Source of the DNA: an uncultured virus (IMG/VR IMGVR_UViG_3300034069_001183)
Taxonomy: Duplodnaviria > Heunggongvirae > Uroviricota > Caudoviricetes
IMG/VR virus record: IMGVR_UViG_3300034069_001183
DNA: 64,000 nucleotides
Strand: one strand, 5' to 3'
Shown: positions 1 through 64,000 of the stretch, piece by piece
Position numbering within the stretch: position 1 is the first letter of the stretch
How the letters are laid out: each line of letters starts with the position of its first letter
Notes under the pieces: model-generated
The model's database searches: none
Seen by the model: only the letters and a program-made list of their open reading frames with translations
Told to the model about the DNA's origin: nothing
Translations under genes and position numbers: made by a program

Positions 1-103
1 CATTCTCTGTCCACCTTGATCTACACTTGATGATATTTTAATCATAACTTTATATATAATTTATTTTTAATTTTCACTACATATATAAGATTTCTAAGCC
101 AGC

Positions 104-700
104 CTAATTACAGCTTTTACTATTTAAGTGCTGCAAGAGGTCAGTATTAAAAACAAGCGGTGCATAATTCTTGATCGGTTCTATTCCACGTATCATCTTA
201 GTCAGGTCATGAAACTTTGTCTTCTGTATCTGTGGTTTCTCAAAATTTCTCATCCTAAATACACTAATACCATGTGTCTTATAAAGGTATTCATCTCTAA
301 TTGCATCAGTGTCACTAGTACCCTGCTCATCATGATACTCACTATCTAGCTCTACCGCAAGTCTAAGCTCTGGAAAATAATAATCCATCAAGTAGTACAT
401 CCTTTTCTGATTTGGTAGACGGTGTGAATTCTGTATAACCACTGGAAACTCTCTAAATACAGTAAGAGGCTCCCAATAACCAACATTAATAAGTGCATCG
501 AATATCTTTGCTTGCATCGATCTCTTCCTAAGCTGCTTATTCCTAGTAAACCTCTTGCATGATGAAGGACTAGGGTACACAATGTTCTTAAAATTACAAA
601 GTCTACCACTCTCTGATAGACAGTAGACCGGAAATGATTGGCCTACTATATCTGGAAACATAAAAGTCTCACGATAATCTATTTCTTTCTTCTTTGCCAT
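104..700 (-). CDS. DUF559/Vsr-like endonuclease
   Basis: Motifs REFPV, YLMDYYFPELRLAVELDSEYH, DAIRDEYL and GISVFR are typical of DUF559 nucleases. Confidence 0.7.
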   Translation of the reverse strand: MAKKKEIDYRETFMFPDIVGQSFPVYCLSESGRLCNFKNIVYPSPSSCKRFTRNKQLRKRSMQAKIFDALINVGYWEPLTVFREFPVVIQNSHRLPNQKRMYYLMDYYFPELRLAVELDSEYHDEQGTSDTDAIRDEYLYKTHGISVFRMRNFEKPQIQKTKFHDLTKMIRGIEPIKNYAPLVFNTDLLQHLNSKSCN

Positions 701-704
701 AAAA

Positions 705-805
705 AATAAAAAAGTCGGAGAGCCATTATAATCACTACAACGGACTCCCCCTGGATATTAACAATTTAAATTTATAAAATTATGAAAAAAGTGAAAATCA
801 TTTCT
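705..805 (-). ncRNA. Candidate small RNA or leader: anti-TIR segment, hairpin and U-tract
   Basis: Promoter-like motif at 807-830 (minus strand GGTCCTGATTACTTAGATAATTG); hairpin 717-750 with G-U pairs on the minus strand; U-tract; reverse complement of ATATTAACAATTTAAA...ATTATGAAAAAAG. Confidence 0.45.
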
Positions 806-1364
806 TCCAATTATCTAAGTAATCAGGACCCTCTATTTCTTGTAGGAGGTCATGAAGCTTACCTAACTGTATAAGACAATCAAGGCAAACTACTATATCA
901 GTACCATCACCACCAAGAGATAAATGTTCCTTCCTGACTACTTCATCCTTTCCTAGCTCACAGCACTTCTCTTGCCACTTACCATATTGATAAACAGGCT
1001 TCCCACAAATGCCGCAAGACTCTACCTCATTACCATCAATAGGGAAAATACTATTATCCTTCTTGACAAAACTATGAAGTAGGTGACGAATATATTTATT
1101 ATACTGTCTACATCTATAAGCGTTTAACAGCATAATAATCTCATTATCTACAGGTTCAAGCTTTCCTGTAATATTACCACCCTTATTATTCCTATATGTC
1201 TGAAACTTACTAACTAACTCCATATCTCCTAGGTTAGTTGGGTGTAAGTAGACATAGATAATATTTTTCTGAGTAGGAGTTAGATCTGTTCTCTGCTTTA
1301 ACACTTCTAATAACTCACTACTGCTTAACTTACTATACTCGTCTATTAGTTTTTTAATCTCCAT
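798..1364 (-). CDS. Hypothetical protein with CxxC...CxxC zinc-binding motifs
   Basis: CGIC and CLDC motifs; likely start MEIKK. Confidence 0.6.
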   Translation of the reverse strand: MEIKKLIDEYSKLSSSELLEVLKQRTDLTPTQKNIIYVYLHPTNLGDMELVSKFQTYRNNKGGNITGKLEPVDNEIIMLLNAYRCRQYNKYIRHLLHSFVKKDNSIFPIDGNEVESCGICGKPVYQYGKWQEKCCELGKDEVVRKEHLSLGGDGTDIVVCLDCLIQLGKLHDLLQEIEGPDYLDNWKK

Positions 1365-1423
1365 AATAATTAATAGTTTGTAAAACAAAGCTGGCTAAAT
1401 AACATAACCAGCTTAGATTTAGT

Positions 1424-1540
1424 TTACTGATAATACAATTCTGGCAGTATATCATCATACTCTGCCTTGGCCTTCTCAGACCTCACTTCAATTACATGAT
1501 CTGCTTTGAAAAATACAGTATCCTTTTCTTTGTTTACCAT
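1424..1540 (-). CDS. Small hypothetical protein (38 aa)
   Basis: Translated by hand (MVNKEKDTVFFKADHV...); promoter motif at 1565-1588 and hairpin downstream. Confidence 0.5.
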   Translation of the reverse strand: MVNKEKDTVFFKADHVIEVRSEKAKAEYDDILPELYYQ

Positions 1541-1651
1541 AATACTATTATTTAAAATTATTATTACACTTATAAGGAATCTACCTGCTTTCATGGGCGA
1601 AAAAATATTAGTTGGCTCAGATTTTACCTACCTAAACCAACTAATAATATT

Positions 1652-1780
1652 CTACTTAAACTTATCGGGGCTGAACTCTTCCATCAGCTTCTCCCAACTT
1701 TCAATATCATTCCTCTTACCACTATTGTTGTTGTCGTTGTGATGAATTTCTCTCACTTCCTTAATTTCTCTAAACTTCAT
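1652..1780 (-). CDS. Small hypothetical protein (42 aa)
   Basis: MKFREIKEVREIHH...; A-rich start region, promoter motif at 1851-1872, hairpin at 1600-1650. Confidence 0.5.
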   Translation of the reverse strand: MKFREIKEVREIHHNDNNNSGKRNDIESWEKLMEEFSPDKFK

Positions 1781-1850
1781 AATCGTATAATTTTAATTGT
1801 TTAAAAATAAATTATCCCAAGAATTTGATTTTCTTGAGATAACTTTCATT

Positions 1851-1872
1851 ACATATATAAGGATTCTAGGGC
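1851..1872 (-). promoter_or_regulatory. Phage promoter motif (representative copy)
   Basis: GCCCTAGAATCCTTATATATGT; about 30 related copies lie upstream of transcription units. Confidence 0.7.
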
Positions 1873-1875
1873 ATC

Positions 1876-2193
1876 TTAGTCGACTAAAATCATCTCCCAA
1901 GGATTGTCTCGAAATAATTTAACCTCTAAGACTGCAAAAAATCCGCTAGGTGGGTCTGGTAGGTGAGAACTAAGTACATCCCACCCTGCAAAACTCCTAT
2001 AAAGATCTCTCCCAGACGGTTTTCCAGGCTTTACATAACTACCTCTTGTGAAATAACCCTTGTTTCTCTTAATTTCCTCTAAAATCGGATACATTACTTC
2101 CATATCCGCATCACTCACTTTTGATATTGATACACAATTTTCACCATCTTCTCCGGCTACTTGAATAATCATTGTATACTCATGATACGCCAT
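1876..2193 (-). CDS. Hypothetical protein
   Basis: ORF with promoter motif at 2221-2240. Confidence 0.65.
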   Translation of the reverse strand: MAYHEYTMIIQVAGEDGENCVSISKVSDADMEVMYPILEEIKRNKGYFTRGSYVKPGKPSGRDLYRSFAGWDVLSSHLPDPPSGFFAVLEVKLFRDNPWEMILVD

Positions 2194-2238
2194 AATTTTA
2201 TAATATTTATTTGTTTATATCTTCTACTTATAAGGATT

Positions 2239-3501
2239 TTACTTGATTTTCTCTAATATCTCAGTTACTCTCTTGATAAGTTCATCCTCAGACATCCCCA
2301 AGAGTTCAGGGTGAGTGAATACAGTTGTCCTATCATCAAAATAATAACAGCCCAGTAATTCAGCTGCATCCGTCTCCCCTTTCTTAATAGGAGTATAGTT
2401 GAGATTTACAGACATTTTTACTTCAAACTCTAGGATACCCAAGAACTTATCAAGATTCTCCTTTTTTAGTAGGTCTGGATATAATGCCATAAATACATCA
2501 ATCCCTGTCTTATTATATAAGTCGCTAGCAATTGACCCAAAGAAACCGGACGGGCTAAAATCACTAGGAATGTCAATTACTGTATCTGTTTCAATAAGTC
2601 TAAGTTTTGTTTTCCTATCATTCCTACCACAAAAGAAACGATCACATGTCTGGCTCTTCTCCACCATGTCTGATATAAACTCAAGTAAGGTAGGTTTTGT
2701 GGGAGAATCTAAGAGAGGTACACAAGATTCATAATCAACATCAATGAACAGGTCTACATCATTCTCAAGTTTGATTCTGGGAAGTTTAGATAAGCTCCCC
2801 TCTACTCTATATAGACCAGCAACACTAGATAGGCAAGAATAACTATTACGCACAACCTTACTTATTTTTCCAAGATATATAATAGCATTCGTATTATTCT
2901 TGTACAGGTATAACTTGCCAGGTACTAGTTTAGATGTTGTACTACCCTCTCTATATGCTGACAACCTAACACTATTCTCAATCTTATCTCTATTACTAAA
3001 ACCAACCCTGTGAAATCCTGTAGTAGCAATAAAATAATTACCCGATAAAGGTCTAATATAAAACTCACCAGGAATTGTTAGGCCTGTCATACCTCCACTA
3101 GCTACAATAATTCCCATCAATTCACTAGCAAACATAAACAAACAGACTGACCTACCACCTGTTTTTTCTAATAATTCTGGACTTGATACACTAACTAACA
3201 CTCTGGCAGTATTATAACCTCTTTCATCTGTTGGGTAGTAATTAGTAACCTCATCACAGTCTACTAAGGATAATGTAAACCCGCCATTTCTTACACGCAC
3301 TACTTTATAGTTTGGGTCATGTAGCTTAGCTATATGATCATACCTTAATCTAACTGACCTACTAGCAAGACCCTTAATAGCAGCACCAAAACAATAACCC
3401 TTTCTAATTAATGCCCCTATCAGTTTCTCGTTATAGAGACCATAGCTAGGCTGAATTGGTTTCACAGTTAGGTAAAAGTCTAATAAATTCGGTAATTCCA
3501 T
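2239..3501 (-). CDS. Hypothetical protein; middle region resembles 50016..51647
   Basis: 420-aa ORF; LVPGKLY...IYLGKI is like WKPGYRY...YYLGEV. Confidence 0.7.
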   Translation of the reverse strand: MELPNLLDFYLTVKPIQPSYGLYNEKLIGALIRKGYCFGAAIKGLASRSVRLRYDHIAKLHDPNYKVVRVRNGGFTLSLVDCDEVTNYYPTDERGYNTARVLVSVSSPELLEKTGGRSVCLFMFASELMGIIVASGGMTGLTIPGEFYIRPLSGNYFIATTGFHRVGFSNRDKIENSVRLSAYREGSTTSKLVPGKLYLYKNNTNAIIYLGKISKVVRNSYSCLSSVAGLYRVEGSLSKLPRIKLENDVDLFIDVDYESCVPLLDSPTKPTLLEFISDMVEKSQTCDRFFCGRNDRKTKLRLIETDTVIDIPSDFSPSGFFGSIASDLYNKTGIDVFMALYPDLLKKENLDKFLGILEFEVKMSVNLNYTPIKKGETDAAELLGCYYFDDRTTVFTHPELLGMSEDELIKRVTEILEKIK

Positions 3502-3672
3502 CTTATTTCTATTTTATTATACATCACATATAAGGTATCTGCGCCAGATTAACCTACACGCGAAAAACCATAACATTTCTATATTCCACTTTCCTATCTA
3601 ATATATCCTGCGTGTGAGTATAAGTGGCGCAGGGAAGAAAAAAAAATAAAGATAAGAACTAAGTCCCTATCT

Positions 3673-4170
3673 CTAACGCTGGCTCATGTTTCTCTCCAGC
3701 ATCTCCTTAAATTTTATCTCTAGCCCATACTTCGACAAAAAACCATACATCTCTTTCTCATTCTTTGGCAAACGACTCATTGCTTGTATGTTTGTCATGT
3801 ATACTGTAATAGCCTTCTTGTTGAATTCACTAAGAAAATCCCCAATACTGAGAATCTTCCTCGTCTTCTTACTATCACCTATGGAAACGCTCATCACACC
3901 ACGCCTAATAATCCTTCTTGCAATTCCTACTAAGCCTGCCGTAATTGACCTACCTGAGATAACAAGATCCCCTAGGTAGTTGTCGGTATCGTCGTCCACT
4001 CTCCTTTCGTCTACTATATCAACTTTGGCCCTCTTTTTCCTTCTTTCATCAGGGACTAATACCCTCTTACTATTATCTTTCTCCTTAACAGACCTCCTGC
4101 CAATATAGATCCCTAACAGTAACAATCCCATTGATACTGATACGGACGTCAACATACCTCGCTTCTCCAT
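3673..4170 (-). CDS. Membrane-anchored hypothetical protein
   Basis: N-terminal hydrophobic helix. Confidence 0.65.
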   Translation of the reverse strand: MEKRGMLTSVSVSMGLLLLGIYIGRRSVKEKDNSKRVLVPDERRKKRAKVDIVDERRVDDDTDNYLGDLVISGRSITAGLVGIARRIIRRGVMSVSIGDSKKTRKILSIGDFLSEFNKKAITVYMTNIQAMSRLPKNEKEMYGFLSKYGLEIKFKEMLERNMSQR

Positions 4171-4254
4171 AATTCCTGGGCTCTACTAATATTCTGAACT
4201 ATCATAACTAATAAATCCTCGTCATTATAATTCATCATGTAAATAAACTGTTAA

Positions 4255-4528
4255 ATAATGTGTCTAAGGTTTTATGACATTCAATAATAAATCTCATGCC
4301 ACCGTACTCCGCTAATAACCTATGAGATAAGTTAATAGCATCGCTCAATCATTAGTTTCACAACTTTAGTGCTAGTTATCCCTCATACCACGTAAAGGTT
4401 ATTGAGATTTAATGAGGGTAAAACAAAAACCACATACTAAAATTGCCTAATATAGTTGACAGTATTGCTCACGTGAAATCTAATCACTAACACCCACTGC
4501 CAACTACTTAAGCGTTAGTATATGATTC
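4255..4528 (-). ncRNA. Structured leader or ncRNA
   Basis: Follows promoter at 4529-4551; stems CATATACTAA/TTAGTATGTG, AGTTGGCAGT/ACTGTCAACT, CCCTCAT/ATGAGGG and ATCTCAT/ATGAGAT; no long ORF. Confidence 0.5.
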
Positions 4529-4551
4529 TACACTAATAAGGGATTTAGGGC
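4529..4551 (-). promoter_or_regulatory. Phage promoter motif
   Basis: GCCCTAAATCCCTTATTAGTGTA. Confidence 0.7.
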
Positions 4552-4682
4552 GTTTCAAGAGGGGGCAGGATAATACAGAGACCGCTTTTGTGACATTCTT
4601 GGGCAAGCTAGGCTCCGCACTCAATTCGTAGCCTCCGTTACACTCGGATTACATCCTCCCTCCACTACGACTACTCCTTGCT

Positions 4683-4830
4683 TCCCCGCCTTCCCGTTGC
4701 CACAATATGAACCCTCCCTCATTACCATTCGGGAGATCATATTGAACCCGGGGAAGGTATTCACTCATTCGTAGCCTCGCCGGCAGAGCACGGCTCAGGA
4801 CTCATATGAGGGTAAACTTGAAAATACCCC
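4683..4830. repeat. Conserved structured element, copy A (upstream of helicase-like gene)
   Basis: Shares identical 31-, 25-, 20- and 22-nt blocks with 60824-60968, with compensatory changes in the stems. Confidence 0.85.
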
Positions 4831-5140
4831 GATAAAGGGCGCATCGCAATTTGGAGATTTAATGGGCGGAGCGCTAGCGGAGGCCATAAATCGATGTCGA
4901 TGGATATATTATCGGGAATACTTCAAGTGTGGTATTTTTACCGAATATATATTATATATGGTAATTGATAGGAAAGTAATAAACAAAATGACATTTTTAC
5001 AATGTATAACAACTAGAAGACTTACTATTGAGATATAGACCCGATGCAAGAGTGACCGAAGGGAGTCTCTTGTGTGCGGGGCTTAGCTTGGGGTGAATAG
5101 CCCAAGTTAGAAGAGAATATTAATTAAAAAATAGAAAACT

Positions 5141-7183
5141 ATGAAGAGAGATGTTATTGTAGTACCTGCAGGATATAGGTACATTAGTGAAATTCCAGAC
5201 TTTAAGCTCAACGACTTTCCTCACATCCTGAACAAACAGATACCAGGATGTGGGTTTACAGAGTATTGTATTACTAACAATGAGAATGTAATACTCTGTA
5301 GTCCAAGAAAGATTCTCTTACAGAATAAGTATGAGCAACATAAGGATGATGTTTTTCTGGTAGTAAATGAATATGACAGTGATCCAGGTACTGATAAAGA
5401 TCTAGTGAAGTCAGAAAAATCAAAGATTATTTCTTGTAAAGATAAGGTCGAAATAGAGAAAGAAAAGCGAAAGTTAGAGACTGCAAAGGGCAGGTTTTTC
5501 TTTGACCTTACCAGAAAATTGACAGGTTATATAAACGGTTGCTTGTTTAGTAATAAACCAATTAAGATACTTGTTACTTACGATTCTTATAGGTTGGTGA
5601 AGGATATAATAAACAATAACTACAGTGAGGTTGACTTTAGGGTAATAATCGATGAGTTCCAAAGTATATTCACAGATAGTAAGTTTAAATCTGATACAGA
5701 ACTGCAATTTGTTAGTAACCTACAGGATGTTCAGAGGGTATGTTATGTCAGTGCTACTCCTATGATCGATAAGTACTTAGATATGCTAGATGACTTTAAA
5801 GACCTACCATACTATGACTTAGATTGGAGTTCACTTGATAATAGTAGAGTAAAACGACCAATCTTGCACGTTAAGACTCTGAAAGCGGTTTTTACAGAGG
5901 TTAAGCCGATCATTGAAAAGTATGTCAATGGTAACTTTGATCATAGGTTTGTAAAGGATCAGGATGGAAAAATCAAGAAAATAGAATCAAAGGAAGCTGT
6001 TTTCTATGTCAATTCAGTTAATAACATTACTAGTATCATCAAGCGCGCAAAGTTAGCACCAGATCAAGTCAATATACTTGTCGCTAATACTAAGGATAAT
6101 ATCAAAAAGATACAGAAGAGATTAGGCAAGGGGTTTGATACTGGTAGAGTACCGCTCAGGGATGAACCAAGGAGAATGTTTACCTTTTGTACTAGAACTG
6201 TTTACCTTGGAGCTGATTTCTATAGTGATAATGCACAGTCTTATATAGTGAGTGATGCTAATATTGACACACTAGCGGTTGACATTTCGCTTGATCTCCC
6301 ACAAATCTTAGGTAGGCAGAGACTAAAAGAGAACCCTTGGAAAGATGAGGCAACACTATTCTTTAGGACGGTGACTAGTGCTAATAAGAAGCCTGAGGAC
6401 GAGTTCAATGAAAAAATGGACAATAAGATGAAATACTCAGAGGGTTTATTGTCAGCATTTGATGAAGTAAGTGCAAAAAATCAAACTTACCTGGCAGATA
6501 AATACCAAGATATGGCAAAACTTATGAACTATAAGAAGGACTATGTAGCTGTTAACCAGGTAAAGAATCCTGATGGTAGTATTAAGCTTGTACCAATAAT
6601 TAATAACTTAGTTAGAGTAGCGGAGATGAGGGCTTATGAAATGCAACAGGTAGATTATGCTGATCGTTTTGCAGTCTTTAATGAACTAGATAAGTTAAAT
6701 AATACTGATGTTAACGATGAGGTATTTAACAAGTTCTTTGAGGAGTTCGATAAGCAGAAGAATAGGAGGGATAAGTTAAAATTATTGTGTGAATCATCTG
6801 GGTTACCTGGATTTTGGACAATTGTAGATAACGTACCTAATAAGAGATTCAAGGAATATATCAATACTTTAGGCGTAGATGGATGTAAGGCACTAGGTTA
6901 CAGAATAGAACTTATCGATAAAAAGCTTAGTGTGTTATCTTTTAGTGAAGACAAGCTAAGAAATACAGTCTACGACACCTTTGAAGTAGGTAAAGCTTAT
7001 AGTAAGGCAAGTATAAAATCAACACTTGCTAAACTTTATAAGAGCATTGGCTATAAGGCTACTGCAAAAGCTAGTGATTTAAGCGTCTATTTTGAACTTA
7101 AAAGAACTTCTGTATCAGAGGGTGGTAAAAGAGTAGAGGGTTTTAAGTTGTTGGAAAAGCTGGATAAACCTTTAGAATCTTAG
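5141..7183 (+). CDS. SF2 helicase-like protein (degenerate Walker A) with C-terminal putative DNA-binding domain; paralog 1
   Basis: Motifs IPGCGFT, SPRKIL, TYDS, DEFQ, SATP, TRTVYLGADF and QILGRQR. Confidence 0.75.
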   Translation: MKRDVIVVPAGYRYISEIPDFKLNDFPHILNKQIPGCGFTEYCITNNENVILCSPRKILLQNKYEQHKDDVFLVVNEYDSDPGTDKDLVKSEKSKIISCKDKVEIEKEKRKLETAKGRFFFDLTRKLTGYINGCLFSNKPIKILVTYDSYRLVKDIINNNYSEVDFRVIIDEFQSIFTDSKFKSDTELQFVSNLQDVQRVCYVSATPMIDKYLDMLDDFKDLPYYDLDWSSLDNSRVKRPILHVKTLKAVFTEVKPIIEKYVNGNFDHRFVKDQDGKIKKIESKEAVFYVNSVNNITSIIKRAKLAPDQVNILVANTKDNIKKIQKRLGKGFDTGRVPLRDEPRRMFTFCTRTVYLGADFYSDNAQSYIVSDANIDTLAVDISLDLPQILGRQRLKENPWKDEATLFFRTVTSANKKPEDEFNEKMDNKMKYSEGLLSAFDEVSAKNQTYLADKYQDMAKLMNYKKDYVAVNQVKNPDGSIKLVPIINNLVRVAEMRAYEMQQVDYADRFAVFNELDKLNNTDVNDEVFNKFFEEFDKQKNRRDKLKLLCESSGLPGFWTIVDNVPNKRFKEYINTLGVDGCKALGYRIELIDKKLSVLSFSEDKLRNTVYDTFEVGKAYSKASIKSTLAKLYKSIGYKATAKASDLSVYFELKRTSVSEGGKRVEGFKLLEKLDKPLES

Positions 7184-7249
7184 CATCATTCTGTAGTCCT
7201 CTAAAAACCTTACTTGTGTAATAATATAAGAAAATTAATAGTAAAATTT

Positions 7250-7825
7250 ATGAGCGAAGAAAAAAGTATTGCAGGTCTTAAGGTAGTTAACGTTAAGTTT
7301 GAGACAGCGGAGAATGGAACAATCAAGTTACAGTTCAAGAAGGCTGTTGACACTGAGAATACGAATCAGCTTATATGTGAGTATGCTTGTCCTTATGGTA
7401 AGTTAGTTGCATCTACCTTAGCTGATCCAACCGAGCCTAATGATCCAGAGTCTTGTTTTTGTGATTTTTGTAATTCACTTGGTGAGCAGAGGAATAAGAC
7501 AGGCCAATCAGATCCAGAGATTTATAGTGGTCTTGTACCGGTTGAGGGAACACTTGAGGAGAACTTGCCAGACTTTAAGGATTATTACTTGAAGTTGAAC
7601 AGAAGAAATCCACTTGTTCGTCTTGATGCTGTTATTGATACTGTTTGTGATGGTATCTGTGAGTTTTACTGTAAGGATCATTCACAGTGTACGGTTGCTA
7701 ATGGTGACTGTTTCTTGATGGATCTTATGAAGGAGCAGAAGAGGGTTGAACAGGAGAACAAGAGAATAGAAGAGGAAGCTAGAAAGAAAGCTGAGGAGGA
7801 GGCTGAATCTGAAAGTGATATGTAG
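7250..7825 (+). CDS. Cys-rich hypothetical protein
   Basis: Several CxxxC/CxxC motifs; promoter motif at 7197-7220. Confidence 0.65.
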   Translation: MSEEKSIAGLKVVNVKFETAENGTIKLQFKKAVDTENTNQLICEYACPYGKLVASTLADPTEPNDPESCFCDFCNSLGEQRNKTGQSDPEIYSGLVPVEGTLEENLPDFKDYYLKLNRRNPLVRLDAVIDTVCDGICEFYCKDHSQCTVANGDCFLMDLMKEQKRVEQENKRIEEEARKKAEEEAESESDM

Positions 7826-8763
7826 TGCTTATGGAAGAGGAGAATCTTGGATATCTACCTCCCGACTATTCAGAGTATCCGAGGGAGGACGATGATGACT
7901 TAGATGACGATGACATTGAGGATTACGATGATGAAGAGGAAGATGAAAGTGAGGACCTCAGAATCGAAAAATTACTTGATGAGCAGTCTAAGTATAATGA
8001 GGACTTAGCAAGGGTTGAAAGTATTGAATTAAAACGAGCAGAAGAAAAAGAAATGGCAGATACACCTTTTGGAAGTAGTCAGCCTTGGAAAACGGGCAGT
8101 AGTAGTAACAATAATAATGCTGGAGAGGCTGCACCATGGGAAAAGCAGACCCAACAGAGTACAGGATTTGGAAGTTGGGGCAGTGGTGGTAGCAGTTGGA
8201 ATAATGTTGGTACTAGTTGGGGAAATAACAGTACAACACAGAAGCCAACAGTTGATTATACCAGAAATGAGAGGATTAAGAGTGTCCTGATAGTAGATGC
8301 ACTTGATTGTCTGGTAGAGTCTTATGATAGTAATGGAAAACCGGGCATCTTACCTAGGTCTATATTTGATTTAAAGCCTAAGTTTGATGTATGGGAGAGA
8401 CTAGCAAGTTTTAATCCACGTCGAATCTATGTATTATTTCCTGCTATTGGTCTTGTACCTAGCATTGGAAACACAGAATCGGCTAAGGTTGCATCAGAGT
8501 ATATTGCTCAGTGTATTGCAGCCTACTTAAGAATACCTCGTAATCTTTGCAGTATTATCCATGTAGTTGATAATGCCGTAAAAGAGCAGAACATATCAGG
8601 AATTTTGAGCATGACTAGTTTCGATCATGATAGTGTCTTATATGTTGGTGTTAGATCAGGTAGGTATGGTTTAAGTTCAGAGGATATAATCGCTGCTAAG
8701 AAAAACGGCATAGATTACATGGACTTATACAACCTGCTAAAAGGTCGGTATGAGTATGAATAA
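7825..8763 (+). CDS. Acidic N-terminus plus degenerate HAD/PNKP-like C-terminal domain
   Basis: LIVDALDCLV and LYVG...EDIIAAKKNGIDY. Confidence 0.45.
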   Translation: MLMEEENLGYLPPDYSEYPREDDDDLDDDDIEDYDDEEEDESEDLRIEKLLDEQSKYNEDLARVESIELKRAEEKEMADTPFGSSQPWKTGSSSNNNNAGEAAPWEKQTQQSTGFGSWGSGGSSWNNVGTSWGNNSTTQKPTVDYTRNERIKSVLIVDALDCLVESYDSNGKPGILPRSIFDLKPKFDVWERLASFNPRRIYVLFPAIGLVPSIGNTESAKVASEYIAQCIAAYLRIPRNLCSIIHVVDNAVKEQNISGILSMTSFDHDSVLYVGVRSGRYGLSSEDIIAAKKNGIDYMDLYNLLKGRYEYE

Positions 8764-8847
8764 TGCAGAGGGGTGGTTAGTTAAGGAGAAATCTTTAATT
8801 AACCATCTTTTTTCTTCCTCGAAACTTACAGAGATGTTCCTAAGAAG

Positions 8848-8870
8848 ACCTAGATTACTTATAATTGTAG
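8848..8870 (+). promoter_or_regulatory. Phage promoter motif
   Basis: ACCTAGATTACTTATAATTGTAG upstream of the MoxR operon. Confidence 0.65.
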
Positions 8871-8898
8871 ATAAATTATTATAATTTTAATAGTAAAA

Positions 8899-10431
8899 AT
8901 GGCAAACAGTAAAATTAATGATTCAATTAACATGCGAATTTTCGCTGCGTTGAAAGTGAGTGAACTTAGTGGTGTACCTTTGTTTCTGTTGAGTAATCCA
9001 GGAATTGGTAAGACCACAACAGTTAAGCTTTTTGCAAAAGTTCGCGGGTATGAGGTGGTTGCATTGCACGGTAACAGAATGAGCTCTGAGGCTATTCTTG
9101 GTTATGATTGTGCTCCATCAGACTTAGAGAAGTTTGATTCGGCTAGACACCTCAAGCCTGCATGGTTTAAGAGAATCTTAGAAAATGGAAGAAATGGAAA
9201 GAAGAGTCTACTTTTCTTGGATGAGTTAACAACATGTCATGAGTACGTACAGTCTGCTTTGTTGAGTCTTGTATTTGACAGGGAGATTGATTCAGAGAGA
9301 TTACCAGAGGATACTTTGGTAGTGGCAGCAGGTAATTATGCAAATAACTTGAGTAATACTGCTACAATTCTTCCACCTATGTTGAACAGATTTATGCTAT
9401 ATAATCTCAAGGTGGGTGTTAATGATCTCGACGTATTCTTCAACAAGTTCGAGGGTTCTGCATCAGGTCAGAGGGTTGATTATTTTGATGTCCTCTATAA
9501 GCAGATGCAGGAAATTGATTCACAGGAGAAGAAGTTTAGTCCAGAGAAGCTTGCTATGATTGGTGAGCATTTCGAGAAGAGTATCAAGTTTGTAACAAAG
9601 TCATTGATGTCAGGTGGTGAAAGGCCAGTTGATCTTGGTGTGACGGAGCTGCAGACAATCTACTCTGATATTGATGGTGATAATGACCTTCCAAACTTCA
9701 TATCACCTAGATCTGCTTGTTACGCTAGAGATATTACCATTGCTACTTACATTGCGTTTGGTAGTGCTGGTATTAATTCAGACAACTATAAGAGCATGAT
9801 GTATGGTCTTATTGGTATGGGTCTCAAGCGTAGTGGTAATGGTGAGGTAATCAAGACTAATATTGTTGATGATTACGTTAGGGCCATGATCGATGTTGTG
9901 AATGATGTTGAGAAGATGAACAATGATAAGATCCCTGAGTATGAGAAATTCTACAGAGATATTATCAATAGTGCAGTAGACGGAAAATTGGATATCGCTG
10001 CTATGAATGCAAGTTCAAATAAGATCAGGGAAATGATTGATGACCCGGATGTTAAGGGTATTGATCGTCCTATGGATCCAGGTATTGTTCAGCAGTTCTG
10101 TGAAATCTTCAGGACATCAGGTAAGAAGCTAGTTAGTGGTTATAAGATTGACCCTAGTGGTGAAAATGTAGCTAATGTAGTTGTGGAGAAATTCGCAGGT
10201 GACATTAACTATTGGAACAATCTTGCAACTCTTATGGTGTCATTGAAGGCGCTTGTAAGTAATACCAAGTTCTCATACGATTCTAGTATTAAGACTGATA
10301 TTAAGAATACACAGTCTGAGTTGAGGAAGATCAGTTTCAAGCTTAAGACAGTTAGAAAGTCTTACCTGAACAATGATGATAAGGCATTATCTGAAATCGT
10401 CCCAGAGGTTAAGAGCTGTGTTGATGAGTAG
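8899..10431 (+). CDS. MoxR-like AAA+ ATPase
   Basis: Walker A NPGIGKT, Walker B LLFLDE, AAGN sensor and NRF arginine finger. Confidence 0.85.
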   Translation: MANSKINDSINMRIFAALKVSELSGVPLFLLSNPGIGKTTTVKLFAKVRGYEVVALHGNRMSSEAILGYDCAPSDLEKFDSARHLKPAWFKRILENGRNGKKSLLFLDELTTCHEYVQSALLSLVFDREIDSERLPEDTLVVAAGNYANNLSNTATILPPMLNRFMLYNLKVGVNDLDVFFNKFEGSASGQRVDYFDVLYKQMQEIDSQEKKFSPEKLAMIGEHFEKSIKFVTKSLMSGGERPVDLGVTELQTIYSDIDGDNDLPNFISPRSACYARDITIATYIAFGSAGINSDNYKSMMYGLIGMGLKRSGNGEVIKTNIVDDYVRAMIDVVNDVEKMNNDKIPEYEKFYRDIINSAVDGKLDIAAMNASSNKIREMIDDPDVKGIDRPMDPGIVQQFCEIFRTSGKKLVSGYKIDPSGENVANVVVEKFAGDINYWNNLATLMVSLKALVSNTKFSYDSSIKTDIKNTQSELRKISFKLKTVRKSYLNNDDKALSEIVPEVKSCVDE

Positions 10432-10518
10432 TTAAGTTAAGATAGGACTTTGGGTTGGTACTATGATTATCACTCAAAGTCTTATTGGTTCCGAATTATA
10501 ACTAACAAGAAATCAGCA

Positions 10519-12303
10519 ATGAAAACAAGACAAGAACTCGAATTTATAGAGAACCTAGTTAAGAGGGCCTATAATAATCGGAACTGGGGAAACATACTTA
10601 AGGAAAAACTTGATAAGCCTTATAATCCTCAGAATCCAGAACTAGGTTATTCATACAGGCATCAGTCATTTGATGGTGAAGGTAAAAAAGAGTTCACTAC
10701 CTATAATGTTGTTTGTGCACGTACTGGAGTTAATGATATTGACTATCGTGTAAAGCTTCATGAGTACGGACACATCTATCTAGCACATCTTGACGGTATC
10801 TATGAGGAAATGGATACTAGAATTTGTAATGTGCTCAGGGATTACAGGGGTGAACTAATAGAGACAGTTAATAAAGGCTGTGGTATCAATTTTGGAGATA
10901 AATTGATTGAGAGGGTTATTGATGATCCAGTACTTAATCATAGTCTTCACAATATTGCAATGGACATGGAGGTAAATACTAAGGTCCTAAGCAAAGATGA
11001 TGTGGAGGTTATGGAGAGTGAGTTGTCAAAAATTCTTCCCGATACACTTAGCGATAAACTTAAGGAACTTCTCAAGACAACTACAGATGAGGAAGTCAAG
11101 AAGAAGATAGAAGATCGTCTCAAGAAAATGGGAAATGAGGCTAAGATTAAGTTTATCCTGCCTGAGAGATATCACATGTCAGACGGTACACCTTTCCCAG
11201 ATAACGCTGACTATCTTGAGTATCTTATTCTGATCGTTAAGAATCTTGATCAGTTTATTAAGATGATGATCAGTATTAGCAGAGGTGGTAATGGTGATAC
11301 TAGTGATGTTACTTCAGAGGATGTCCAGGATGCACTTGGTGATGAAAATAGTGCAATAGATAACTTGGATGACCTTATGGAGCAGATGGGTATGTCTGAT
11401 GGTCAAGGTAAGAAGCAAGATCAAGGACAGATTGGCCAAGGTTCAAGTAATGGTCAAGAAGGCGGTGAAGGAAATGATGCTAGTAATTCCGGCGGTTTCA
11501 AGGGTGACTCTGAGAAAACCGAAAGTGGCAATCAGGGAACTAGAGATACTGACTTTTCTGAACTAGAAGGTGGTACTCATCATGATCACTGTACAGACTC
11601 TAGAGATGACGCTGATAGAAAAAGAGAGGTTGGCGAAATTAAGGCTGGCGGTGGAACTGGCTGTAGTGGTAGTAGAACATCTAGTGCAAAACGAAAGGTG
11701 AGCAATGCAGATCCAGTCGACGAAGCAATAGATCAAGTACTCAGGAACTATAAGAATAAGGTAGTTAAGAAGGAGATTAAGAAAGATATGATGTGGAACT
11801 ATAACAAAGGCATCAATCGAACTGTTATCGCCCCAGCTATCTTACCTAGAGTTACAATTAAGGATGAACCGAAGATTGTATACTTGATCGATGTTAGTGG
11901 TTCTATGGATACTGAACTGGTTGATAGAGTCTTGAATACTATTGCAAGAAAGATGAAGTCAATTGGTAGAGGTCTTCACTATGACATTATCAGTTGGAGT
12001 ACAGAGCTAGAGGATCATTTTAGAGACATTGACCCAAGAAAAGGTATTCCACATATCTCAATGGGTGGTGGTACTAGAATGGCGAAGGGTATCAAGTACT
12101 TCAGAGATCACTACAAGGACGATTCTATCTTAGTTGTTATATCAGACTTTGAGGATTACTTAGAGGAATGGCAACAAGTAGAGAGGACAATGAATAAGTA
12201 TGCACTCTATGGTTTCAATTATGGCCGTAGTAATTATAATGTAGATTTTAAGAACCTGATCGTTAAGAACTTCAATGTGAGTTATAAGGGTCCAAGGTAT
12301 TAA
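10519..12303 (+). CDS. DUF2201-like HExxH metallopeptidase plus VWA domain protein
   Basis: HEYGH; NIAMDMEVN; Gly/Gln/Ser-rich linker; MIDAS motifs DVSGS, GGGT and ISD. Confidence 0.8.
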   Translation: MKTRQELEFIENLVKRAYNNRNWGNILKEKLDKPYNPQNPELGYSYRHQSFDGEGKKEFTTYNVVCARTGVNDIDYRVKLHEYGHIYLAHLDGIYEEMDTRICNVLRDYRGELIETVNKGCGINFGDKLIERVIDDPVLNHSLHNIAMDMEVNTKVLSKDDVEVMESELSKILPDTLSDKLKELLKTTTDEEVKKKIEDRLKKMGNEAKIKFILPERYHMSDGTPFPDNADYLEYLILIVKNLDQFIKMMISISRGGNGDTSDVTSEDVQDALGDENSAIDNLDDLMEQMGMSDGQGKKQDQGQIGQGSSNGQEGGEGNDASNSGGFKGDSEKTESGNQGTRDTDFSELEGGTHHDHCTDSRDDADRKREVGEIKAGGGTGCSGSRTSSAKRKVSNADPVDEAIDQVLRNYKNKVVKKEIKKDMMWNYNKGINRTVIAPAILPRVTIKDEPKIVYLIDVSGSMDTELVDRVLNTIARKMKSIGRGLHYDIISWSTELEDHFRDIDPRKGIPHISMGGGTRMAKGIKYFRDHYKDDSILVVISDFEDYLEEWQQVERTMNKYALYGFNYGRSNYNVDFKNLIVKNFNVSYKGPRY

Positions 12304-12306
12304 AGT

Positions 12307-12891
12307 ATGATAAGTAGACAAAAGATTCATAGATTAGTTGAGTCAGTATATAATTACATATTCAAAGTATTTAATGTAGTTGAAAGTACTGACAAGCCTA
12401 ATAATTCGGTAGGTGTATTTGTTAGCTTGGGTATTACAACACAGCTAGAAACTATCAGAAGCATTAAGGATATTTTTGATAACATGAAAGAATATAGTGC
12501 TAAGGTAGTTGAGATAGTTAGTGAGAAAGTTGGAAATACCTATGTTAACACTGTGCACGAAGATGTTAATCCAGGGCAGTATAGATTGAAAGAGCTGCCT
12601 GAGGATTTAATGAATAGAGAGGAAGCAGTAAGTGAATTAGAGAGGATGCAAGAAAAAATAAATCCTCAAAATGACTTAGATTCATTAGTTAAGTGTGGAG
12701 TCAAGGTACAGAAATTGAAAGACTTGATAGGAAAGCTTGATGAATCTAGTAAATGGGATTCTCACTTAATTCAGAGACTTGGTGAATGTGATTATAGAAT
12801 TTTTCATCTAGACCTCAATTATGAAAGACGTGGGGACCTTGAATATAGAGTAGGTATTTTGATAAGTGAAAAAGAAAAGCGAGAGGATTAG
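12307..12891 (+). CDS. Hypothetical protein
   Basis: ORF continuing the operon. Confidence 0.65.
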   Translation: MISRQKIHRLVESVYNYIFKVFNVVESTDKPNNSVGVFVSLGITTQLETIRSIKDIFDNMKEYSAKVVEIVSEKVGNTYVNTVHEDVNPGQYRLKELPEDLMNREEAVSELERMQEKINPQNDLDSLVKCGVKVQKLKDLIGKLDESSKWDSHLIQRLGECDYRIFHLDLNYERRGDLEYRVGILISEKEKRED

Positions 12892-13198
12892 TCTTCTCGT
12901 GGTACTAGTATTGATTGGATTTGGTATTGGTATGTATGTTGGAAAATGTATATATCAGCCAGGTCCAATTAATCTTGCTCCCCAGAAAGTACCCGAGAAA
13001 CTAGTAAGACAGGAAAATAAGAGAATAGGGGAACTTAAGACACAGGAAAAACAGGTAGGAGACACAGTAACAGTAATAAAAGAGAGAATTAGTACTGTCT
13101 GGAGAGAAAGGGTAGAGGAGATAAATAAGATTGATAGCCTTCCACTCGACAGCAATATTAACTACCTCAGGAAAAAAATAAAAGAATATGAAGAGTAA
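12866..13198 (+). CDS. Membrane-anchored coiled-coil protein (possible spanin-like)
   Basis: N-terminal TM helix followed by a charged helical region. Confidence 0.45.
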   Translation: MKKKSERISLLVVLVLIGFGIGMYVGKCIYQPGPINLAPQKVPEKLVRQENKRIGELKTQEKQVGDTVTVIKERISTVWRERVEEINKIDSLPLDSNINYLRKKIKEYEE

Positions 13199-13583
13199 GG
13201 TAATCATGCTTTTCTTTTTGTTACTACCTATTATTGGACATGCACAAGAGAAAGTAGTAATTAATAACGACACACTGATCACAATAACACCTGGAAATCT
13301 GAGGACCATAAATAAGATGATAATGGACTTAGATTATCATAAGCAGGCAGTAAAGGACTATAAGGAATTAGTTAAGAAAGATAGTGTGTTGTTAGGTATT
13401 AAAGACTCACTAATTGTCCAGTATAACCTAAGAGAAGCAAAGAAAGAGAAATACTACATAGACCAAACCACTAAACTAACCGCTGATAATAAGAGGCTGA
13501 AGAAAGAGGGTAGGAGAAGAACTACTTGGATGTCAGCAGTATGTTTATTAGTAGGTGCAGTGCTAGGTCTATTAGTTAAGTAA
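13188..13583 (+). CDS. Protein with signal peptide and C-terminal TM helix (possible spanin-like)
   Basis: N-terminal signal (…GHA-Q), coiled coil, C-terminal hydrophobic helix. Confidence 0.45.
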   Translation: MKSKVIMLFFLLLPIIGHAQEKVVINNDTLITITPGNLRTINKMIMDLDYHKQAVKDYKELVKKDSVLLGIKDSLIVQYNLREAKKEKYYIDQTTKLTADNKRLKKEGRRRTTWMSAVCLLVGAVLGLLVK

Positions 13584-13628
13584 GAAATATTGATAAGATA
13601 GTCAGTATTTCTTTTTATTTTTGAAGTT

Positions 13629-14063
13629 ATGATAGAAATAGTAATAAATCATGATCCAACCAGGCATGAGTATAAAATCTATGAGCCAACTACTGATACA
13701 TTGATGGCGTCGAGTAATCTAACTGAGGCCTTGTGTATGTTAAATAAGTTCATTGAGAGTAGTGGCCTGTCTAATGTTGGTAATATCTTAGATTGTCCTG
13801 ATATATCTTACCACATAGATTCAGCAACAATGAAGGCTATGATAGAGAGTAATATATCGCTTCTTAACAGACTTCGTACTGCACCTAGTGGATTTGCGGC
13901 GTCTAGTCAAAAATTCGGAGGCACAACACAATTCCAACAGAAGATGACACAACAGAAAGCAATGCAGGGCGGAAGTAGTCAGAGGAAAAAGAATACGATG
14001 TCCTCTGGTTTTTCTAGTGCGGATGGATTTAGAAAAAGTTACAAAAAATTTAAAAACAATTAG
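13629..14063 (+). CDS. Hypothetical protein
   Basis: ORF. Confidence 0.65.
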   Translation: MIEIVINHDPTRHEYKIYEPTTDTLMASSNLTEALCMLNKFIESSGLSNVGNILDCPDISYHIDSATMKAMIESNISLLNRLRTAPSGFAASSQKFGGTTQFQQKMTQQKAMQGGSSQRKKNTMSSGFSSADGFRKSYKKFKNN

Positions 14064-14069
14064 AGAAAT

Positions 14070-14498
14070 ATGAAATCGGAACTAAAAATAAACACCTCCT
14101 TTGTTTCTCCTGCGACACTTGAGAGATTTAGGAGTAATAATATCTTGCCAATCTTTATAGTAAGAAATATCGAAAATTCAGAATTAATTGGACAGTATAG
14201 TGGTTCACCTGTACACTTGAAGGAATTATCTCCAAGTAATGAACTATTTAGGAAGAAAAGGGATAAGGCATTAAGTATTGATGAGTTTAAGAAGTTATAT
14301 GCGATTGAAATAACAGAGAGGGTTGATCTTAAGAGGGTAATTGATAAGCTTGAGTCACTAGTTGAATTATCTGGTGCTAGGTCTGTTGTATTACTCGGCT
14401 ATGGAAGTGATTATGATAGTTGCCATAGGTCAGTCCTCGCTAAGATTTTAAATGGAAGCGGCTTACTTGAAAAACCGGTTAAAGAGTTAGTAGTATGA
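14070..14498 (+). CDS. DUF488-like protein
   Basis: ELSPSNELF, F...Y..E, VVLLGY...CHR. Confidence 0.7.
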   Translation: MKSELKINTSFVSPATLERFRSNNILPIFIVRNIENSELIGQYSGSPVHLKELSPSNELFRKKRDKALSIDEFKKLYAIEITERVDLKRVIDKLESLVELSGARSVVLLGYGSDYDSCHRSVLAKILNGSGLLEKPVKELVV

Positions 14499-14770
14499 TA
14501 AGTAGTACAGATTTTCAGGAGGCGGTTATTAAGTACCTGGAAAAATATGACATCTACCCATTTTCTGTTACCTATACAAGTGATTATAATAGGTCTAGTG
14601 ATGGATGTATACTTGGCATTACTACTTTTATTGTGGATGACATTGATACAATCCTAGAACTCCTTGACTATAAGAGCTTGTGTGATAAGAGCGGGTTTAC
14701 GGTATTCAGAGATAATTGTACAGTTATCTTACAAGGAATGCCACTTGTTCACTTATACAGCTTGATATGA
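14495..14770 (+). CDS. Hypothetical protein
   Basis: ORF with ATGA-type overlaps at both ends. Confidence 0.6.
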   Translation: MISSTDFQEAVIKYLEKYDIYPFSVTYTSDYNRSSDGCILGITTFIVDDIDTILELLDYKSLCDKSGFTVFRDNCTVILQGMPLVHLYSLI

Positions 14771-15243
14771 GAAATTTAGAAATATTCAGGGGATACATGG
14801 AGTTAATGTATTCTGATAAGTGTCCGCCTATTAGAGAGAAGGATATAACTATTGATAATTTTATAATAGGTAGGTTCAATAGTTCAGGTTTTACAGTGCA
14901 CTACTTATATAATGGTTCAAGTCTCTCTATTTCATCAGGGTGGTTAGGAATGTTTAAGCAGCTCTATTTTTCAAACCACGCTGAAATCTTCTATAATGCT
15001 AGTAATGACACAACTACTAAGGACTTGGATAAATACTTAGATACTTTTATTTATCTCAACACAAACTTACAAACTTGGTTGGGACAATCTATCAGTAAGG
15101 TAAGTGGTCCTGAATTTCTCGACTGCTTATCTAGTATTTGTGAGATGAAGACAGGAAGATTTAGAAAGTTTATAAGGGAGGAATATGAGCTTGACTTAGA
15201 ACCTTTCAAGTATTGTTCACTAAGTAAAAATTTTGATATATGA
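14767..15243 (+). CDS. Hypothetical protein
   Basis: ATGA overlap start MRNLE. Confidence 0.6.
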   Translation: MRNLEIFRGYMELMYSDKCPPIREKDITIDNFIIGRFNSSGFTVHYLYNGSSLSISSGWLGMFKQLYFSNHAEIFYNASNDTTTKDLDKYLDTFIYLNTNLQTWLGQSISKVSGPEFLDCLSSICEMKTGRFRKFIREEYELDLEPFKYCSLSKNFDI

Positions 15244-15725
15244 TAATTAATATTTACACCGACGGATCACACCTAGACAAGCAGAATAATGGTAGACTTG
15301 GATGTGGTGGTGTTATGGTGCAAGATGATAGTGCAGGTAAGTATGGGACAATCCTAGATAAGTATAGTCAAGAATTAACCCCAGACTACATGCAAGCTGA
15401 GTATGGCAGTAAAAATTGTAGTAATCCAACAGCCGAAATGATTGGAGTACTTATGGCCCTCTCTAATTTTAATATCCCAAGTAATGCAAGTAAGGTAGTA
15501 GTATTTGCAGATTATATTGGTGTTAGAGAGTGGTGTACAGGCAAGTGGGGAATCAAGGAGCCATACATCAAAAAAGTAAAAGGGCAGATAGACGACGTAA
15601 TAAAAAGAAAAGGTCTCACAGGGAAGATTAGTTTTGAATGGGTAAAAGCACACCAAAGAACTATTAACCGAGACTCATACTGGAATAATTACGTCGACCT
15701 ACTCGCAAAAGGACAAACTAATTAG
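15240..15725 (+). CDS. rnhA: Ribonuclease HI
   Basis: YTDGS, SNPTAEM, D, WVKAH, NNYVDLLA. Confidence 0.9.
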   Translation: MIINIYTDGSHLDKQNNGRLGCGGVMVQDDSAGKYGTILDKYSQELTPDYMQAEYGSKNCSNPTAEMIGVLMALSNFNIPSNASKVVVFADYIGVREWCTGKWGIKEPYIKKVKGQIDDVIKRKGLTGKISFEWVKAHQRTINRDSYWNNYVDLLAKGQTN

Positions 15726-15730
15726 AAGAA

Positions 15731-16288
15731 ATGATTGTATTAAGAACAAAGCAATATTCATCATTCTGGCAGAAACTTAAGGGTAACCCAGACTTGAAAA
15801 ATGTATTGAGAACCTGGGATCCAAACTATGTTAATCCTGAGGTAAAGAAAGAACCATTATTTAAACATTTCCCAAAACAGGTACTATCATGGTTATCTTT
15901 CCTCTATGAAAATGTGAGAGATGAGAACGATAGCTATATGTATGGATTCTTAAATAGTGTTACTGTATTTTCTTATGAGAGTATCTTAGATCAGCTCAGT
16001 GGTGGTCGTGCAGAATATACATCAAAGAGAAATGATGGAGTTATTAAGCTGCTTAGGATTCCTTTTTCAGAGACTGCAGACTCTTTCTTAAACTACCACG
16101 TTGATGAAAATAGAGTAACATTAATTCCAGAATCAAGTAGGCTTGACTTATCTGGTATGATTGCTGATAAAATTTCTAAGGGGTTGTTCGGAGGGCTTGA
16201 TCAATTACCATCTAGACGTGAAAGAGACCCTGAGAGATTGGTAGATACGATTAAGAAGATGTTTATTAATAAAGTACCAAAGAAGTAG
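15731..16288 (+). CDS. Hypothetical protein
   Basis: ORF. Confidence 0.6.
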   Translation: MIVLRTKQYSSFWQKLKGNPDLKNVLRTWDPNYVNPEVKKEPLFKHFPKQVLSWLSFLYENVRDENDSYMYGFLNSVTVFSYESILDQLSGGRAEYTSKRNDGVIKLLRIPFSETADSFLNYHVDENRVTLIPESSRLDLSGMIADKISKGLFGGLDQLPSRRERDPERLVDTIKKMFINKVPKK

Positions 16289-16292
16289 ATCT

Positions 16293-16568
16293 ATGAGAGG
16301 TTTTTGTAAGGATGATGAGAAGAGAATTCCTAAGTCTGGCAGATCTGGATTAATTGAGTATAAGGATCTTCTCGGCGCTAGTGTTTATATTAAGTCACTA
16401 ACAATGGGAAACGGCTGGATGTGGAATAAGGATGGAAGAAAAGAATATAAGGTAGAGGATATTTCTTTCAGGATTAGTACGGATGGTAAGTGCATTACTG
16501 TATTGAAGCTTTCTGATTGTCCTGGAAAAACCTTCACCTTGAAAGATATTGAGTTTAAATTAGACTAA
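16293..16568 (+). CDS. Hypothetical protein
   Basis: ORF. Confidence 0.6.
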   Translation: MRGFCKDDEKRIPKSGRSGLIEYKDLLGASVYIKSLTMGNGWMWNKDGRKEYKVEDISFRISTDGKCITVLKLSDCPGKTFTLKDIEFKLD

Positions 16569-16569
16569 G

Positions 16570-19299
16570 ATGGATGAATTAATATTAGGCAGTAGTACAG
16601 ATAGGACAGTGAGAATAAACTATAGAAGTGATTTCCCACTAGCTGTCAGGTTAAATAATTTCACTAATTTTCCTGATTGTGATTTCGAACTTCGTGCTAC
16701 TGTTGATAATGAAGTTAAGTCATACTGTGTTGAGAAGAAGGATGGTGTCTGTAAGAATTGTAAGGTACAGGGTGATCAGTTAGTAATATTCTTCAACAAT
16801 CACGGTCTCAGTACTGGTAGACTTAAGATTGAGATGATTCTTTATGTACCTGATCCTAACTATGCAGATGGGTTTAGACAGGAATACTACTCAACAATTA
16901 CAAATATATTACTGGTTGAGGGAAATAGTGATGTAATTGATAATACTGTCCCATCAACTCCAAATTCACCTGTTGCATCTGTTCAGCTTACAAACTTAGG
17001 TAATGCAGTGAGAGATGTACAGGCTAAACTAAAAGAACTACAGGCCGCTACAGGTAATGGTGGTGGTATTAGTAGTGATAGTCTGGCTGGAAAACAAGAT
17101 CGTATTGAAGACCTTGATACAATCCGCAGTAATTCTAATCAGGTTGCGGGAAAATTAAGCAAGGAAGAAGCCGATCAATACTATCAGCCAAAGGGACACT
17201 ACTTAACAGAACACCAAGATATTAGCGGCTTAGTAAGTAAGGAAGAGGCTGATAGATTATATAAGAAAGTAGGTGATGCTGAAGGAAGTGTAGGTACTAG
17301 TGTGGATCTTAGCGGCGTTAATGAAGAGCTTGCAAAGAAACTGAGTAAGACAGAGGCAGCAGAATTATACCAACCAAAGGGAACATACCTGACAGAACAT
17401 CAAGATATCAGTAGTCTCCTTAGTGAGTCTAGTGCAGATGAGAAGTATCAAACAAAAATCACTGACTTAGATAGTATCAGAGAAAAGGCTGGACTAGTAG
17501 ATGGAAAGCTTGGTAAGGAAGAAGCAAGAGAACTCTATCAACCAAAGGGAGAGTATTACACTAAATCTGAGGTTGATGTAAAGATAGGTAATATCTCAAC
17601 ATCACCTTCTTCTCCAAGTGGTCAAGCTAGTGGAGAGTTTAATCCTAGGGGTGTTTGGAATAAGACAAATACTACTAAGATTGAGGCGTATGTAGATAAT
17701 AAAGGTAAGTTTACTAGATCTGCAAACTTTAATTCTTACTTAATACCGGCTGAGGGAATTGATAAGATTACTATTACAGGAGCAGGTGCAACAGATACAG
17801 TTCCTTGTGTGTTCTCTTGTTTTAATAAATTCTTAGATCCTCTTACCAGTACTGAACTAATTTCAATATCTAGGGCAGAGACAGCTAAGACAGTACCAAC
17901 TAATTATACTCTCACCAGCTCTGATATCCCGGCAGGTACAAAGATGGTAGTAGTAAGTTCTAGAATTGTTGATAGTTTTACTGGATTCGATTTTAGTATT
18001 GAGTATGATAAGTTAAATACTACTTCTAGATATGCACAAAGCTTATCTGATTGTGATTATATGGCACCATCTTCTGCGGTACTAGCAAAGGATCTATTAT
18101 TCATTAACATAACAGATCGCTTAGTACAGGGTAATGTAACTATTACTGCATCAGGTTGGAATGTAAATCAAGCTAACCCTAAGAGATGTTACTGTATGAT
18201 TGAGCTGAACAGTGGTATTACAGTTCATATACCATCAGAACTTAGATCATATATTGGCATACAAGATAAGAGTGGTGTTTATAGCTTCGTACCTTGGACA
18301 ACTGGTAAGTACACAACTACTAAGGATGGTAAGTATTGTTTCTTGCTTAGTAAGATTGATAATACAGACTTATGGATAACTGACTTAGGTAATTATCCTC
18401 CTTTTAAGTTAGAAGTAGTTGGAAAATCTACACTAGAGGTTATTATGAATTCACTCAAGCTTCATGGTATTGATGTCTTGAGTAATAAAGTTAATACTGA
18501 AAGTACCGGAAAGGATTATTCTAAGTACGATACAATTATCAAGGGCGTTAATCATAGAGGTTGGACAGGCTTAGGTGCAGCACAAGACACACTAGACGCA
18601 TATAAGGATTCATTTACAATGGGTTTCAGATATGTTGAGGTAGATGTGCATAAGACCAGTGATGACAAGTTTATAATTGGGCATAATGACGAACTCCCTG
18701 ATAGACTAGTTAATCCTGCAACTGGCGCTAAGGGTAGTACAGTTAAGATAGCAGAACATACATTAGAGGAACTCAAAGCATTTAAAGATTCTAAGGGTGG
18801 AACAGTGACTGAACTATCTGAATTCTGTAAGCTCTGTAAAACTTATGGACTTCACCCTTACATAGAAACAAAGAAGGCATTTGATGAGCCAACTATGTAC
18901 AAGATCTTAGATATTATTACTAGGAGCGGTCTTAATTATAACTTCACTATCATATCTTTTATTGAATGGACACTGGAATCATCTATTAAGTATGATGATA
19001 AGATTAGAGTAGGACTAATCTATGATAAGGTTCAGGATAATACAATTGATGATGTAGTGATGAGGATTAATAAGATAAAGTCTAAGAGTACAAATAGGAT
19101 CAATGTTTTCCTGGATGCAAATGGTCAATATTTCAAAACACCAAGTGAAGCAGTTATGACAAAACTACTTGCTAATAAACTACCGCTAGAGGTTTGGACT
19201 ATGGATACTGAGGCTGATGTACTTGCGCTAGACTCTTATGTATCTGGTGTAACGTCTAATACAGTACATGCAGGAAAAGTACTACATGATAAACGATAA
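16570..19299 (+). CDS. Putative virion/tail protein with internal repeats and C-terminal glycerophosphodiester phosphodiesterase domain
   Basis: Repeats of LSKEEA..YQPKG.YLTEHQDIS; GDPD motifs NHRG, VEVDVHKTSD and IETK. Confidence 0.7.
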   Translation: MDELILGSSTDRTVRINYRSDFPLAVRLNNFTNFPDCDFELRATVDNEVKSYCVEKKDGVCKNCKVQGDQLVIFFNNHGLSTGRLKIEMILYVPDPNYADGFRQEYYSTITNILLVEGNSDVIDNTVPSTPNSPVASVQLTNLGNAVRDVQAKLKELQAATGNGGGISSDSLAGKQDRIEDLDTIRSNSNQVAGKLSKEEADQYYQPKGHYLTEHQDISGLVSKEEADRLYKKVGDAEGSVGTSVDLSGVNEELAKKLSKTEAAELYQPKGTYLTEHQDISSLLSESSADEKYQTKITDLDSIREKAGLVDGKLGKEEARELYQPKGEYYTKSEVDVKIGNISTSPSSPSGQASGEFNPRGVWNKTNTTKIEAYVDNKGKFTRSANFNSYLIPAEGIDKITITGAGATDTVPCVFSCFNKFLDPLTSTELISISRAETAKTVPTNYTLTSSDIPAGTKMVVVSSRIVDSFTGFDFSIEYDKLNTTSRYAQSLSDCDYMAPSSAVLAKDLLFINITDRLVQGNVTITASGWNVNQANPKRCYCMIELNSGITVHIPSELRSYIGIQDKSGVYSFVPWTTGKYTTTKDGKYCFLLSKIDNTDLWITDLGNYPPFKLEVVGKSTLEVIMNSLKLHGIDVLSNKVNTESTGKDYSKYDTIIKGVNHRGWTGLGAAQDTLDAYKDSFTMGFRYVEVDVHKTSDDKFIIGHNDELPDRLVNPATGAKGSTVKIAEHTLEELKAFKDSKGGTVTELSEFCKLCKTYGLHPYIETKKAFDEPTMYKILDIITRSGLNYNFTIISFIEWTLESSIKYDDKIRVGLIYDKVQDNTIDDVVMRINKIKSKSTNRINVFLDANGQYFKTPSEAVMTKLLANKLPLEVWTMDTEADVLALDSYVSGVTSNTVHAGKVLHDKR

Positions 19300-19308
19300 T
19301 TAACAACA

Positions 19309-19764
19309 ATGTCATATTTTACAGTGAGTGAATTATGTAGCTCTAATACGGCTACTAGATTAAAGTTAAACAATACACCACCACCAGCAATCAAGAAAAA
19401 CCTAGAAGAGACAATAAAATTTCTAGACCTGATTCGCGTTGAGTGGGGTAAGTATTGTGAAAAACATGGCCTGGCTAATCCGTCAATCAAAGTATCAAGC
19501 GGTTATAGGAGTCCAGCAGTTAATAAAGCTGTTGGTGGTGCTCCTACATCGGCTCATCAATTTGGTTATGCGGCGGATTTACAACCAGCCAATGGTAAGC
19601 AGACAGAATTTGAGAAGTTCTTTGTGACAGTTTTTTCTAAGCTAGGTCATAAGTACGATCAGATCATAATTGAAAAGAGTAAGACATCAAGGTGGGTACA
19701 TGTTGGTTATAAGAAGGCCGATGGTACACAGAGAATGATGTGTTTTAACCTAAAAGTATCATAA
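19309..19764 (+). CDS. Peptidase M15A (putative endolysin)
   Basis: SSGYRS..VNKAVGGA..SAH..GYAAD and WVHVG. Confidence 0.85.
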   Translation: MSYFTVSELCSSNTATRLKLNNTPPPAIKKNLEETIKFLDLIRVEWGKYCEKHGLANPSIKVSSGYRSPAVNKAVGGAPTSAHQFGYAADLQPANGKQTEFEKFFVTVFSKLGHKYDQIIIEKSKTSRWVHVGYKKADGTQRMMCFNLKVS

Positions 19765-19769
19765 CATAA

Positions 19770-21066
19770 GTGGAAGTAGTAACACTAGGAATCAACAGAC
19801 AGAATTCAGAAACCCAGGGGGGGAGAGAACTTAGTAAGAATTAATAAGAAGAGTGATTTTCCTCTAGCAGTTAGATTATTGAGAGGTGGTCAGGTAGTAC
19901 CATTCCCAGACTGTGACTTTACAATGGAGGCACACATAGAAGGTAGCTCTGAAGTATATAGGGCAGAGAGAAAATGTGGTGTTTGTAAGCATTGTAAGCA
20001 GGATGGTGATAGACTGATTATTTTCTTCGACAATCATAACTTCGTAGAGGGAAGACTCTTGATGGAACTTACTATTGAATACCCAGACCCAGATTACTCA
20101 GAGGATGGTATTAGATATGAGCATTTCGTAGAGATCGCACCAATTCAGATAGTAGCGGATAATGGTGATGCACTTGATCTTCGCATACCTGAACCAAGAG
20201 TAGTAGAGCGTGTAGTTGAGGTAGAAAAGCCGGTTGAGAAAATTGTAGAAAAGGTAGTAGAGAAAGTAGTAGATAATACCTATACAGACCTACAGAAGAA
20301 AGCAGCTGAGTGGGTAAGTAGAATGATAGCTGAGTATAAGGAAAGTGATTCAGAAGAGTTGGAGAATATGAAAATGGTATTAAGTGGTATTTTTAAATTC
20401 GTCGATTATGGCAATCTAAATTCAATCGGTATAACTAACCATTCAGAACTATTCAACGGTGTTAGTAGCTCGGATGAAGACTTTAATACTCGATTAGAAC
20501 TCGCCAAGTTCCTAATTAGTGGAATAGGTAGATCGAATACATCAAGTCTTTTCTCTTTACTAAATGCACCAGAACTTAATCTGGAGATCTTCATAGATGT
20601 TAGTAGTGAAGTGTCACTAGATTCATTATTCTATGGTTCTACTTTGAACACTATTACTATTAATGCAGAAGGTACAGATTTCAAAGTAAACAGCGCTAGT
20701 AGTTTGGAGGAGGAGTTAGAGGAGAGTAAGAGATTAAGTATGTTCTTGAATTGTACTGCGAAAAAAGTATCAGTCGTTAGTAGGTCAAAGATGAACGATA
20801 ATTATGGTTGGTATATCCTTCCTAGTATTTTTGGTAGTAACGTAGAGTGCTTTGATTTTAGTGGCGGAGGTGAGACTAAAAATAAGACTTTTGAAATTAG
20901 TAACATCATCGAAAGATTCCTTCCTGATGTAACTGAAGAAAACCATAAGCCTAATCTTATCTTTAGGGACTATACTGGTGAAGTAACTGAGGAATTAAAG
21001 CAGAAAGTGCTGGATAAGGGTTACCCGTCTGTTGAGTTCTACATGAATGATACTAAGGTTTTATAA
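19770..21066 (+). pseudogene. Putative virion protein, paralog of the 16570 N-terminus; frameshifted at a G7 tract (19817-19823)
   Basis: GTG start MEVVTLG joins VRINKKSDFPLAVRL only if the tract is G6; VEK repeats. Confidence 0.6.
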
Positions 21067-21077
21067 TAAAAAATAAT

Positions 21078-21260
21078 ATGAGTAGGGTAGTTAGGAGTGT
21101 AAAGGGTATGAGTATTAAGAGGGGTGGTTCTAGAAATACCACTCCTATGACTTACAAGATTGACAGGCCTAGAGTTGATCAGATTAAGGAGCTAACAAAG
21201 GGTATTAAATCTGGAATGGGTCTTGATAAGTGCTCCTTAGATGTTATGAAGTTAAGTTAA
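21078..21260 (+). CDS. Small basic hypothetical protein
   Basis: ORF with A-rich start region. Confidence 0.55.
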   Translation: MSRVVRSVKGMSIKRGGSRNTTPMTYKIDRPRVDQIKELTKGIKSGMGLDKCSLDVMKLS

Positions 21261-21264
21261 GGAT

Positions 21265-21627
21265 ATGGAATTATTAGAAGGAACAGGTATTGACAAGTTT
21301 AATGTAGGTCAGGGTCTTTCATCAGCAATCATGAATCAACTAAATGATGCAATTAATATGAATGCTCGCGCCCTAAATACCCTACTTAAATCTGACATAA
21401 ACCTGAATGCTGAGGTAGGTGATTATAAGAAGACATTTACATTCAGTGAGGCAATAAATCAAGTACCAGTCTCTAGAAGAATATCAGGTATTAAGTTGAG
21501 ATATATCGATACCCTTACAAAAACTTGGGTAGAATATGTCTTTACTGGTACTGATTCTAGTGAGTGGGAAGATGAAGGTTGTTGGAATTACAGCCTTAGT
21601 AGTATAATTAGTGGAGGAGAGTTTTAA
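21265..21627 (+). CDS. Hypothetical (putative structural) protein
   Basis: ORF in the putative tail module. Confidence 0.55.
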   Translation: MELLEGTGIDKFNVGQGLSSAIMNQLNDAINMNARALNTLLKSDINLNAEVGDYKKTFTFSEAINQVPVSRRISGIKLRYIDTLTKTWVEYVFTGTDSSEWEDEGCWNYSLSSIISGGEF

Positions 21628-22220
21628 TGATCTGGAAAAGCGAAGAAGGTTTTAAGGACTATAGCATCTCTTTATCAAGTCTTAAAAAGTCATTGGGTAT
21701 TGAGAAGGTAGATTATGAGGTTAGGCCAGAACTTGCTCCTTACCTAGTTTATATTATCAAGCACCTTAATAACTTACTAATTGATGCTGGTGAGAGTGCT
21801 GGTATTGTTGATAAGTTGAGGGTGATTTTTGATGAGCATGAGAGAGGTGCTGATATGATAGTAGGCCTTAAGGGAATGAAGCTGGCTAAGAAGATAGGTA
21901 TTGAGACAGATAATACATGGGGGTCTGTTAATGATTTCTTTGTACCATACGAAGAGGATAGGTTTGTCTTCTGTTGGTCTAATGTAATGTCTAGTCTTAT
22001 CACTCGTCTTAGATTACAGTATGCAAGTCTCTTAGTGGAACCTATTACTCAAGGTTGTGGTTGTTGTTGTGGTAAGGGTGAAACACAAAAAGACTGGGAG
22101 AAATATACTAGTGGTGTTTGGCCTGAGGAAGAAGATTACAGCAACTATGATTATGGAACGACTAGTACAATGGGTCTCGGAAAGGATGGCTCGGAGTGTA
22201 CATGTTGTTATAGAAGATAA
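21627..22220 (+). CDS. Hypothetical protein with Cys-rich C-terminus
   Basis: GCGCCCG and CTCC. Confidence 0.6.
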   Translation: MIWKSEEGFKDYSISLSSLKKSLGIEKVDYEVRPELAPYLVYIIKHLNNLLIDAGESAGIVDKLRVIFDEHERGADMIVGLKGMKLAKKIGIETDNTWGSVNDFFVPYEEDRFVFCWSNVMSSLITRLRLQYASLLVEPITQGCGCCCGKGETQKDWEKYTSGVWPEEEDYSNYDYGTTSTMGLGKDGSECTCCYRR

Positions 22221-22236
22221 TTAATTTTGAAGTGGA

Positions 22237-23580
22237 ATGAAAAATATAAAAAAATTCAGAAACCTAGAAGAATTTAGGGAGTATAGAGCTACAGATGGTT
22301 GGGGTTATCCTGCTATTAACTATGTAGGTACTGATGATGGTGGTAAACAGGTTTTCTACAATAACGAGTTTATCATGAGGTGGTATGACGAAGATACACT
22401 CAAGGTACCAGTATTTGCAGGAGATATTAAGTATGATGATTTTAAGACTTGGGTAGAAAATAGTAGTTGGCCTTGTGAGATTAAGAAGGATGGAACTAAT
22501 TTTAACTACCTAAGGAGAGAAGAAACACTTGATGGAAAAGTAAAACTAGTAGACAGAAACAGACTTGATAACGGAACAACTAGTCATTATAGTAGCCCAG
22601 ATAAAGATGATTACTTACAGATGACAGAAATACCTAACATCAACATTGGTCTTTTCTCTGGGGTGGACAATATCAAAGGTTCATACAAGGAGGTTAGATT
22701 TAATTTTGATAAGGGTTGTCCTGTGGGTTTTAGAAAGTGGTTTGGTAAGTCTAAGTTCAACAAAGAACGTGATTGTTATACTAAATTACTTGGTAGGTAT
22801 GATGCAGTTAATACAGAGGCCGGTTTAGTTTGCTCTACCGGAAATCAAGTAGTGTATTCAAAGAAGTGGGTACCTAAGAAATTTAAGGCCGCTAGACAGA
22901 AAACTAATAAGGACTTGCTTGGTATTACATACTGGGAGCAACTTGTACTTAGTTTTATCTTGACTGCCTACTATAAGACATTCAATCATAATAGCATTTT
23001 TCCAACTACCTGTAATATCCAAAACAAGGTAACAGGTGAGTCTGATGCTGAAGAGTCTGGCTTGTCAATCGCATATACTACCTACATGAAAGGTGATGTA
23101 AACGAGGGCAAGATTAGTAGTTTCAGGTTTATGCATCTTGAAAATCCATTCTTTTTCAATAAGAGAGGTGGTATTTTCACATTCGGATACTTAGTTAGCA
23201 AGACAGACGAGGGTGACAAGATATCTATTAAGTTTGATGAGGTACTTGCAAATGATGAATACTTAAAGACAGAAGGTTCAGATGTAGTACTAGATGCAAC
23301 CAAGAGAGAATGGGGAAAAACACCAGGGACTAGATTTATTGGGGAGGTAGACTTATATGGTAACTCTATGAAACCTAGTATCCCTGCTTCATCTACCACT
23401 GGATTTTGCGCGTCGATAATTAATACGCATGGTCCAAATAAGTTAGAATCTGAAAAAGGTCTAATTGTTGGTGGTGTTGGTATGTCGGAGAGTCAGGTAA
23501 GTGCATTATCTAAGGAAGTATCGTATAATGAAACCGACGCAGATTCCAGTGTTGAGCTCAGGTTTAGATTGACGATGTAA
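22237..23580 (+). CDS. Hypothetical protein, possibly tail-fibre/receptor-binding
   Basis: 447-aa ORF at the end of the structural module. Confidence 0.5.
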   Translation: MKNIKKFRNLEEFREYRATDGWGYPAINYVGTDDGGKQVFYNNEFIMRWYDEDTLKVPVFAGDIKYDDFKTWVENSSWPCEIKKDGTNFNYLRREETLDGKVKLVDRNRLDNGTTSHYSSPDKDDYLQMTEIPNINIGLFSGVDNIKGSYKEVRFNFDKGCPVGFRKWFGKSKFNKERDCYTKLLGRYDAVNTEAGLVCSTGNQVVYSKKWVPKKFKAARQKTNKDLLGITYWEQLVLSFILTAYYKTFNHNSIFPTTCNIQNKVTGESDAEESGLSIAYTTYMKGDVNEGKISSFRFMHLENPFFFNKRGGIFTFGYLVSKTDEGDKISIKFDEVLANDEYLKTEGSDVVLDATKREWGKTPGTRFIGEVDLYGNSMKPSIPASSTTGFCASIINTHGPNKLESEKGLIVGGVGMSESQVSALSKEVSYNETDADSSVELRFRLTM

Positions 23581-23661
23581 AAAAAAAATAAGAGAGAATT
23601 GGTTAGGTATATTATTCACCTTTCCTTTTCTCTCTTTCTTGTTTGTCCTAGTTAACTTCTC

Positions 23662-24444
23662 TTAAAGTATATTCTTAAGTTTTTCTATCATACTGTCTAA
23701 GTCATCACCTATTTCAATACTAACTGATTTTTTCCAAGTCTTAAGATAACTCCTAATACCTTTAGATCTACAGAATTTTATGAAAAGCTCTGGATCAAAA
23801 TCAAATAAGTCTTCAACCGTTAACAGGTCTTTTCTATTCTTGAAATCTATTGTGTATGAATATGGATATTTATCACTACTAACAATAAATAAGTCACTAA
23901 GTTTATCATTTACTCGTCTGTAGCTTATCTTAAATATCTCGTTTTGTAGTGTACGAATCCTAGTAATTATTGGCCTTACCTCTGGAATCTTATCTATGTT
24001 TGAGGTTACCCAATTATTTAGCGACATAAAACTAGATAGACTTACAAACTCACTAATAATCACGGGCGGTTTTTTTGACATCTTGCTAAAATCTACCGTA
24101 ATATTTATAGGTACTACTGCTTTACTGTACTTTTCACTTTTTTCCTCTGTGTAGATTGAATTAAGCTTACTACCATTAATGAACCCAATAATAGAAATAC
24201 CATCCAGTGTTTCACAGATAGATGGGTGTTTCTGATAAATTTCATAGAGTGCAGGGTTATTATGTGTTATGTACAGCTCTATTAGTTTTTTCATCTCTAC
24301 CGCAAGCTTGTCATGACTTTCTGTAGCATCCCACTCTGATAGATTATGATACCTTTCCTTTATATAACTGCAAATGATGTATCTATCACGCACGGATAAC
24401 TTTCTCCTCAGTACATCTTCTCTAATGTATTCCTTTTTTAACAT
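23662..24444 (-). CDS. Hypothetical protein
   Basis: ORF. Confidence 0.65.
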   Translation of the reverse strand: MLKKEYIREDVLRRKLSVRDRYIICSYIKERYHNLSEWDATESHDKLAVEMKKLIELYITHNNPALYEIYQKHPSICETLDGISIIGFINGSKLNSIYTEEKSEKYSKAVVPINITVDFSKMSKKPPVIISEFVSLSSFMSLNNWVTSNIDKIPEVRPIITRIRTLQNEIFKISYRRVNDKLSDLFIVSSDKYPYSYTIDFKNRKDLLTVEDLFDFDPELFIKFCRSKGIRSYLKTWKKSVSIEIGDDLDSMIEKLKNIL

Positions 24445-25028
24445 AGCTTATAGAATTTTGGTAGTTCTTTTTTAAGTTTTGTCTTTGTCATATTTTTATC
24501 ACTAAGTACTTGACCTAACATATCTATCTTACTATTTAAACTTTTACATACACTAACATACCGAATGAGTAAGTTTTTTAAAGTATCATAAGCTTCTTTG
24601 TTTGTACTCGCCAAGCTTTCAAAACTATCAATAGAATAACTATCAAAAAGTCTAGGTAATTGATCTTTGAATACTATTGTAAGGTCTCGAATTTCCGGGA
24701 CAACACTCGTATCAAAAGTGCTGACATACCTACCGTTATATTCTTTAAATCTAGGAAGGATATTATAAAATGTAATACCAAAGTTAGGAAGGTATTTCCC
24801 TATAAAAACATCAAAGAATGATCGCCTTATATCATCCTGTTCTAGTATACAGGATGGGTTTACATTTTTCGCCTCCTCAATCAGACCTAACAAACTTTCT
24901 CCTAGCGAACTCTCTACATAGTACTTGACAGTATCTACTATTTCTTTTTTCAACTTAATAATCTCTAAGTAGTCCTTGGACGTAGAAATCCAAGAACTAG
25001 TTATTTTTAATCTTACATTATTTTCCAT
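24438..25028 (-). CDS. Hypothetical protein
   Basis: ORF; promoter motif immediately upstream. Confidence 0.65.
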   Translation of the reverse strand: MENNVRLKITSSWISTSKDYLEIIKLKKEIVDTVKYYVESSLGESLLGLIEEAKNVNPSCILEQDDIRRSFFDVFIGKYLPNFGITFYNILPRFKEYNGRYVSTFDTSVVPEIRDLTIVFKDQLPRLFDSYSIDSFESLASTNKEAYDTLKNLLIRYVSVCKSLNSKIDMLGQVLSDKNMTKTKLKKELPKFYKLC

Positions 25029-25101
25029 CTTACTTATAAGGTATTGACCTGCGCTTAGATCCCCATAGTTCTCTTATAAGTGTATAATTAAATTATCAAT
25101 T

Positions 25102-25725
25102 ATGAATATTAGCAAAATTTTAGATCAAGAGAATGTAGAGAAGAACCACCAACTCTATGCAGCTGGACTTCTCGATGTAGTTAATTTCCTAGAAGCAGAT
25201 CTTTGGGGTCAGCTAGAAGAGGAGAACAGACTTAGAGGTATTGTTAAGACGTACCAGAAAAAAATTAATACTGCATTTAGTAAGATTAATAGCAGTACAA
25301 CAGAGTCTGACATCCTTCTGTTTGGTAAGATCCTCTACTTGCATAAGGGATTACTGAGAAAAGAGTTTAACAGACTAACTACTAAGAGGTTATCTCCAGC
25401 TGATGCATCTATTACTATCATAAGACGCCTACTTAGTATTATACTTGAGGTCGAAGATCTTGAATGTAAGACTGAGGTAGAAAGCATCAAAGAGGTAATA
25501 GATAATCTTTGGGAGTATATTAAGAACAGATCAAAGAACGATTCTCTGTTTAACTTAGCGGATGTTGTGAAGACTAATCTGAATAAGGGAAGTCTTGGAA
25601 AATATGCGCTCGATGAATTTACCCTCAAAGAGCCAGAGTACACAAAAGATCCTATTCAAGATGATGGGGTCCGATTAAATGAAAGTAGTGATGCAGCTAA
25701 CAAACTACTTGAAATAGAAATGTAA
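25102..25725 (+). CDS. Hypothetical protein
   Basis: ORF; promoter motif at 25061-25085. Confidence 0.65.
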   Translation: MNISKILDQENVEKNHQLYAAGLLDVVNFLEADLWGQLEEENRLRGIVKTYQKKINTAFSKINSSTTESDILLFGKILYLHKGLLRKEFNRLTTKRLSPADASITIIRRLLSIILEVEDLECKTEVESIKEVIDNLWEYIKNRSKNDSLFNLADVVKTNLNKGSLGKYALDEFTLKEPEYTKDPIQDDGVRLNESSDAANKLLEIEM

Positions 25726-25730
25726 TAGGA

Positions 25731-25922
25731 ATGGACAGAAAAACAGTAAATACACTGATTGTCGACGATAATGACTTTGAGTGTAAGAAAGATCGCAGTA
25801 AGGTAACATTAGATGATATTAAGATGTCTAATATTGGTTTTATTGCGAGTGATCTAGAAAAGTATCCAGTAATTATCTATAAAGGTAGGCTTGGTAAGAA
25901 AGCGCTAAAATTGGATATCTAG
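25731..25922 (+). CDS. Hypothetical protein
   Basis: ORF. Confidence 0.6.
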   Translation: MDRKTVNTLIVDDNDFECKKDRSKVTLDDIKMSNIGFIASDLEKYPVIIYKGRLGKKALKLDI

Positions 25923-25992
25923 GGGAGTGAAAAAAAAAGTCTAAGGCCGGAGAACTAAATCTCTAACCTTAGGCTTTAATTTTTTTTTTGTT

Positions 25993-27045
25993 CTAACCAA
26001 GTACATAGTTTAGAACAGTTTTTTCTCTACCTAATTTCTCATCATACTCTCTATCTAAGCATACGAGGTTGTCATAGTTGTAAGGGTAGAACATTAGATA
26101 TTCATACTTAAATGAACCTCTATTTCTACTAGACGTTACTTCTACTCCATCCTGCTCATCGAGAATATCAAGTAGTATGTTTTTTGCAATATCGACCGTA
26201 ATACCACACTGCTCATTTTCTTTGAACATTGGGTATGATAGTCTACATGCTAAGAGTGAATCTTGTACGACTATATTTCTAATGTCACTACAAGAACTTT
26301 CTAAGATAGATTCTGAAAGTTTTATGTTTTTCATGAACATAGTTAAAACTTCATTCTTTGGTCTATCTCCATACTCCTCTAGTAAATTTTTATACTGATC
26401 AAGATATTTATCAACCTTAATCATTGCTGACCTTTCTTCCCACTCACCTTCATCTGTAAGTGCTTCAAAAGTAATCAACAAGTAGCCATCTAATTCGGCT
26501 TGTAGTTTAAGGTTTCCCCACATACTGAAATACTTATCTTTCACCTGTTCGTAAAAACCTTCAACTCTTTTTCCTAGTTCTTTATCGAAATGTCCAATGA
26601 TAGTAGATAAGAAATCCCTAATATCTACGCTTCCATTTTTGAACTTAGGACCTCCATCTACATACGCTGATTCAGGTATTGTAAATAAGAAGTCAATATA
26701 ATCAATGCCATCAACCCATGTCTGTCTAATGTGAACGACATTTTCAGAGCCGTTTGCATTGGAGGTGTTTATGCATTCTTCGCCAAAGTCTGCATTTTCA
26801 TATACAACCTCCGTAAAAAGATCTCTTACGAAGTCCTTGGATTCTGCCACGTTCCCTGTTTCGGTACTTGTTATCGTTCCATCAACTTCGTCAATCTTAT
26901 AACCTGCCTCTTCAAGTACTTTCGTGTTTTGTTTTTCACGTTCTTCTAGTACTTGTAATTTCTGTTTAGATCTCTTATAAATCCAAACACCTACTGCGGC
27001 AATGAGTAAAGTACCAATGCCTAATTTAATTACTTTGTTCTCCAT
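25993..27045 (-). CDS. Membrane-anchored acidic hypothetical protein
   Basis: N-terminal TM helix. Confidence 0.65.
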   Translation of the reverse strand: MENKVIKLGIGTLLIAAVGVWIYKRSKQKLQVLEEREKQNTKVLEEAGYKIDEVDGTITSTETGNVAESKDFVRDLFTEVVYENADFGEECINTSNANGSENVVHIRQTWVDGIDYIDFLFTIPESAYVDGGPKFKNGSVDIRDFLSTIIGHFDKELGKRVEGFYEQVKDKYFSMWGNLKLQAELDGYLLITFEALTDEGEWEERSAMIKVDKYLDQYKNLLEEYGDRPKNEVLTMFMKNIKLSESILESSCSDIRNIVVQDSLLACRLSYPMFKENEQCGITVDIAKNILLDILDEQDGVEVTSSRNRGSFKYEYLMFYPYNYDNLVCLDREYDEKLGREKTVLNYVLG

Positions 27046-27084
27046 TGTAATATCGAACTTTAGGTTTTTATTATTAGACTTTTA

Positions 27085-27402
27085 TTACCTCACTCCGTTG
27101 TTAAACTTTGTAAACCCACCACGACGATTACCAGGTCTATTATCCCTGCGATGATCATGGTGACCTCCTCCGTTGTTATTGTGTCTATCTCCCTGACGAT
27201 CACTACCACCAGGTCTTACATTACCCCACTTATAAAGGGTTGTGACTGTGGCAACAATTCCACCAATTGCAAGACCCGCAAAAATAGCTGAACTTGCATA
27301 ATTGTCACTGTATGACTCGAGGACTGTTCTTTTACCGCCCTCTCTCTTACCATTGTTATTACTACCAATGATTCTAGACATCAATTCTAATTTCTTAAAC
27401 AT
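27085..27402 (-). CDS. Small membrane protein with RG/N-rich tail
   Basis: Central TM helix. Confidence 0.6.
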   Translation of the reverse strand: MFKKLELMSRIIGSNNNGKREGGKRTVLESYSDNYASSAIFAGLAIGGIVATVTTLYKWGNVRPGGSDRQGDRHNNNGGGHHDHRRDNRPGNRRGGFTKFNNGVR

Positions 27403-27420
27403 AATTTGTTCTCCTTTGTT

Positions 27421-27651
27421 TTATTTGTTGTTACTGTTTCTTCTCAACTCCTTAAGCTCTCTCTTACTCTTTCCAAGAGACTTATTTGTTAGGTCTGCAC
27501 CAACTGCTGCAAGTGCACCTACTACTAATACTAGGAATCCTGCCTTTACTGCAAAAGATCCCATCTCGCCTAATGTGTCGCTTACTACTACACATCCTCT
27601 TCCGAACTTCTGCTTACGTTCGATTCTCTTTACTAATTTCTCACTCTTCAT
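27421..27651 (-). CDS. Small membrane protein
   Basis: TM helix; promoter motif at 27690-27711. Confidence 0.6.
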   Translation of the reverse strand: MKSEKLVKRIERKQKFGRGCVVVSDTLGEMGSFAVKAGFLVLVVGALAAVGADLTNKSLGKSKRELKELRRNSNNK

Positions 27652-27790
27652 ATAATTAATTTTAATTGTTAATAATTCATGTTTATTTTCTAATTATAAG
27701 GTTTTTAGGGGAATCTAGTTGAGGTGGATAAAAAAAAGAGTGCGACAGTATTTCTGCCACACTCAATTCAATTAATAACTATCTGGAGAA

Positions 27791-27970
27791 CTAATCCTTA
27801 ACTTCAGATTTGGTTTCTTCTACAGTTTCTTTAATCTCTTCAGCTTTCTCTTGATATGCTGATTTAATCTCAGCATACTTTGACTTAACTGCTTCGCAAA
27901 TTTCTTTGCGTTTGATTACTACAGCACTTACTGCTGCACCGAATATAGTTCCAAAAATGAATTTTCCCAT
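27791..27970 (-). CDS. Small YtxH-like membrane-anchored protein (59 aa)
   Basis: Translated by hand: MGKFIFGTIFGAAVSAVVIKRKE... Confidence 0.55.
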   Translation of the reverse strand: MGKFIFGTIFGAAVSAVVIKRKEICEAVKSKYAEIKSAYQEKAEEIKETVEETKSEVKD

Positions 27971-27987
27971 GATTCTTCCTCCAATTT

Positions 27988-28389
27988 TTAGTTAAAATTG
28001 TTAGTGTTATTGTACTTACGGTTGTTATTCCAACCGCCTTTGTACTTACCTTCCCACTTATTATGGTTAGGTTTCTGCTCTTCTGACTGAGCAGCTGTAG
28101 TCTGAGTTTCCTCAGCTACTTCTACAGGAGCTTCCTCCAATACTGGAGTCTCCTTCTTTGCGAACGCATTCTTACATGCATTCAAACCATCGTTACCTAA
28201 GGCAACGATCTTCTCACGAGCCGTCTTAGACCCGATCAATACACCTACAGCAGTACCAACTGCCGCAGCTACAATCTTACCACGATTTCTCTTAAAGAAA
28301 CCTGGCTTTTTCTCTACTTGCTGAGCTACTGTCTCAGCTACGTTCTCTACTACTTTTTCAGCAGCATCTTTTAAATTCTTGTTCTCCAT
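27988..28389 (-). CDS. Membrane-anchored hypothetical protein
   Basis: TM helix IVAAAVGTAVGVLIG; promoter motif at 28456-28476. Confidence 0.65.
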   Translation of the reverse strand: MENKNLKDAAEKVVENVAETVAQQVEKKPGFFKRNRGKIVAAAVGTAVGVLIGSKTAREKIVALGNDGLNACKNAFAKKETPVLEEAPVEVAEETQTTAAQSEEQKPNHNKWEGKYKGGWNNNRKYNNTNNFN

Positions 28390-28553
28390 AACTTTATATT
28401 TATGAATCGTTAATAATTTGTTAAAATATCTCTTATAAATGTTTTATTATTTTCTCATATATAAGGTTTCTAGGACATTTTAGACGTCAAAATCTGTGGA
28501 GCCTATTTTTACCTCAGGCGGGTGTATCTGGGGTGACTTAGAATCCTTATATG

Positions 28554-28640
28554 TGATTAGAATTTCCATTTATATTTAATATGATGTATTTTATTAGATT
28601 GAGACTTGGCCGTGAGGTTAGGTCTCAATTATTTTTTTTT
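28554..28640 (+). ncRNA. Candidate small RNA (anti-TIR segment, GUGA hairpin, U-tract)
   Basis: Promoter GACTTAGAATCCTTATATGTG at 28535-28555; hairpin 28598-28629 with G-U pairs on the + strand; no ORF. Confidence 0.55.
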
Positions 28641-29012
28641 CATCACCCCAAGTTTTTCCGCCTGTTCATATAAATAACCAATCAAGTGCGCCCCAGGTTC
28701 CCCACTAGTACTAATACCTCTAGTGGTTAGTATATTTTCAACTAAGTGATAAAATTCATGAACAAGTACTCCACCTAAGTCTCTATCTTTCGCACTAATA
28801 TTATCCAGTTCAAGGCAGATTAAGTACTTATTATCCACTACACAACCTCTACTAGTAAGGCCGCATGCATTTTTTAGTTGCTCCTTGAATCTTTCCTTTA
28901 GTTGATTATCTTCTGTATACTTCTCTGCTTCCTTGTATATTTCATCAAGTGTCCCCACTAAAATTATGACCCCTGTAAAATACACGTCTATGTCAATACA
29001 ATATCTCTCCAT
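28629..29012 (-). CDS. HExxH zincin-like hypothetical protein
   Basis: LVHEFYHLV...GEPGAHL. Confidence 0.6.
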   Translation of the reverse strand: MERYCIDIDVYFTGVIILVGTLDEIYKEAEKYTEDNQLKERFKEQLKNACGLTSRGCVVDNKYLICLELDNISAKDRDLGGVLVHEFYHLVENILTTRGISTSGEPGAHLIGYLYEQAEKLGVMKKK

Positions 29013-29060
29013 AATAATAAAGAAAGAGAGCATACTATTTCTAATATACTCCCTTGTTTC

Positions 29061-29354
29061 TTAAATGTTACTTTCTAACCACCTACATGTCTCACTATCA
29101 ATATCATGCGACGCCCAGCCACACAGTGAAATATCTACCACTAAGACTGCACACTTCCTGTCTGGATCAAATCCATCTACCATATTTCTAAGATCTGATG
29201 GTGTATGCGAGTCTGTTGATACTACGTATGTGTTTCTGTTGATTTGTCTTATTTTTCTTCCAAACTTCCTACCTAGTTTTTCAGTGACCTCCAAGTATCT
29301 CTGTGCAATATCCTTACTTGGTTTCAGCGAGAAGGTAATTAGAAAAGCTGCCAT
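29061..29354 (-). CDS. Hypothetical protein
   Basis: ORF. Confidence 0.6.
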   Translation of the reverse strand: MAAFLITFSLKPSKDIAQRYLEVTEKLGRKFGRKIRQINRNTYVVSTDSHTPSDLRNMVDGFDPDRKCAVLVVDISLCGWASHDIDSETCRWLESNI

Positions 29355-29355
29355 A

Positions 29356-30492
29356 CTACTCCTCCTCGTGTGCTCCGTTTTCCATCAACCACTCTTCGAT
29401 CAGCGTCTCAGTTACTTCATTCTGTTGACTAGCCTTCTGAATACTCTCCCAGATAGCTTCGAACTGCTTATCTGTGTATTCCATCTTAGACTTGTCACGA
29501 TCTCTGAGAATCTGATCAACTATTTTCTGGATAGTCTCAGCATCTTCTGGATCTGCTGCAGCTTTTACTTGTACTGTGAGCTGTCGGATGTTATACTCCT
29601 TCTTAACATCTTCATCATCGCCCATTACAAACTCCTTAACAGCTGAGCCAGTCTTTTTGAGCACCTCCTTAGCACCACCAACCAAGTCTTCTCTCGTTGA
29701 CTTAGGATTCTTCACAGTTTCTACAAAGTCCTTAATACTTTCTTTAGGACTCTTAGACATTTCACGAGCATCTTTGACTGCTTCGGTTAGCTCTTCTTTT
29801 ACTACATCTGCCATTATTGCAGCTTTCTTCAAAAATTTTCTAATTTTATTCATACTAATTGATTTATATTCACTAATAAGGGTTTTAGCGGTTCTCTTAG
29901 TTTCTTGTACCTCGCAGTAGTTGTCAGAATAAAACCTATTACAAAGTATCCTATCAAGGTTCATGGCGATTAATTCTGCTAGCTTATCATGACCGAAACA
30001 GAATTCCTCAGGGTGTCTTAGTATGTACTTAAGATCAAATAGTACATACTTCTCTACTTCCCCCGATTCACCTCCTCTGGTAATGGTAGACAATTCATTT
30101 CTACTACTCATTATAAACCTAAGCATTTCATGTTCTAAGATTGTCATGTACCTCAGAGTGATGTTTCCATTGTTAGTATTAGGTCCATCATCTAGTCCGC
30201 AAAAATGTAGGTCCCCAGGATTTACAACTAGTCCTGTCTCCTCTAGTAATTCCCTGACTGCACCTCCTCTAATATACTGGTCTGCAAAATCATAGTACCC
30301 ACAAGGCATACAATACAGGCCTACATTATCAGGGCAACCAGGACCTCTCTTTTCAAACAAGAATAATAAGTTTTCAGTTGGATCCATGCCCTTATCATTC
30401 CAACAACACACTGAACATACTGTGGCAATGCTAGGAGAAAACCACCTAACCTTACCATCCTCCTTACAAGTAAACGGTTTATTTGTTTCCAT
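29356..30492 (-). CDS. Nudix hydrolase fused in-frame to a second helical protein (internal start 29853)
   Basis: Nudix box GGAVRELLEETGL; internal promoter motif at 29870-29891. Confidence 0.75.
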   Translation of the reverse strand: METNKPFTCKEDGKVRWFSPSIATVCSVCCWNDKGMDPTENLLFLFEKRGPGCPDNVGLYCMPCGYYDFADQYIRGGAVRELLEETGLVVNPGDLHFCGLDDGPNTNNGNITLRYMTILEHEMLRFIMSSRNELSTITRGGESGEVEKYVLFDLKYILRHPEEFCFGHDKLAELIAMNLDRILCNRFYSDNYCEVQETKRTAKTLISEYKSISMNKIRKFLKKAAIMADVVKEELTEAVKDAREMSKSPKESIKDFVETVKNPKSTREDLVGGAKEVLKKTGSAVKEFVMGDDEDVKKEYNIRQLTVQVKAAADPEDAETIQKIVDQILRDRDKSKMEYTDKQFEAIWESIQKASQQNEVTETLIEEWLMENGAHEEE

Positions 30493-31090
30493 AATTTTTT
30501 GAAATATACTCTAATTTCTCTTTAAACACTAGGGGACTTATTCCTGCCATTATTACCACGGCGGGAACATGTCTCTTACTCATGTCCTTCACAAATAACC
30601 AGGGAACAGCACCTAGGTTAATATCTTCTACTGACCAAGGACAATTACCTCCGCCGTAATCCTTTGGCAGATTATATTCTAGTGGGTATGTGCTGAAATA
30701 ACCCTCATCATCCTCACTACCAACAAATGCAAAAGGTACCTCTATTATATCACCTTCAGAATTTTCATATGGTCCCTCTGCATTACAATCATAGGGTGCA
30801 TCATTCCAGTCATCACCCCATTGTTCTAGGAGGTCAAGTCTTGTAAAATATGCAGAGTGTGTTCTACTGGTTTGATCATATTCTGGATTAGGTAGGTCTT
30901 TGTATACTACCTTAGAATTATACTGCATCACTCCATACTCCTTTACGAAATCCTTGTACTCCTGAGATTCAAAGTACTGTTTTGTTGATTCAGTAGGTCC
31001 GTATATGGTAGGGCTAATTTCATCAATATAACAGAGCTTGTAATTATTCAGGCTCTCATCAATCTCACTTAATAATACTGTCTTACTCAT
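30479..31090 (-). CDS. Hypothetical phage protein
   Basis: QWGDDWNDAPYDCNA motif. Confidence 0.65.
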   Translation of the reverse strand: MSKTVLLSEIDESLNNYKLCYIDEISPTIYGPTESTKQYFESQEYKDFVKEYGVMQYNSKVVYKDLPNPEYDQTSRTHSAYFTRLDLLEQWGDDWNDAPYDCNAEGPYENSEGDIIEVPFAFVGSEDDEGYFSTYPLEYNLPKDYGGGNCPWSVEDINLGAVPWLFVKDMSKRHVPAVVIMAGISPLVFKEKLEYISKNYGNK

Positions 31091-31917
31091 GGGAATACTT
31101 GCTTAAATGGTTTAATATTACCGCCCATTATATTTCGCTTACTGTTTTTATCCTCCAGTATTGCAAAACATATCTGACTAAACATATTCTCAAACTCAGA
31201 TTCACTTAGGACTTCTCTGAATGATTCTGCTGTCTGTAGTGGATTATTACCATATGCACCACAACCAAAGGCACCTAGTACTAATTTTCTATGTCCCTCC
31301 AGTAATGCTATCCTAAGTATTGTTCGTATCTTACCTTTCAATACTGTCAAGTCCTTCTCCATCATTTCACCATTACTATTTAAGTCTGGTCTCTTAATGG
31401 CTGGTACTGTGATAATTGAGCAGGTGAAAGGGTCCGATAAGTAGCTGTAAGACGTAGCGGCTCTAAATACTGTTACGTTCCTACTATAAATCCCACCAAA
31501 CTCAGATATTGGATATGCTTGCCTTACTAGTTTATCACCAAACGTACCTAGCCGCTTTTGATCACAGCTATATAAGGACCGAACTAAACTGCTCCTCCTA
31601 CACAGCTCTTCTTCCTGTGCTTTAGATCCTCTCTCAACACCACCACCAGGACAATAGAAAGATGCCATATTAAGTACAGCACAGTCAGGACCTAGTTTTT
31701 TAGCAGCGAGTAGTGTATCTGTGTTCTCTACCCAAATCTTAGTAGGGCCAGAGGGAGCATAGTTTTTATTTTTCACACTCAATGTCCTCTTATAGTATCT
31801 AGTAGTTGGTAAGGTTAATTCATGCCACTTACCGTCAGAATCTAGATATCCTTCATTACTAATTACATCACAAGTGTCTTTAAAAATCTCTACTAATTCA
31901 CTTTTAGATTTTGTCAT
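31087..31917 (-). CDS. TIGR02452 family / bacterial PARG-like macrodomain protein
   Basis: LNMAS..PGGG...AQEEELCRRS and LVLGAFGCGAYGN. Confidence 0.85.
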   Translation of the reverse strand: MTKSKSELVEIFKDTCDVISNEGYLDSDGKWHELTLPTTRYYKRTLSVKNKNYAPSGPTKIWVENTDTLLAAKKLGPDCAVLNMASFYCPGGGVERGSKAQEEELCRRSSLVRSLYSCDQKRLGTFGDKLVRQAYPISEFGGIYSRNVTVFRAATSYSYLSDPFTCSIITVPAIKRPDLNSNGEMMEKDLTVLKGKIRTILRIALLEGHRKLVLGAFGCGAYGNNPLQTAESFREVLSESEFENMFSQICFAILEDKNSKRNIMGGNIKPFKQVFP

Positions 31918-31947
31918 GTCTCTTTGATTAATTTATATTATTAAGGA

Positions 31948-32352
31948 TTATAGGCTTATTCCCTCTACTACATTACTACCTTGTTTTAGCATACTCAGTT
32001 CATCATATATTTTTCTCTTGAGTGTACCTGGTTTAGGGAGGGGATAGAAAACAGTACCTCTATTATCCCATAACCAATCATTTAGGTCACTCACAGGGGA
32101 ACCAAATATTGTCTCAACTTCAGGCTCATAGTAGAACCATTCATCTAAGAACTCAACTTTATAATCGGCAAGTCTTAGGTGAAGTTTTAATTCCATTGTT
32201 CTATCACCATCTCTCCAAGCAATAAATTCGCCCATTGGATTATGTAGGTTATATGCTGTTTCTCTTGCTTCCTTACTACCGTCCCCTGTATAACCCACCT
32301 TAACTGCTTTCCTTGAACTCTTGAAAGCACCGGTTCCAAATAAATATAACAT
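31948..32352 (-). CDS. T5orf172/GIY-YIG-like nuclease domain protein
   Basis: LYLF...VKVGYT...R...HNP...E..LH...EWF. Confidence 0.6.
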   Translation of the reverse strand: MLYLFGTGAFKSSRKAVKVGYTGDGSKEARETAYNLHNPMGEFIAWRDGDRTMELKLHLRLADYKVEFLDEWFYYEPEVETIFGSPVSDLNDWLWDNRGTVFYPLPKPGTLKRKIYDELSMLKQGSNVVEGISL

Positions 32353-32477
32353 AATGAAAAAATAAAAATGCCAACATTACCTCGACACAAAACAAACGAG
32401 GTAGGCATTTGACCAACATCTTAAATAAATAATTACTCTTGATTAATTTATGTACCTATTATTTTCCGGTACCTTTT

Positions 32478-33092
32478 CTACATCTTCACAAATTCTATCA
32501 CATTGCCTGGCCTATTGATGTAACAAGTGGTAATTCCTGTGTATGGATTGGTAGTGTACAGTTTAACATTGTACGGCTCACCTTTCTCATTGACCATACC
32601 ATCATAAGAACGACCCATCCAGTCTGTACTTAAGTCACCAGGTACAGTTTGATATCCTGAGTAACCTGTCGATAAGCTAGGGTCGTTGATTAAGTTATAT
32701 GAATTCTTATCAAATAACCTATTAACATTACTAGCTACTGACGAAAGTGACTGAATAATCTCCATAGTTCCACCGCAAACCATCTGACCAATTTTCAGAC
32801 CATTCACTACGTTACGTCCAAATTCACTGTTCATTGCATTACCGCCACATTGATTCTGAGGCTGCGCTTGAACTCCCGTGTTGTAGGATGGATTTGAACC
32901 CCTTGGAGGAACTGTTGAAAAACCACGCTCCTTGATTTGTTGTTCTGCTGGCATGTCATCAATACCCTGAGGTCCTTGGTTAGAATTACTCTTACCCAAT
33001 TCCCTAATGCCTGCGAAAACAACTGCACCACTTACTGCTGCCACTAATACTTTAAGACCTAGAATGGCAATTTTAGAATAATTAAGATTCAT
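32478..33092 (-). CDS. Membrane-anchored hypothetical protein
   Basis: N-terminal hydrophobic helix. Confidence 0.65.
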   Translation of the reverse strand: MNLNYSKIAILGLKVLVAAVSGAVVFAGIRELGKSNSNQGPQGIDDMPAEQQIKERGFSTVPPRGSNPSYNTGVQAQPQNQCGGNAMNSEFGRNVVNGLKIGQMVCGGTMEIIQSLSSVASNVNRLFDKNSYNLINDPSLSTGYSGYQTVPGDLSTDWMGRSYDGMVNEKGEPYNVKLYTTNPYTGITTCYINRPGNVIEFVKM

Positions 33093-33258
33093 CTAAGATT
33101 CTTTTAAATGTTTGACTAAAAATTTTCTTTTTCTCATAATAATTTTACTAATCTACCAGTCGGATAATTGATTCTCTAGCGCTATTTTTCGATTCAAATA
33201 TCTTCACTTATAAGGAATAGAGACCTTTGTAATACGGAAGCCTTCAATCCCTTATAAT

Positions 33259-33358
33259 TGATAGAGCAAATGTTGTAAGGCTTATATATGTTAATTGCCT
33301 TGTGTAAAACTATTAAAATGAACTTTTCTAGTTAGCTTGGCTCTATCATTTTTTTTTT
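33259..33358 (+). ncRNA. Candidate ~100-nt small RNA
   Basis: Promoter at 33238-33260; closing stem TGATAGAGC/GCTCTATCA followed by a T-tract; inner hairpin with a UGUUAA loop. Confidence 0.55.
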
Positions 33359-33389
33359 CGTCCCCATGGAAATAAAAAAGAAGGAGAAC

Positions 33390-33518
33390 TTAATTGTCTC
33401 CCTCTTTATTTTCTTTTTCTTCTTTACCACAGCACCAGTATTTTACTGTTGCTTTAATCTCTTTCCATACCACACTCAGAAATGTTACTGAGAGTGGCTC
33501 TTCTGTAATATTATTCAT
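33390..33518 (-). CDS. Small hypothetical protein (42 aa)
   Basis: Translated by hand: MNNITEEPLSVTF... Confidence 0.45.
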   Translation of the reverse strand: MNNITEEPLSVTFLSVVWKEIKATVKYWCCGKEEKENKEGDN

Positions 33519-33529
33519 ATCTTAAAATA

Positions 33530-33679
33530 TTATTCGGTTAAATACTCTACTAATTCTCTCTTGACTTTGTGGAGCTCATGCATGATGAGCTTACCAACTA
33601 TTATCGATCCAATTACTAGAACCATCATCGTTGTATAGATGACTGTCCAAAATAAGATCCAACTTTGATCCACTGTCAT
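33530..33679 (-). CDS. Small membrane protein (49 aa)
   Basis: MTVDQSWILFWTVIY...; promoter motif at 33713-33734. Confidence 0.55.
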   Translation of the reverse strand: MTVDQSWILFWTVIYTTMMVLVIGSIIVGKLIMHELHKVKRELVEYLTE

Positions 33680-33746
33680 AATTGTATGTATTTGATTGTT
33701 AATATCTTTATTACACTAATAAGGGATTTAGGACATCATAGGGAGC

Positions 33747-33818
33747 AAAAAAAGAGTAGCCCAATCTCACGACTAAGCTAACTCTCCCAATAAAATTATA
33801 ATTATGACTTTGTATATA
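33747..33818 (-). ncRNA. Candidate small RNA (anti-TIR segment, GUGA hairpin, U-tract)
   Basis: Promoter GCCCTAGGAACCTTATAGGTGT; hairpin AGAGTTAGCTTAGTC-GTGA-GATTGGGCTACTCT followed by a U-tract. Confidence 0.55.
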
Positions 33819-33845
33819 CACCTATAAGGTTCCTAGGGCTTTTAA

Positions 33846-34856
33846 TTACAGACCTAACTTATTAAGCACCATTTCTATGTTATGCTTTATGAGTACCTTA
33901 TCACTATCACTCCACTTATCCTTTTTCATCTGAAGTTCTAGTGTTTCTCTTGCATTCAGCTGTGCATCCATCTTGGTAAATCTGCTACATTCCCAGTCAA
34001 TTACAGCAGCTGTCCAATCCATCTTGCACCAACCATGTAATTTACCATAGTCTAGGTGATGGTCTGCATGTGTTCTGTGAAATTCTTTGACAGTAGGATA
34101 CTTACAGAATAATTTTAACCAGGGCTTTTCTATATCGTGAAGTAGGTATTTCCATCTCCAGACTTTATGATTTAGCGCAGTCATTTGGAAAGCAGACCAA
34201 TGTGCAAACCAATACTTAAAACTACTCCTATCACTCCTACGAAAACCGAAATCCCTAGCAAGAAACTTTCTAATTTCTTCAACTACCTGCAAGCTGAATT
34301 TTTCGACATCATCTCCAGCCTTAAATTCAATAAGGATTGTCGGAAGGCATATTTCTGAGTTAACCATATAGAATCTCATCAGCTGTACACCTCCCCCTTG
34401 ATCATTAAAATCAAGAGTCAAAGATGTATAACCTTTACTTTCTTCAAGGAAATCTAGACATATTACATACTCGTTTTTATTCTCCTTAAGCTCCTCTAAC
34501 TTAGCACCATACGTAGATAATTCATTGATCTTACTACATAGGTACTCTGGTGTTAATTTCTCTCCCATTTTTATCGTTTTAAATGTTACTACTTCTGCAT
34601 CGGGTGATAGTTTAAAATACTTCTCGTCATCACAAAATAGCGGAGAATTGTCACCATATCGAGCATTCATAAGGTCTTCAAATTCTGTAGATTCTTTGAT
34701 AAATGGTTCACACTCGCTTATCTTATCCGTGGGTGAGTAGGATACAAGATACACTCCTTTATCCTCGCTGTAATTAAATCTGATCGTTAACCACCTATAA
34801 CGGCCTACTAAGTACTTAAACCAATCTCTAAGTTCTTTTTCTATCTTACTTTTCAT
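33846..34856 (-). CDS. Multi-domain protein with C-terminal HD-like domain
   Basis: AHW...LHDIEKP...HRTHADHH...DWECSR. Confidence 0.6.
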   Translation of the reverse strand: MKSKIEKELRDWFKYLVGRYRWLTIRFNYSEDKGVYLVSYSPTDKISECEPFIKESTEFEDLMNARYGDNSPLFCDDEKYFKLSPDAEVVTFKTIKMGEKLTPEYLCSKINELSTYGAKLEELKENKNEYVICLDFLEESKGYTSLTLDFNDQGGGVQLMRFYMVNSEICLPTILIEFKAGDDVEKFSLQVVEEIRKFLARDFGFRRSDRSSFKYWFAHWSAFQMTALNHKVWRWKYLLHDIEKPWLKLFCKYPTVKEFHRTHADHHLDYGKLHGWCKMDWTAAVIDWECSRFTKMDAQLNARETLELQMKKDKWSDSDKVLIKHNIEMVLNKLGL

Positions 34857-35235
34857 AATACGTGTATATTGAGGGACTGTATAAGTTAACATTATCATAT
34901 CCCACATCCATTACTTCTTCTATATAATCTTTTACTAGTTCACAACTTCTGACTAATGATTTCTCACTAAGCTGATCTTCCCAAAGTTTATTAGTAGTTA
35001 GGCTCCCATTACTGTTAACTATTATTGACTTAACCTCTAATTTTCCATCAGGCTCATTTATAGTAATTGTAAGTTCCTCTGAATTTCCTTCTAACTTTAC
35101 AATAAGGGTTTCACAAGGAACAGCACTAGTAAAATCGTAGACTTTGTATTTACTACCTACTAGTCTACTCATTAATCTTGTTTTTATTGTATAACTATCT
35201 AATAACATTTCATCACCTCTTATCATTATCTTCAC
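34846..35235 (-). CDS. Hypothetical protein
   Basis: ORF; promoter motif at 35258-35280. Confidence 0.6.
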   Translation of the reverse strand: MKIMIRGDEMLLDSYTIKTRLMSRLVGSKYKVYDFTSAVPCETLIVKLEGNSEELTITINEPDGKLEVKSIIVNSNGSLTTNKLWEDQLSEKSLVRSCELVKDYIEEVMDVGYDNVNLYSPSIYTYYEK

Positions 35236-35294
35236 TAAAGCGGACTCTGTATTATTTACACAGGTAAGGGTTCTAGGGCCGTGAAACTAGAAAG

Positions 35295-35317
35295 CCTTGA
35301 AAACCTTAATAGTGTAA
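35295..35317 (+). promoter_or_regulatory. Phage promoter motif for the amidoligase operon
   Basis: CCTTGAAAACCTTAATAGTGTAA. Confidence 0.65.
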
Positions 35318-35380
35318 TGAGAATTAAAATTTTATCTTATGTTAATATGTGTAATATGTTAAGAAAAATTTTAGTAGATT

Positions 35381-35428
35381 ACCTTTGTTCATCGGTGATT
35401 AGTAACGGTTCGAATCCGTTCAGAGGCA
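35381..35428 (+). ncRNA. tRNA-like minihelix (acceptor stem plus T-arm) in the operon leader
   Basis: CCTTTG/CAGAGG stem stacked on AACGG-TTCGAAT-CCGTT. Confidence 0.5.
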
Positions 35429-35489
35429 CTATGAGCTATTCCACAGATAGCTCATTAATAATTAACGTTAATTTTATAAATCAATTAAG

Positions 35490-36557
35490 ATGAACAAATT
35501 TTTAATCTACACAAGTAACTTGGATAGAAATCCAAGAAGCATGCGAGATGTTATTAAGTTTGCTCAGCAGACTCCAAAGTTCTACCTAGCAAGTGTAGAG
35601 CTCAGTGACGTACTAGGAGATGTCCGAGAAGGTGATAATATTATCACAAAGAAAGGAAACTCTATCTATGTGATTAGAGCAATCTCCGAGTCAGTAGATG
35701 ACTGGTCAGATGAGACTAGGGAGTATGTAGAAGAACTTTCACGCCAGTATGGACTTAAGAGGTGTAATATTACAAGTATTGCACAGGTGGTTAAGTTTGA
35801 GACCTGGTGTAAGCAAGGAAGAGCAATTATTAACAAAACAACAAAAGAAAAAACAATGGGAAGTATTAGCAATCTCAGCAAGTCAATGTTTGCAAAGTTC
35901 ATGCCTGCAAAGGCAGAGGGTGTTCGCGTATCAATGGATGGTAACATCTGTGTTGAAACTAGCGAGGGTTATGTAACAATCGACGCCAATAATAAGTTGG
36001 CATCTTACCCAGAGGAGTTCACAGTTGACCTTCCAGTGTTCACAATTTGCAAGTCAATTGATCAGTTGGCAGTTGGTGATATCATCAAGTGTCCTAAGAG
36101 CTATGCTAAGATCACAAAGATCGAGGGTGAGAAGTTGACCGCTATCAGCTTTACTGGTACAGGTAAGGTTGTTCACACCATTAAGGATATCTTGTTCAAC
36201 CAGACAACAGTTCGCGTTGTTGTATCAATGGTTGGAAACATTGGTGGTCAGATGAACCCAATGATGATGATGGCACTTATGGACAAGGAGTCTGGATCTG
36301 GTAAGAGTCTTGACACAACTGCCTTGCTTGCTATGATGTCTATGAACCAGAATGGTGGAAACCTTGGCATCAATCCAATGATGATGATGCTCATGGGCGG
36401 AGGCGATGATAAGTCATCACTCAAGGATCTTCTACTCATGTCTGCAATGACTGGTGGCAATGGATTCAATATGTTCCAGGGCTTCGGTGGTATGCAGCAG
36501 GGTCCAGCAAAACCAGCAGCAGAAGTAAAACCTGAAGGGGAAGGCGCTGCTGAGTAA
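35490..36557 (+). CDS. Hypothetical protein with Met/Gly-rich C-terminal repeats
   Basis: NPMMMM occurs twice; possible internal start MGSIS. Confidence 0.7.
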   Translation: MNKFLIYTSNLDRNPRSMRDVIKFAQQTPKFYLASVELSDVLGDVREGDNIITKKGNSIYVIRAISESVDDWSDETREYVEELSRQYGLKRCNITSIAQVVKFETWCKQGRAIINKTTKEKTMGSISNLSKSMFAKFMPAKAEGVRVSMDGNICVETSEGYVTIDANNKLASYPEEFTVDLPVFTICKSIDQLAVGDIIKCPKSYAKITKIEGEKLTAISFTGTGKVVHTIKDILFNQTTVRVVVSMVGNIGGQMNPMMMMALMDKESGSGKSLDTTALLAMMSMNQNGGNLGINPMMMMLMGGGDDKSSLKDLLLMSAMTGGNGFNMFQGFGGMQQGPAKPAAEVKPEGEGAAE

Positions 36558-36622
36558 GTAGGATTATTGAGATAGGTACTTTTCTGTGGGAAGTACCTAT
36601 TTCTTTTTAGAATTAGGATAGT

Positions 36623-37414
36623 ATGAGTAATGCAATTTTTAGATTCTTAGGTTATTATACTGATTACGAGTATAAGATCCAAGGAATGAAGGACTATAAG
36701 AAAGCTGGTAATACTGCTTGTTTTGCTGAGGCCCTTCAAAGAATGAGATCTAATTTTGAAACGAGTGAAAAATTTAGCGGGTCTTACAAAATCAAGATCT
36801 ATAGAACACAGTATCAAATTAGTAAGAGTAAAAGCAATTTCTGCCTACTTAGTAAGAAAGAGATCAGAGATTATATAAATATTCTCAAGAAAGTAGTTAA
36901 ATTCAGGTGGAGATTCTTGAAAGACAATAAAGACTATTTTACTGTCAAAGCGGATATCCAGGAGGGTTATCATACAACACATAGGGCAGTTCTATTTTGG
37001 ATTAGAAACTTATACGAGTTCCCATTTAATGTACTTGTGAAAGATGCTGAGTTATTCAGAAAAGATCACAGGTATAGTTATATTGGTGCTCTCAACATAC
37101 ACAGACTTGTTTATATATCTAATTGTCTTAACGAGGATTGTCATTCAATGTTTAAGTATCGCTATAATAGTCTTGGGACATTGGATGAATACCAGAGAGC
37201 GTTTAACAATGACAGAGAACTCTACGTGTCTGATACAATCCGTGATATTGCTAACAGTATTGAAATTGAGGGACCAATCGGAACTGCTTGTTCTGATCTA
37301 GATAAACTTAAGTCTCTGGAATTTTGGACAGAACTAGAAGATGACTGTCCACAAAGAAAAGATAGGTTTGAAGTGTACAGTAAGAATTTAAAACATTATA
37401 CTAGAAAAAGATGA
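36623..37414 (+). CDS. Hypothetical protein (amidoligase operon)
   Basis: ORF overlapping the next gene. Confidence 0.65.
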   Translation: MSNAIFRFLGYYTDYEYKIQGMKDYKKAGNTACFAEALQRMRSNFETSEKFSGSYKIKIYRTQYQISKSKSNFCLLSKKEIRDYINILKKVVKFRWRFLKDNKDYFTVKADIQEGYHTTHRAVLFWIRNLYEFPFNVLVKDAELFRKDHRYSYIGALNIHRLVYISNCLNEDCHSMFKYRYNSLGTLDEYQRAFNNDRELYVSDTIRDIANSIEIEGPIGTACSDLDKLKSLEFWTELEDDCPQRKDRFEVYSKNLKHYTRKR

Positions 37415-38049
37415 AAGTATTTGTAGTAGGATCAGCAGTTTATTATGCTAAGTTTCTGAAAAATGTAGAACTAGTAGAGAAACAAGAAGATGCTGATGTG
37501 GTATTGTTTACAGGTGGTGAAGATGTTGATCCAAGCACCTATGGACACCGCCGACATCCTCGCACATATTCAAATATACTGAGAGATGAGGAAGAAATCG
37601 AAGTGTTCAAGAAGATTCGTAATGATCAGCTTGCATTTGGTATCTGTAGAGGCTCTCAGTTCTTATGTGCAGTTAACGGCGGAAAATTGGTGCAAGACTG
37701 TAACAATCATGCAATAGGTGGCACACATGAGATAACTGATGGAAAGTCTGTGTACGATATAACATCAACCCATCACCAAATGCAGTATCCATATAACCTG
37801 GGAGACTCTGAGTATGATGTTCTCTACAAGTCACTAGAAAATAGGTCAAACTATTATGAGGGAGACGATGAAATAGATAGTGACAAGATAGAGAAACTTG
37901 GAGAGCCTGAGATTGTACTGTATAAGGTAGAGGGAAATCCAGTATCTCTTGCAGTACAGGGACATCCAGAAATGATTCCTACATCACCAGTTGCAGAGAT
38001 GATTAGTGAGTTGGTTGAAAAATATAGTAAGGAGGTTAAGAAAGTATGA
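37411..38049 (+). CDS. Class I glutamine amidotransferase (peptidase C26-like)
   Basis: FTGGEDVDP, GICRG, HHQ and QGHPE. Confidence 0.85.
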   Translation: MKVFVVGSAVYYAKFLKNVELVEKQEDADVVLFTGGEDVDPSTYGHRRHPRTYSNILRDEEEIEVFKKIRNDQLAFGICRGSQFLCAVNGGKLVQDCNNHAIGGTHEITDGKSVYDITSTHHQMQYPYNLGDSEYDVLYKSLENRSNYYEGDDEIDSDKIEKLGEPEIVLYKVEGNPVSLAVQGHPEMIPTSPVAEMISELVEKYSKEVKKV

Positions 38050-38837
38050 GACTGAGAAACATTACAGTAGGTGCAGATCCAGAGCTTTTTATAGTAAATG
38101 AAAAGACTGGAAAAGTAGTATCATCAATCGGTATTATCCCAGGTGAAAAGGGAAATGCATGGAAGTCTGATGATATGCCAGAGGGATTTGGTATTGAGGT
38201 AGATAATATCCTAGGCGAATTCAACATTCCACCTTGTAAGACTAAGGAGGAATTCATTAACAATATCGAATATATGAAAGATTATATTGATAGGTTTGTT
38301 AAGGAGAAGAACCCAGACTTAGGAATTCAGTGTATTGCGTCAAGAGAAGTAGATGAAGATCAACTACAATCAGATGAAGCTAAGCTCTTTGGTTGTAGTC
38401 CTGATTTCAATGCTTATACTGAAATGGAGAATGAGAAGCCTGATGGTGAATCAACAAATCTTAGGTCAGCTGGTTTTCATATTCACATTGGGTATGATAA
38501 CAATGACATAGATACTTCAGTCCAGCTTGTTAAGTACTTGGATCTCTACTTAGGGGTTCCAGCAGTAATAGATGATCCCGACAAGAAGAGAAGATCACTT
38601 TATGGTAAGGCAGGTTCATTCAGACTTACACATTACGGAGTTGAGTATAGGTCATTATCTAGCGCTATGATGAAGGATAAAAAGACCCTCAAGAAAGTTT
38701 GGTATAGAATTGTATCAGCCATAGATGCATTCAATTATGAGAAAGAACTCCCATCATCTAGTGCAGTAAGAAAAGCGATTGATAACAGTTCAGTTGAGAT
38801 GGCTAAGAAATTAGTTGAACAATTTGACCTAGTATAA
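38046..38837 (+). CDS. phiEco32-like COOH-NH2 ligase type 2
   Basis: GADPELF, DN..EFN, FGCSPD, RSAGFHIH, RRSLYGKAG and YGVEYR. Confidence 0.85.
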   Translation: MRLRNITVGADPELFIVNEKTGKVVSSIGIIPGEKGNAWKSDDMPEGFGIEVDNILGEFNIPPCKTKEEFINNIEYMKDYIDRFVKEKNPDLGIQCIASREVDEDQLQSDEAKLFGCSPDFNAYTEMENEKPDGESTNLRSAGFHIHIGYDNNDIDTSVQLVKYLDLYLGVPAVIDDPDKKRRSLYGKAGSFRLTHYGVEYRSLSSAMMKDKKTLKKVWYRIVSAIDAFNYEKELPSSSAVRKAIDNSSVEMAKKLVEQFDLV

Positions 38838-38841
38838 AGTT

Positions 38842-40224
38842 ATGTGCGGAATATTTGGAATAATAAATAAAAAGAAGAGCGATTTTGATAAGACAACATT
38901 TAATGTCTTAGGTATTAATAATGACACTAGAGGAGGTGATTCTTGTGGAGTTTTTATTGATGGTCGCTATGAGTATGGTGTAGACGATAAGAGTTACTAT
39001 GAGGAATTTTTTGAGACAAGTAAGATCTTAAAGACTACCACTAAGTGTACTATTGCAATCGGTCATGATAGGAAGGCAAGTGTTGGTAAGATTGATAAAA
39101 CTACTGCACAGCCAATAGTCCTCAAAAAAAAAAAAGGCGAGGTAGAATTTGTAGTGATTCATAATGGAACTATCTACAACTATCTTGACCTGGCTAAGAA
39201 GTATATCCCAGGTGTTAAGATCGAAGGCCTAACAGATTCACAAGTAATGGCAAGAATCTTTTACTACAAGGGATATGATGTACTAGAAGAGTATAATGGA
39301 GGTGCTGTATTTGTAGTCGTTGATTATAGACAGCCAAAACCTAAGGTACTATTCTTCAAGGGCGCATCTAAGAAGTACAATACAGGCAAAGAGATGGATG
39401 AAAGACCATTCTACTTCTCAATTGATCCAAAGCAAGGGTTAGTATTCAGCTCCATCAGTACATACCTTAAAGCACTTAGGCCAGAAGGAGAGGTATATAC
39501 TATCAAAGCTAACCAACTGATAGATTACAACAATGAGACCTGTAAGATGACAATTATTAAGAACGTTGACAGGTCTAAACAGCAACAGACAAAGGAATAC
39601 ACAAACAAGTATAGTTTTGCAAGTGAGATTCCTTCTAAGTGGAGTGGCTACAGTAACAGTAAATATAGTAGCGGTGGTTGTTGTGGATATACAGAATCAT
39701 CTTATGTGAAGGTTGACTATCTCAGTAATACCTATTCAAATAAAAAGGGTAAACTACACGGAGAGTATCATATGACAAGATATGGAAAATTCGTGAGCCC
39801 TGATAGTAAAGATTCAGAAGTATTTAATGTCTGGTTCTTTAACGGTATTGCGCTGAAAGGAAAGGAGGAGTTTAAGTTTCTTGAGTATTTTAACAAGAAG
39901 ACAAAACTGGATATCAACAAGTTCACAGAGAGATATCAAAACTTAGTGAGGTCAATCAGTGTGGATGGCCTGTACTGGAAGGAGATAGATGGTGAAGAGT
40001 ATCTAGTAAGGGCAATTAGTACAGATGATTTCCAGAAGTTTACAGGTGGCTTTCAGATGTTAGGTCAATCTAGTAATAAACAGTACTTAGTTGGAAGGTA
40101 TACTGGTGACTGTTACTCTGGATTTGATAGACCTTTCGTATTTATAGATGAGAAAGATAAGTTCAATATCAAAAGCTTCTATAAGATATGCAAGTTATTG
40201 ATGAAGTCAGCGGTAATAAAATAG
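38842..40224 (+). CDS. Class II (Ntn) glutamine amidotransferase
   Basis: N-terminal MCGIFG, RGGDS, GHDRKAS, HNG and TDS. Confidence 0.85.
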   Translation: MCGIFGIINKKKSDFDKTTFNVLGINNDTRGGDSCGVFIDGRYEYGVDDKSYYEEFFETSKILKTTTKCTIAIGHDRKASVGKIDKTTAQPIVLKKKKGEVEFVVIHNGTIYNYLDLAKKYIPGVKIEGLTDSQVMARIFYYKGYDVLEEYNGGAVFVVVDYRQPKPKVLFFKGASKKYNTGKEMDERPFYFSIDPKQGLVFSSISTYLKALRPEGEVYTIKANQLIDYNNETCKMTIIKNVDRSKQQQTKEYTNKYSFASEIPSKWSGYSNSKYSSGGCCGYTESSYVKVDYLSNTYSNKKGKLHGEYHMTRYGKFVSPDSKDSEVFNVWFFNGIALKGKEEFKFLEYFNKKTKLDINKFTERYQNLVRSISVDGLYWKEIDGEEYLVRAISTDDFQKFTGGFQMLGQSSNKQYLVGRYTGDCYSGFDRPFVFIDEKDKFNIKSFYKICKLLMKSAVIK

Positions 40225-41447
40225 ATGTGTTTTCAGCCATCAAGGTAATCATTGGGCTGAATAAAGAAGATGAGACTCTTATTTATGGTTATATAGATTC
40301 AAAACATTTAAACCTAACTAAGAGAGTACTAGTAGGTTCCAGAGGTGCAATTATGTATGTACTTACTACTAAATTCCCTGAAGATGAGCTATTCTTCAGT
40401 AGGTATTATGGTATGTATAGGACTAAGATAGGCCTCTCTCAAGCAGATATACAGAGAGAGTCTAAAATTCTAGGTAAAGGTAGTTTTCCGTATAGCTTTG
40501 AAAGGATGTACGAAGCAGTTGACAACTTTCAGATTTTCCAAGACAAGGATAAGCTGATTGATACTGAATTCAAACACCCCCTCGCTAAACAGATGAACTA
40601 TACATTTGGCTTAGAGTTTGAGACATGTAAGGGCTATATACCAGAGGATATTTGTTTCAGAGATGGACTTATACCGCTTAGAGATGGATCTATTAGTGGG
40701 CTTGAGTATAGTACTTTGGTTTTGCAGGGAAATTCTGGACTATCTATGCTAAAACAACAGATAGGTACCTTACAGGAATATACTAGGTTTGACAAAGACT
40801 GCTCCTTACATATTCACTTCGGCGGTTATCCATTACAGGCTGATAAACTATGGGCGCTTTATTCAGTGTGTTATAGAATTCAGGACAACCTTAAAGGATA
40901 TGTACCTAAGTTTACATTTTATAGTAGTAGGTATAAGAGTTCTGGGAAGGATTATTGCAAATTCCTACCAGACTTTGATAGCTTTAACGAACTATATGAA
41001 ACTTTTGTAGGGAGAAGATTCTTTGGTGACTTATCTCAACCACATCCAAATGATCCAAAGAGATGTGCTAAGTGGAGAATCCCGCACAGATATTATTGGG
41101 TTAACTTTATAAATGCAATGTGCTATAAGGTTAACAAGACAATCGAATTTAGATTACTTAGACCAACATTTAATTATGCAAAGATAACATTATGGATGTA
41201 TGTGTTTAATGCAATCTTAAAATATGCCGACAAACATTCAGATACTTGTCACTTAGGCCTAGATAAATCAAGCCTAATGATTTCAGATATACTGGATGAT
41301 GTCTACCCAAAGAGACTTGCTAGTAAACTTAAGACTAGATGGAATCGTCTTAGCAAGGCAGTAATGGATCAAGAGAAAAAGGGTGATTACATTGGCAGTA
41401 AGGTTGACATAGATAACAATTACATACCAGTATTTGAAATAATCTAA
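40188..41447 (+). CDS. Putative amidoligase (COOH-NH2 ligase type 1)
   Basis: FGLEFE, DGSI..LEY, CSLHIHFG, RY.WVN and TIEFR. Confidence 0.8.
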   Translation: MQVIDEVSGNKIDVFSAIKVIIGLNKEDETLIYGYIDSKHLNLTKRVLVGSRGAIMYVLTTKFPEDELFFSRYYGMYRTKIGLSQADIQRESKILGKGSFPYSFERMYEAVDNFQIFQDKDKLIDTEFKHPLAKQMNYTFGLEFETCKGYIPEDICFRDGLIPLRDGSISGLEYSTLVLQGNSGLSMLKQQIGTLQEYTRFDKDCSLHIHFGGYPLQADKLWALYSVCYRIQDNLKGYVPKFTFYSSRYKSSGKDYCKFLPDFDSFNELYETFVGRRFFGDLSQPHPNDPKRCAKWRIPHRYYWVNFINAMCYKVNKTIEFRLLRPTFNYAKITLWMYVFNAILKYADKHSDTCHLGLDKSSLMISDILDDVYPKRLASKLKTRWNRLSKAVMDQEKKGDYIGSKVDIDNNYIPVFEII

Positions 41448-41451
41448 AGAA

Positions 41452-41499
41452 CGAAAAGAAAGTAGTAGAAAGTTAAATTCTACTACTTATTTTTTTTTT
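41452..41499. terminator. Bidirectional terminator; direct repeat copy 1
   Basis: AAGTAGTAGAA/TTCTACTACTT stem with A- and T-tracts; near-identical to 44651-44696. Confidence 0.75.
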
Positions 41500-42577
41500 A
41501 CAATTCCTCAATCCATTTCAGAACGAGATTAATACAAGACTCTACATCATCCCAGTGACATTGTTCGTATGGTTGATGCATGTTTCTGTTAGGCAAGCTC
41601 AATAACATGGTCTCACAGTTTGTTGCATGTTCCTGTATTGCGCTTGTATTAGTACCCCCTGCTCTACCAACACCAATCTGATAAGAGATGTTATTCTTCT
41701 CTGCCAAGTATTTCATAGTGTCACCAATTCTTCTTGACTTCGCTGGGCCATATTCTATTACTACACCCTTGCCCAAACTAATATCACCGTACATTGCTGA
41801 ACTGATACCAAGATCCTTTTCAGTACTTGGGCAAACGTCAAAATCGATGCTTATTTCGGGGTCAACTCTTCTGGCTAGTACTTTTGCGCCCCTAAGTCCA
41901 GATTCTTCACCTGCTACACCTGCACCAAATAATGTAATGTTCTTTTTCACGAGCAAGTCTTCATCTACCCTGCGCAAGATTTCAGCCACGATATACACCC
42001 CGAGTTTATCATCGAGACTATTACCAACGATGAATTTACCTGAAGGGCCAAAGTTAATATTCTGTTCATACTTCGGATAGACTAAGAGAGTGCCTACACC
42101 AATACCAAGACCTTCAAGCTCTTTCTTATCAGTGCATCCAAAGTCAAGGCACAAGTCCTCCATCTTAGCAATACTATCATACTCACCTCCTGTCTGAACA
42201 TGTATCGCCTTGTACTGAATAATACCGTCTACCATTCCATCCTTAGTGAGCGCAGAAAGTCTAGAACCAGGTAAGACACGACGATCTTCACCACTAATTC
42301 TAACTATCTTACACATACCAGATTCAGTTACCTCACTCACTAAGAAACCAAGTTCATCATAGTGACCTGATAACAAGATAGGGGTACCATTGATTGCACC
42401 TTTTGTAAATACTGAGTTCTGAAATTTGTCGGTGAATGCATGTCGGCTAAATTCTGACATATGATTGTTAAATACGTCAACCGCTGCATTCTCATAACCT
42501 GTTGGAGATGGTGCCTCCAATAATTCTTCTAAGAACTTTTGATTTTCTTTCATTTCTTTTTCTATGTTTTTATTCAT
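41498..42577 (-). CDS. M42 family aminopeptidase
   Basis: PSPTGYE, GHYDELG, LDDKLG, GEESGLRGA and MHQP; likely start MNKNIE. Confidence 0.85.
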   Translation of the reverse strand: MNKNIEKEMKENQKFLEELLEAPSPTGYENAAVDVFNNHMSEFSRHAFTDKFQNSVFTKGAINGTPILLSGHYDELGFLVSEVTESGMCKIVRISGEDRRVLPGSRLSALTKDGMVDGIIQYKAIHVQTGGEYDSIAKMEDLCLDFGCTDKKELEGLGIGVGTLLVYPKYEQNINFGPSGKFIVGNSLDDKLGVYIVAEILRRVDEDLLVKKNITLFGAGVAGEESGLRGAKVLARRVDPEISIDFDVCPSTEKDLGISSAMYGDISLGKGVVIEYGPAKSRRIGDTMKYLAEKNNISYQIGVGRAGGTNTSAIQEHATNCETMLLSLPNRNMHQPYEQCHWDDVESCINLVLKWIEEL

Positions 42578-42645
42578 TACAATATTAAGGTATCTAGGGT
42601 AATACAGAGTCCGCTTCAAGGCCTTCAAAAAATGACGTCTAGGAA

Positions 42646-42669
42646 GCCTCAAAATCCTTATTAGTGTAA
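42646..42669 (+). promoter_or_regulatory. Phage promoter motif (divergent pair with 42578-42599)
   Basis: GCCTCAAAATCCTTATTAGTGTAA. Confidence 0.7.
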
Positions 42670-43300
42670 TGATAATAAAGCATTACCTGAAGGATATTAG
42701 AACTAGATTCTAGTATCCAATTATATTTTCATGTACTTGAAACGAATAGTACTAGTATTATAATGAGCCTGAAGGTGGTCTACGGGAGATTATAGTACGA
42801 ATAATTTAATGAGGTGACATTAACTTCGGCTTGGCGAAGTAAAAATAGTAGACGTATTTCACTATTAATCAGTGATTGATTTGAAGTGGGAGTTTGTTAT
42901 ACCCGTGAAATATATAGGCCGAGCGCGTATAAAGGTTTTAAGGGCACATTATGACAGACCTACATTTAGTGGGACTGTTTGTGTAACAAAATAAAGATTA
43001 AACTATAGCGAAGAGTTATAGTTGGATATGTATGTACTGAACATGAGGAATGATCAGCAGCAATATCAAAACACAGTAGTCAGAATATTATGACGAACTG
43101 AGAAATAATAGAATGTATGTATTGACAAGCTATTAAAGTATCGGGGTGGACTACTAGGGATTAAGTAATACAACTTAATTATTAGGTGAGGATTATATCG
43201 GTTGATATAGGACCTTGGTATAGTATTGAAGAAGTACTATTGCTCCACCTAATTAGTAGTAGGAAGTCTAGATAAGAGAAGTATCTAGCAAGTTATTAAA
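42670..43300 (+). ncRNA. Candidate large structured ncRNA or leader (~630 nt)
   Basis: No long ORF; many stems, e.g. GTCTAC/GTAGAC, TATTTCAC/GTGAAATA, ACTTCG/CGAAGT, AACTATAGC/GTTATAGTT, ATTAGGTG/CACCTAAT and CTAGATA/TATCTAG. Confidence 0.55.
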
Positions 43301-43336
43301 CTTTATGACATTATTAACATTTTAAATTAAACGATT

Positions 43337-43528
43337 ATGAACAGTTTTGTAAAAGAAGTTAAGAACGGAGCAGTTTGCTCTGCAAAAGTAGGTGCATGCG
43401 TGTTTGTATTTTACGGCGCATTGTCAGTAGTAAATTTGATCCTCGGCGCAGGTAGCAAAGAGGAAGTAGAAAAGACACCAGAGACTAATCCTACTGGTGA
43501 ACAACCTTTAGAGGGTGCTGCTAAATAG
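43337..43528 (+). CDS. Small membrane protein
   Basis: TM helix; TTAACA start region. Confidence 0.6.
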   Translation: MNSFVKEVKNGAVCSAKVGACVFVFYGALSVVNLILGAGSKEEVEKTPETNPTGEQPLEGAAK

Positions 43529-43566
43529 CACTCTCAGTACATATTAACAATTTAAAAACTTATATT

Positions 43567-43680
43567 ATGGATAAAGATCTTAGAGGAGAAAGAATTACTA
43601 TCCTTACTGCAATAGTAGTATTGATAGTAGGTTTCATCTGGAACGTTAGCAATAAGGTTCTAGATAAGGTCGATAAGTAG
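43567..43680 (+). CDS. Small membrane protein (37 aa)
   Basis: MDKDLRGERITILTAIVVLIVGFIW... Confidence 0.6.
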   Translation: MDKDLRGERITILTAIVVLIVGFIWNVSNKVLDKVDK

Positions 43681-43741
43681 AAAACCAATAAACGGGGTCT
43701 AGCAGTAGGCCCTAGACATATTAACAATTTAAACAAAGATT

Positions 43742-43891
43742 ATGAAGAAAGAATTATCAGATATTTCTACTATTGGTATAGTAGTTTTATCAACTACAGC
43801 TCTGAAGTTATATGACTTATACAGAGCAAAGAGAGTTAGAAAATTGTATTCTAAACTAGAAAAATTGGAGGAAGAAAGCAATGAGAAATAA
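43742..43891 (+). CDS. Small membrane protein (49 aa)
   Basis: MKKELSDISTIGIVVLSTTALKLY... Confidence 0.6.
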   Translation: MKKELSDISTIGIVVLSTTALKLYDLYRAKRVRKLYSKLEKLEEESNEK

Positions 43892-44033
43892 TACAATTGC
43901 AATCGGATACGTGACTGTTATGGCGGTTGCGGCAGTGGTTGTCAAGAAATTTTATGACAGCTTCGAAAAAGATTTATTAGAGGATATTGAAAAATTCTCT
44001 AAGAAGAAAAACCAAACAAGTGCTGAAGAATAG
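43881..44033 (+). CDS. Small membrane protein (50 aa)
   Basis: MRNNTIAIGYVTVMAVAAVVVKKF... Confidence 0.6.
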   Translation: MRNNTIAIGYVTVMAVAAVVVKKFYDSFEKDLLEDIEKFSKKKNQTSAEE

Positions 44034-44073
44034 TAAGCACTTAGACATATTAACAATAAAAAAAATAAAGATT

Positions 44074-44259
44074 ATGAAAACTATAATGAGTGGATTATCA
44101 ATACTTTCATTTGTATTGTATTTTTTGTGTGTAGTCGTTCTGCACTTTAAACTTGGAAACGACACAGTTAACTTGGTATGTGATATATACCTGGTAGTTA
44201 TGGTAGTAGTATATGGATACTACGGAACAAAGATCTGGTGGAAGACGCTGGATAAATAG
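44074..44259 (+). CDS. Small two-TM membrane protein (61 aa)
   Basis: Start MKTIMSG after the ACATATTAACAAT motif. Confidence 0.6.
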   Translation: MKTIMSGLSILSFVLYFLCVVVLHFKLGNDTVNLVCDIYLVVMVVVYGYYGTKIWWKTLDK

Positions 44260-44264
44260 AATAT

Positions 44265-44310
44265 ATATAACCGGAGACACAATTGAACATGTGTTTCTGG
44301 TTATATTTTT
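44265..44310 (+). terminator. Intrinsic terminator
   Basis: ATATAACCGGAGACAC/GTGTTTCTGGTTATAT followed by a T-tract. Confidence 0.7.
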
Positions 44311-44365
44311 GCGTAATCAAGAATATAAATACTTGATCTGATGAGACATGTTTTGTCGAAACGCA
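44310..44365 (+). ncRNA. Type III hammerhead ribozyme
   Basis: TGCG-TA^-ATCAAG-loop-CTTGAT-CTGATGA-GACA-TGTTT-TGTC-GAAA-CGCA; complete catalytic core, cleavage predicted after A44315. Confidence 0.9.
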
Positions 44366-44476
44366 GTAAAAATATTAATAGGAACTAAAGCTTCCAGAGG
44401 TTATATATTTTGTAGTTAGGGTAAGTAATTGCCCTAATTATTTTTCTCTCCGATCCCCTTGAATCCTTAACTATGT

Positions 44477-44644
44477 ATGAAGGTTGATGAAATATTAGAA
44501 AAGTATAGTAGTGATAATATTGACCTGCTTTATAATAGGTTAGTAGGAATAACAATTGGGGAGAACTGGGAATATGATTATGAGGCATTTAAAAGATTCT
44601 ATGACAATGTGGATGATCTATGGCTTGTATTATCTATGTGTTAA
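44477..44644 (+). CDS. Small hypothetical protein (55 aa), probably leaderless
   Basis: MKVDEILEKYSSDNIDLLY...; promoter motif at 44455-44476 abuts the ATG. Confidence 0.55.
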   Translation: MKVDEILEKYSSDNIDLLYNRLVGITIGENWEYDYEAFKRFYDNVDDLWLVLSMC

Positions 44645-44650
44645 GAGAAG

Positions 44651-44696
44651 CGAAAAGAAAAGTAGTAGAAATTAAATCTACTACTTATTTTTTTTT
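44651..44696. terminator. Bidirectional terminator; direct repeat copy 2
   Basis: AAGTAGTAGA/TCTACTACTT stem; near-identical to 41452-41499. Confidence 0.75.
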
Positions 44697-45262
44697 CAAT
44701 CCCTGTATAACTTATTCTCTTTTATTATATCCCATGTACCCTTAGTTATCCATGGGAGAGGGATTTTATTATTTCTCAGTAAGTTTCTAATGGCGGAAGA
44801 ACTCACTGTAATACTCATGTCGGATACTTCACTACTAAAACCTGGCCTACTTATTTCAACAGTATTCCAGTTCTTTAATAGTTCTTCTCCTCTATACCAC
44901 TTCGACATATCTTTCACAGTGTCAGTTCCGCCAAGTATTACAAACTCAATATCCCTGGCATACAAATTTTTCAGTGCCTCTAGTTGATCGTAGGTATAAT
45001 AGTTTCCATCTTTATTCTGCCTACTCACTATCTCAATTCCAAACTGATCCTTACTAAAGCCAGATTCATACATAGCGGACCTTATCATATTAGCCCTTAA
45101 GTCAACACTCACCGCCTTTCTATGTTTCCAGGGATTTTGAACGGCAGGTAAGAACAATACCTTATTAACTAGTCCTTCATTTAAGACCTTACTAACTATT
45201 GCAATGTGACCTATGTGAATTGGGTCAAAACTACCAAGTAATAATCCTATCTTCATCTCCAC
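44696..45262 (-). CDS. nadD: Nicotinate/nicotinamide mononucleotide adenylyltransferase
   Basis: GSFDPIHIGH, NPWK, YTYD, KWY and VSSSAIR. Confidence 0.85.
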   Translation of the reverse strand: MEMKIGLLLGSFDPIHIGHIAIVSKVLNEGLVNKVLFLPAVQNPWKHRKAVSVDLRANMIRSAMYESGFSKDQFGIEIVSRQNKDGNYYTYDQLEALKNLYARDIEFVILGGTDTVKDMSKWYRGEELLKNWNTVEISRPGFSSEVSDMSITVSSSAIRNLLRNNKIPLPWITKGTWDIIKENKLYRD

Positions 45263-45726
45263 TTAATTAATTTTTCTGGGTTCCTTACTAATTCCTCTAA
45301 CTCATGCAATTCCTTCTCATAGCTTGGGTACTTATAATACTTTTTAAATGTATTACCGCTGCTTTTAAAGAAATCTAGACTAGACTTTGCATCCATACGT
45401 GCAAGTTCTATTGCATAATTTCCTACCGACTCTAGGTAAGGTAACTTTAACTTACCATTCCTATCTAGTAGGCTACTACTAACCTCATCTTTTAAGTACT
45501 GTGGTAGATCTTCAAAGCTAATGACCTTACGATTACTATACAATAAGTCATTTATAAATAAGCTCCTGTGATCTTCCGTTATGTTAGTACAAATGACAGT
45601 ATCAAAGCTAGATTCATCTATTATATCAGCAACATGAAGATACAGGTCAGCGATATTAATATTTCCTGGGTCTAATATAAAATCTTCATCGTCTTCTATA
45701 TTTACTATAAAACTATAATCAATCAT
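45253..45726 (-). CDS. Hypothetical protein
   Basis: ORF. Confidence 0.6.
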   Translation of the reverse strand: MIDYSFIVNIEDDEDFILDPGNINIADLYLHVADIIDESSFDTVICTNITEDHRSLFINDLLYSNRKVISFEDLPQYLKDEVSSSLLDRNGKLKLPYLESVGNYAIELARMDAKSSLDFFKSSGNTFKKYYKYPSYEKELHELEELVRNPEKLIKWR

Positions 45727-46085
45727 ATTCTACTAAGCAGGTCAAAAATTAATTGATATACTATTACTGCTCCGGTCAATATATAACACAAGCTAAACGC
45801 AAGCTCTGGTAGGACTACTTTATTTATATAGTACTTTCCACCATGACTCTTTAAGAAACAATACTTAACTGTGTCATACCTTTCTAGTAGCTTAACATAA
45901 TAGAAAGTAGTGATAAACACAAACACAGTAAAGCAAGCTGATACTAAGTGAATATGTCCCACTAGTAATCTGATTATGGCTATTAGTACTACCACGAACA
46001 GATTAATACAACTCAACCAGAACATCTTTTTCTTGGTTGATTGAAACCTTAGGTAATCTTTTTCAGAACTCCAATATCTTACCAT
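45723..46085 (-). CDS. Three-TM membrane protein
   Basis: Three hydrophobic helices. Confidence 0.65.
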   Translation of the reverse strand: MVRYWSSEKDYLRFQSTKKKMFWLSCINLFVVVLIAIIRLLVGHIHLVSACFTVFVFITTFYYVKLLERYDTVKYCFLKSHGGKYYINKVVLPELAFSLCYILTGAVIVYQLIFDLLSRI

Positions 46086-46768
46086 CCCATATAAAATGTA
46101 AATTGTTTTATCATAAATGCCGTATAACCTATGAAGTAAATAATAATAAAGACATTCACAGCCCTCAATATTTTCACATACTTATTATAGGTCTTCTCTA
46201 TGTTGTGACGATCTAGGTCATCCAATCCCCTATTATTGACCCTGCATACATTAAATGTAAAGTCATCTATGTTTGCTGTGTCAATCAACATTACAGTACT
46301 AACGACAAATAATGTAGCCGCTAAGTAAATTATCATACTAAAAATTGTAAGTAGCATTACTAGATTTACATGCCAACTTACACCCGATCCTCCAAGTAGT
46401 TCTTCCTTGTCGTACTCAATTTTAATAGTACTACCAATATCATGTGTTAGATAAGTCTGTGCATCTACCTCTTTTACCCAATTATACTCACTATTCTTTA
46501 AGTACAGATAGTAAGTACTTGATTTCTCTTCGTTTTCTGCCAGCTTATTAACTATCTTCCACTCGCTTTCTACTCTTGTGTGATACTCTCTCGCATAGTC
46601 TTTCATGTCACTACGAAAAATCCATTGCAGTGATAATACGAACAATGATATAATAATTAGAGTGCTCGTTATTCCTACCTCAGACCACGCATTTTCACCT
46701 ACAGTAGCCCACCAAATACTAGTCTTCAATGGCTGGTTACCTTTCTTAGATTTTACTTCGTAGTTCAT
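46079..46768 (-). CDS. Membrane protein, paralog of 46774..47463
   Basis: Shared MNYE start, TYYL.L..S.Y.W.K.V and IGST...EY.K. Confidence 0.7.
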   Translation of the reverse strand: MNYEVKSKKGNQPLKTSIWWATVGENAWSEVGITSTLIIISLFVLSLQWIFRSDMKDYAREYHTRVESEWKIVNKLAENEEKSSTYYLYLKNSEYNWVKEVDAQTYLTHDIGSTIKIEYDKEELLGGSGVSWHVNLVMLLTIFSMIIYLAATLFVVSTVMLIDTANIDDFTFNVCRVNNRGLDDLDRHNIEKTYNKYVKILRAVNVFIIIYFIGYTAFMIKQFTFYMGW

Positions 46769-46773
46769 TGGTT

Positions 46774-47463
46774 CTATACCAGTTTACAAATTAATACTAA
46801 GTAGTACACACACCAAGTAGAATAACCTACCATTAGAATAGCAGCCAGCCCTTTCATTATGTTATACCTACTAACATACCTGTCGAACTGCTTCTGTACT
46901 CTAAGGTCGTCATCATCTACTCTACTATTATTTGACCTAACCCAACTATGAAATCTATGGTAATCAGTATCTCCCTTCTCCCAAAAATCAGCCATGCATA
47001 TAAATAGGACAATAAGTAAGAGTATCTGGATTGCAAAAGATACAAATCCAATTATTGCAAGATATTTGGGCTTGTTCTCTGGAAATAAGTCACTCTTAGT
47101 ATATTCTACTGAGACTGTACTTCCGATATTAGTAATATTATATTTGACATTGCTAACATCTTTTGCCCACTTATACTTACTATCTTGAAGCACTAGGTAG
47201 TAAGTATTTTCTCTATATGTATCATCTACGAACTTGCCAACCACCCGCCATTTTGAAATCGTACTAGTCTCCCACTCGCCTATCTGTTTCATTACTGTTC
47301 CAGACATTAGAAACTGTGCCGTCATTATAACAGCAAGTATAGTAGTGAGTATGCAAATTGATTCAACGGTTTCTTTGACTTCACCGTTATCATAAAAGAT
47401 CCAATAAAAACTCGATCTTAATTTTCCTTTTGACGTTTTCTTCGTCTCTGCTTCGTAATTCAT
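46774..47463 (-). CDS. Membrane protein, paralog of 46079..46768
   Basis: Same length (229 aa) and shared motifs. Confidence 0.7.
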   Translation of the reverse strand: MNYEAETKKTSKGKLRSSFYWIFYDNGEVKETVESICILTTILAVIMTAQFLMSGTVMKQIGEWETSTISKWRVVGKFVDDTYRENTYYLVLQDSKYKWAKDVSNVKYNITNIGSTVSVEYTKSDLFPENKPKYLAIIGFVSFAIQILLLIVLFICMADFWEKGDTDYHRFHSWVRSNNSRVDDDDLRVQKQFDRYVSRYNIMKGLAAILMVGYSTWCVYYLVLICKLV

Positions 47464-47550
47464 TTTCTCATATTTTTTGTTAATAATCTACTAATAAGGA
47501 ATTTAGAGGAAAAAGAAAAGGTAAGTACTTAATACCTACCTCTCTTATGA

Positions 47551-48420
47551 TTAAAGATCTGCTATATCTTCCAATTCTTTAGTGTCCGAGTCGTCTGTAG
47601 TTGATAAGTAGTTAGAAATCTCCCTTACTACTAGGTCTTCTACATAATCTTTCAGCTCCATACTACCACCTGTCATATCAAGATCCCCAATACTTACACA
47701 GACCTCATTATTGATACTTTCTAGCTCTGGATACTCACCACCAAGTTTTAATGCTCTAGTTGCACACCTCAATTCTACTCCATCAGTTCCCAGATTTTTC
47801 CTAACTTGTAATAGAACTGAGATATCCCTCTCCTTCCTACTTACTAATGTTGGAATTTTTACCTCCACTACTTTAGACTCAAAATGTTCATCTCCGTCAA
47901 AGTATTCATAGTAAGTTGGAATATACTTAATCTTATACTCCCTCTCTAAGTATCTGTTGGGCCATCTTCTCGTCACATACTTAACCAACCTACTCAGCTT
48001 TTTGAAATAGTTAGGGCTTGACTTAAAATACTTACCTATTCTTTTAGTGGCGAGGTCTAATTCAAATCCCTCATCACTAATGTCAGAGTAGTGTCTTTCG
48101 AACCAATCCCAAATTACACTCTCTTCTCCAGTTACATCAATAAACCTACAACTACTTTCTGGAAACCTATTAAAGCTGCTATTATAGTGTTTAACGTCAA
48201 AGAATCTAACTCCACTACACCTAGGAAGTCGCCAACAGTTTCCGATACTTGTAGATACTAATAATCTCTTCCCATCACTCTTTTCTAGTTCCATGCATTC
48301 GTAGAGGGTATCTTTTCTTTTTTCATCAACGCCTAGGTATGAAAACTTAAGCCCCTCATTCTCCCCTTCGAATCTATCTTTTATATATTCAAGAGTCTCA
48401 TACATTTCTAATTCTTCCAT
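47551..48420 (-). CDS. Hypothetical protein
   Basis: ORF. Confidence 0.65.
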   Translation of the reverse strand: MEELEMYETLEYIKDRFEGENEGLKFSYLGVDEKRKDTLYECMELEKSDGKRLLVSTSIGNCWRLPRCSGVRFFDVKHYNSSFNRFPESSCRFIDVTGEESVIWDWFERHYSDISDEGFELDLATKRIGKYFKSSPNYFKKLSRLVKYVTRRWPNRYLEREYKIKYIPTYYEYFDGDEHFESKVVEVKIPTLVSRKERDISVLLQVRKNLGTDGVELRCATRALKLGGEYPELESINNEVCVSIGDLDMTGGSMELKDYVEDLVVREISNYLSTTDDSDTKELEDIADL

Positions 48421-48426
48421 AATCTA

Positions 48427-48948
48427 TTAATCTAAGTCATCATATTCATGTGTCTCTAAAGGTTTCTTCTTAATAGATTCTTCAATATTATTGTCCAAGT
48501 AAATTCCCTTACTAATCATTGTTCTTGCGGCGATTATCTTTATTTCAACTGTCTGTATACTATCAAATAAGCCTCTAATAAATTCTTGCTCTTCCTTTGG
48601 CGGGTCTGTTCTAGTGCTTTCAATTCTCCTCAAGTATACGCAGTCTTTTTGAATATTTACTGCGTCAATATTAGAGGAAGTTATTAAGCACTCAAGTCTT
48701 CCGCCAATCGTTCTCCTAGAAAAACTGAGACTTACTAACCACAACACTAATACTAAGATAATTAAACCAAGCCCTGTAATTCCAGCCATCCAGTATTGTT
48801 CTTGTGTGGCACTGTAAATTATCATACCAACCATAGCCATACAAGATACACCAGACAAGATTAAGAATATATTGTTGATCTTCCTGTCTAGCTTATTACA
48901 TAATCCAACTAGTGCGGTGATTACTTTATTAATATTATCTGTTTCCAT
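48427..48948 (-). CDS. Two-TM membrane protein
   Basis: Two hydrophobic helices. Confidence 0.65.
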   Translation of the reverse strand: METDNINKVITALVGLCNKLDRKINNIFLILSGVSCMAMVGMIIYSATQEQYWMAGITGLGLIILVLVLWLVSLSFSRRTIGGRLECLITSSNIDAVNIQKDCVYLRRIESTRTDPPKEEQEFIRGLFDSIQTVEIKIIAARTMISKGIYLDNNIEESIKKKPLETHEYDDLD

Positions 48949-49009
48949 GTGTTATAAAAATTAAAAGAGGGTCAAGTATAACAATGTATACTCAACCCGA
49001 TTAGTACTC

Positions 49010-49720
49010 TTAGATTTCGGCAGCCTCAAACGACTTCTGCTCCATCATTCGAATTACTCTGTTAATTTCAGATGCTCTCCTTTCTCCTGACCACTTTGTT
49101 TTTGGATAGTTCAGTTTACTAAGAGAACCGGTTAGGTTATTCTTCTGATCAACATCGTAATTATTATAAACTCCAACAGGCTCTAACCATAATTGATCAC
49201 TGCTATCACCTACTAGCTTAAATACAGCATACTTAGTAGGGGTTACAAGTACATCAACATAGCAACCTTCCTGGAATCTATACTTTGACCACCTAAGTTG
49301 ATCTCTGACACCCACAATGATTGCTCTTGTTACGTTATTATTATTCTCAACCTCCCACATTGGAAATTTGAAATTACCAAGATCATAGTATAAGTCAGCC
49401 TTCCCATAAACACCCTCTGCTCTGTCTAAGATATTCCTATACATGAAATCAGAAATCTTCTTAAATGAGTTTGTTCTGTTATGAATGATAGTAGAAATGA
49501 CATCAAGATCATATTTCTTAGTGTCACCCTCTCTCATACAGTACTCACCCTTATTCATCGTCTTCTCACTGATCTTAGTAAGTGACAAGAGTGGTACCTC
49601 ATTAGAACTAATACCTGGCGTGTTAACCTGGTAAAGATAATAACTCTGAAGATTTGTGTTGTTAAGGAAGAATGGATATACTCTTCCAATCATTGTGTTG
49701 TGTAATCTAGTACGTCCCAT
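49010..49720 (-). CDS. Hypothetical protein
   Basis: ORF. Confidence 0.7.
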   Translation of the reverse strand: MGRTRLHNTMIGRVYPFFLNNTNLQSYYLYQVNTPGISSNEVPLLSLTKISEKTMNKGEYCMREGDTKKYDLDVISTIIHNRTNSFKKISDFMYRNILDRAEGVYGKADLYYDLGNFKFPMWEVENNNNVTRAIIVGVRDQLRWSKYRFQEGCYVDVLVTPTKYAVFKLVGDSSDQLWLEPVGVYNNYDVDQKNNLTGSLSKLNYPKTKWSGERRASEINRVIRMMEQKSFEAAEI

Positions 49721-49768
49721 TTTTTAATAAATTTAATCTGGGTTAAACAATTATATTAATTACTCTCG

Positions 49769-50002
49769 TTAATTCTTTTTATTGTTAGGTGGAAGTCTAG
49801 TAATAATTCTACCCTTTGTTAAGTCATAAGGGCTCATTTCTACTACTACACCATCACCTGCCATGATTCTGATAAAATTCTTCCTAATCTTACCAGAAAT
49901 AGTGCAAAGTATCTCATGTCCGGAATCTAGGGTAACTCTAAACATTGAATTACCCAACTCCTGAGACACCTTGCCATCTACTTTAATATTATCTTGTTTC
50001 AT
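49769..50002 (-). CDS. infA: Translation initiation factor IF-1
   Basis: [51 protein letters not shown]. Confidence 0.95.
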
Positions 50003-50015
50003 ATAATACTTCTTA

Positions 50016-51647
50016 TTAAATTATTACTTTGGAGTTTCTGTCAGCCCTTAATATGACCTCTCGAAATCTACAAGCTACTAACTCATTACTAAGGGATTGA
50101 GGTACATTTGAGACCCCATTATAGTAGTTTACGATATCTGTTAGTGTTATCTTAAAGTATTCGTATTCAAGTGGGGTTCTAGTTGTCCCATTATTCTCTA
50201 CCTTATACTCACAGATACAAGTACCGTAACTCTCCCTTGCTTTATCAACTAGCTCTACTATTACATCAGCCACAACCCTACTAAGTTTACTAGTAAGAGG
50301 TATTGGTTTAGGTGTTCCAAACTTAACTGAATTATCTAGTTGATCAAATATCTCAGATTCGTATGCCCAATGATTTTTTCTGTACAGATCAATATAACTA
50401 TACATACTATTGAGATCTTTGAATATAGTCCCCTCGTCTGAATAAGAGTCTACAATGCCAGCAGTAATATCCTTCACACTGATACCTAGCTCATTAAAGA
50501 GACTCGTATAGTATGACACCCTACTGACATTATTATCATTCATTGTGTTAATAAAGTAAGACTCAACCACATCATTGATTAATTCCGTATCCTGACTAGT
50601 ACTGTCCTTTGTAATACTAAACATCGTAACTCCCTTCTGAATAGAGTTAGTTGAGATGATAGTATTTAAGATTGTAGTACTTAAGACAACCTCTAGCTGT
50701 TCCTTTATCGGTGCATTAATGTTTCTATAGTCTTTTACTTTATCCGACATTAGACTAAGAGGTTCAAATATACTGAAAAGATCTGTATAATCTCTCCACC
50801 TGTCACCACCATAAGGGACTGTGCACTTACTTACTGCACTGTCAATCATCAATCCCCAATAGTTAGTAATGTCAAAGTCGTCTATTGGTTCAAGTGCTTT
50901 ACCGCTCTCTACCATAGGCTTAGGTGAAAATAGGACTTGTAGCTTATTATCATCATTAGTACCTTGACCTAATACATGGTTCTTAAGTACATCCTCTACA
51001 GATTTCTCAGTGTCTTTATTGATCTTACCTACTACTAGATAACCTTTAACATAATCCTGTGGGTCTACTAGTAGTTCAGAATCTAAGTTATCCCTTCTCC
51101 TAACTAGCACCTCACCTAAGTAGTAGTAAGTCTGTGTTTCTGTATCATATCTATAACCAGGCTTCCACTTAGCACATCCAGTTTTCTTGAATATACTACA
51201 ATTAACAACCCTGGTCATCTCGTCAAAGTATTCATCGTACTCTTTCATAGTCTTACAAGCAAGTACTACCTCGCCTGGATAATCCTCTGAAAATGCAGCC
51301 TCAAACACAGAACCATCATTAACGATTCCCTTGTCAATACTACAACCTTCCAAGATATTACCTAGGTACCTTCTATCCTTTGCGAAATTACATAGCTCGT
51401 ACCATTCATCTTTCTTAGGTAGTTCTTTAGATTTAACAAATACTCTAAATTCTCTACCTAACCTCACTTGAAACTCATTATTATCCAAGAGCACGTCATC
51501 AAGTACAAGGTTACTCGCTCTATAGTCACTGTTAACCTGCTTTCTTACATTGGACTTATATACTTTCTTTCCGTCCATGTAGAGCCAGACCTTATTTTCT
51601 TGGTTACTTACTAATGCACTAAGCTCTGTTACTAATCTCCACTTCAT
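50016..51647 (-). CDS. Hypothetical protein
   Basis: 543-aa ORF. Confidence 0.7.
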
Positions 51648-51650
51648 ACC

Positions 51651-52073
51651 TTAATTTTCTATTATTACTTTAACTTTTACTTTAACGCCATTAAATTTAA
51701 TAGTTGTACCACCAATAAATTTCTCTACCGACTTTAATACATTAATAAGGTTTTCATCTGGCTCTATTACCTTTTCTGGCGTTGTTAGGGTAAAAACTGC
51801 TTGCTTATACTTCTTCCTAACTTCATCAATGCCTGTAATAGACTCGAACTTGAATAGATGTCCACCCAGTAATTCCTCTGCCTCTCTAAATTCGGGAATA
51901 TTCCAAGCTTCTCTGTTTAGTCTAGCATCCAAGAAATCACTCATCTCTGCAATAATCTCTTGACCACTGCTAGGTGTTCTTCTGCAATCTATCCACCCAT
52001 TCTTCTTATACCAGATCAGGGTTCTATTTACATTAATAACTAACTTCTTTAAAGTAACGGCTGCTTCCTTCAT
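51651..52073 (-). CDS. Hypothetical protein
   Basis: ORF. Confidence 0.6.
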   Translation of the reverse strand: MKEAAVTLKKLVINVNRTLIWYKKNGWIDCRRTPSSGQEIIAEMSDFLDARLNREAWNIPEFREAEELLGGHLFKFESITGIDEVRKKYKQAVFTLTTPEKVIEPDENLINVLKSVEKFIGGTTIKFNGVKVKVKVIIEN

Positions 52074-52608
52074 TGTTCTTAATTAAATATGATAATAGGC
52101 CATCAAGATTTTCCAAGTACCTTCTAGATGCACCACACCTATACTTCAGATCATAACAGAGACAGTTTCCAAAATCGAACATATAATATATAGTCTCAAA
52201 CTTAAAAAACTCATCTTGCTTATAATCTATTCTATAACTCCCGATATCAAGGTAACTATATCCAGAATCGACCTCCGCTACTAGACGAACCTCACTAGTC
52301 CTTAAGAACTCATTATCAGTATAACTAGTAGTATCACTAAGTCTTGTCAAGGTAAAGCCAGGTAAGTCGATTGAATCCTCCTTACTAAGCTCCTCTCTTA
52401 ACGTATCCTCAGTATCGGTGTCGGCTGGGTTGAGGACAGTAACAGATCCTACAAACCAGTCATACCAAATAATCTTGCCACTATTCAATTTAAAGTCTGT
52501 CCACCTTAAATGTTCTGGAAGGTTAAGTCTATACCTGAACTTAATCGCCTTCTCCTTATTAAAAGTAGGGCGAAGTTCCTTGAGTTGCTCTAGAAATACT
52601 GGTATCAT
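52033..52608 (-). CDS. Hypothetical protein
   Basis: ORF. Confidence 0.6.
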   Translation of the reverse strand: MIPVFLEQLKELRPTFNKEKAIKFRYRLNLPEHLRWTDFKLNSGKIIWYDWFVGSVTVLNPADTDTEDTLREELSKEDSIDLPGFTLTRLSDTTSYTDNEFLRTSEVRLVAEVDSGYSYLDIGSYRIDYKQDEFFKFETIYYMFDFGNCLCYDLKYRCGASRRYLENLDGLLSYLIKNNEGSSRYFKEVSY

Positions 52609-53621
52609 AGGTGATTCTTCTTAAAATATTCAACAATACTTGTACTATCCCAACTAACCCTTTCCTCCTTTGGACTTCTACTAGTTGGGCCAAATGTTTC
52701 TTCTACTGCATCTACATACATACTAGAAGAAAAGTCACAACCGCAAAAGAGATTATTCCACTCATCAGGTAGTAGTGATGATTCGATATCAAGCTGCTCT
52801 AATGCTAAGTTATCAAAACCTATCACAATATTTGGGTTAGGTTCAGACGTCTTACCTGTTCTGATCTCGAATATTAATTTCTTAATACCCTTCTTCCAGG
52901 TTTCTAAGTCTACACTAGTTCCTGCTGCTCTACCAAACTGCTTATAGCCTAGTATTAAAATTCTAACAGGTCTATCTAGGTAAGCACTTTCATTGACAAT
53001 CTCATAGAGCTTCATAATATCATCCACTGGAAATATACCAGCGATAATATGAAATACAGACCTTTCCAACCTACAAACGCTCTTGAATAGTTCACCAACA
53101 ACTGGGATCTTTTCAATGCTAACGCCAACTGCCTCATAACAATTGGCTACTATACTATAGCTGCTGATTGGGTCACCGTCAAATTCTCTCTGAAGTGTCT
53201 TATAGTTGACTGTTATTCTTGGTTGGAAATTGTTTGCCCTCAGCCACCCTACTAGCTTCTCTGCATCACTAATACAATCCTCATCAAAAATATCACCGCC
53301 ACCTACTGCAACTTCAATTCCACACTTCGGAAGTTTATCTAGGACCTCAATTGTCTTCTCTAGGTTGAACTTCTTTGCACCAGCCACACTAGATTCATGA
53401 CAATACTTACAACCTATACTACACGCATTGGTTATCTTAAGGTCAATACTGTCGGGAAAATCTGCACACAAGTCCTCGTCGAATCTAAGTGCTCTCTTCA
53501 CTTTAGAACCATCTCGACGACTCATTACAAAATAGTTTCCGTTTATATACTGATAGCTCTTACTGTCATTAATATACTTTGAACATCTATAAAAGAATGT
53601 GTTTACTAATTCTTTACTCAT
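52605..53621 (-). CDS. Radical SAM protein
   Basis: CxxxCxxC (CSIGCKYC) and the VAVGGGD motif. Confidence 0.85.
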   Translation of the reverse strand: MSKELVNTFFYRCSKYINDSKSYQYINGNYFVMSRRDGSKVKRALRFDEDLCADFPDSIDLKITNACSIGCKYCHESSVAGAKKFNLEKTIEVLDKLPKCGIEVAVGGGDIFDEDCISDAEKLVGWLRANNFQPRITVNYKTLQREFDGDPISSYSIVANCYEAVGVSIEKIPVVGELFKSVCRLERSVFHIIAGIFPVDDIMKLYEIVNESAYLDRPVRILILGYKQFGRAAGTSVDLETWKKGIKKLIFEIRTGKTSEPNPNIVIGFDNLALEQLDIESSLLPDEWNNLFCGCDFSSSMYVDAVEETFGPTSRSPKEERVSWDSTSIVEYFKKNHL

Positions 53622-54648
53622 TGACCTTAACGTTTAATTTTACTCTAATTAATCCATCATAATTACTCTCGATAAATTCAGCAGCATCTTGACCAAATAA
53701 TGGATCACCATATACATGATTTTCATCCTCCTTCCCAAAGGTCATTAGCTTACTCGCAAAATCTTTAGTTGCATAGTATAGGCATGGGTAATCATCGTGT
53801 CCTTTTGCCAAACGATGCCACTCACTATTAACAGGAAACACCCCTAGATCGTCCCTTAAGTTGATCAGGAAGTATATACTATCATTCTTAGCTGACCCTG
53901 TTAATATCTTCTTGTCTTCCGGTGTCATTGATCTAGCAGTACCGTTCTCAAAAACAATACTATTAGCTATCTCACAAGAAAACTGAGAGCTGGATAAGTA
54001 GTTATAGTCTGCATAGAAACACTCTAGTAGGTCTATAGGATACTCAGGGACATTAAACTGAACCTTACCAACCTCTCCGCCGTAATCCAAAGTTACCTCT
54101 GCACCTACTATATTACTATTATCAAATGCAGGATTATAGAACTCATCCGTTTCATCACTATTATCGTTGCCTGTAAATAACCACGACTTACTGTTAAATA
54201 GGAAGTTCTTTAAGCTGTCCTTATTGTCAACGATATGATCAAAGATGCAAGTAGATTCATGGTCAATTTCTGGATATCCTCCATCATCGGTCTTACTATT
54301 GACCCAAGTGAATTTAACACCATTAGCACCAGTAAACTTACAAACTAAGTTACTGAGCGTTGATAGCTTTTTGTGAACATCCATATATTTTTGTGCATAT
54401 GACTTCTCGTTCCACTTAGTGCTATGATAATAGATACCACAGACATAGAGTAGTTTGTCCTTAATTGAATTCATTGCTTTCCACTCCCATCCAAAACATC
54501 TACCAGACTCTAAGACAATATCACCGTCTTCATCCAGGTCTATGTCACTAGATAACTCAATACTCGCTCTATTAATTACAACAGAGTGAGATGAGCTACT
54601 GTTTGTTTCTGGGAGGTTAAATCTTTCTACTTTCTTAATTTTTCCCAT
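53614..54648 (-). CDS. ETNSSSSHS-motif protein (radical SAM neighbour)
   Basis: ETNSSSSHS, IDHES and GNDN. Confidence 0.65.
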   Translation of the reverse strand: MGKIKKVERFNLPETNSSSSHSVVINRASIELSSDIDLDEDGDIVLESGRCFGWEWKAMNSIKDKLLYVCGIYYHSTKWNEKSYAQKYMDVHKKLSTLSNLVCKFTGANGVKFTWVNSKTDDGGYPEIDHESTCIFDHIVDNKDSLKNFLFNSKSWLFTGNDNSDETDEFYNPAFDNSNIVGAEVTLDYGGEVGKVQFNVPEYPIDLLECFYADYNYLSSSQFSCEIANSIVFENGTARSMTPEDKKILTGSAKNDSIYFLINLRDDLGVFPVNSEWHRLAKGHDDYPCLYYATKDFASKLMTFGKEDENHVYGDPLFGQDAAEFIESNYDGLIRVKLNVKVNE

Positions 54649-54728
54649 AATTTATAATAATTAAATTTATTCATCTACTATTAAGGATTGTAAGGGAGAA
54701 TAAAAAAGGTAAGGACATTAAACTATCC

Positions 54729-55253
54729 CTACCTATATTTCTTTGTTTCCTTGTCAAGTATTTTTAAGAGCTTTGGTATTCTAAACTCCCCCGACATCAT
54801 CTTAATATTTCCAGCTGCTACATTATCTGGAAGACCTATACCCTGTACCCATAATGGTTTTTCCGCCGATCCTCTAAGTATGGGCGCACTAATCTCACTC
54901 GTCCTACAAAATTCAGACTTTGCTAGGCCTATTATTTTTAATCCTGGCATGTTCAACTCATCAAACAGTTTCTTCCCTAGGCCATCTTTCTCCGTACCAT
55001 CATTGAACCTAAGCCTGAGAAATCCATCCACTATTATCGTCTCTACCTTGTCTAGACTTACTTTCTCTACTAACAGGCCAAGAACACAGGGAAGCTCTCT
55101 CTTGTAGAACTCCCCTGGTATATAGGACGAAAAACTAGTGCAGATACTACTTATTATTTCGGCGGGTTCATCATCTGTCCATCTATTAAACAAGACACCA
55201 ACAGTTAATGCGAGGTTGTCTGAATAATAGTAAGTATCTACCGCTAATTTCAT
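54729..55253 (-). CDS. nfi: Endonuclease V-like protein
   Basis: AVDTYY, YIPGEFYKRELP, IVDG, GLAKS and RIP..LK..D. Confidence 0.8.
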   Translation of the reverse strand: MKLAVDTYYYSDNLALTVGVLFNRWTDDEPAEIISSICTSFSSYIPGEFYKRELPCVLGLLVEKVSLDKVETIIVDGFLRLRFNDGTEKDGLGKKLFDELNMPGLKIIGLAKSEFCRTSEISAPILRGSAEKPLWVQGIGLPDNVAAGNIKMMSGEFRIPKLLKILDKETKKYR

Positions 55254-56005
55254 ACATCCATTACATCTAAGAACTTAGCCTCTCCAATATAATCGCCAAA
55301 TACAGTGAGTTTGTATTCTTTGTCTGACTTATCAAATACAATATTATAATTTACTGTATCATCTTTGTCCAGCTTAAATATAACTCTCCACTCATCACCC
55401 TTAACATGATGAAGCTTAAGACTACTAACCCTACCTACTAAGAACTCACCAGACTCTTTCTTGATTGTTGCCTGAATATTTCTCGAGTAACCTAGTAATT
55501 CACCCTGCTTCTTTGTTTCACTAATATCGGCAAGTGCAGTAAATGGTAGTGTATCCCTCTCAGCATAAAGACGAGACATCCTATCAAACAAGAATGACTC
55601 CTCCATCATCTTACAGTGAAGGCTAAGTGGCATAAAGCGATTCATACTAGACTGAAGACCTTGACCCATGATATCGAAGCTAAATCCCTCTGGTATAATC
55701 TTCTCTGTGTAGACCTTATGATCCTCAGCTGTACTCTTTGCGCGCTCTGGAAAATAGTACTCAATCTGGTATGTCATTGTAATAGGGTCATATCCACTAA
55801 TCTTGTTTATCTTTACCCTCTCACACTTAGTATCATAACCATCACCACTGCTCTTTTTCTGGTAGTCTACATATACTGCATACTGACCAATGAGCTGTAA
55901 AATCTCTGAGCCCCCTGGAACCCACTTTAGACTACCTGAATTAAAACCATATCTCTCAGTCATTAACTTCAAGTAGTCTTTCTTCTCTTTCTTCTTATCT
56001 TCCAT
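55250..56005 (-). CDS. Hypothetical protein
   Basis: ORF. Confidence 0.65.
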   Translation of the reverse strand: MEDKKKEKKDYLKLMTERYGFNSGSLKWVPGGSEILQLIGQYAVYVDYQKKSSGDGYDTKCERVKINKISGYDPITMTYQIEYYFPERAKSTAEDHKVYTEKIIPEGFSFDIMGQGLQSSMNRFMPLSLHCKMMEESFLFDRMSRLYAERDTLPFTALADISETKKQGELLGYSRNIQATIKKESGEFLVGRVSSLKLHHVKGDEWRVIFKLDKDDTVNYNIVFDKSDKEYKLTVFGDYIGEAKFLDVMDV

Positions 56006-56019
56006 AATCTTTTTTATAG

Positions 56020-56415
56020 TTAAATAATACCTTTTTCTACTAACAATCTCTCAACCTCTGTCCAATCGATGAAAGGACGAACGCTAATAGAGAGATCGGT
56101 TTTCAATGGAGCACCTAAGGCAGCATCGTCAATATAGAGATGTGCAAAAATCTTCCTACTACTTGTCCATCTGTTCTGTGTCAAGTTCTCATTAACACCT
56201 ACCAATGGAATACCTCGCTGCGCAAACCAATCCACAGCTTCCTCTAAGTAGTTTGGATCACCTGGACTTGTTGGCTCTCCTCTCATTGTATAGAGAATAA
56301 GCTCATGTCCTGCCTCAACTAACCTCTTAAGAACTGGCACTGCACCAATATCTTTGCCAATCTCTGGAAATTCATGACTAACAACAGTACCATCAAAATC
56401 AATACAAATCTTCAT
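56020..56415 (-). CDS. HAD-superfamily phosphatase (BT0820-like)
   Basis: IDFDGT, LYTMR and K...YIDD. Confidence 0.8.
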   Translation of the reverse strand: MKICIDFDGTVVSHEFPEIGKDIGAVPVLKRLVEAGHELILYTMRGEPTSPGDPNYLEEAVDWFAQRGIPLVGVNENLTQNRWTSSRKIFAHLYIDDAALGAPLKTDLSISVRPFIDWTEVERLLVEKGII

Positions 56416-56651
56416 CGTTTCTTACTTTTTCTTATTAGTCTTTTACAATTCTTACACTTATACGTTGACTTAATCTCATTGCCTGACACTACCTCACTGA
56501 CAAGCCTAATATCTCGACTCGGTTTCTTACAGTCTGGACATGCAAGCTCACTATTCTTGTCATCCTCCTTAGAAAATTGTAAGACTAGTGAAACTACAAC
56601 CACTGCACTAACAAAAATACCCGCCAGGCAGATTAATAGAATATCCATCAT
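56412..56651 (-). CDS. Membrane-anchored zinc-ribbon protein
   Basis: TM helix; CPDC...CKNC. Confidence 0.6.
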   Translation of the reverse strand: MMDILLICLAGIFVSAVVVVSLVLQFSKEDDKNSELACPDCKKPSRDIRLVSEVVSGNEIKSTYKCKNCKRLIRKSKKR

Positions 56652-56911
56652 TCGCTGTCCTCCTCTTCGTCGTATTCGTATTCTTCATCCTCATCTTCGT
56701 TCTCTTCTTCTTCGTCTAAGTCACCCAAGTTAATAAAATTAAACTTACTACCAAAAAAGATTTCACCGGATTCTGGAAGTTCTGCAACAATAACAGTTCC
56801 TCTATCCTCATGCTCTTCAATACCAGTTACCTTACCAGATACCTAATCATACTTAAATGTTAGGTCTGGTGAAATAGCTACATAGTCTCCTACTTTAAAT
56901 TCATCTTTCAT
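56648..56911 (-). pseudogene. Small SH3-like protein with acidic tail, interrupted by an in-frame TAG at 56843-56845
   Basis: MKDEFKVGDYVAISPDLTFKYD*VSGKVTGIEE...IFFG...; promoter at 56930-56953; stop overlaps the next gene's start. Confidence 0.65.
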
Positions 56912-56964
56912 AATAATACTTTGTTTTAATTACACTGTTAAGGAATACAAGACGGGGGAGTGGA

Positions 56965-57686
56965 AAAAATGAGCAGTACTATATTTCAAGTACTGCCCCT
57001 AGAAACACGGCGCATTATAAAAATCATTTGAAAAGGGTGGCTCCTATAATTCCCCGTGTGTTTTCTACGTGTGTTAATTTATTTTCTTGTATCTCCATAA
57101 AAGTATTTTCTATGGTCAATATTATCAACTAGACACCATAACTACTTGGATTCAAACCAAGTTTTACCTGCAACTTAATTGTTACAGCGCTTTAGTCCCA
57201 TATAAGCTATAGTCATTGTATACCTCTATCTGACTCTATCGATTATTCTCAAATTTATACTAATTAACTAGTAAGGTCGTGATTGTTCAGTGAAGTTCTT
57301 AGGCTCCACATCAGTAATTGACTATTCAGCCGCATACTGGTTTTAGTTAAACTATGAACTACTACAACCTAACACAAAACGTTAACAATATAAAATTAAG
57401 AAGGTTTTGTGTCTTATAATATGGTTTAAAATTTCTTGTTACACATTAATGCCACTAGTAGTCCTTATAGGTCCCCAGTTTTTCAGCAGAGCATTGCCCC
57501 ACCTCAAGCATTAATTTCTTGTGTCTTAATAATATAAATTTCAGGTTCTTTACGTAGGAATCATGCAAACACTAGAACCGCATTACATTCCATAATACTA
57601 ATCTAGTCGTCACTTAGTAGATCTCCTCACGAAACTAAACATCCACGAAACTTACTACCTCATGACCTGTTTATCCACGTCTCCTA
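56965..57686 (-). ncRNA. Non-coding transcription unit with several structured domains
   Basis: Promoter motif at 57684-57706; terminator at 56965-57000; no long ORF; stems GTAGGA/TCCTAC, ATTAATGC/GCATTAAT and GACACAAAAC/GTTTTGTGTT. Confidence 0.5.
57138..57216 (-). tRNA. Aberrant tRNA-like element (no assignable anticodon)
   Basis: Cloverleaf: ATGACTA/TAGTTAT acceptor stem, GCTT/AAGC D-stem, CTGTAAC/GTTGCAG stem with AATTAA loop, CTTGG-TTTGAAT-CCAAG T-arm; no CCA. Confidence 0.55.
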
Positions 57687-57835
57687 CATATATAAGAAAT
57701 CGAGGCCTTTTCAAACTGCATTAATTTTCGAGGCCTTCATACTTCCTACACTAATAAGAAATCAAGGGGATCTCAAACGCCCTTATTTCTTAAGGACTAC
57801 GGCAAAAAAAATAAGCTAAGGTATTACCCCCTAGC

Positions 57836-58117
57836 TTACTTAATATTATCACGTAACCACTTAATTATCTCATCCTTATTATCTACACCTAGTCTTGTCT
57901 TGAATAACCTAACAACTACCTCATCAAGATCGACACTTAGATTATCTAGTTCACTCTCATCTTCGGCAGTCTTACAGTACCTACAAGAATCACACATTGC
58001 CGTATATCTTAGGTGGGCAGGTATTACATCCCACATACAAGCAAATTCCGGAATCTCAACACTGGCAACCTTTAATTGACTACCACAAACAGGACACTTA
58101 TACTTTCTCTCTATCAT
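57836..58117 (-). CDS. Zinc-ribbon hypothetical protein
   Basis: CPVC...CDSC. Confidence 0.6.
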   Translation of the reverse strand: MIERKYKCPVCGSQLKVASVEIPEFACMWDVIPAHLRYTAMCDSCRYCKTAEDESELDNLSVDLDEVVVRLFKTRLGVDNKDEIIKWLRDNIK

Positions 58118-58863
58118 AAGGCAAAATAATATGGACTAAACGCACGGACATAATTTTCATCGAGGAGACTGACGCATCTAACCTCCGTAGGACCTATATA
58201 CTCTGCGTCATGATTCGATGTGTGTAAGTGTCCGTGAATATTAAGGTCCGGTTTCATATCTTCTAGTAATGTTCTGATCTCTTTATTACCAACTGAACTG
58301 CCTCCCCAATAAACATCAGGCTGAAGGACAATATCACTACAACCATAAGGAGCATCATGAGTAATAACAAGAGACTTAACTGTGTAACCATCAAACTCCT
58401 TCTCCAGTGCAGACTTTGATTTACCTCTTACCTTGTCAAATTCCTCCCTCTGATACTCTGGCGTGTACATAAAAGCCCAATCACCAAAGATCTTACACAT
58501 AGGAGAACCATACACATACACAAGATGGTTTGGTAGGTCATCGTCAAGTAAGAGAGTACTGGAATTGCATAAATAAGTAGTACGAGGACCTAAAGCACCT
58601 ACGATTTTATCCAGACTCTTATTGTACATGTAAAAGTCATGATTTCCCGCCACTAACAATACCTTTTTCTTCACAGGCAGGCTATCAATCCACTCCTGAT
58701 AATCCTTCTTTAACCACTTCTCAACCTTTCTGTCATCTTGTTGAATATTAAGAGGCACTAAGTCACCCGCAATAATAAGATAATCAACCTCCTTATCTAG
58801 ACTCACCCCAAGATCTCCATGTAAGTCTGAGATCGCCGCAAAACTAATATTATTCTTCTTCAT
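58114..58863 (-). CDS. Calcineurin-like metallophosphoesterase
   Basis: SDLHG, AGD, GNHD, ITH and HGHLH. Confidence 0.85.
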   Translation of the reverse strand: MKKNNISFAAISDLHGDLGVSLDKEVDYLIIAGDLVPLNIQQDDRKVEKWLKKDYQEWIDSLPVKKKVLLVAGNHDFYMYNKSLDKIVGALGPRTTYLCNSSTLLLDDDLPNHLVYVYGSPMCKIFGDWAFMYTPEYQREEFDKVRGKSKSALEKEFDGYTVKSLVITHDAPYGCSDIVLQPDVYWGGSSVGNKEIRTLLEDMKPDLNIHGHLHTSNHDAEYIGPTEVRCVSLLDENYVRAFSPYYFAL

Positions 58864-59242
58864 CTTCTACTACTCTAACTGGTATATTCTTTTTCCTTGC
58901 TATATCAATCATCATCTCAGTTCCCTTATTCTCAGCATACGCACTCTTAAAGGCAATCACTGCGTTAGCCGTCTCTGCCATCTGTAAGTTCCTGAGATAA
59001 CCCGCCTTCTTACCATGCTTCTTCCAATCCGCCGGAAATACCTCACACCTAAGACCATACTCGCCGGCAAACTTCTCACCTAGTTTATCAGCACCCTCAG
59101 CATGACCAGATATGACAACAACCTCTAATGATAAGTCGGACATCTTTTTTCCTAGGTAGTACAGACACTTCTTCTTTAACCGAGCATAATCCGTATAACT
59201 CCTACTACCTGCAATAATAACTCTAAACTGATTTACTTTCAT
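58850..59242 (-). CDS. YspA/SLOG-family (DUF2493-like) protein
   Basis: IIAGSR, SGHAEGAD, ADWKKHGKKAGYLRN and KGT. Confidence 0.8.
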   Translation of the reverse strand: MKVNQFRVIIAGSRSYTDYARLKKKCLYYLGKKMSDLSLEVVVISGHAEGADKLGEKFAGEYGLRCEVFPADWKKHGKKAGYLRNLQMAETANAVIAFKSAYAENKGTEMMIDIARKKNIPVRVVEDEEE

Positions 59243-59466
59243 CGCAATATATAATGTAATTAATTCTCACACTAATAAGGAACAAGGGACAGGAAGTATG
59301 CAAGATTGACAGTTTTAAATATTCTAGGTTCTAATACTACTTGTCATAATGGAAAAAATTTGTAATGATCTCATCTCAAAAGACTTATCTATGATAAGGG
59401 GCTTAAGTAAGTCTATAAAAAGGCCATGCTTAAGCTCAAAATAATTAATAAAAAGAAGAATAATTT

Positions 59467-60731
59467 ATGGTTTACTTTTTGGAAACGCTCGCTGGTGATA
59501 GCGTACACGAGCCGGTTATCGTAGTTAAGATTGGATTCTCTGAGAATTTTAAGAAGAGACTAAAGGATTATAAGTCTACTAATTATATTTTCAGAGTAAT
59601 GAAAGTTCTATCTGATAAGAGCTTTGATAGGAAGTGTGAAAAAATACTACATTACTATTTAGACACTCTATTGGTAAGAGATATAAGAATCAGGTTGAAG
59701 TTTTTATATTAGATGATGAAGTAGAAAAGCTTATAGAAAGTATCAACACTAGGGAAGATATCTTAAGATTGCAGGGAAAATTGAGTGGTAAGAGGCAAAA
59801 TTTTAATGTTTACTTAAGAAAATCAAGTGGTAGGAAACGAGATTTTAATAAACATCTGAAAAGGTATAAAGGAATACTACTTAAGAATTGGAGGTTAATA
59901 GAAAAATCTTATAGTGGGGACCTAGAGGGATTAATAAATCATTTCATTGATTCCGGATTAGATGATATATTTAAGTTCATAAAAGACTATTATAACGTTG
60001 ACCTCTTAGATTATACCGACGACGAAAAGGGACTACTTAACGAATTCTTTGATAAGTACAATAAGATAGAAACAAGGCAGAAAAAGTTGAAGTTCTTGTG
60101 CGAAAAACTTCCGACTTTTAATGAACTGGAGAGAACTTGCATATTGGAAAGTGTTACAGAGACTCTTTTTCAAGAATACATTGAGATACTAGGTCTTGAT
60201 GAGTGTAAAGCACAGGGATATAATACATCATTTCTAAACAAGAAATTGAATATCGTAGGGTTTGATGAAACTCTGCTAAATGATACTATATACAATGAAT
60301 TTAAAGTGGGGCATTCTTATTCAAACCCTTACATTAAACAGAAGCTAGGTGAGATATATAAGGATAATAATTACAGAGCTACCGCAAAAGCAGTTGATCT
60401 GGATAAGTACTTTGAAACTAAACATGGGAGAGTAGTAAAAGATAAAACAGGTAAGTGGGTAAATGGAATCTGTATACTGAGTAAGAAAACAGATAATGTA
60501 GAGTTTGATAAAGAAAAATTAAAGGATGATATTTATAACGAATTTATAGTAGGTAATTCTTATTCAACCACTTATGTAAAACAGAAACTAGGGAAAATAT
60601 ATAGTCAGAGGAGTTACAGAACTACTGCAAAATCTGTCGATCTAGATGAGTTCTTTAACACCAAACGTAAGAGTGTTAAAGATGAAACAGGTAAGTGGAT
60701 AAATGGAATCTGCATAGTTAGTAAGAAATAA
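59467..60731 (+). pseudogene. T5orf172/GIY-YIG-like nuclease fused to a duplicated helicase-type C-terminal domain; frameshift near 59665
   Basis: VKIGFS...RL..Y; removing 2 nt at GACAC joins ORFs 59467 and 59769; C-terminus resembles 61245..63311. Confidence 0.65.
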
Positions 60732-60823
60732 ACATAGGGAGTAGGTTAGGCTGTTTGTCCTACTCTTTTTTTTTCACTACGAAGCTCTTAATATTATAGG
60801 GTCGGGTAAGCCTGCAGCTCCCC

Positions 60824-60968
60824 TCCCCGCCTTCCCGTTGCCACAATATGAACCTCCCTCGTTACCACTCAGGAGAACCCTATTGAACCCGGGGAAGGTA
60901 TTCACCTTATGTGGCGTCGCCGGCAGAGCACGGCTCGACGGTCCTAAGGGTAAACTTGAAAATACCCC
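60824..60968. repeat. Conserved structured element, copy B (upstream of helicase-like gene)
   Basis: Homologous to 4683-4830. Confidence 0.85.
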
Positions 60969-61244
60969 TGAAGTACATCTGTGGTTAGGATACAGGAAAA
61001 TACCGAGCGCCAGCGAAGGGATTTTGTATGAACTCTACAGATGAATATAGGGGTGACTATTTCCAAAATCGGCATATATTCTTTACGTACTCTGTCAAAA
61101 AATTCAATGAATTTGGTAAAATTGTAGTAGTGGTGTTCTAAAAGACTTATCTATGTAATAGATAGGGGCATTAAGCGGGCCGCTGCCAAAAAAGGCCGCT
61201 TAAGCCCGGAAACATATTCATTAACATTTTAAAAATAATTTATT

Positions 61245-63311
61245 ATGACAGAAGAAGGAGCAATCGTAGTAGAAGTACCTAAGGGATATAGGTACATCTC
61301 AGAAATCCCAGACTTTAAAATTAATGATTTCCCACACATCCTGAACAAACAAATACCGGGATGTGGTTTCACAGAGTACTGTATTGACCCTGCTAAAAAC
61401 AGTGAAGATATAATACTATGTAGTCCTAGAAAGATCTTACTAAAAAATAAGTATGATCAACACGTAGGAGATGTATTCTTAGTTGAAAATAAGTATGAAC
61501 AAGAAACAAGGACTGATAAAGACCTTACAAAGATAGAGAAAGAGAGGGGTGGAAGTATCTTTACAGAGGAAAAAGTGCCGACAAAAGAAGAAATTGAACA
61601 AGCTGAAAAAGAAAAGGTAGGTTTCTTCAATGGTCTTAGGGAGGACTTGAAGAAATATATCATAGGCTGTAGATTTCTCAAGAAGCCAGTTAAAATCTTA
61701 GTTACCTACGACTCATTCAGGATTGTCAAGGATATTATTAAGAGCATTGATGAACTTGATGATTTTAGGGTGATCGTAGATGAGTTTCAAAGTATCTTCA
61801 CAGACAGTAGATTCAAACCCGACACAGAAATGGTATTCGTTAAGAACCTACAAGAAGTGAAGAAGCTCTGTTATGTAAGTGCAACTCCGATGATGAAAAA
61901 GTATTTAAGTCAGTTGGAGGAATTTAAAGATCTTCCCTACTACGAACTAGATTGGGAAGCGCTTGACCCTGATAGGGTAAGGAAGCCGAAACTTACTCTA
62001 AAAGGTATGAAGGCTATGTATACAGTAGTTGGTCCTATTATTAAAAAATATCTAGAAGGTGATTTTAGCTATAGATTTGTAAAGGGTGCTGGTGGCGGTG
62101 AGGTAGTAAAGGTAGAATCAAAGGAGGTTGTATTCTATGTTAACTCCGTCGCCAATATTACTAACTTAATAAAAAGAGCAAAATTAGGACCTGATCAAGT
62201 AAATATCTTAGTAGCCAATACACAGGATAACGCAAATAAGATAAAGAAAAGGTTAGGTACTAAATATAAGATTGGTACAGTTCCATTAAGGGATGAACCA
62301 AGGAAGATGTTTACTTTCTGTACCAGGACTGTTTACTTGGGGGCTGACTTTTATTCTGATAATGCACAGACGGTAGTACTTAGTGATGCCAACCTAGAAA
62401 CCCTTGCAGTTGATATTTCTCTAGATCTTCCACAAATTTTAGGTAGGCAAAGGCTTAGAGAAAATCCTTGGAAAGACGAAGCAACTGTTTATTTCAGGCA
62501 CCTACTGGATAAAAATAAGATAAACGAAAAAAGTTTTGACGAGAGAATAGACTGGAAGCTTAAGAAGACTGGTAACCTGCTTACTATATTTGACGAGACA
62601 AGAAATGTATTGAAGGGAGATTTATCAGAGGCATACCAAAAAATAGCAAGAACCTTCAATTATAAGGACGATTATGTAGCAGTGAATGTAGAAGAAGATC
62701 CAGAAACGGGAGGTCCAAAACTTATACCTGTTCTAAATAACTTAGTACTGGTATCAGAGAGACGTGCTTTTGATATGCAACAGACAGAGTATGCAGATCG
62801 ATTTACAGTCTTTAATGAGGTCGGTAAGGTATCTACTATTGAAGCGATGAGTGATAAAGTATCTGAGTTCTTCGAAGAGTATGACAAGATAGATACTAGG
62901 CAGAAGAAGTTAAAATTCTTGTGCGAAAGTTATAATAATTTTGACAAGAGTGAGTGGAGATATATACTTGACAACTTAACAGAACTTCACTTTCAAGAAT
63001 ATATAGAAGTACTGGGTCTTGATGAATGTAAGGCGCAGGCATATAATACTTTCCTACTTAATAAAAAACTTGATATCTTGAGTTTTGATAAGAATTCATT
63101 AAAAGAAGATATCTATAATGAATTTAAAGTAGGCCAGTCTTATCCAAACCCATACATTAAACAAAAACTAGGAGAAATATATAACAGGAAAGAATACAGA
63201 GCTACACCAAAGACTACTGATCTGATTGAGTACTTTGATATAAAACAGAAGAAAATAAAAGATGAAACTGATAAGTGGGTTCATGGTGTTGTAATCATAA
63301 GCAAGAAATAA
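61245..63311 (+). CDS. SF2 helicase-like protein (degenerate Walker A); paralog 2
   Basis: Same motifs as 5141..7183, colinear over the full length. Confidence 0.75.
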   Translation: MTEEGAIVVEVPKGYRYISEIPDFKINDFPHILNKQIPGCGFTEYCIDPAKNSEDIILCSPRKILLKNKYDQHVGDVFLVENKYEQETRTDKDLTKIEKERGGSIFTEEKVPTKEEIEQAEKEKVGFFNGLREDLKKYIIGCRFLKKPVKILVTYDSFRIVKDIIKSIDELDDFRVIVDEFQSIFTDSRFKPDTEMVFVKNLQEVKKLCYVSATPMMKKYLSQLEEFKDLPYYELDWEALDPDRVRKPKLTLKGMKAMYTVVGPIIKKYLEGDFSYRFVKGAGGGEVVKVESKEVVFYVNSVANITNLIKRAKLGPDQVNILVANTQDNANKIKKRLGTKYKIGTVPLRDEPRKMFTFCTRTVYLGADFYSDNAQTVVLSDANLETLAVDISLDLPQILGRQRLRENPWKDEATVYFRHLLDKNKINEKSFDERIDWKLKKTGNLLTIFDETRNVLKGDLSEAYQKIARTFNYKDDYVAVNVEEDPETGGPKLIPVLNNLVLVSERRAFDMQQTEYADRFTVFNEVGKVSTIEAMSDKVSEFFEEYDKIDTRQKKLKFLCESYNNFDKSEWRYILDNLTELHFQEYIEVLGLDECKAQAYNTFLLNKKLDILSFDKNSLKEDIYNEFKVGQSYPNPYIKQKLGEIYNRKEYRATPKTTDLIEYFDIKQKKIKDETDKWVHGVVIISKK

Positions 63312-63362
63312 AAAGCATAGAGAATAGGTTAGACGATTATGTTCTATCCTACTCTCTTTTTT

Positions 63363-63956
63363 TTATTCCCCTATGAAGTTCTTGATTAATTCTGCTTCCT
63401 TACCTTTTTCTATGATCCCCGCTTTTACATTACTATATCCCATCTTGCTAATCTTCTCCACTAATTCTCGGTCTGCTTCATTATAGAGGACATAGTAGAT
63501 AAAATTTCCCAAGTCTCTGTGTGTGTAGATATAGTCAAGTATTCCGAAGTGTATATCAAACAGGTTACCTCCCGCTGTATCAATTAAGAAGACGTCGGTA
63601 TCATGTTCTTTCAGTTTCTTATCGGTACTACTTAGTTGGTATTTCAGTCCAAGTTCTTTCTTTATGGTTCTTCTAAATTCTTTACTATCAAACACTGCCT
63701 CTCCTGTGTGATGAAATAATACTTGTTGTGGTCTTTGTATTTCATCGAACCTAGTATTAAAAGTTGAGGGTGTTATTTTAAAGCACAGGTATTCTCTTTG
63801 TGACCCAGGGAGAATGCTTTTATACAGGTGAACATCGCTAAATTGTGCGTCATCAAAATCTGTGAGTCCTAGTGTTCCTCTAAAAAACCTCACGATAGAA
63901 TCTGACGCAAGTTTTTCGAAGTTAGCACAATCTCTCTGTTTAATACCCGACTTCAA
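63363..63956 (-). CDS. Hypothetical protein (may extend beyond the window)
   Basis: ORF near the window edge. Confidence 0.55.
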   Translation of the reverse strand: MKSGIKQRDCANFEKLASDSIVRFFRGTLGLTDFDDAQFSDVHLYKSILPGSQREYLCFKITPSTFNTRFDEIQRPQQVLFHHTGEAVFDSKEFRRTIKKELGLKYQLSSTDKKLKEHDTDVFLIDTAGGNLFDIHFGILDYIYTHRDLGNFIYYVLYNEADRELVEKISKMGYSNVKAGIIEKGKEAELIKNFIGE

Positions 63957-64000
63957 GATAAATTGTTCAGTGACTGTAAATTGTTTTGTTGTTCTGAGCC

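Follow-up and report, generated by a model that had tools for sequence, protein, structure and literature searches.

A probable inverted gene-start cassette beside a predicted terminator in the 3'UTR of a phage gene

In this study, we examined the 97-nt spacer that separates two co-directional minus-strand genes, 798..1364 and 104..700, in a 64,000-nt window (the whole stretch of DNA analyzed, to which all positions refer) from an uncultured virus of the Caudoviricetes. Our favored reading, to which we give a probability of roughly 0.55, is that an inverted gene-start cassette lies in the 3'UTR of gene 798..1364, beside a terminator that also gates the following DUF559 gene. The stretch 752-784 would be one reversed copy of a multi-copy initiation cassette of the Bacteroidota non-Shine-Dalgarno (non-SD) type, and on the transcribed minus strand it would be a mere part of the 3'UTR of gene 798..1364, which ends at a strong intrinsic terminator. 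Such a copy probably arose via the cassette-to-cassette recombination that adds or removes small genes, and gene conversion or some function may keep it cassette-like. A first-pass annotation of this DNA had proposed a trans-acting phage sRNA that blocks start regions. If true, this would count among the few examples of RNA-based control in phages of Bacteroidota, but the evidence favors the more ordinary reading.

The window is phage-like, with 36% G+C and gene blocks that switch strand. Its relatives are metagenome contigs of 326-346 kb and a 47-kb viral record (G001), which is 96% identical to window positions 86-1500 and was the only close relative found among viral contigs; in the phage collection, no megablast match to positions 1-5000 was found. 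The protein encoded upstream of the spacer, by gene 798..1364, is 91-98% identical in nine metagenome loci and matched no Pfam or PHROG family, with no atlas lead at or above 0.9. The product of the downstream gene matched the Pfam families PF04480 (9.2e-7) and PF21598 (1.2e-5) and, in the PDB, PvuRts1I (0.009) and AbaSI (0.017); no paralogue of this gene was found in the window or in G001. At the gathering score, Rfam 15 gave no covariance-model match in the whole window, and the tRNA search of the window returned a single odd call, at 57137-57216. The features considered here are listed in table 1.

Table 1. Coordinates of the cassette copies and of the features of the spacer and its flanking genes
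Feature	Position	Strand	Remarks
Cassette copy	752..784	+	TGGATATTAACAATTTAAA, 11-nt gap, ATTATG; A at -3; points against both flanking genes
Exact 16-mer	43541..43556	+	Leader of small gene 43567..43680 (37 aa)
Exact 16-mer	43718..43733	+	Leader of small gene 43742..43891 (49 aa); best predicted duplex partner
Cassette, 2 mismatches	43311..43326	+	Before gene 43337..43528; a ~350-bp indel of small genes with respect to G001 has its junction here
Cassette, 2 mismatches	44047..44062	+	Before gene 44074..44259
Cassette, 2 mismatches	27660..27675	-	Before gene 27421..27651
Cassette, 3 mismatches	33690..33705	-	Before gene 33530..33679
Cassette, 3 mismatches	61218..61233	+	Before 688-aa gene 61245..63311
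3'UTR/spacer of gene 798..1364	751..797	-	Bears the anti-cassette UUUAAAUUGUUAAUAU; predicted single-stranded in folds
Predicted terminator hairpin	717..750	-	-18.1 kcal/mol, z = -3.2; 3 of 200 shuffles fold as well
U-tract UUUUUUAUUUUUU	713..701	-	U6AU6; runs straight into the ATG of the DUF559 gene (104..700)
Upstream gene	798..1364	-	188-aa Cys-rich protein; mRNA 3'UTR bears the reverse complement of the cassette
Downstream gene	104..700	-	DUF559 / PvuRts1I-N-like (Vsr-type) putative nuclease; without a cassette of its own
30-codon ORF	782..874	+	Begins at the ATG of the cassette; runs antisense to the final 25 codons of gene 798..1364

The 16-mer ATATTAACAATTTAAA occurs exactly at 755-770 and, as the first-pass annotation had noticed, upstream of two small membrane genes; all three copies lie on the plus strand. 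With up to three mismatches allowed, 13 matches were found in the window against 4.04 ± 2.19 expected, and none of 100 shuffles reached 13. This family test did not require an ATG, the next one being sought afterwards: eight of the 13 matches have a same-strand ATG 8-11 nt downstream, opening 30-688 codons, and ATT precedes the ATG in seven of these eight. The shortest of the eight reading frames is that of the 755 copy. One match, at 57379, falls in a hairpin loop and was rejected as a cassette. The claim on spacing rests on the 16-mer matches and the downstream-ATG check rather than on our PWM scan, whose sites were pre-chosen for a nearby ATG, which makes their spacing circular, and for which shuffles yielded 1-14 hits of at least 10 bits.

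The cassette, that is, TATTAACAATTTAAA followed after 8-11 nt by ATTATG, leads at least seven further genes of the window, each time on the coding strand: four small membrane-type genes at 43.3-44.3 kb and genes 27421..27651, 33530..33679 and 61245..63311. Hairpins without U-tracts precede three of the four copies that were folded at 43.3-44.1 kb. A second motif, CCTTAT[AT]AGT (CCTTATTAGT), is promoter-like and lies upstream of the cassette; 13 of its 25 hits with at most one mismatch fall within the non-coding 13.5% of the window. Since the distance between this motif and the cassette is variable, the cassette is tied to the start codon and not to the start of transcription.

The same arrangement was found in many other genomes. 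The pattern TATTAACAATTTAAA-N6-12-ATTATG matched at least 110 stretches of viral contigs and at least 120 stretches of bacterial genomes, and among the matches listed, reading frames of 39 codons or more start at the ATG in 84 of the 89 unique viral copies and in 116 of the 120 bacterial ones. Bacteroidota names stand on 73 of the 80 bacterial rows listed, the phylum having been assigned by us from the organism names; the remaining seven come one each from Chlorobiota, Chlamydiales, Desulfobacteraceae, Bacilli, Fusobacteriaceae, Puniceispirillales and Clostridia. Downstream of the first 40 bacterial copies, we recognized, by eye and from the N-termini, L7/L12-, S15-, DnaK-, TatA-, cold-shock-, SOD- and ATP-synthase-c-like ORFs. 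In three L7/L12-like cases among these 40, the motif is found directly 3' of the stop codon of the preceding gene, which places the cassette inside an operon. The Bacteroidota -7 box TAnnTTTG lies upstream in 34 of the 120 bacterial copies listed, at distances of 4 to 86 nt from the motif; with the opposite strand read for comparison, it is found in 10 of 120. In all, real ORFs follow the pattern at about 200 loci of viruses and bacteria, the latter almost all Bacteroidota, and we therefore interpret it as a translation-initiation region (TIR) of the Bacteroidota non-SD type. The bacterial matches also show that the first-pass annotation was right to invoke generic A-rich start regions of this phylum. 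Judged by the contexts in which it recurs, the 16-mer forms the central part of a translation signal, the gene-start cassette, rather than a private sRNA seed.

The work of Wegmann et al. in 2013 is reportedly a source on the non-SD ribosome-binding region of Bacteroidota. The Bacteroidetes have been described as using an A-rich non-SD ribosome-binding site with a TAAAAA core about 7-9 nt from the start, the "group B" of GeneMarkS-2 (PMC6028130), and an A at -3 as a positive determinant in initiation (Baez et al. 2019, PMC6847099). The cassette agrees with such regions in having an A at -3 and an AU-rich motif that ends in TTTAAA(A) and stands 8-11 nt upstream of the ATG, in preceding both first and internal genes of operons, and in being almost confined to genomes of Bacteroidota and of their presumed phages. 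It differs from them in that a far longer exact word recurs, of 15-16 nt and including the C of TTAACA; the exact cassette 13-mer was not found in the relevant literature. This long and near-invariant leader word seems to mark well-expressed genes across the Bacteroidota and their phages.

The 755 copy has the full layout of such a TIR (AU-rich enhancer, 11-nt gap, ATT-ATG and A at -3), but it is located on the non-coding strand, with no real, conserved ORF behind it. The five substitutions found in 782..874 in G001 (at 825, 831, 837, 846 and 861) all fall on second positions of the plus-strand ORF and third positions of the minus-strand gene, and, as worked out by hand, all are replacements in the former (Q15L, P17L, F19S, G22V and Y27C). 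In the lineage of two more distant relatives, L245 and L246, a 1-nt indel shifts the frame of the plus-strand ORF, which in L246 reads MKKVNIYFFQLSK and stops after 13 codons. The all-replacement changes in G001 and the frameshift in L245 and L246 indicate that no peptide from this ORF is conserved, and 782..874 is probably no protein gene.

Were the plus-strand cassette active nonetheless, an antisense transcript running through the DUF559 gene would be translated from ATG 782, as a short ORF whose sequence does not matter, or the transcript would act as a cis-antisense RNA against the 3' end of gene 798..1364, as lambda OOP RNA does against cII. The motif, the spacing of 11-12 nt, the A at -3, the ATG and the Lys-Lys codons are indeed all intact, not only in the window but also in eight close relatives (G001 and L238-L244) and in L245 and L246. 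Moreover, the motif of L246 was turned into TATTAACAATTAAAA, another common working variant that is also seen at 27660. Yet the ORF is conserved neither in sequence nor in frame or length (30 vs 13 codons), the adjacent hairpin folds on the minus strand only, and no phage promoter-like motif was found with up to three mismatches on the plus strand upstream of 752. The sole local sigma-70-like hit, on the plus strand at 752-780 (9/12), overlaps the cassette and is at background level, 23 such sites being found where 20 ± 5 are expected. We therefore regard an active plus-strand cassette as quite improbable.

On the minus strand, the order of elements described in the first-pass annotation, i.e., the reverse complement of the 16-mer, then a hairpin and a U-tract, was recovered in full. 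The hairpin sits 47 nt after the TGA (798-800) of gene 798..1364. Its dependence on G-U pairs makes it strand-specific: the plus-strand RNA of 701-790 folds with only -6.7 kcal/mol (z = 0.07). The hairpin is kept in ten relatives (G001 and nine metagenome loci), unchanged in the eight close ones; its only change in the two distant ones, L245 and L246, is the loss of a bulged C, resulting in a perfect 14-bp stem. There are no compensatory pairs in it, so that the evidence from the relatives is one of conservation. A simple terminator scan overlooked the structure, whose stem is bulged and G-U-rich and spans 34 nt; it was the fold that led us to call a terminator. In the minus-strand block, a hairpin and a T-run also come after each of four other genes (3675-3647, 1845-1809, 1646-1606 and 1414-1388). 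Hairpin 717-750 and U-tract 701-713 fit into this series as the predicted terminator of gene 798..1364. They share with intrinsic terminators a stable, G+C-containing hairpin followed by a U-tract after the stop codon, strand-specific and conserved, and differ in the bulged, G-U-rich stem and in that the next gene has no leader other than the U-tract itself. Another hairpin, around the stop codon (~785-809), had been suggested by alignment folding; at -5.6 kcal/mol (z = -0.07) it is no better than shuffles and was discarded.

No nucleotide separates the terminator from the DUF559 start codon in the window, and 12 nt do in L246. Neither a cassette nor the phage promoter-like motif was found for the DUF559 gene. 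With the terminator adjoining its start codon, expression of this gene would have to depend on read-through, and it may be expressed only in this way, with an initiation region that is poor and rich in U; the low level to be expected would suit a nuclease. As its second choice, the first-pass annotation had offered that the element serves the DUF559 gene as leader or attenuator. This came closer to the mark, as the terminator does adjoin the start of that gene, but the terminator belongs to gene 798..1364. A dedicated attenuator, with the spacer toggling between terminator and anti-terminator folds and so gating read-through, could find some support in the position of the terminator at the start codon of a gene without cassette or promoter motif. 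However, neither single-sequence nor alignment folds gave any pairing that competes with the terminator stem, no compensatory pairs and no Rfam family were found, and in L245 and L246, 12 nt are inserted between U-tract and ATG with nothing else changed. Such an attenuator is, in our view, very improbable.

A minus-strand promoter within the 3' end of gene 798..1364, on which the proposed sRNA depended in the first-pass annotation, did not emerge from any scan, whether for sigma-70-like sites, for TAnnTTTG or for the phage motif. In 785-900 of the minus strand, no sigma-70-like site and no Bacteroidota -7/-33 promoter were found, and 701-950 of the same strand held no exact -7 box TAnnTTTG. 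The phage promoter-like motif CCTTATTAGTAG was not found within three mismatches on either strand of 701-900. These negative results cover promoters of recognizable types, namely sigma-70-like, Bacteroidota -7/-33 and the phage's own motif.

Because the small membrane genes carry the same cassette, the minus-strand RNA of the spacer is complementary to their starts. After the 43718 copy, 5 nt lead to ATTATGAAGAAAG, and after the 755 copy, 8 nt lead to ATTATGAAAAAAG at 779-791; the two differ by a single A/G, which becomes a G-U pair in the RNA duplex, so that the match across the 43742 start codon reported earlier is borne out by the sequence. We compared the 50-nt spacer RNA (800..751) with positions -35..+15 of 89 predicted genes; a previous run with an 80-nt query had been uninformative (best -30.1 kcal/mol vs shuffles at -25.1 ± 2.6, minimum -34). 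The best duplex with the spacer RNA had -28.0 kcal/mol (gene 43742) and the third best -24.0. In 150 dinucleotide shuffles, the best energy was -19.3 ± 2.0, with one shuffle reaching -28.0, and the third best was -16.8 ± 1.3, with none reaching -24.0. Comparison with AT-matched shuffles had been named in the first-pass annotation as a check on its sRNA, and the complementarity does exceed that background. Among 89 natural 3' flanks, the spacer region ranks about second to fourth.

This excess has a simpler source. When the reverse complements of seven other cassette leaders were used as queries, their best energies, self-matches excluded, ranged from -23.2 to -38.7 kcal/mol, and that of the candidate is -28.0. 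As the other cassettes pair comparably, the signal belongs to the repeat family and not to the 755 locus. In the folds, the anti-motif is unpaired between structures, i.e., accessible, and its complementarity is above chance, but the same holds for any inverted cassette. Thus, of the discrete trans-acting sRNA, the pairing that beats shuffles and the unpaired anti-motif are retained, whereas no promoter was found for it and its complementarity is explained by the inverted cassette. An inverted copy of the leader word will always mimic an antisense regulator, a trap for scans of AT-rich phage genomes. It should be added that both the complementarity, well above the AT-matched background, and the sequence of an unpaired anti-motif and then a terminator, as in many base-pairing sRNAs, speak against our favored reading.

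An anti-TIR RNA borne in the 3'UTR would preserve the sRNA idea without a private promoter. Here, the complete transcript of gene 798..1364, or else a processed 3' fragment of it, would lower the translation of cassette leaders through an exposed 16-nt anti-enhancer and an anti-start-codon segment. The best predicted target is 43742; others are 43567, 27651, 33679 and 28389 and possibly host mRNAs with such a leader. Comparable RNAs exist: sRNAs derived from mRNA 3' ends have been reviewed (PMC9438474), FopS-10 of Bacteroides blocks the translation of susC by acting beside its start codon (PMC11697453), and the prophage RNA DicF as a base-pairing sRNA that occludes start regions (PMC5069750). 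The candidate shares with these a 3' terminator, a single-stranded anti-start stretch and perhaps a descent from the 3' end of an mRNA, and differs from them in being known from sequence alone and in that its "seed" mirrors a generic leader and is not a dedicated sequence. Pairing energies above those of shuffles, the single-stranded anti-motif between the coding region and the terminator, and the cassette cores kept in L245 and L246 while the rest of the spacer drifts are all consistent with it. On the other side, neither a promoter nor a processing signal was identified, the duplex is AU-rich, and since the reverse complement of any cassette gives such energies, the match is uninformative beyond the inverted repeat of the family. 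Co-variation with targets would be predicted equally by gene conversion among cassettes. We consider this RNA unlikely. Rather unlikely, too, is a broader version in which the 3'UTR of gene 798..1364 is a phage "anti-leader", an exposed mirror of the consensus initiation region of Bacteroidota that is set free with the mRNA or from it and pairs with cassette-bearing phage leaders and potentially with leaders of strongly expressed host genes such as rplL or dnaK, which carry the 15-mer too. If true, it would time or dampen the translation of cassette-led phage and host genes. This possibility would concern a jumbo phage that brings its own IF-1.

Relatives of the window also bear on the inverted gene-start cassette as we read it. 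G001 shows no substitution in 597-824, with 52 differences (gaps included) over 1416 aligned bases. In L245 and L246, which are ~88-90% identical, we counted by hand ~12 substitutions and five indels in the spacer. The cassette cores TATTAACAATT and TAAAATTATGAAAAAAGTG are intact despite these changes, a conservation that refers to two lineages only and to islands picked after the fact. In L246, the leader of a working neighbor, gene 1876..2193, changed more in its enhancer part than the 755 copy did. The kept cores suggest selection or gene conversion among cassettes. In G001 and in L245 and L246, the 755 cassette thus looks better preserved than a neutral relic should be, a point against our reading.

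Two indels among the relatives suggest how cassettes may move. Between alignment blocks, G001 has an extra segment of ~350 bp that holds two small ORFs, of 56 and 49 aa; the blocks share an overlap of 25 nt, which coincides exactly with the cassette at 43307-43331. L246 is without ~1640-1875, including a cassette-led 42-aa gene (module 1652..1780). By this comparison, cassettes are recombination junctions that bound small-gene indels between relatives. In this ~340-kb phage lineage, the leader word would therefore double as a junction at which small genes are swapped.

This situation recalls the PeSL cassettes of T4-like phages, described as composite repeats of a promoter and a stem-loop that take part in the modular shuffling of small ORFs (PMC2839356, PMC4122927). 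In both cases, small, function-unassigned genes are bordered by short regulatory repeats that are conserved, frequently come right behind a hairpin and coincide exactly with indel junctions between close relatives. However, the repeat found here is not a composite of an early promoter and a terminator stem-loop but a translation-initiation leader anchored to the start codon, which is also found inside bacterial operons; the promoter-like motif is separate from it and at a variable distance. The host phylum and the phage group differ as well. PeSL-like recombination between cassettes would provide a ready origin for a stray inverted copy. We also considered whether 755-784 and 2223-2193, a 31-nt inverted repeat, might bound an invertible segment, and rejected this since the flipped form would part genes from the promoter at 2235. 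The two arms are identical at 26 of 31 positions (compared by hand), with 13 nt exact.

We found that the modules of small genes differ between the window and its close relatives, and that the breakpoints of gain and loss coincide exactly with copies of the cassette, that is, the recurrent gene-start leader composed of an AU-rich enhancer, a short gap and ATTATG. In this jumbo phage of Bacteroidota type, small genes are thus shuffled as modules in a PeSL-like manner, resembling the promoter and stem-loop (PeSL) cassettes of T4-like phages.

Copies of this leader were drawn from bacterial genome loci (L118-L237) and viral loci (L008-L117), both lists being lower bounds. Among the bacterial matches listed, the exact 15-mer TATTAACAATTTAAA, followed by 6-12 nt and ATTATG, precedes genes of the highly expressed type across Bacteroidota, including rplL-, rpsO-, dnaK-, tatA-, csp-, sodA- and atpE-like genes. 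This word is longer and more specific than the published A-rich RBS core, and our literature search did not find the string in the relevant literature.

A promoter-like motif, CCTTAT[AT]AGT[GA]T[AG], is repeated upstream of genes in the window and is also kept in L246, a more distant metagenome locus. Non-coding DNA, which makes up 13.5% of the window, holds 13 of its 25 matches (at most one mismatch). The host-type TAnnTTTG box showed no enrichment before genes of the window (3/89). In the genes ending at 25028 (-), 35317 (+) and 42577 (-), an ATG lies only 1-3 nt after the motif, suggesting that their mRNAs may be leaderless.

Features of the window and of its relatives (window coordinates unless stated)
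Feature	Position	Remark
Two additional small ORFs in G001 (47-kb close relative)	43307-43331	junction at a cassette copy; G001 1463-1814
Segment with a 42-aa gene	~1640-1875	absent from L246
Promoter-like motif, exact	4541(-), 33724(-), 42656(+), 47499(-), 59280(-)	
Promoter-like motif, one mismatch	1577(-), 2235(-), 25041(-), 35304(+), 43248(+), 54686(-)	
GATase / COOH-NH2 ligase / amidoligase cluster	37411-41447 (+), 31090-31917 (-), 29359-30492 (-)	ligase phiEco32-like
IF-1 homologue	49772-50002 (-)	77 aa; Pfam PF01176, 4.9e-25
ORF-poor stretch	56950-57835	~900 nt
ARAGORN 'tRNA-???'	57137-57216 (-)	4-nt anticodon

The phage also encodes a homologue of translation initiation factor IF-1, notable beside the strongly conserved leader cassette, and clustered GATase, ligase and amidoligase genes; a microbial PARG gene and a NUDIX gene lie in other parts of the window. 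The ORF-poor stretch contains several hairpins, an odd ARAGORN call and no convincing ORF; Rfam gave no matches there. A promoter-like motif also occurs within it, at 57759 (-). Finally, several unrelated contigs from two sequencing runs (X2, X3) match the window only at 1824-1874, over ~40-50 nt, and diverge beyond it, which suggests a further short repeat around the 1845-1809 terminator.

Follow-up and report, generated by a model that had tools for sequence, protein, structure and literature searches.

A constrained folded element precedes two SF2 helicase-like genes of an uncultured phage: a candidate sense-strand regulatory leader or non-coding RNA

Helicase genes can be linked to structured nucleic acids in several ways. 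The E. coli DEAD-box helicase gene deaD/csdA carries a long autoregulatory 5' leader, and in DbpA/YxiN the DEAD-box core is tethered via a C-terminal domain to one specific RNA hairpin. Structured single-stranded DNA can serve as a start site, as in the phiX174 primosome assembly sites of PriA, an SF2 replication protein, in plasmid single-strand origins and in GCGAAGC mini-hairpins. For origin recognition, structures have been solved for HSV-1 UL9 with oriS (9hgj and 9hgi; see also PMC12543377, PMC13483431 and PMC13261067). A full-text literature search returned no account of the protein family or the element described here, and the matching passages of PMC7824862 contain nothing relevant.

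The DNA analysed (hereafter the window) is a 64,000-nucleotide stretch of an uncultured Caudoviricetes virus, IMG/VR record IMGVR_UViG_3300034069_001183, in which two SF2 helicase-like genes, copies A and B, are each preceded by a GC-rich element (Table 1). The original prediction described a repeated cassette, and much of that description holds: the four sequence blocks quoted for it are identical between the copies, the end of the core is separated from the start codon by 309 nt in A (4832 to 5141) and by 277 nt in B (60968 to 61245), and GC content over 100 nt reaches 0.58-0.59 in both elements versus ~0.36 window-wide, making them the two strongest of five GC-rich islands. A covariance model built from 14 copies matches the window exactly twice, at A and B (E 1e-102 and 1e-71), and the DNA flanking the core on either side does not align between them. 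The predicted size of 148 nt fell short, since the element comprises a P1-P6 core plus a P7-P8 hairpin and, in copy A, a long-range helix. Element and gene were indeed duplicated as one unit, and long ago, as the two proteins are only 57% identical. Position and orientation are fixed: each of the 11 copies located outside the window is followed by an A or B ortholog that begins 430-480 nt past the element start.

Table 1. Features of the two cassettes in the window.
Feature	Copy	Position	Strand	Basis or remark
Long-range helix, 5' arm	A	4604..4624	+	pairs with 5070-5090; 21-nt inverted repeat, 86% complementary
Invariant 5' tail	B	60801..60828	+	conserved unit begins here in every ortholog; nucleotide diversity 0.040
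Conserved core, helices P1-P6	A	4688..4830	+	alignment, covariation, covariance model
Conserved core, helices P1-P6	B	60829..60967	+	alignment, covariance model; nucleotide diversity 0.046
Extended hairpin P7-P8	A	4816..4928	+	fold z -2.9
P7-P8 helices	A	4816-4822/4922-4928; 4828-4835/4909-4916; 4842-4846/4898-4902; apical hairpin ~4856-4895	+	
Extended hairpin P7-P8	B	60963..61055	+	fold z -5.2; RNAalifold consensus
P7-P8 helices	B	60963-60970/61048-61055; 60976-60984/61035-61043; apical hairpin 60990-61029	+	
Tandem G.A internal-loop motif, GC mini-helix, GCTA loop	A	4869..4881	+	
Tandem G.A motif, GC mini-helix, GCCA loop	B	61005..61017	+	
AT-rich variable spacer, T-run 4937-4941	A	4929..5012	+	58-66% identity to ortholog L054
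Variable AT-rich spacer	B	61056..61134	+	two ortholog haplotypes; nucleotide diversity 0.347
Proximal conserved block	A	5013..5115	+	fold z -3.8
Proximal conserved block	B	61135..61215	+	nucleotide diversity 0.044
SF2 helicase-like gene, 680 aa, winged-helix-like tail	A	5141..7183	+	
SF2 helicase-like gene, 688 aa	B	61245..63311	+	
ORF of 320 aa, repeats of helicase-like C-terminal domain		59769..60731	+	tblastn; hairpin and T-run after

The element is strongly constrained. Across 10 orthologous B-type loci, the core has a nucleotide diversity of 0.046, the proximal block of 0.044, the 5' tail of 0.040 and the P7-P8 hairpin of 0.102; the spacer reaches 0.347, while third codon positions show 0.329 and second codon positions 0.058. 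Because constraint is so much stronger than in the flanks, whose equal conservation would have pointed to a plain duplication, the element is functional rather than a recent plain duplicate; the latter is excluded by a core diversity of 0.046 versus 0.33 at third positions and 0.35 in the adjacent spacer. The similarity between A and B is inflated by gene conversion, two B-type copies (L058 and L069) carrying an A-type P2-P3 tract. The conserved unit of copy B starts at its 5' tail independently of which gene adjoins upstream in the orthologs.

The architecture is conserved although its helices have changed. P4 and P5 differ in sequence between A and B and keep their complementarity, while junction sequences are invariant and peripheral helices variable. 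Three pairs of differences had been proposed to preserve pairing. The exchange of AT..AT for GT..AC around TACC is confirmed as P3b, the 13 distinct copies dividing into 7 with A-U and 6 with G-C. For CCT/AGG versus CGT/ACG the pairing is kept, but its register is shifted by one base, and for CTCAT/ATGAG versus CCTTA/TAAGG a helix of 4-5 bp persists, but with indels and a 1-2 base overlap with the next hairpin, GGGTA/TACCC. Further compensatory changes are found in L002 (CTTC/GAAG where the others have CTCC/GGAG) and in L074, where a U-A pair of the P8 stem becomes C-G (columns 208/228). Both sides changed in five pairs, where shuffling gave 2.8 on average and came to five in 6 of 500 trials, and in 18 cells, where it gave 6.0 (18 in none of 500). 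Covariation is modest overall because the copies are few and close.

Beyond the core, P7-P8 folds alike in A and B though the sequences of its helix arms differ. In copy B the 5' strand of P7 reuses the C-run of the P6 hairpin, that is, the whole 3' strand of P6; in copy A the overlap of P6 and P7 amounts to 2 nt. Near the tip of the hairpin, GA/GA or GGA/GGA is kept on the + strand in every variant, whereas the apical helix and its loop differ between variants. Loops at the tip are of the GNA or GNNA type; the tetraloops come in three kinds (GCTA, GCCA and GTCA), none of them GNRA, and one form reads GCGAAGC, a heptamer better known as a very stable DNA mini-hairpin. Some paralogs also have tandem G.A motifs upstream, in the same orientation as the gene: L006, L007 (with three in its leader), L013 and possibly L021. 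A kink-turn, which is defined by a three-nucleotide bulge 5' of tandem G.A pairs, was considered and rejected: the tandem GA/GA is present, but without the 3-nt bulge, the only extra base being 0-1 A on the 3' strand. In copy A, the long-range helix has 17 consecutive pairs, two of them G.U on the + strand, and closes the whole leader in the minimum-energy fold of 4596-5100 (z -3.9); a word related to its 5' arm, AAGCTAAGC, opens the leaders of paralogs L013 and L007. One-sided changes that leave a wobble pair occur at 5 places for the + strand versus 3 for the - strand. Folding energy fails to assign a strand, the minus strand folding at least as well: consensus folds reach -97.2 (+) versus -103.3 (-) kcal/mol for B-type leaders and -33.2 (+) versus -45.5 (-) kcal/mol for the core plus P8.

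A second constrained block, consisting of a AAGACTTA box and hairpins with CTTAGCTT, lies ~50-130 nt before each start codon. In copy A it combines a pair of hairpins with the box CTAGAAGACTTAC (5013-5025) and with the 3' arm of the long-range helix, in which CTTAGCTT lies; paralogs L006 and L007 match it at 72-73% identity in the corresponding region. In copy B it comprises the box CTAAAAGACTTAT, an 8-3-8 palindrome, CTATCTAT-GTA-ATAGATAG, and a hairpin ending in GCTTAAGCCCGG. The intervening spacer is variable; in copy A the sequences on either side of it are 94-100% identical to those of ortholog L054, and in copy B one of the haplotypes carries a small hairpin whose stem covaries (GAGGC/GCCTC, GAGAC/GTCTC and CAGAC/GTCTG).

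An SF2 core joined to a C-terminal DNA-binding domain had been proposed for the proteins. The SF2 fold is borne out: the AF2 model (pLDDT 91, pTM 0.87) shows two RecA domains, Foldseek gives a probability of 1.00 to Brr2, BLM, UL9 and Hjm, and VIA gives Z 14-17 over ~310 residues to DEAH and DEAD helicases. A first model, of pLDDT 49 from 14 close sequences, was discarded. The tail (about residues 525-680) is winged-helix-like in its predicted topology (helix-strand-helix-helix-strand-strand in the AF2 model), and DNA binding by it is putative. Ranked by VIA Z-score, RNA helicases are the closest solved structures (Prp2 16.9, eIF4A 16.4 and DbpA 16.0), with DbpA bound to hairpin RNA among them (7pmq and 7pli) and no UL9-like protein in the top 50. 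In the PDB fold search, HSV-1 OBP ranks 8 and UL9-like proteins tie with Brr2 and BLM. The viral structure library returns one true homologue, followed by giant-virus 'replication origin-binding proteins' at ranks 2, 5, 7, 11 and 13 (E 1e-10 to 6e-13, TMq only 0.35-0.39) and by herpesvirus OBPs at ranks 38 and 42. Across 96 sequences of the family, D171 of motif II is invariant and E172 nearly so, and S204-A205-T206 and Q388/G391/R392/R394 (motifs III and VI) are invariant or nearly so. The Walker A lysine (GxGK[ST]) is absent from the consensus of these sequences, which reads PGCGFT with F for K; K32, seven residues before this position, is invariant. At the sequence level, no match was found in Pfam at E <= 0.01, including to Herpes_ori_bp, the family of UL9-like origin-binding helicases, nor in PHROGs, PADLOC or NCBIfam. 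Against PDB sequences a shallow profile gave one weak 18.6-bit match and a deep profile none at E <= 10, and the ESM Atlas gave no usable match for the tail. The family itself numbers 1,665 cluster representatives at E <= 0.001 and roughly 4,900 members, with ~6 copies per genome of about 300-345 kb. In the 320-aa ORF upstream of copy B, residues 90-240 and 236-320 both align to helB ortholog tails, and a terminator-like hairpin read from the sequence (60740-60775) lies 3' of it.

A link between the element and the whole helicase family, as first envisaged, was not borne out: none of 19 other paralog loci has the element, searches before other paralogs with the covariance model and with nhmmer detect no divergent copies, and the core is private to the A/B lineage. 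GC-rich elements of other kinds occupy this distance before other paralogs. Of the seven GC-rich islands in an independent 305-kb relative, two sit 269 and 290 nt upstream of two of the six paralogs, and these two leaders have in common the word CTTAGCTTCG, ~50-60 nt before ATG. IMG/VR word scans located the element only in two contigs of one sample, and the phage GenBank collection gave no DNA match to it. Three exact 19-mer matches in GTDB, all in Methanosarcinaceae MAGs, are attributed to chance; none fits the covariance model, and one (L079) looks like coding sequence.

The element is likewise absent from the RNA catalogue. Rfam 15 has no match in the whole window at gathering scores, and at E <= 10 on 4400-5150 and 60700-61300 it yields chance-level matches of 10-19 bits, none on the element core. 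Promoter and terminator consensus scans gave nothing above background and no + strand terminator, and the Bacteroidota-type TAnnTTTG is not enriched upstream of genes. No RNA run was found to contain the locus. One sequencing run, its kind guessed as RNA, contributed a single 255-nt contig (4252-4506), with no coverage of the element or the gene, which is uninformative about expression. A tRNA/tmRNA scan found a single odd tRNA-like gene, far from the elements.

We tentatively favour the reading in which the element is a sense-strand regulatory leader or non-coding RNA, forming the distal folded part of a composite control region upstream of each SF2/winged-helix gene; it probably controls the downstream gene or marks that gene's site of action. 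The RNA form, the strand, the switch and the binding partner are what we infer. As RNA, the element would be the most upstream portion of a long leader, or else a short separate transcript ahead of the gene with occasional read-through, laid out as the P1-P6 core, the P7-P8 hairpin with its G.A tip, the AT-rich spacer and the proximal block. Features specific to the + strand that count for this reading are the kept GA/GA, the two G.U pairs and the wobble bias of 5 versus 3; it is also backed by the constraint, the compensatory changes, the fixed position, the similar layout in the 305-kb relative and the competing pairings. Counting against it are the folding energies, the loop types, the empty promoter, terminator and TAnnTTTG scans, the few and close copies behind the covariation, the gene conversion between A and B, and the T-runs after P7. 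Alternative pairings could set the amount of full-length, translatable mRNA: the C-run may pair either in hairpin P6 or in helix P7, and in copy A the 5' arm may pair with the proximal block in competition with the local hairpins of that block. The G.A hairpin is a plausible protein docking site, perhaps for the protein's own winged-helix tail, which would amount to autoregulation.

An initiator-origin module, in which a UL9-like SF2/winged-helix protein acts on the upstream composite region as its origin, is a somewhat unlikely alternative; the folded element would then work as single-stranded DNA, R-loop or primer RNA, with one origin for each of the ~6 paralogs. The origin-binding proteins that follow the one homologue in the viral fold search, together with HSV-1 OBP at rank 8 in the PDB, speak for it, but with TM-scores of only 0.35-0.39, RNA helicases as best VIA neighbours and no Herpes_ori_bp match in Pfam at E <= 0.01. 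Paralogs are dispersed 35-90 kb apart in a 305-kb genome, where three of six, like copy A, are the first gene at a divergent strand switch, but three of the six paralogs of G002 lie within co-directional gene blocks. Both cassettes coincide with the window's two deepest cumulative GC-skew minima, which does not discriminate, because skew follows gene orientation. C-terminal-domain-only ORFs adjoin several paralogs, a parallel to the C-terminal OBPC form of UL9, and the GNA and GNNA loops would suit DNA hairpins. In other paralogs the AT-rich spacer contains 2-3 long direct repeats, spaced 74-101 bp apart, but the A and B regions lack iterons: copy A has one 8-mer family of 3 copies (shuffled mean 0.3) and nothing at 9 nt, and copy B has none of at least 3 copies and at least 8 nt. 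An iteron-type origin, taken as at least three direct repeats beside an AT-rich stretch, was rejected for both. A branched fold with long-range closing helices would also be unusual for an origin. The broader proposal, that giant gut or rumen phages (~300-345 kb) run multi-origin replication in which each of the ~6 diverged UL9-like paralogs, which lack the Walker lysine, fires a private upstream origin, is unlikely; jointly with it, the GC-rich element would be a strand-specific folded start site, as single-stranded DNA or an R-loop-forming transcript, recognised by the paralog.

A stand-alone small RNA gene of ~250-330 nt, ending at the T-run after P7 and acting in trans, is quite unlikely. 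Its product might be the partner or ligand of the helicase-like protein in an RNP, or its 5' arm might pair with the proximal block of the neighbouring mRNA. T-runs follow P7 in copy A, L054, L013 and 7 of 11 B-type loci, so that the element could be transcribed separately instead of belonging to the mRNA leader; the window's copy B, however, has no T-run there, the terminator scan is negative on the + strand and no promoter was identified. The unconstrained spacer downstream, the abrupt start of the conserved unit within ~10-20 nt of an upstream stop codon in 5 loci and DbpA with hairpin RNA among the closest solved folds would all suit such a gene. Were the element instead a metabolite-sensing riboswitch, P1-P6 would be the aptamer and P7-P8 with the T-run a terminator-type expression platform. 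Its invariant junctions, variable peripheral helices and mutually exclusive P6 and P7 pairings fit that description, but the core is limited to one narrow phage lineage and one gene family, there is no Rfam match, and the supposed terminator is separated from the start codon by ~190 nt and further conserved hairpins and carries a conserved G.A motif that suggests protein binding, all of which makes a riboswitch very unlikely. Highly improbable, and disfavoured, is that the cassette is mobile, forms one end of a mobile element or arose by a recent neutral duplication. Two copies share one genome, 445 nt of copy A lie between the arms of a 21-nt inverted repeat, and small variable genes surround copy B (a MUG113/GIY-YIG-like ORF, tail-domain ORFs and a gmk-like gene). 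However, both flanks of copy B are syntenic in relatives, contrary to the self-mobilisation originally suggested, and A and B have stayed a similar distance apart (56.1 kb here versus 58.8 kb in ODKB01000002.1). With the inverted repeat confined to copy A, a transposon or MITE was rejected. A neutral duplicate is at odds with proteins only 57% identical, element flanks that do not align and an element ~7 times less diverse than neutral-like sites.

Whichever reading holds, the cassettes open a concrete, testable route to a core function of these phages that is still unknown. The family is large and multi-copy in giant phages and unmatched in Pfam, PHROGs, NCBIfam and PADLOC, and the non-coding blocks beside two of its members are constrained as strongly as second codon positions. 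The element would represent either a new structured regulatory RNA, a candidate absent from Rfam 15, or part of the first sequence-defined candidate origin/initiator pairs for these phages; the multi-origin reading, if true, would make them a phage counterpart of archaeal chromosomes that have multiple origins linked to their initiators.

Among the known systems, UL9 and oriS resemble the phage cassettes in joining an SF2 core to a C-terminal domain (a sequence-specific binder in UL9, putatively a binder here), in the fold-search neighbours, in a structured, partly AT-rich non-coding region adjoining the gene and in separate proteins made of the C-terminal domain only (OBPC). The phage protein differs in having no sequence-level family match, no Walker lysine and ~6 paralogs per genome, and its element is a branched fold of ~250-490 nt with putative origin activity, unlike the short palindrome with binding boxes of oriS. 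Similar to deaD/csdA, a helicase-fold gene stands behind a very long, structured and conserved leader; there is no homology between them, the phage region consists of two conserved blocks split by a variable spacer, and its leader transcript is putative. DbpA/YxiN parallels the phage protein in its two-RecA core (Z 16.0), a C-terminal nucleic-acid-binding domain (a putative one in the phage) and a conserved hairpin as candidate ligand, whereas the phage tail is winged-helix-like instead of an RRM and the hairpin lies beside the gene instead of in rRNA. Finally, single-stranded DNA start sites, like the element, are orientation-specific, hairpin-rich and GC-rich non-coding DNA with GNA loops, but the phage genome is large and double-stranded, and a single-stranded state of the region is hypothetical.

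The source of the window is a giant phage; close homologs of the helicase-like protein are encoded on 330-347 kb contigs, and matching metagenome contigs measure 341-346 kb. The window harbors exactly two copies of the element according to nhmmer and a covariance model, A and B, located upstream of the paralogous SF2 helicase-like genes helA and helB, respectively, and these are the strongest of only five GC-rich islands in 64 kb. The two encoded proteins are 57% identical across 680 residues and the non-coding cores ~85% identical, and the DNA flanking the core on both sides does not align between A and B. The four shared blocks quoted in the original prediction are indeed identical in the two copies, and the element lies at both predicted sites, but it runs past the proposed 148 nt in each. 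Additionally, the intergenic region to the left of copy A (4374-4424) contains 11-nt words of the element (GAGATTTAATG, ATGAGGGTAAA) and could fold into a hairpin. One sequencing run, guessed to be of the RNA kind, gave a single contig spanning exactly 4252-4506, also left of copy A.

Features of the two cassettes and related ORFs (window coordinates unless a record is named; diversity among 10 B-type loci, i.e., orthologs of the copy B locus)
Feature	Position, sequence or form	Nucleotide diversity
Copy A	between gene 3673-4170 (-) and gene 5141-7183 (+, helA)	
Copy B	between 59769-60731 and 61245-63311 (helB)	
5' tail		0.040
Core		0.046
P1 (copy B)	60829-60836 with 60892-60899	
P2 (copy B)	60843-60847 with 60881-60885	
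P3 + P3b (core)	TACC loop	
P4 (copy B)	60905-60909 with 60945-60949	
P5 + P5b (core)	surround invariant CGCCGGCAGAGCACGGC	
P6 (core)	GGGTA/TACCC	
P7-P8		0.102
P7a, copy A	CCCGATAA/TTATCGGG	
P7a, copy B	TACCCCTG/TAGGGGTG	
P7b, copy A	CATCG/CGATG	
P7b, copy B	CATCTGTGG/CTACAGATG	
Tip, copies A and B	apical hairpin P8	
Spacer		0.347
Proximal block	61135-61215	0.044
Final 29 nt ahead of ATG		0.320
Codon position 1		0.087
Codon position 2		0.058
Codon position 3		0.329
C-terminal-domain-only ORFs	window 59769-60731; G002 56010-56603, 224308-224775; G003 15263-15790; G004 182951-183436	

Within the core (P1-P6), helices P1, P2, P5b and P6 say nothing for or against pairing because they are invariant. 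Among 13 distinct copies, P3b is A-U in seven and G-C in six; alignment columns 59/72 hold C-G, U-A or G-C, with a mismatch (C.A) in four copies; and the IMG/VR contig L002 has CTTC/GAAG in place of the CTCC/GGAG of the other copies. The differences between A and B had been described as pairing-preserving; complementarity is kept in P3b and P4/P5, but the alignment of P4/P5 needs indels. Over the whole structure 92.7% of cells are paired, versus 38-48% when partners are slid by one column. Five pairs changed on both sides, a count reached by 6/500 shuffles, and 18 cells did so, reached by 0/500; since related sequences may outdo such shuffles without any structure, this covariation is supportive, not decisive.

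The core is followed in both copies by a long irregular hairpin (P7-P8) of common design but different sequence, with fold z-scores of -2.9 (copy A) and -5.2 (copy B). The lower stem of P8 differs wholly in sequence between the copies; above it come a tandem purine loop (GA/GA, GA/GAA or GGA/GGA), a G-C helix of variable length (2-3 bp) and an apical loop reading GCTA, GCCA, GAA, CGT, CGC or TGT. One locus (L074) shows a double change from U-A to C-G in the P8 stem. The tandem G.A motif also occurs upstream of, and on the same strand as, the paralogs at L006/L007, L013 and possibly L021, with three in the L007 leader, the exceptions being one on the opposite strand in L015 and two downstream of the gene in L011. 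In copy B, P7a takes up the whole 3' strand of P6, and the two helices are therefore mutually exclusive; in copy A they overlap by 2 nt. In copy A, the segments 4604-4624 and 5070-5090 also form an inverted repeat of 21 nt (17 consecutive pairs, two G.U), which closes the entire 490-nt leader when it is folded to minimum energy (z of -3.9). The leaders of L013 and L007, and those of two paralogs in the distant 305-kb record G002, hold related words (AAGCTAAGC at the 5' end, CTTAGCTT near the ATG).

Word searches recovered the element in a near-identical strain, in L002 and in 10 of 27 metagenome loci matching an 18-mer; the remaining 17 matched briefly at the word itself only, or not at all. 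Each of the 11 copies found beyond the window (one lies on a truncated contig) has an ortholog 430-480 nt downstream, of helA (80% identity) after the sole A-type copy and of helB (84-97% identity) after the B-type copies. Because these loci are orthologous, the element-gene linkage is inherited and does not constitute independent evidence. Diversity among the B-type loci indicates that two non-coding blocks, the core and the proximal block, are constrained like second codon positions; compared with third codon positions, these values exclude a simple duplication of recent date. For A-type loci there is a single diverged ortholog, L054, which matches the window at 98-100% identity across 4171 to ~4930 owing to recent shared ancestry, and is thus uninformative on core constraint; beyond ~4930 identity falls to 58-66%, yet it is still 94% over the 3' arm and hairpin (5071-5120).

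Among 21 IMG/VR loci encoding helicase-like relatives, two are the A and B orthologs, and nhmmer found no core in the other 19; the covariance model, run over 170,654 bases, matched only the two window copies and nothing before other paralogs. The core is therefore not a companion of the helicase family in general. What recurs is the layout: GC-rich patches precede many paralogs by a few hundred nt, and two of the seven GC-rich islands in G002 sit 269 and 290 nt upstream of two of its six full-length paralogs, sharing a conserved sequence unlike the window core. In the AT-rich spacers of other paralogs (L093 8823-8977; L007 1094-1330; L095 1654-1749), a stretch of 22-69 nt is directly repeated two or three times, spaced 74-101 bp apart, in an iteron-like manner; no long direct repeats were found in the window's two spacers. 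An exact element 19-mer in three Methanosarcinaceae MAGs (L079-L081) was dismissed as chance; L079 looks protein-coding, and none of the three matches the covariance model.

The proposed mobility of the cassette is contradicted by relatives that keep both copy B flanks. Gene turnover beside copy B involves small genes only (a gmk-like gene, a MUG113-like ORF and tail-domain ORFs), and A and B lie 56.1 kb apart in the window and 58.8 kb apart in a 345.8-kb contig. At L058 and L069, a B-type element bears an A-type P2-P3 tract (CCCTCCCTCATTACCATTCGGGAG-ATCATATTG), which shows that the two copies of a genome exchange sequence by gene conversion; this partly accounts for the A-B similarity. Elsewhere in the window, ~730 bp at 57104-57836 lack an ORF of at least 80 aa, are 94-100% conserved relative to L058 and L066 in translated comparisons, and enclose a tRNA-like gene (57137-57216, minus strand; four-base anticodon loop call 'atta'); this may be a non-coding RNA cluster. 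A cluster at 37411-41447 (glutamine amidotransferase, phiEco32-like COOH-NH2 ligase, second amidotransferase and amidoligase) suggests a nucleotide/DNA modification or peptide-ligation pathway. A NUDIX protein adjoins a microbial-type PARG involved in ADP-ribose processing (29356-31917), and the genes downstream of helA include a MoxR-like AAA ATPase and its VWA partner (8899-12303).

The AF2 model of the helicase-like protein, built from a 96-sequence alignment (pLDDT 91), contains an SF2 two-RecA core according to fold searches. Motifs II, III and VI are conserved across the family, and Walker A (motif I) reads PGCGFT family-wide, with no lysine; seven residues before it stands an invariant K32 (both within residues 32-41 of the window proteins). 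The P-loop may be of an unusual type, or the protein may not depend on ATP. The last 70 residues of the model show a winged-helix order of secondary-structure elements, and the tail is a predicted winged helix on topology only, since the fold-search matches did not cover it. Among solved structures, RNA helicases obtain the highest Z-scores, with many ties; in a viral structure library, one homolog ranks first, followed by origin-binding proteins of giant viruses and herpesviruses. The family comprises 1,665 representatives at E <= 0.001, with ~6 copies per genome. ORFs encoding the C-terminal domain only, single or tandem, lie directly beside several paralogs.

Several signs point to the plus strand: the tandem G.A motif is conserved, whereas the opposite strand would give U-C mismatches; the long helix of copy A includes two G.U pairs; one-sided wobble-preserving changes number five for the plus strand versus three for the minus; and the element's sense orientation relative to the gene is constant. 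However, the minus strand folds equally well or better in consensus and single-sequence energies, and the loops are GNA or GNNA, not GNRA. The folded form is probably RNA; single-stranded DNA is a considerably weaker candidate, and duplex protein-binding sites are improbable.

Our tentative preference is for a sense-strand regulatory leader or upstream non-coding RNA, in which competing pairings would do the regulating, the candidate G.A hairpin would bind protein, and the gene's own tail domain would possibly exert autoregulation. The main rival, the initiator-origin pair of the original prediction, fits the fold neighbors, the dispersed paralogs, their location at strand switches (three of six in G002) and the repeats in other paralogs' leaders; none of these is decisive, and we consider it rather unlikely. 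A stand-alone sRNA or RNP partner is more doubtful still, a riboswitch would be surprising, and a mobile or neutral duplicate, set against the kept flanks and constrained blocks, is the least credible reading. Rfam holds no family for the element, no protein family model was found for the helicase-like protein, and a full-text literature search returned no paper on either. Structured cis elements next to helicase-like genes are a known category; the literature and databases searched describe neither this element, nor its composite layout, nor the multi-copy family lacking the Walker lysine.

Follow-up and report, generated by a model that had tools for sequence, protein, structure and literature searches.

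To our knowledge, only a handful of large, intricate bacterial or phage RNAs lack a known job (OLE, ROOL, GOLLD and raiA), and the study of each has yielded new structural or cell biology. OLE adjoins, and is co-transcribed with, the gene of a small membrane protein (OapA), and forms a membrane-bound ribonucleoprotein. ROOL is ~580 nt in length, and both ROOL and GOLLD often adjoin tRNAs; we know of no description that strictly associates either of them with a small-ORF cassette and a hammerhead. Two further elements are relevant: the boxB hairpins of lambdoid phages, which are bound by the N protein and carry GAAGA or GAAAA loops in lambda and GACAA in P22, and the type III hammerheads, which occur in phage and prophage intergenic regions. 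In the literature, OLE is described as a large ornate RNA of ~600 nt that forms an RNP (PMC9723947), and ROOL and GOLLD as large, highly structured, often phage- or prophage-borne RNAs found by comparative genomics (PMC5737381, 10.1101/2024.12.08.627333).

Here we analyse a locus in the window (the whole 64,000-nucleotide stretch of DNA examined), the + strand of which almost certainly encodes a structured RNA that is genuine and conserved and belongs to a new family; our best guess is a family of the ROOL, GOLLD and OLE kind. As with OLE, a large RNA precedes membrane-protein genes. In contrast to OLE, neither the window copy nor its relatives match the OLE model, the RNA resides in a jumbo phage, where OLE belongs to extremophilic or anaerobic Gram-positive bacteria, the downstream peptides (37-126 aa) belong to no known family and a hammerhead candidate closes the module. 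The RNA shares its size class, intricate fold and phage location with ROOL (RF03087) and GOLLD (RF01998), but it matches neither model and its conserved blocks and architecture are unlike theirs. Its short hairpins with GNRA-like pentaloops recall boxB, though they lie within a 540-nt fold rather than at isolated nut sites, a counterpart of the N protein was not found, and the pentaloops may instead dock into RNA receptors. Finally, the hammerhead candidate has the CUGANGA and GAAA cores, the three stems (I and II closed) and the GUA triplet of phage type III hammerheads, but the segment 44311-44364 gives no Rfam hammerhead match at E<=10, and it closes an ORF cassette headed by a large RNA, immediately 3' of a strong hairpin.

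Extent, coding status and distribution of the RNA

The start codon of an M42 peptidase gene on the - strand (ATG 42577) and the first small ORF (43337) are separated by 759 bp. This stretch (window 42578-43336) holds no credible ORF, the ORF listing giving only chance ORFs of <=40 aa, and the original prediction of ~670 bp without a meaningful ORF is borne out. In the six lineages, all six frames of the RNA region contain stops (5-35 per frame), and similarity between lineages is equal in all six frames. The stretch is not a decayed gene, one of the outcomes that the prediction had named as counting against it. As judged from conservation, the RNA spans ~42766-43304 on the + strand, and its 5' part may begin at a hairpin at 42733; a large noncoding RNA was thus correctly foreseen, but the conserved part is ~540 nt instead of ~630 nt. 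Three features lie at its 5' side:

42692-42718, + strand: terminator-like hairpin, followed by AATTATATTTT (terminator scan)
42733-42752, + strand: hairpin GUACU-loop-AGUAC, ~15 nt 5' of the conserved 5' block
42737-42764, + strand: sigma-70-like match TTGAAA-16-TATAAT (TTGAAA 42737-42742, TATAAT 42759-42764; scan)

A hairpin with an A/T-rich run is found at the same relative place as the first of these in L004, L313, L314, L315 and L320. The stem of the 42733 hairpin differs among lineages yet pairs, with GUAGU/ACUAC in L313, GCCUU/AAGGC in L004, GUUAUA/UAUAAC in L314 and L315, and GUUAUAA/UUAUAAC in L320. A promoter motif had been placed just before 42670, where we find none; the sole strong sigma-70-like match lies inside the stretch, and its -35 element overlaps the covarying 42733 hairpin, which speaks against the promoter reading.

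Homologues were recovered by several searches. The diverged copy L004 was found by nhmmer (E 6e-14), and a metagenome pattern search gave 26 matches, eight of them true homologues on eight contigs (seven at 95-99% identity to the window and L308 at 90%). A covariance model of the core (R1) matches 15 of the 28 searched IMG/VR jumbo-phage records (E<=2.6e-8); in the other 13, all records with the M42 gene, R1 detected no convincing copy, and three of these are rated 100% complete (G003, G023 and G025). The last IMG/VR pattern yielded 46 matches, 44 of which R1 confirmed; the two without confirmation (L350 and L371) were set aside. Also discarded was L062, a false locus from the first, 21-base pattern that looks coding. 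Beyond two known contigs, two 14-base patterns gave chance matches only in IMG/VR, and blastn in distant mode against the phage GenBank collection gave no match.

In total, the family numbers more than 50 copies in six diverged lineages, with covarying pairs by the dozen. Nearly all confirmed IMG/VR copies are on jumbo-phage contigs of 70-400 kb, and the phage genomes that carry the RNA are ~300-400 kb, a size like that of the gut 'Jug' phages. As far as sampled, the family appears confined to one jumbo-phage group. Relatives carry the RNA between unrelated genes, and it is kept at ~55% overall identity although the flanking genes differ; in L320 a tRNA gene lies just upstream. Full-text literature searches yielded no description of the RNA, and passages of the 'Jug' phage description (PMC12880540) do not mention the terms noncoding, ncRNA, intergenic or hammerhead.

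Architecture and covariation of the RNA

The + strand folds with a minimum free energy of -175.3 kcal/mol (shuffles -140.3 +/- 6.7; z -5.27; 0/20 shuffles as good), 44 kcal/mol below the - strand (-131.4 kcal/mol; z -3.8). Three covariance models cover the 5' domain (R2), the core (R1) and the 3' domain (R3), and the middle region was folded with RNAfold as the equivalent segment of eight sequences. The features, all on the + strand, are as follows:

42766-42937, + strand: 5' domain (R2 model, covariation)
5' domain, + strand: invariant block (A)CUGAAGGUG
42778-42783 with 42848-42853, + strand: P1, enclosing three hairpins and the AAAAAUAG block
42855-42862 with 42905-42912, + strand: P2, three-way junction
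42891-42901, + strand: conserved loop AGUUUGUUAUA of hairpin P2b within P2
3' end of the 5' domain, + strand: AUAGGC..GCGUA hairpin, then AAAGGUU (42931-42937)
42938-43030, + strand: middle region (RNAfold)
42953-42963 with 42969-42979, + strand: long hairpin Hb, then an A-rich linker
43001-43009 with 43015-43023, + strand: Hc, with GAAGA pentaloop at 43010-43014
43031-43186, + strand: core (R1 model, covariation)
43037-43057, + strand: Hd, with GAGGA, GAAGA or GAUAA pentaloop
43074-43100, + strand: He, AAACACAGUA-hairpin-GAACUGAGAAA
43106-43135, + strand: Hf, loop UGUAUU at 43118-43123, followed by AGUAUCGGGGUGG
43159-43180, + strand: Hg, loop AAUACA at 43167-43172
43146-43306, + strand: 3' domain (R3 model, covariation)
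43149-43156 with 43254-43261, + strand: Px, enclosing Hg and Hh
43181-43188 with 43246-43253, + strand: Hh
43217-43244, + strand: third GAAGA hairpin, among variable inner hairpins of the 3' domain
43268-43288, + strand: Hj, with conserved AGAGAAG loop
43298-43304, + strand: tail AAACUUU, able to pair with AAAGGUU 42931-42937

According to the models, the 5' domain is built of a four-way junction (P1) and a three-way junction (P2) with the conserved loop GUUGUUAUA. Seven of the eight pairings listed in the original prediction were counted within conserved, covarying helices. GTCTAC/GTAGAC corresponds to P1 and TATTTCAC/GTGAAATA to P2, both conserved and covarying, ACTTCG/CGAAGT to P1c, AACTATAGC-GAAGA-GTTATAGTT to Hc, ATTAGGTG/CACCTAAT to Hh and CTACTA/TAGTAG to the covarying Px; ATAGTATT-GAAGA-AGTACTAT does form a hairpin, but a lineage-specific one. 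The enclosing pair GCCT/AGGC did not hold up, being lost in relatives (L004 has ATACTGAAGG at that place). The proposed sharing of a GAAGA loop by two hairpins is real, and the further hairpin Hd carries GAGGA in the window copy, where relatives have GAAGA. Indeed, GNRA-like pentaloops cap two or three hairpins, and they are GAAGA or GAUAA by lineage, changing together. At the Hc site the pentaloop is GAAGA in the window clade, L004 and L313, and GAUAA in L314, L315, L324 and L320. The equivalents of Hb in the eight sequences are long hairpins of unrelated sequence.

The loops of Hf and Hg are complementary and probably form a kissing loop. This helix is 98.8% paired over 15 distinct sequences and mostly invariant, and L313 has CUGUAA/UUACAG in place of CUGUAU/AUACAG. 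The pairing of the tail with AAAGGUU is compatible in 6/6 lineages, with C/U variation only; two-sided covariation is little or none for both the kissing loop and this helix. Three other pairings were tried and abandoned. A long-range GGUGGU/ACUACU helix hinted at by the window MFE was dropped because ACUACUA pairs with UAGUAGU in the covarying Px, a GUAU/AUAC pseudoknot was superseded by the Hf/Hg kissing loop, and AACC after Hc, as another partner of AAAGGUU, fits five lineages but fails in the window clade.

Multi-branch pairing had been noted in the original prediction, and compensatory changes are abundant in all three domains. Because MAFFT placed several stems of the 5' domain out of register, model-based alignments were used; these follow the model structure by construction, so that the fraction of cells paired is inflated (93.6-97% over the three models, across lineages only ~55% identical), and with only about six independent lineages each covariation count repeats few events. 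In the 5' domain, 96.0% of cells pair and 29/45 pairs show changes on both sides (78 cells), compared with only 2-11 such pairs in slid controls; all of P1 (6/6) and P2 (8/8) are included. In the core, pairing reaches 93.6% of cells over 15 distinct sequences, with both-side changes in 23/36 pairs (10/30 in the first sequence set); across the three domains, shifted controls stay at 2-11 pairs. The corresponding values for the 3' domain are 97.2% and 26/52 pairs, against 4-9 in controls, with Px contributing 7/8, Hh 5/8 and Hj 5/7. None of 500 shuffles equalled the observed values, over five measures and four counts. Inside the window clade itself, a compensatory U-A to C-G change is seen at 42869/42879 (G001 and run X2).

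Only window-clade sequences went into R2 and R3, which makes the matches of these models to distant lineages independent detections. R2 scored L320 at 86 bits, L313 at 72, L314 at 59, L324 at 52 and L004 at 43; the L315-type 5' domain, which has an insertion of ~130 nt, reached only 15.5 bits. R3 matched 15/16 sources, missing L313. G-U pairs are frequent in the helices and are specific for the + strand. These data bear on a non-functional origin, with the stretch as the remnant of a gene, as spacer, or as an element that acts at the DNA level, for instance a replication origin or a site for packaging. The A/T-richness and the many hairpins would suit such an element, but compensatory changes in 23-29 pairs per domain, the strand-specific G-U pairs, six equally similar frames that all contain stops in every lineage, and conservation at 55% identity between different flanking genes make this reading scarcely credible.

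The expectation that the RNA could be assigned to no known family was put to an Rfam check and no Rfam 15 family was matched. The RNA alone (641 nt) gave 0 matches at E<=10, cis-regulatory models included, and four distant homologues gave no family match at E<=1. The OLE model (RF01071) had no match at the gathering score in the window, none at E<=10 with the RNA alone and none at E<=1 in the four distant homologues, and the ROOL and GOLLD models matched neither the window copy nor these homologues. Riboswitch aptamers, leaders and known ribozyme cores likewise had no Rfam match. An intron was also considered and rejected: the gene upstream is encoded on the other strand, and the small ORF downstream is complete and has a start of its own. 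Rfam gave no match to group I (RF00028) or group II introns (RF00029, D1-D4 families), and the 5' block is (A)CUGAAGGUG, not GUGYG.

The ORF cassette, the hammerhead candidate and the module

Tiny membrane-protein genes had been predicted to follow the RNA, and same-strand membrane-type ORFs are indeed present in the five lineages examined (the window clade, L312, L313, L314/L315 and L320). The window cassette comprises the following:

43337-44259, + strand: five tiny ORFs, all with one hydrophobic stretch except the last, which has two
43337-43528, + strand: ORF of 63 aa
43567-43680, + strand: ORF of 37 aa
43742-43891, + strand: ORF of 49 aa
43881-44033, + strand: ORF of 50 aa
44074-44259, + strand: ORF of 61 aa, two hydrophobic stretches
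43307-43319, + strand: first copy of the cassette motif (G)ACAT(T)ATTAACA(A)
43539-43551, 43716-43728 and 44045-44057, + strand: further motif copies before later small ORFs

Comparable cassettes of single- or double-pass peptides (37-126 aa) lie 3' of the RNA in L312, L313, L314, L315, L320, L001 and L308. The five window ORFs have no PHROG match, and of 20 small ORFs taken from the window and its relatives none reaches a Pfam cut-off; as for an OLE partner, membrane-type ORFs do adjoin the RNA, none of which reaches such a cut-off. The cassettes vary in content: between the window and G001 the RNA is 98% identical, and the next gene and gene content are different.

An AGACA-N-TAACAA motif precedes small ORFs in all lineages. 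In G004 (363 kb), 7/11 motif matches fall within 2.3 kb 3' of the RNA. The motif was rejected as a general phage promoter, since its matches concentrate in the cassette and are close to the control level outside it. The copy before each ORF could nevertheless be a promoter, in which case the ORFs would be independent of the RNA. The motif also raises the possibility that the RNA acts on the cassette transcript, whether as a ribozyme of a new type or in RNA-guided processing, for example with the GUUGUUAUA loop recognizing AGACA..UAACAA before each ORF. The loop sequence UUGUUA is complementary to UAACAA in all lineages (8 bp in L004, L313 and L320), the motif is cassette-specific and the module already holds one ribozyme candidate, the hammerhead. 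However, a match of six A/U-rich pairs carries little weight, and loop and motif do not consistently co-vary: the window loop has an extra U, which L314 and L315 lack although their motif is of the window type. With no known catalytic core matching either, we consider this very improbable.

That the RNA shares a transcript with the cassette and is linked to it in function we rate at about even odds, the functional link being drawn from conserved position alone. The same layout would suit a purely cis-acting leader, a giant 5' UTR with no role of its own that would respond to temperature, a ligand or a protein, or block 5' decay, and so govern when the tiny membrane proteins are made, or how much of them (in lysis or exclusion, for example). 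Such a leader would account for the constant position of the RNA 5' of the cassette on the same strand, for the lack of a consistent terminator before the first ORF and for a 3' tail that pairs back beside the first ORF's motif in a layout that could switch. It fits less well with the free turnover of the ORFs next to an RNA that keeps its place, as in the window and G001, or with an upstream motif at each ORF, and no known aptamer matches in Rfam. In addition, 540 nt in three domains with tertiary-type elements (pentaloops and a kissing loop) exceed known leaders, the bacterial leaders of which we are aware being far below this size and complexity. We therefore rate a leader without further role as somewhat unlikely.

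The 3' end of the cassette has its own conserved features:

44265-44306, + strand: 17-bp hairpin, then TTTTTG, directly 5' of the predicted hammerhead cleavage site (terminator scan)
44311-44364, + strand: type III hammerhead ribozyme candidate (read from the sequence)
Within it, + strand: stem III GCGU/ACGC; predicted cleavage after A44315 (GUA)
44316-44337, + strand: stem I; core CUGAUGA at 44338-44344
44345-44357, + strand: stem II; GAA at 44358-44360
44365-44450, + strand: conserved tail, holding GAACUAAAG at 44382-44390
44412-44441, + strand: terminator hairpin, then a T run (terminator scan)

The candidate reads GCGUA / AUCAAG-loop-CUUGAU / CUGAUGA / GACA-loop-UGUC / GAA / ACGC and has the CUGANGA and GAAA cores, stem order and NUH site of type III hammerheads. 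A search of 44250-44460 against Rfam at E<=10 returned eight weak matches, with no hammerhead family among them. The hammerhead candidate was found again in G001 and L320 by a pattern script and in L315, L313 and L004/L312 by eye, and its stems differ yet pair across five lineages, that is, they covary. An equivalent hairpin lies 5' of the hammerhead in L315 and L320. On its 3' side, GAACTAAAG is present in the window, G001, L004/L312, L313 and L320, and GAAACTAAAG in L315. The conserved module runs from one or more upstream hairpins through the RNA, the ORF cassette, a stable hairpin, the type III hammerhead candidate and the tail to a terminator.

This conserved order bears on whether the RNA is a stand-alone, trans-acting molecule with a function unrelated to the neighbouring ORFs, such as an RNA-only multimer like ROOL or GOLLD or a decoy or sponge that counters some host factor or defence system. 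The tRNA gene just upstream in L320 recalls the tRNA neighbours of ROOL and GOLLD, and the upstream hairpins separate the RNA from the upstream genes. The size class and phage location are also those of ROOL and GOLLD, as described for them (10.1101/2024.12.08.627333). However, the cassette and hammerhead neighbourhood is kept in all lineages examined, where fast-shuffling phage genomes would part unrelated neighbours, and neither sequence nor structure matches ROOL, GOLLD or OLE. An independent RNA is therefore an improbable account of the locus.

A possible joint role of the RNA and the membrane proteins

The best explanation of the whole, which we hold with half confidence, is a new-family RNA that heads the module and acts together with the membrane-protein cassette. 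Because no consistent terminator lies between them, the RNA and ORFs would form one primary transcript, the 3' end of which would be made by hammerhead cleavage just past a protective hairpin. The RNA would act in folded form jointly with the cassette, either in a ribonucleoprotein with the small proteins, as in OLE, or by controlling, stabilising or localising the cassette mRNA.

By analogy, giant gut phages might harbour an OLE-like membrane ribonucleoprotein, with the RNA anchored by the peptides and the message trimmed by the hammerhead, a proposal to which we attach a low likelihood. Basic peptide tails could then bind the GAAGA/GAUAA pentaloop hairpins, as N peptides bind boxB. In a bolder variant, the RNA would be a new ribozyme in its own right, with the AGACA..UAACAA motifs as the sites at which it processes the cassette.

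The RNA is a well-supported addition of a new family to the OLE, ROOL, GOLLD and raiA class. Its fixed partnership with membrane ORFs and a hammerhead provides a testable handle on function, which is more than ROOL and GOLLD offered at their discovery. Acting together with the membrane-protein cassette, it would be a second, independent large RNA tied to membrane proteins and, if the resemblance to OLE extends to mechanism, a phage-encoded membrane ribonucleoprotein would operate in takeover, exclusion or lysis timing.

Genomic setting of the RNA

The window is a partial genome of an uncultivated jumbo phage. Within it, the first tiny ORF lies 759 bp from the point where an M42-family peptidase gene starts, and this interval holds only chance ORFs of ≤40 aa, in agreement with the ORF-free stretch originally described. 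The conserved structured RNA (~540 nt) occupies ~42766–43304 of this interval, which is delimited and led into by the following features:

42577, − strand: ATG of the M42-family peptidase gene (Pfam E 1e-57)
42692–42718, + strand: terminator-like hairpin, with a counterpart in all lineages
42722–42729: A/T-rich box TATATTTT, preceding the small hairpin
42733–42752, + strand: small hairpin, ~15 nt 5′ of the conserved block; stems differ yet pair in each lineage
43337, + strand: start of the first of five tiny ORFs

A decayed gene, raised in the original prediction as an alternative, is not borne out, as there are 5–35 stops per frame on both strands in six lineages. Cross-lineage similarity of the six-frame translations is alike in all frames, indicating nucleotide-level rather than coding conservation. 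The + strand of 42653–43336 folds with an MFE of −175.3 kcal/mol (shuffles, −140.3 ± 6.7; z −5.27), and the − strand with −131.4 kcal/mol (z −3.8).

The promoter motif proposed ahead of 42670 was not confirmed. The sole strong σ70-like match, TTGAAA-16-TATAAT at 42737–42764, is doubtful because the small hairpin overlaps its −35, and the RNA may start at or before 42733. The TATATTTT box resembles the Bacteroidota −7 element, such a host being presumed from the lack of Shine-Dalgarno sequences at four of the window's five small ORFs. A further + strand hairpin (42665–42690, GTAATG-loop-CATTAC) lies directly 5′ of the terminator-like hairpin, within the divergent M42 promoter region. In the relative L320, a tRNA gene (1062–1130, + strand; Rfam 43 bits) not called by ARAGORN lies directly 5′ of the terminator-like hairpin that precedes the RNA. 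An ARAGORN prediction in the window, at 57137–57216 (− strand), is a tRNA-like gene whose anticodon has four bases (atta) and to which no amino acid is assigned. Metabolic-type genes flank the module, with glutamine amidotransferase, amidoligase and M42 aminopeptidase genes upstream (38842–42577) and a cytidylyltransferase/NMN-adenylyltransferase-like gene downstream (44696–45262).

The RNA had been assigned to no known family, and none of the 4227 Rfam 15 models matches it or the four distant homologues searched. The whole window at gathering score yielded no match to the RNA, 42300–44700 at E ≤ 10 no family within the gene-free stretch, the RNA by itself at E ≤ 10 zero matches, and four distant homologues at E ≤ 1 nothing except a tRNA adjoining one of them. 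The RNA thus lies outside the families within reach of these models, which excludes OLE, ROOL, GOLLD and raiA as well as group I/II introns, RNase P, tmRNA and known riboswitches.

Distribution, fold and covariation

The nearest relative record, G001 (47 kb, rated 14% complete), carries a 98%-identical copy, and its differences include a compensatory U-A to C-G change at 42869/42879 that is also present in sequencing run X2. Searching loci around M42-gene relatives with nhmmer revealed a 55%-identical copy on a 305-kb contig, L004 (E 6e-14). A 19-base pattern found 26 loci in a metagenome collection, eight of them true homologues (seven at 95–99% identity to the window, one at 90%), four on 326–346 kb contigs. 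The core covariance model, R1, gave a single strong match in each of 15 of 28 IMG/VR records with the M42 gene (E 2e-27 to 3e-8) and nothing convincing in the other 13, including three rated complete. A last pattern, of blocks common to all distant lineages, retrieved 46 IMG/VR stretches, 44 of which R1 confirmed, on contigs of 71–401 kb. Each genome carries a single copy. M42 homologues themselves occur at 58 IMG/VR loci, mostly on contigs >100 kb.

The RNA has a conserved multidomain fold, in which two domains are bounded as follows (position 1 = window 42766):

1–172, + strand: 5′ domain
266–421, + strand: core

The 5′ domain opens with an invariant (A)CUGAAGGUG block, followed by helix P1 around three hairpins, AAAAAUAG, the three-way junction P2, one hairpin of which bears the conserved loop (A)AGUUGUUAUA, and at its 3′ end a hairpin (AUAGGC..GCGUA) leading to AAAGGUU. 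One sub-lineage (L315, L321, L323) has a ~130-nt insertion between the P2 junction and AAAGGUU, making this domain about 305 nt compared with 172–188 nt; L324-type sister contigs lack it and are otherwise near-identical downstream. A middle region with a long variable hairpin and a pentaloop-capped hairpin leads to the core, which consists of a second pentaloop hairpin, AAACACAGUA-hairpin-GAACUGAGAAA, hairpin Hf, AGUAUCGGGGUGG and hairpin Hg. In the 3′ domain, both Hg and Hh lie inside helix Px, Hh with variable, lineage-specific inner hairpins, and hairpin Hj carries an AGAGAAG loop before a terminal AAACUUU tail. Seven of the eight pairings originally proposed fall within conserved helices; GCCT/AGGC lies outside any.

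Pairing in alignments fitted to the model structure, representing only about six independent lineages
5′ domain: 96.0% of cells paired; both sides changed at 29 of 45 pairs (78 cells); slid controls, 2–11 pairs
Core (15 distinct sequences): 93.6% of cells paired; both sides changed at 23 of 36 pairs (79 cells); slid controls, 2–8
3′ domain: 97.2% of cells paired; both sides changed at 26 of 52 pairs (84 cells); slid controls, 4–9 pairs

Covariation, the absence of which would have told against the original prediction, is thus found above controls in all three domains, most clearly in P1 (6/6 pairs), P2 (8/8) and Px (7/8), and none of 500 shuffles attained the observed values on any of five measures. 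The 5′ and 3′ domain models, R2 and R3, although built solely from window-clade sequences, scored 43–86 bits on five lineages and 26–48 bits on distant lineages, respectively; R3 missed L313. That the RNA has no function is very unlikely.

In the window clade, L004 and L313, both conserved pentaloop hairpins are capped by GAAGA (or GAGGA); in the L314, L315 and L320 lineages both carry GAUAA, so that the loops switch jointly. The Hf loop (UGUAUU, CUGUAUA) is complementary to the Hg loop (AAUACA, UAUACAG) in all lineages, with CUGUAA facing UUACAG in L313. This loop helix is 98.8% paired, but five of its six pairs are invariant; a kissing loop is considered probable. Pairing of the tail with AAAGGUU can form in 6/6 lineages, varying only by C/U opposite G, and may provide a closing helix.

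The small-ORF cassette and hammerhead candidate

The order RNA, small-ORF cassette, hammerhead is conserved. As predicted, tiny membrane-type ORFs lie behind the RNA, on the same strand in every lineage examined. Their products are 34–126 aa long, each having a single hydrophobic stretch and many a tail rich in K/E, and most lineages' cassettes include one two-pass protein of 58–64 aa. Of 20 small ORFs from the window and relatives, none reaches a Pfam cut-off, and the window's five match no PHROG. The gene set varies, even between the window and G001. The cassette elements in the window are:

43307–43319, 43539–43551, 43716–43728, 44045–44057: copies of the cassette motif
44265–44306, + strand: 17-bp hairpin after the last ORF, directly before the hammerhead candidate
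44311–44364, + strand: type III hammerhead candidate, fitting the consensus, unannotated
44365–44450, + strand: conserved GAACUAAAG element and terminator, 3′ of the hammerhead

The motif, (G)AGACA-N-(A)TTAACAA followed by an A/T-rich run and ATTATG, precedes each tiny ORF by 20–45 nt (window, L314, L315, L320, L004, L313). It is kept across lineages with sequence-unrelated ORFs and is rare elsewhere in the genomes. In G004 (363 kb), 7 of 11 matches lie within 2.3 kb 3′ of the RNA, and a reversed control pattern has three matches genome-wide; this clustering rejects a genome-wide promoter. The UAACAA of the motif is complementary to a conserved UUGUUA loop of the RNA, weakly favoring a new processing ribozyme guided by loop–motif pairing, a reading we consider improbable.

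The hammerhead candidate comprises GCGUA, stem I (AUCAAG-loop-CUUGAU), CUGAUGA, stem II (GACA-loop-UGUC), GAA and ACGC, with cleavage predicted after A44315. This layout is kept 3′ of the cassette in G001, L320, L315, L313 and L004/L312 with stems that differ yet pair, the conserved GAACUAAAG element and a terminator again coming next, and the stems covary in five lineages. Since Rfam hammerhead models report nothing at 44311–44364, the assignment is based on reading and conservation.

Functional implications

Because no consistent terminator separates the RNA from the ORFs, both would belong to one primary transcript, its 3′ end set by hammerhead cleavage directly after the stable hairpin. 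An RNA serving purely as a cis-leader for the cassette is a real but minority possibility; the size and tertiary-type features of the RNA argue for an independent function beyond that of a leader. An RNA that acts in trans or self-assembles, unrelated to the cassette, seems less likely still, and the fixed neighborhood suggests a function involving the membrane peptides. The RNA would act jointly with the cassette, a reading given about even odds, the closest analogy being OLE RNA with OapA.

Literature searches found no description of the RNA. Many group I introns are reported in 360–402 kb gut "Jug" phages (PMC12880540), in the main text of which the words noncoding, ncRNA, intergenic and hammerhead do not occur; some relatives share the Jug size range, but the window's phage is not assigned to Jug. 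The RNA represents a new family of a known kind, the large ornate RNAs of unknown function, within a new conserved three-part module.
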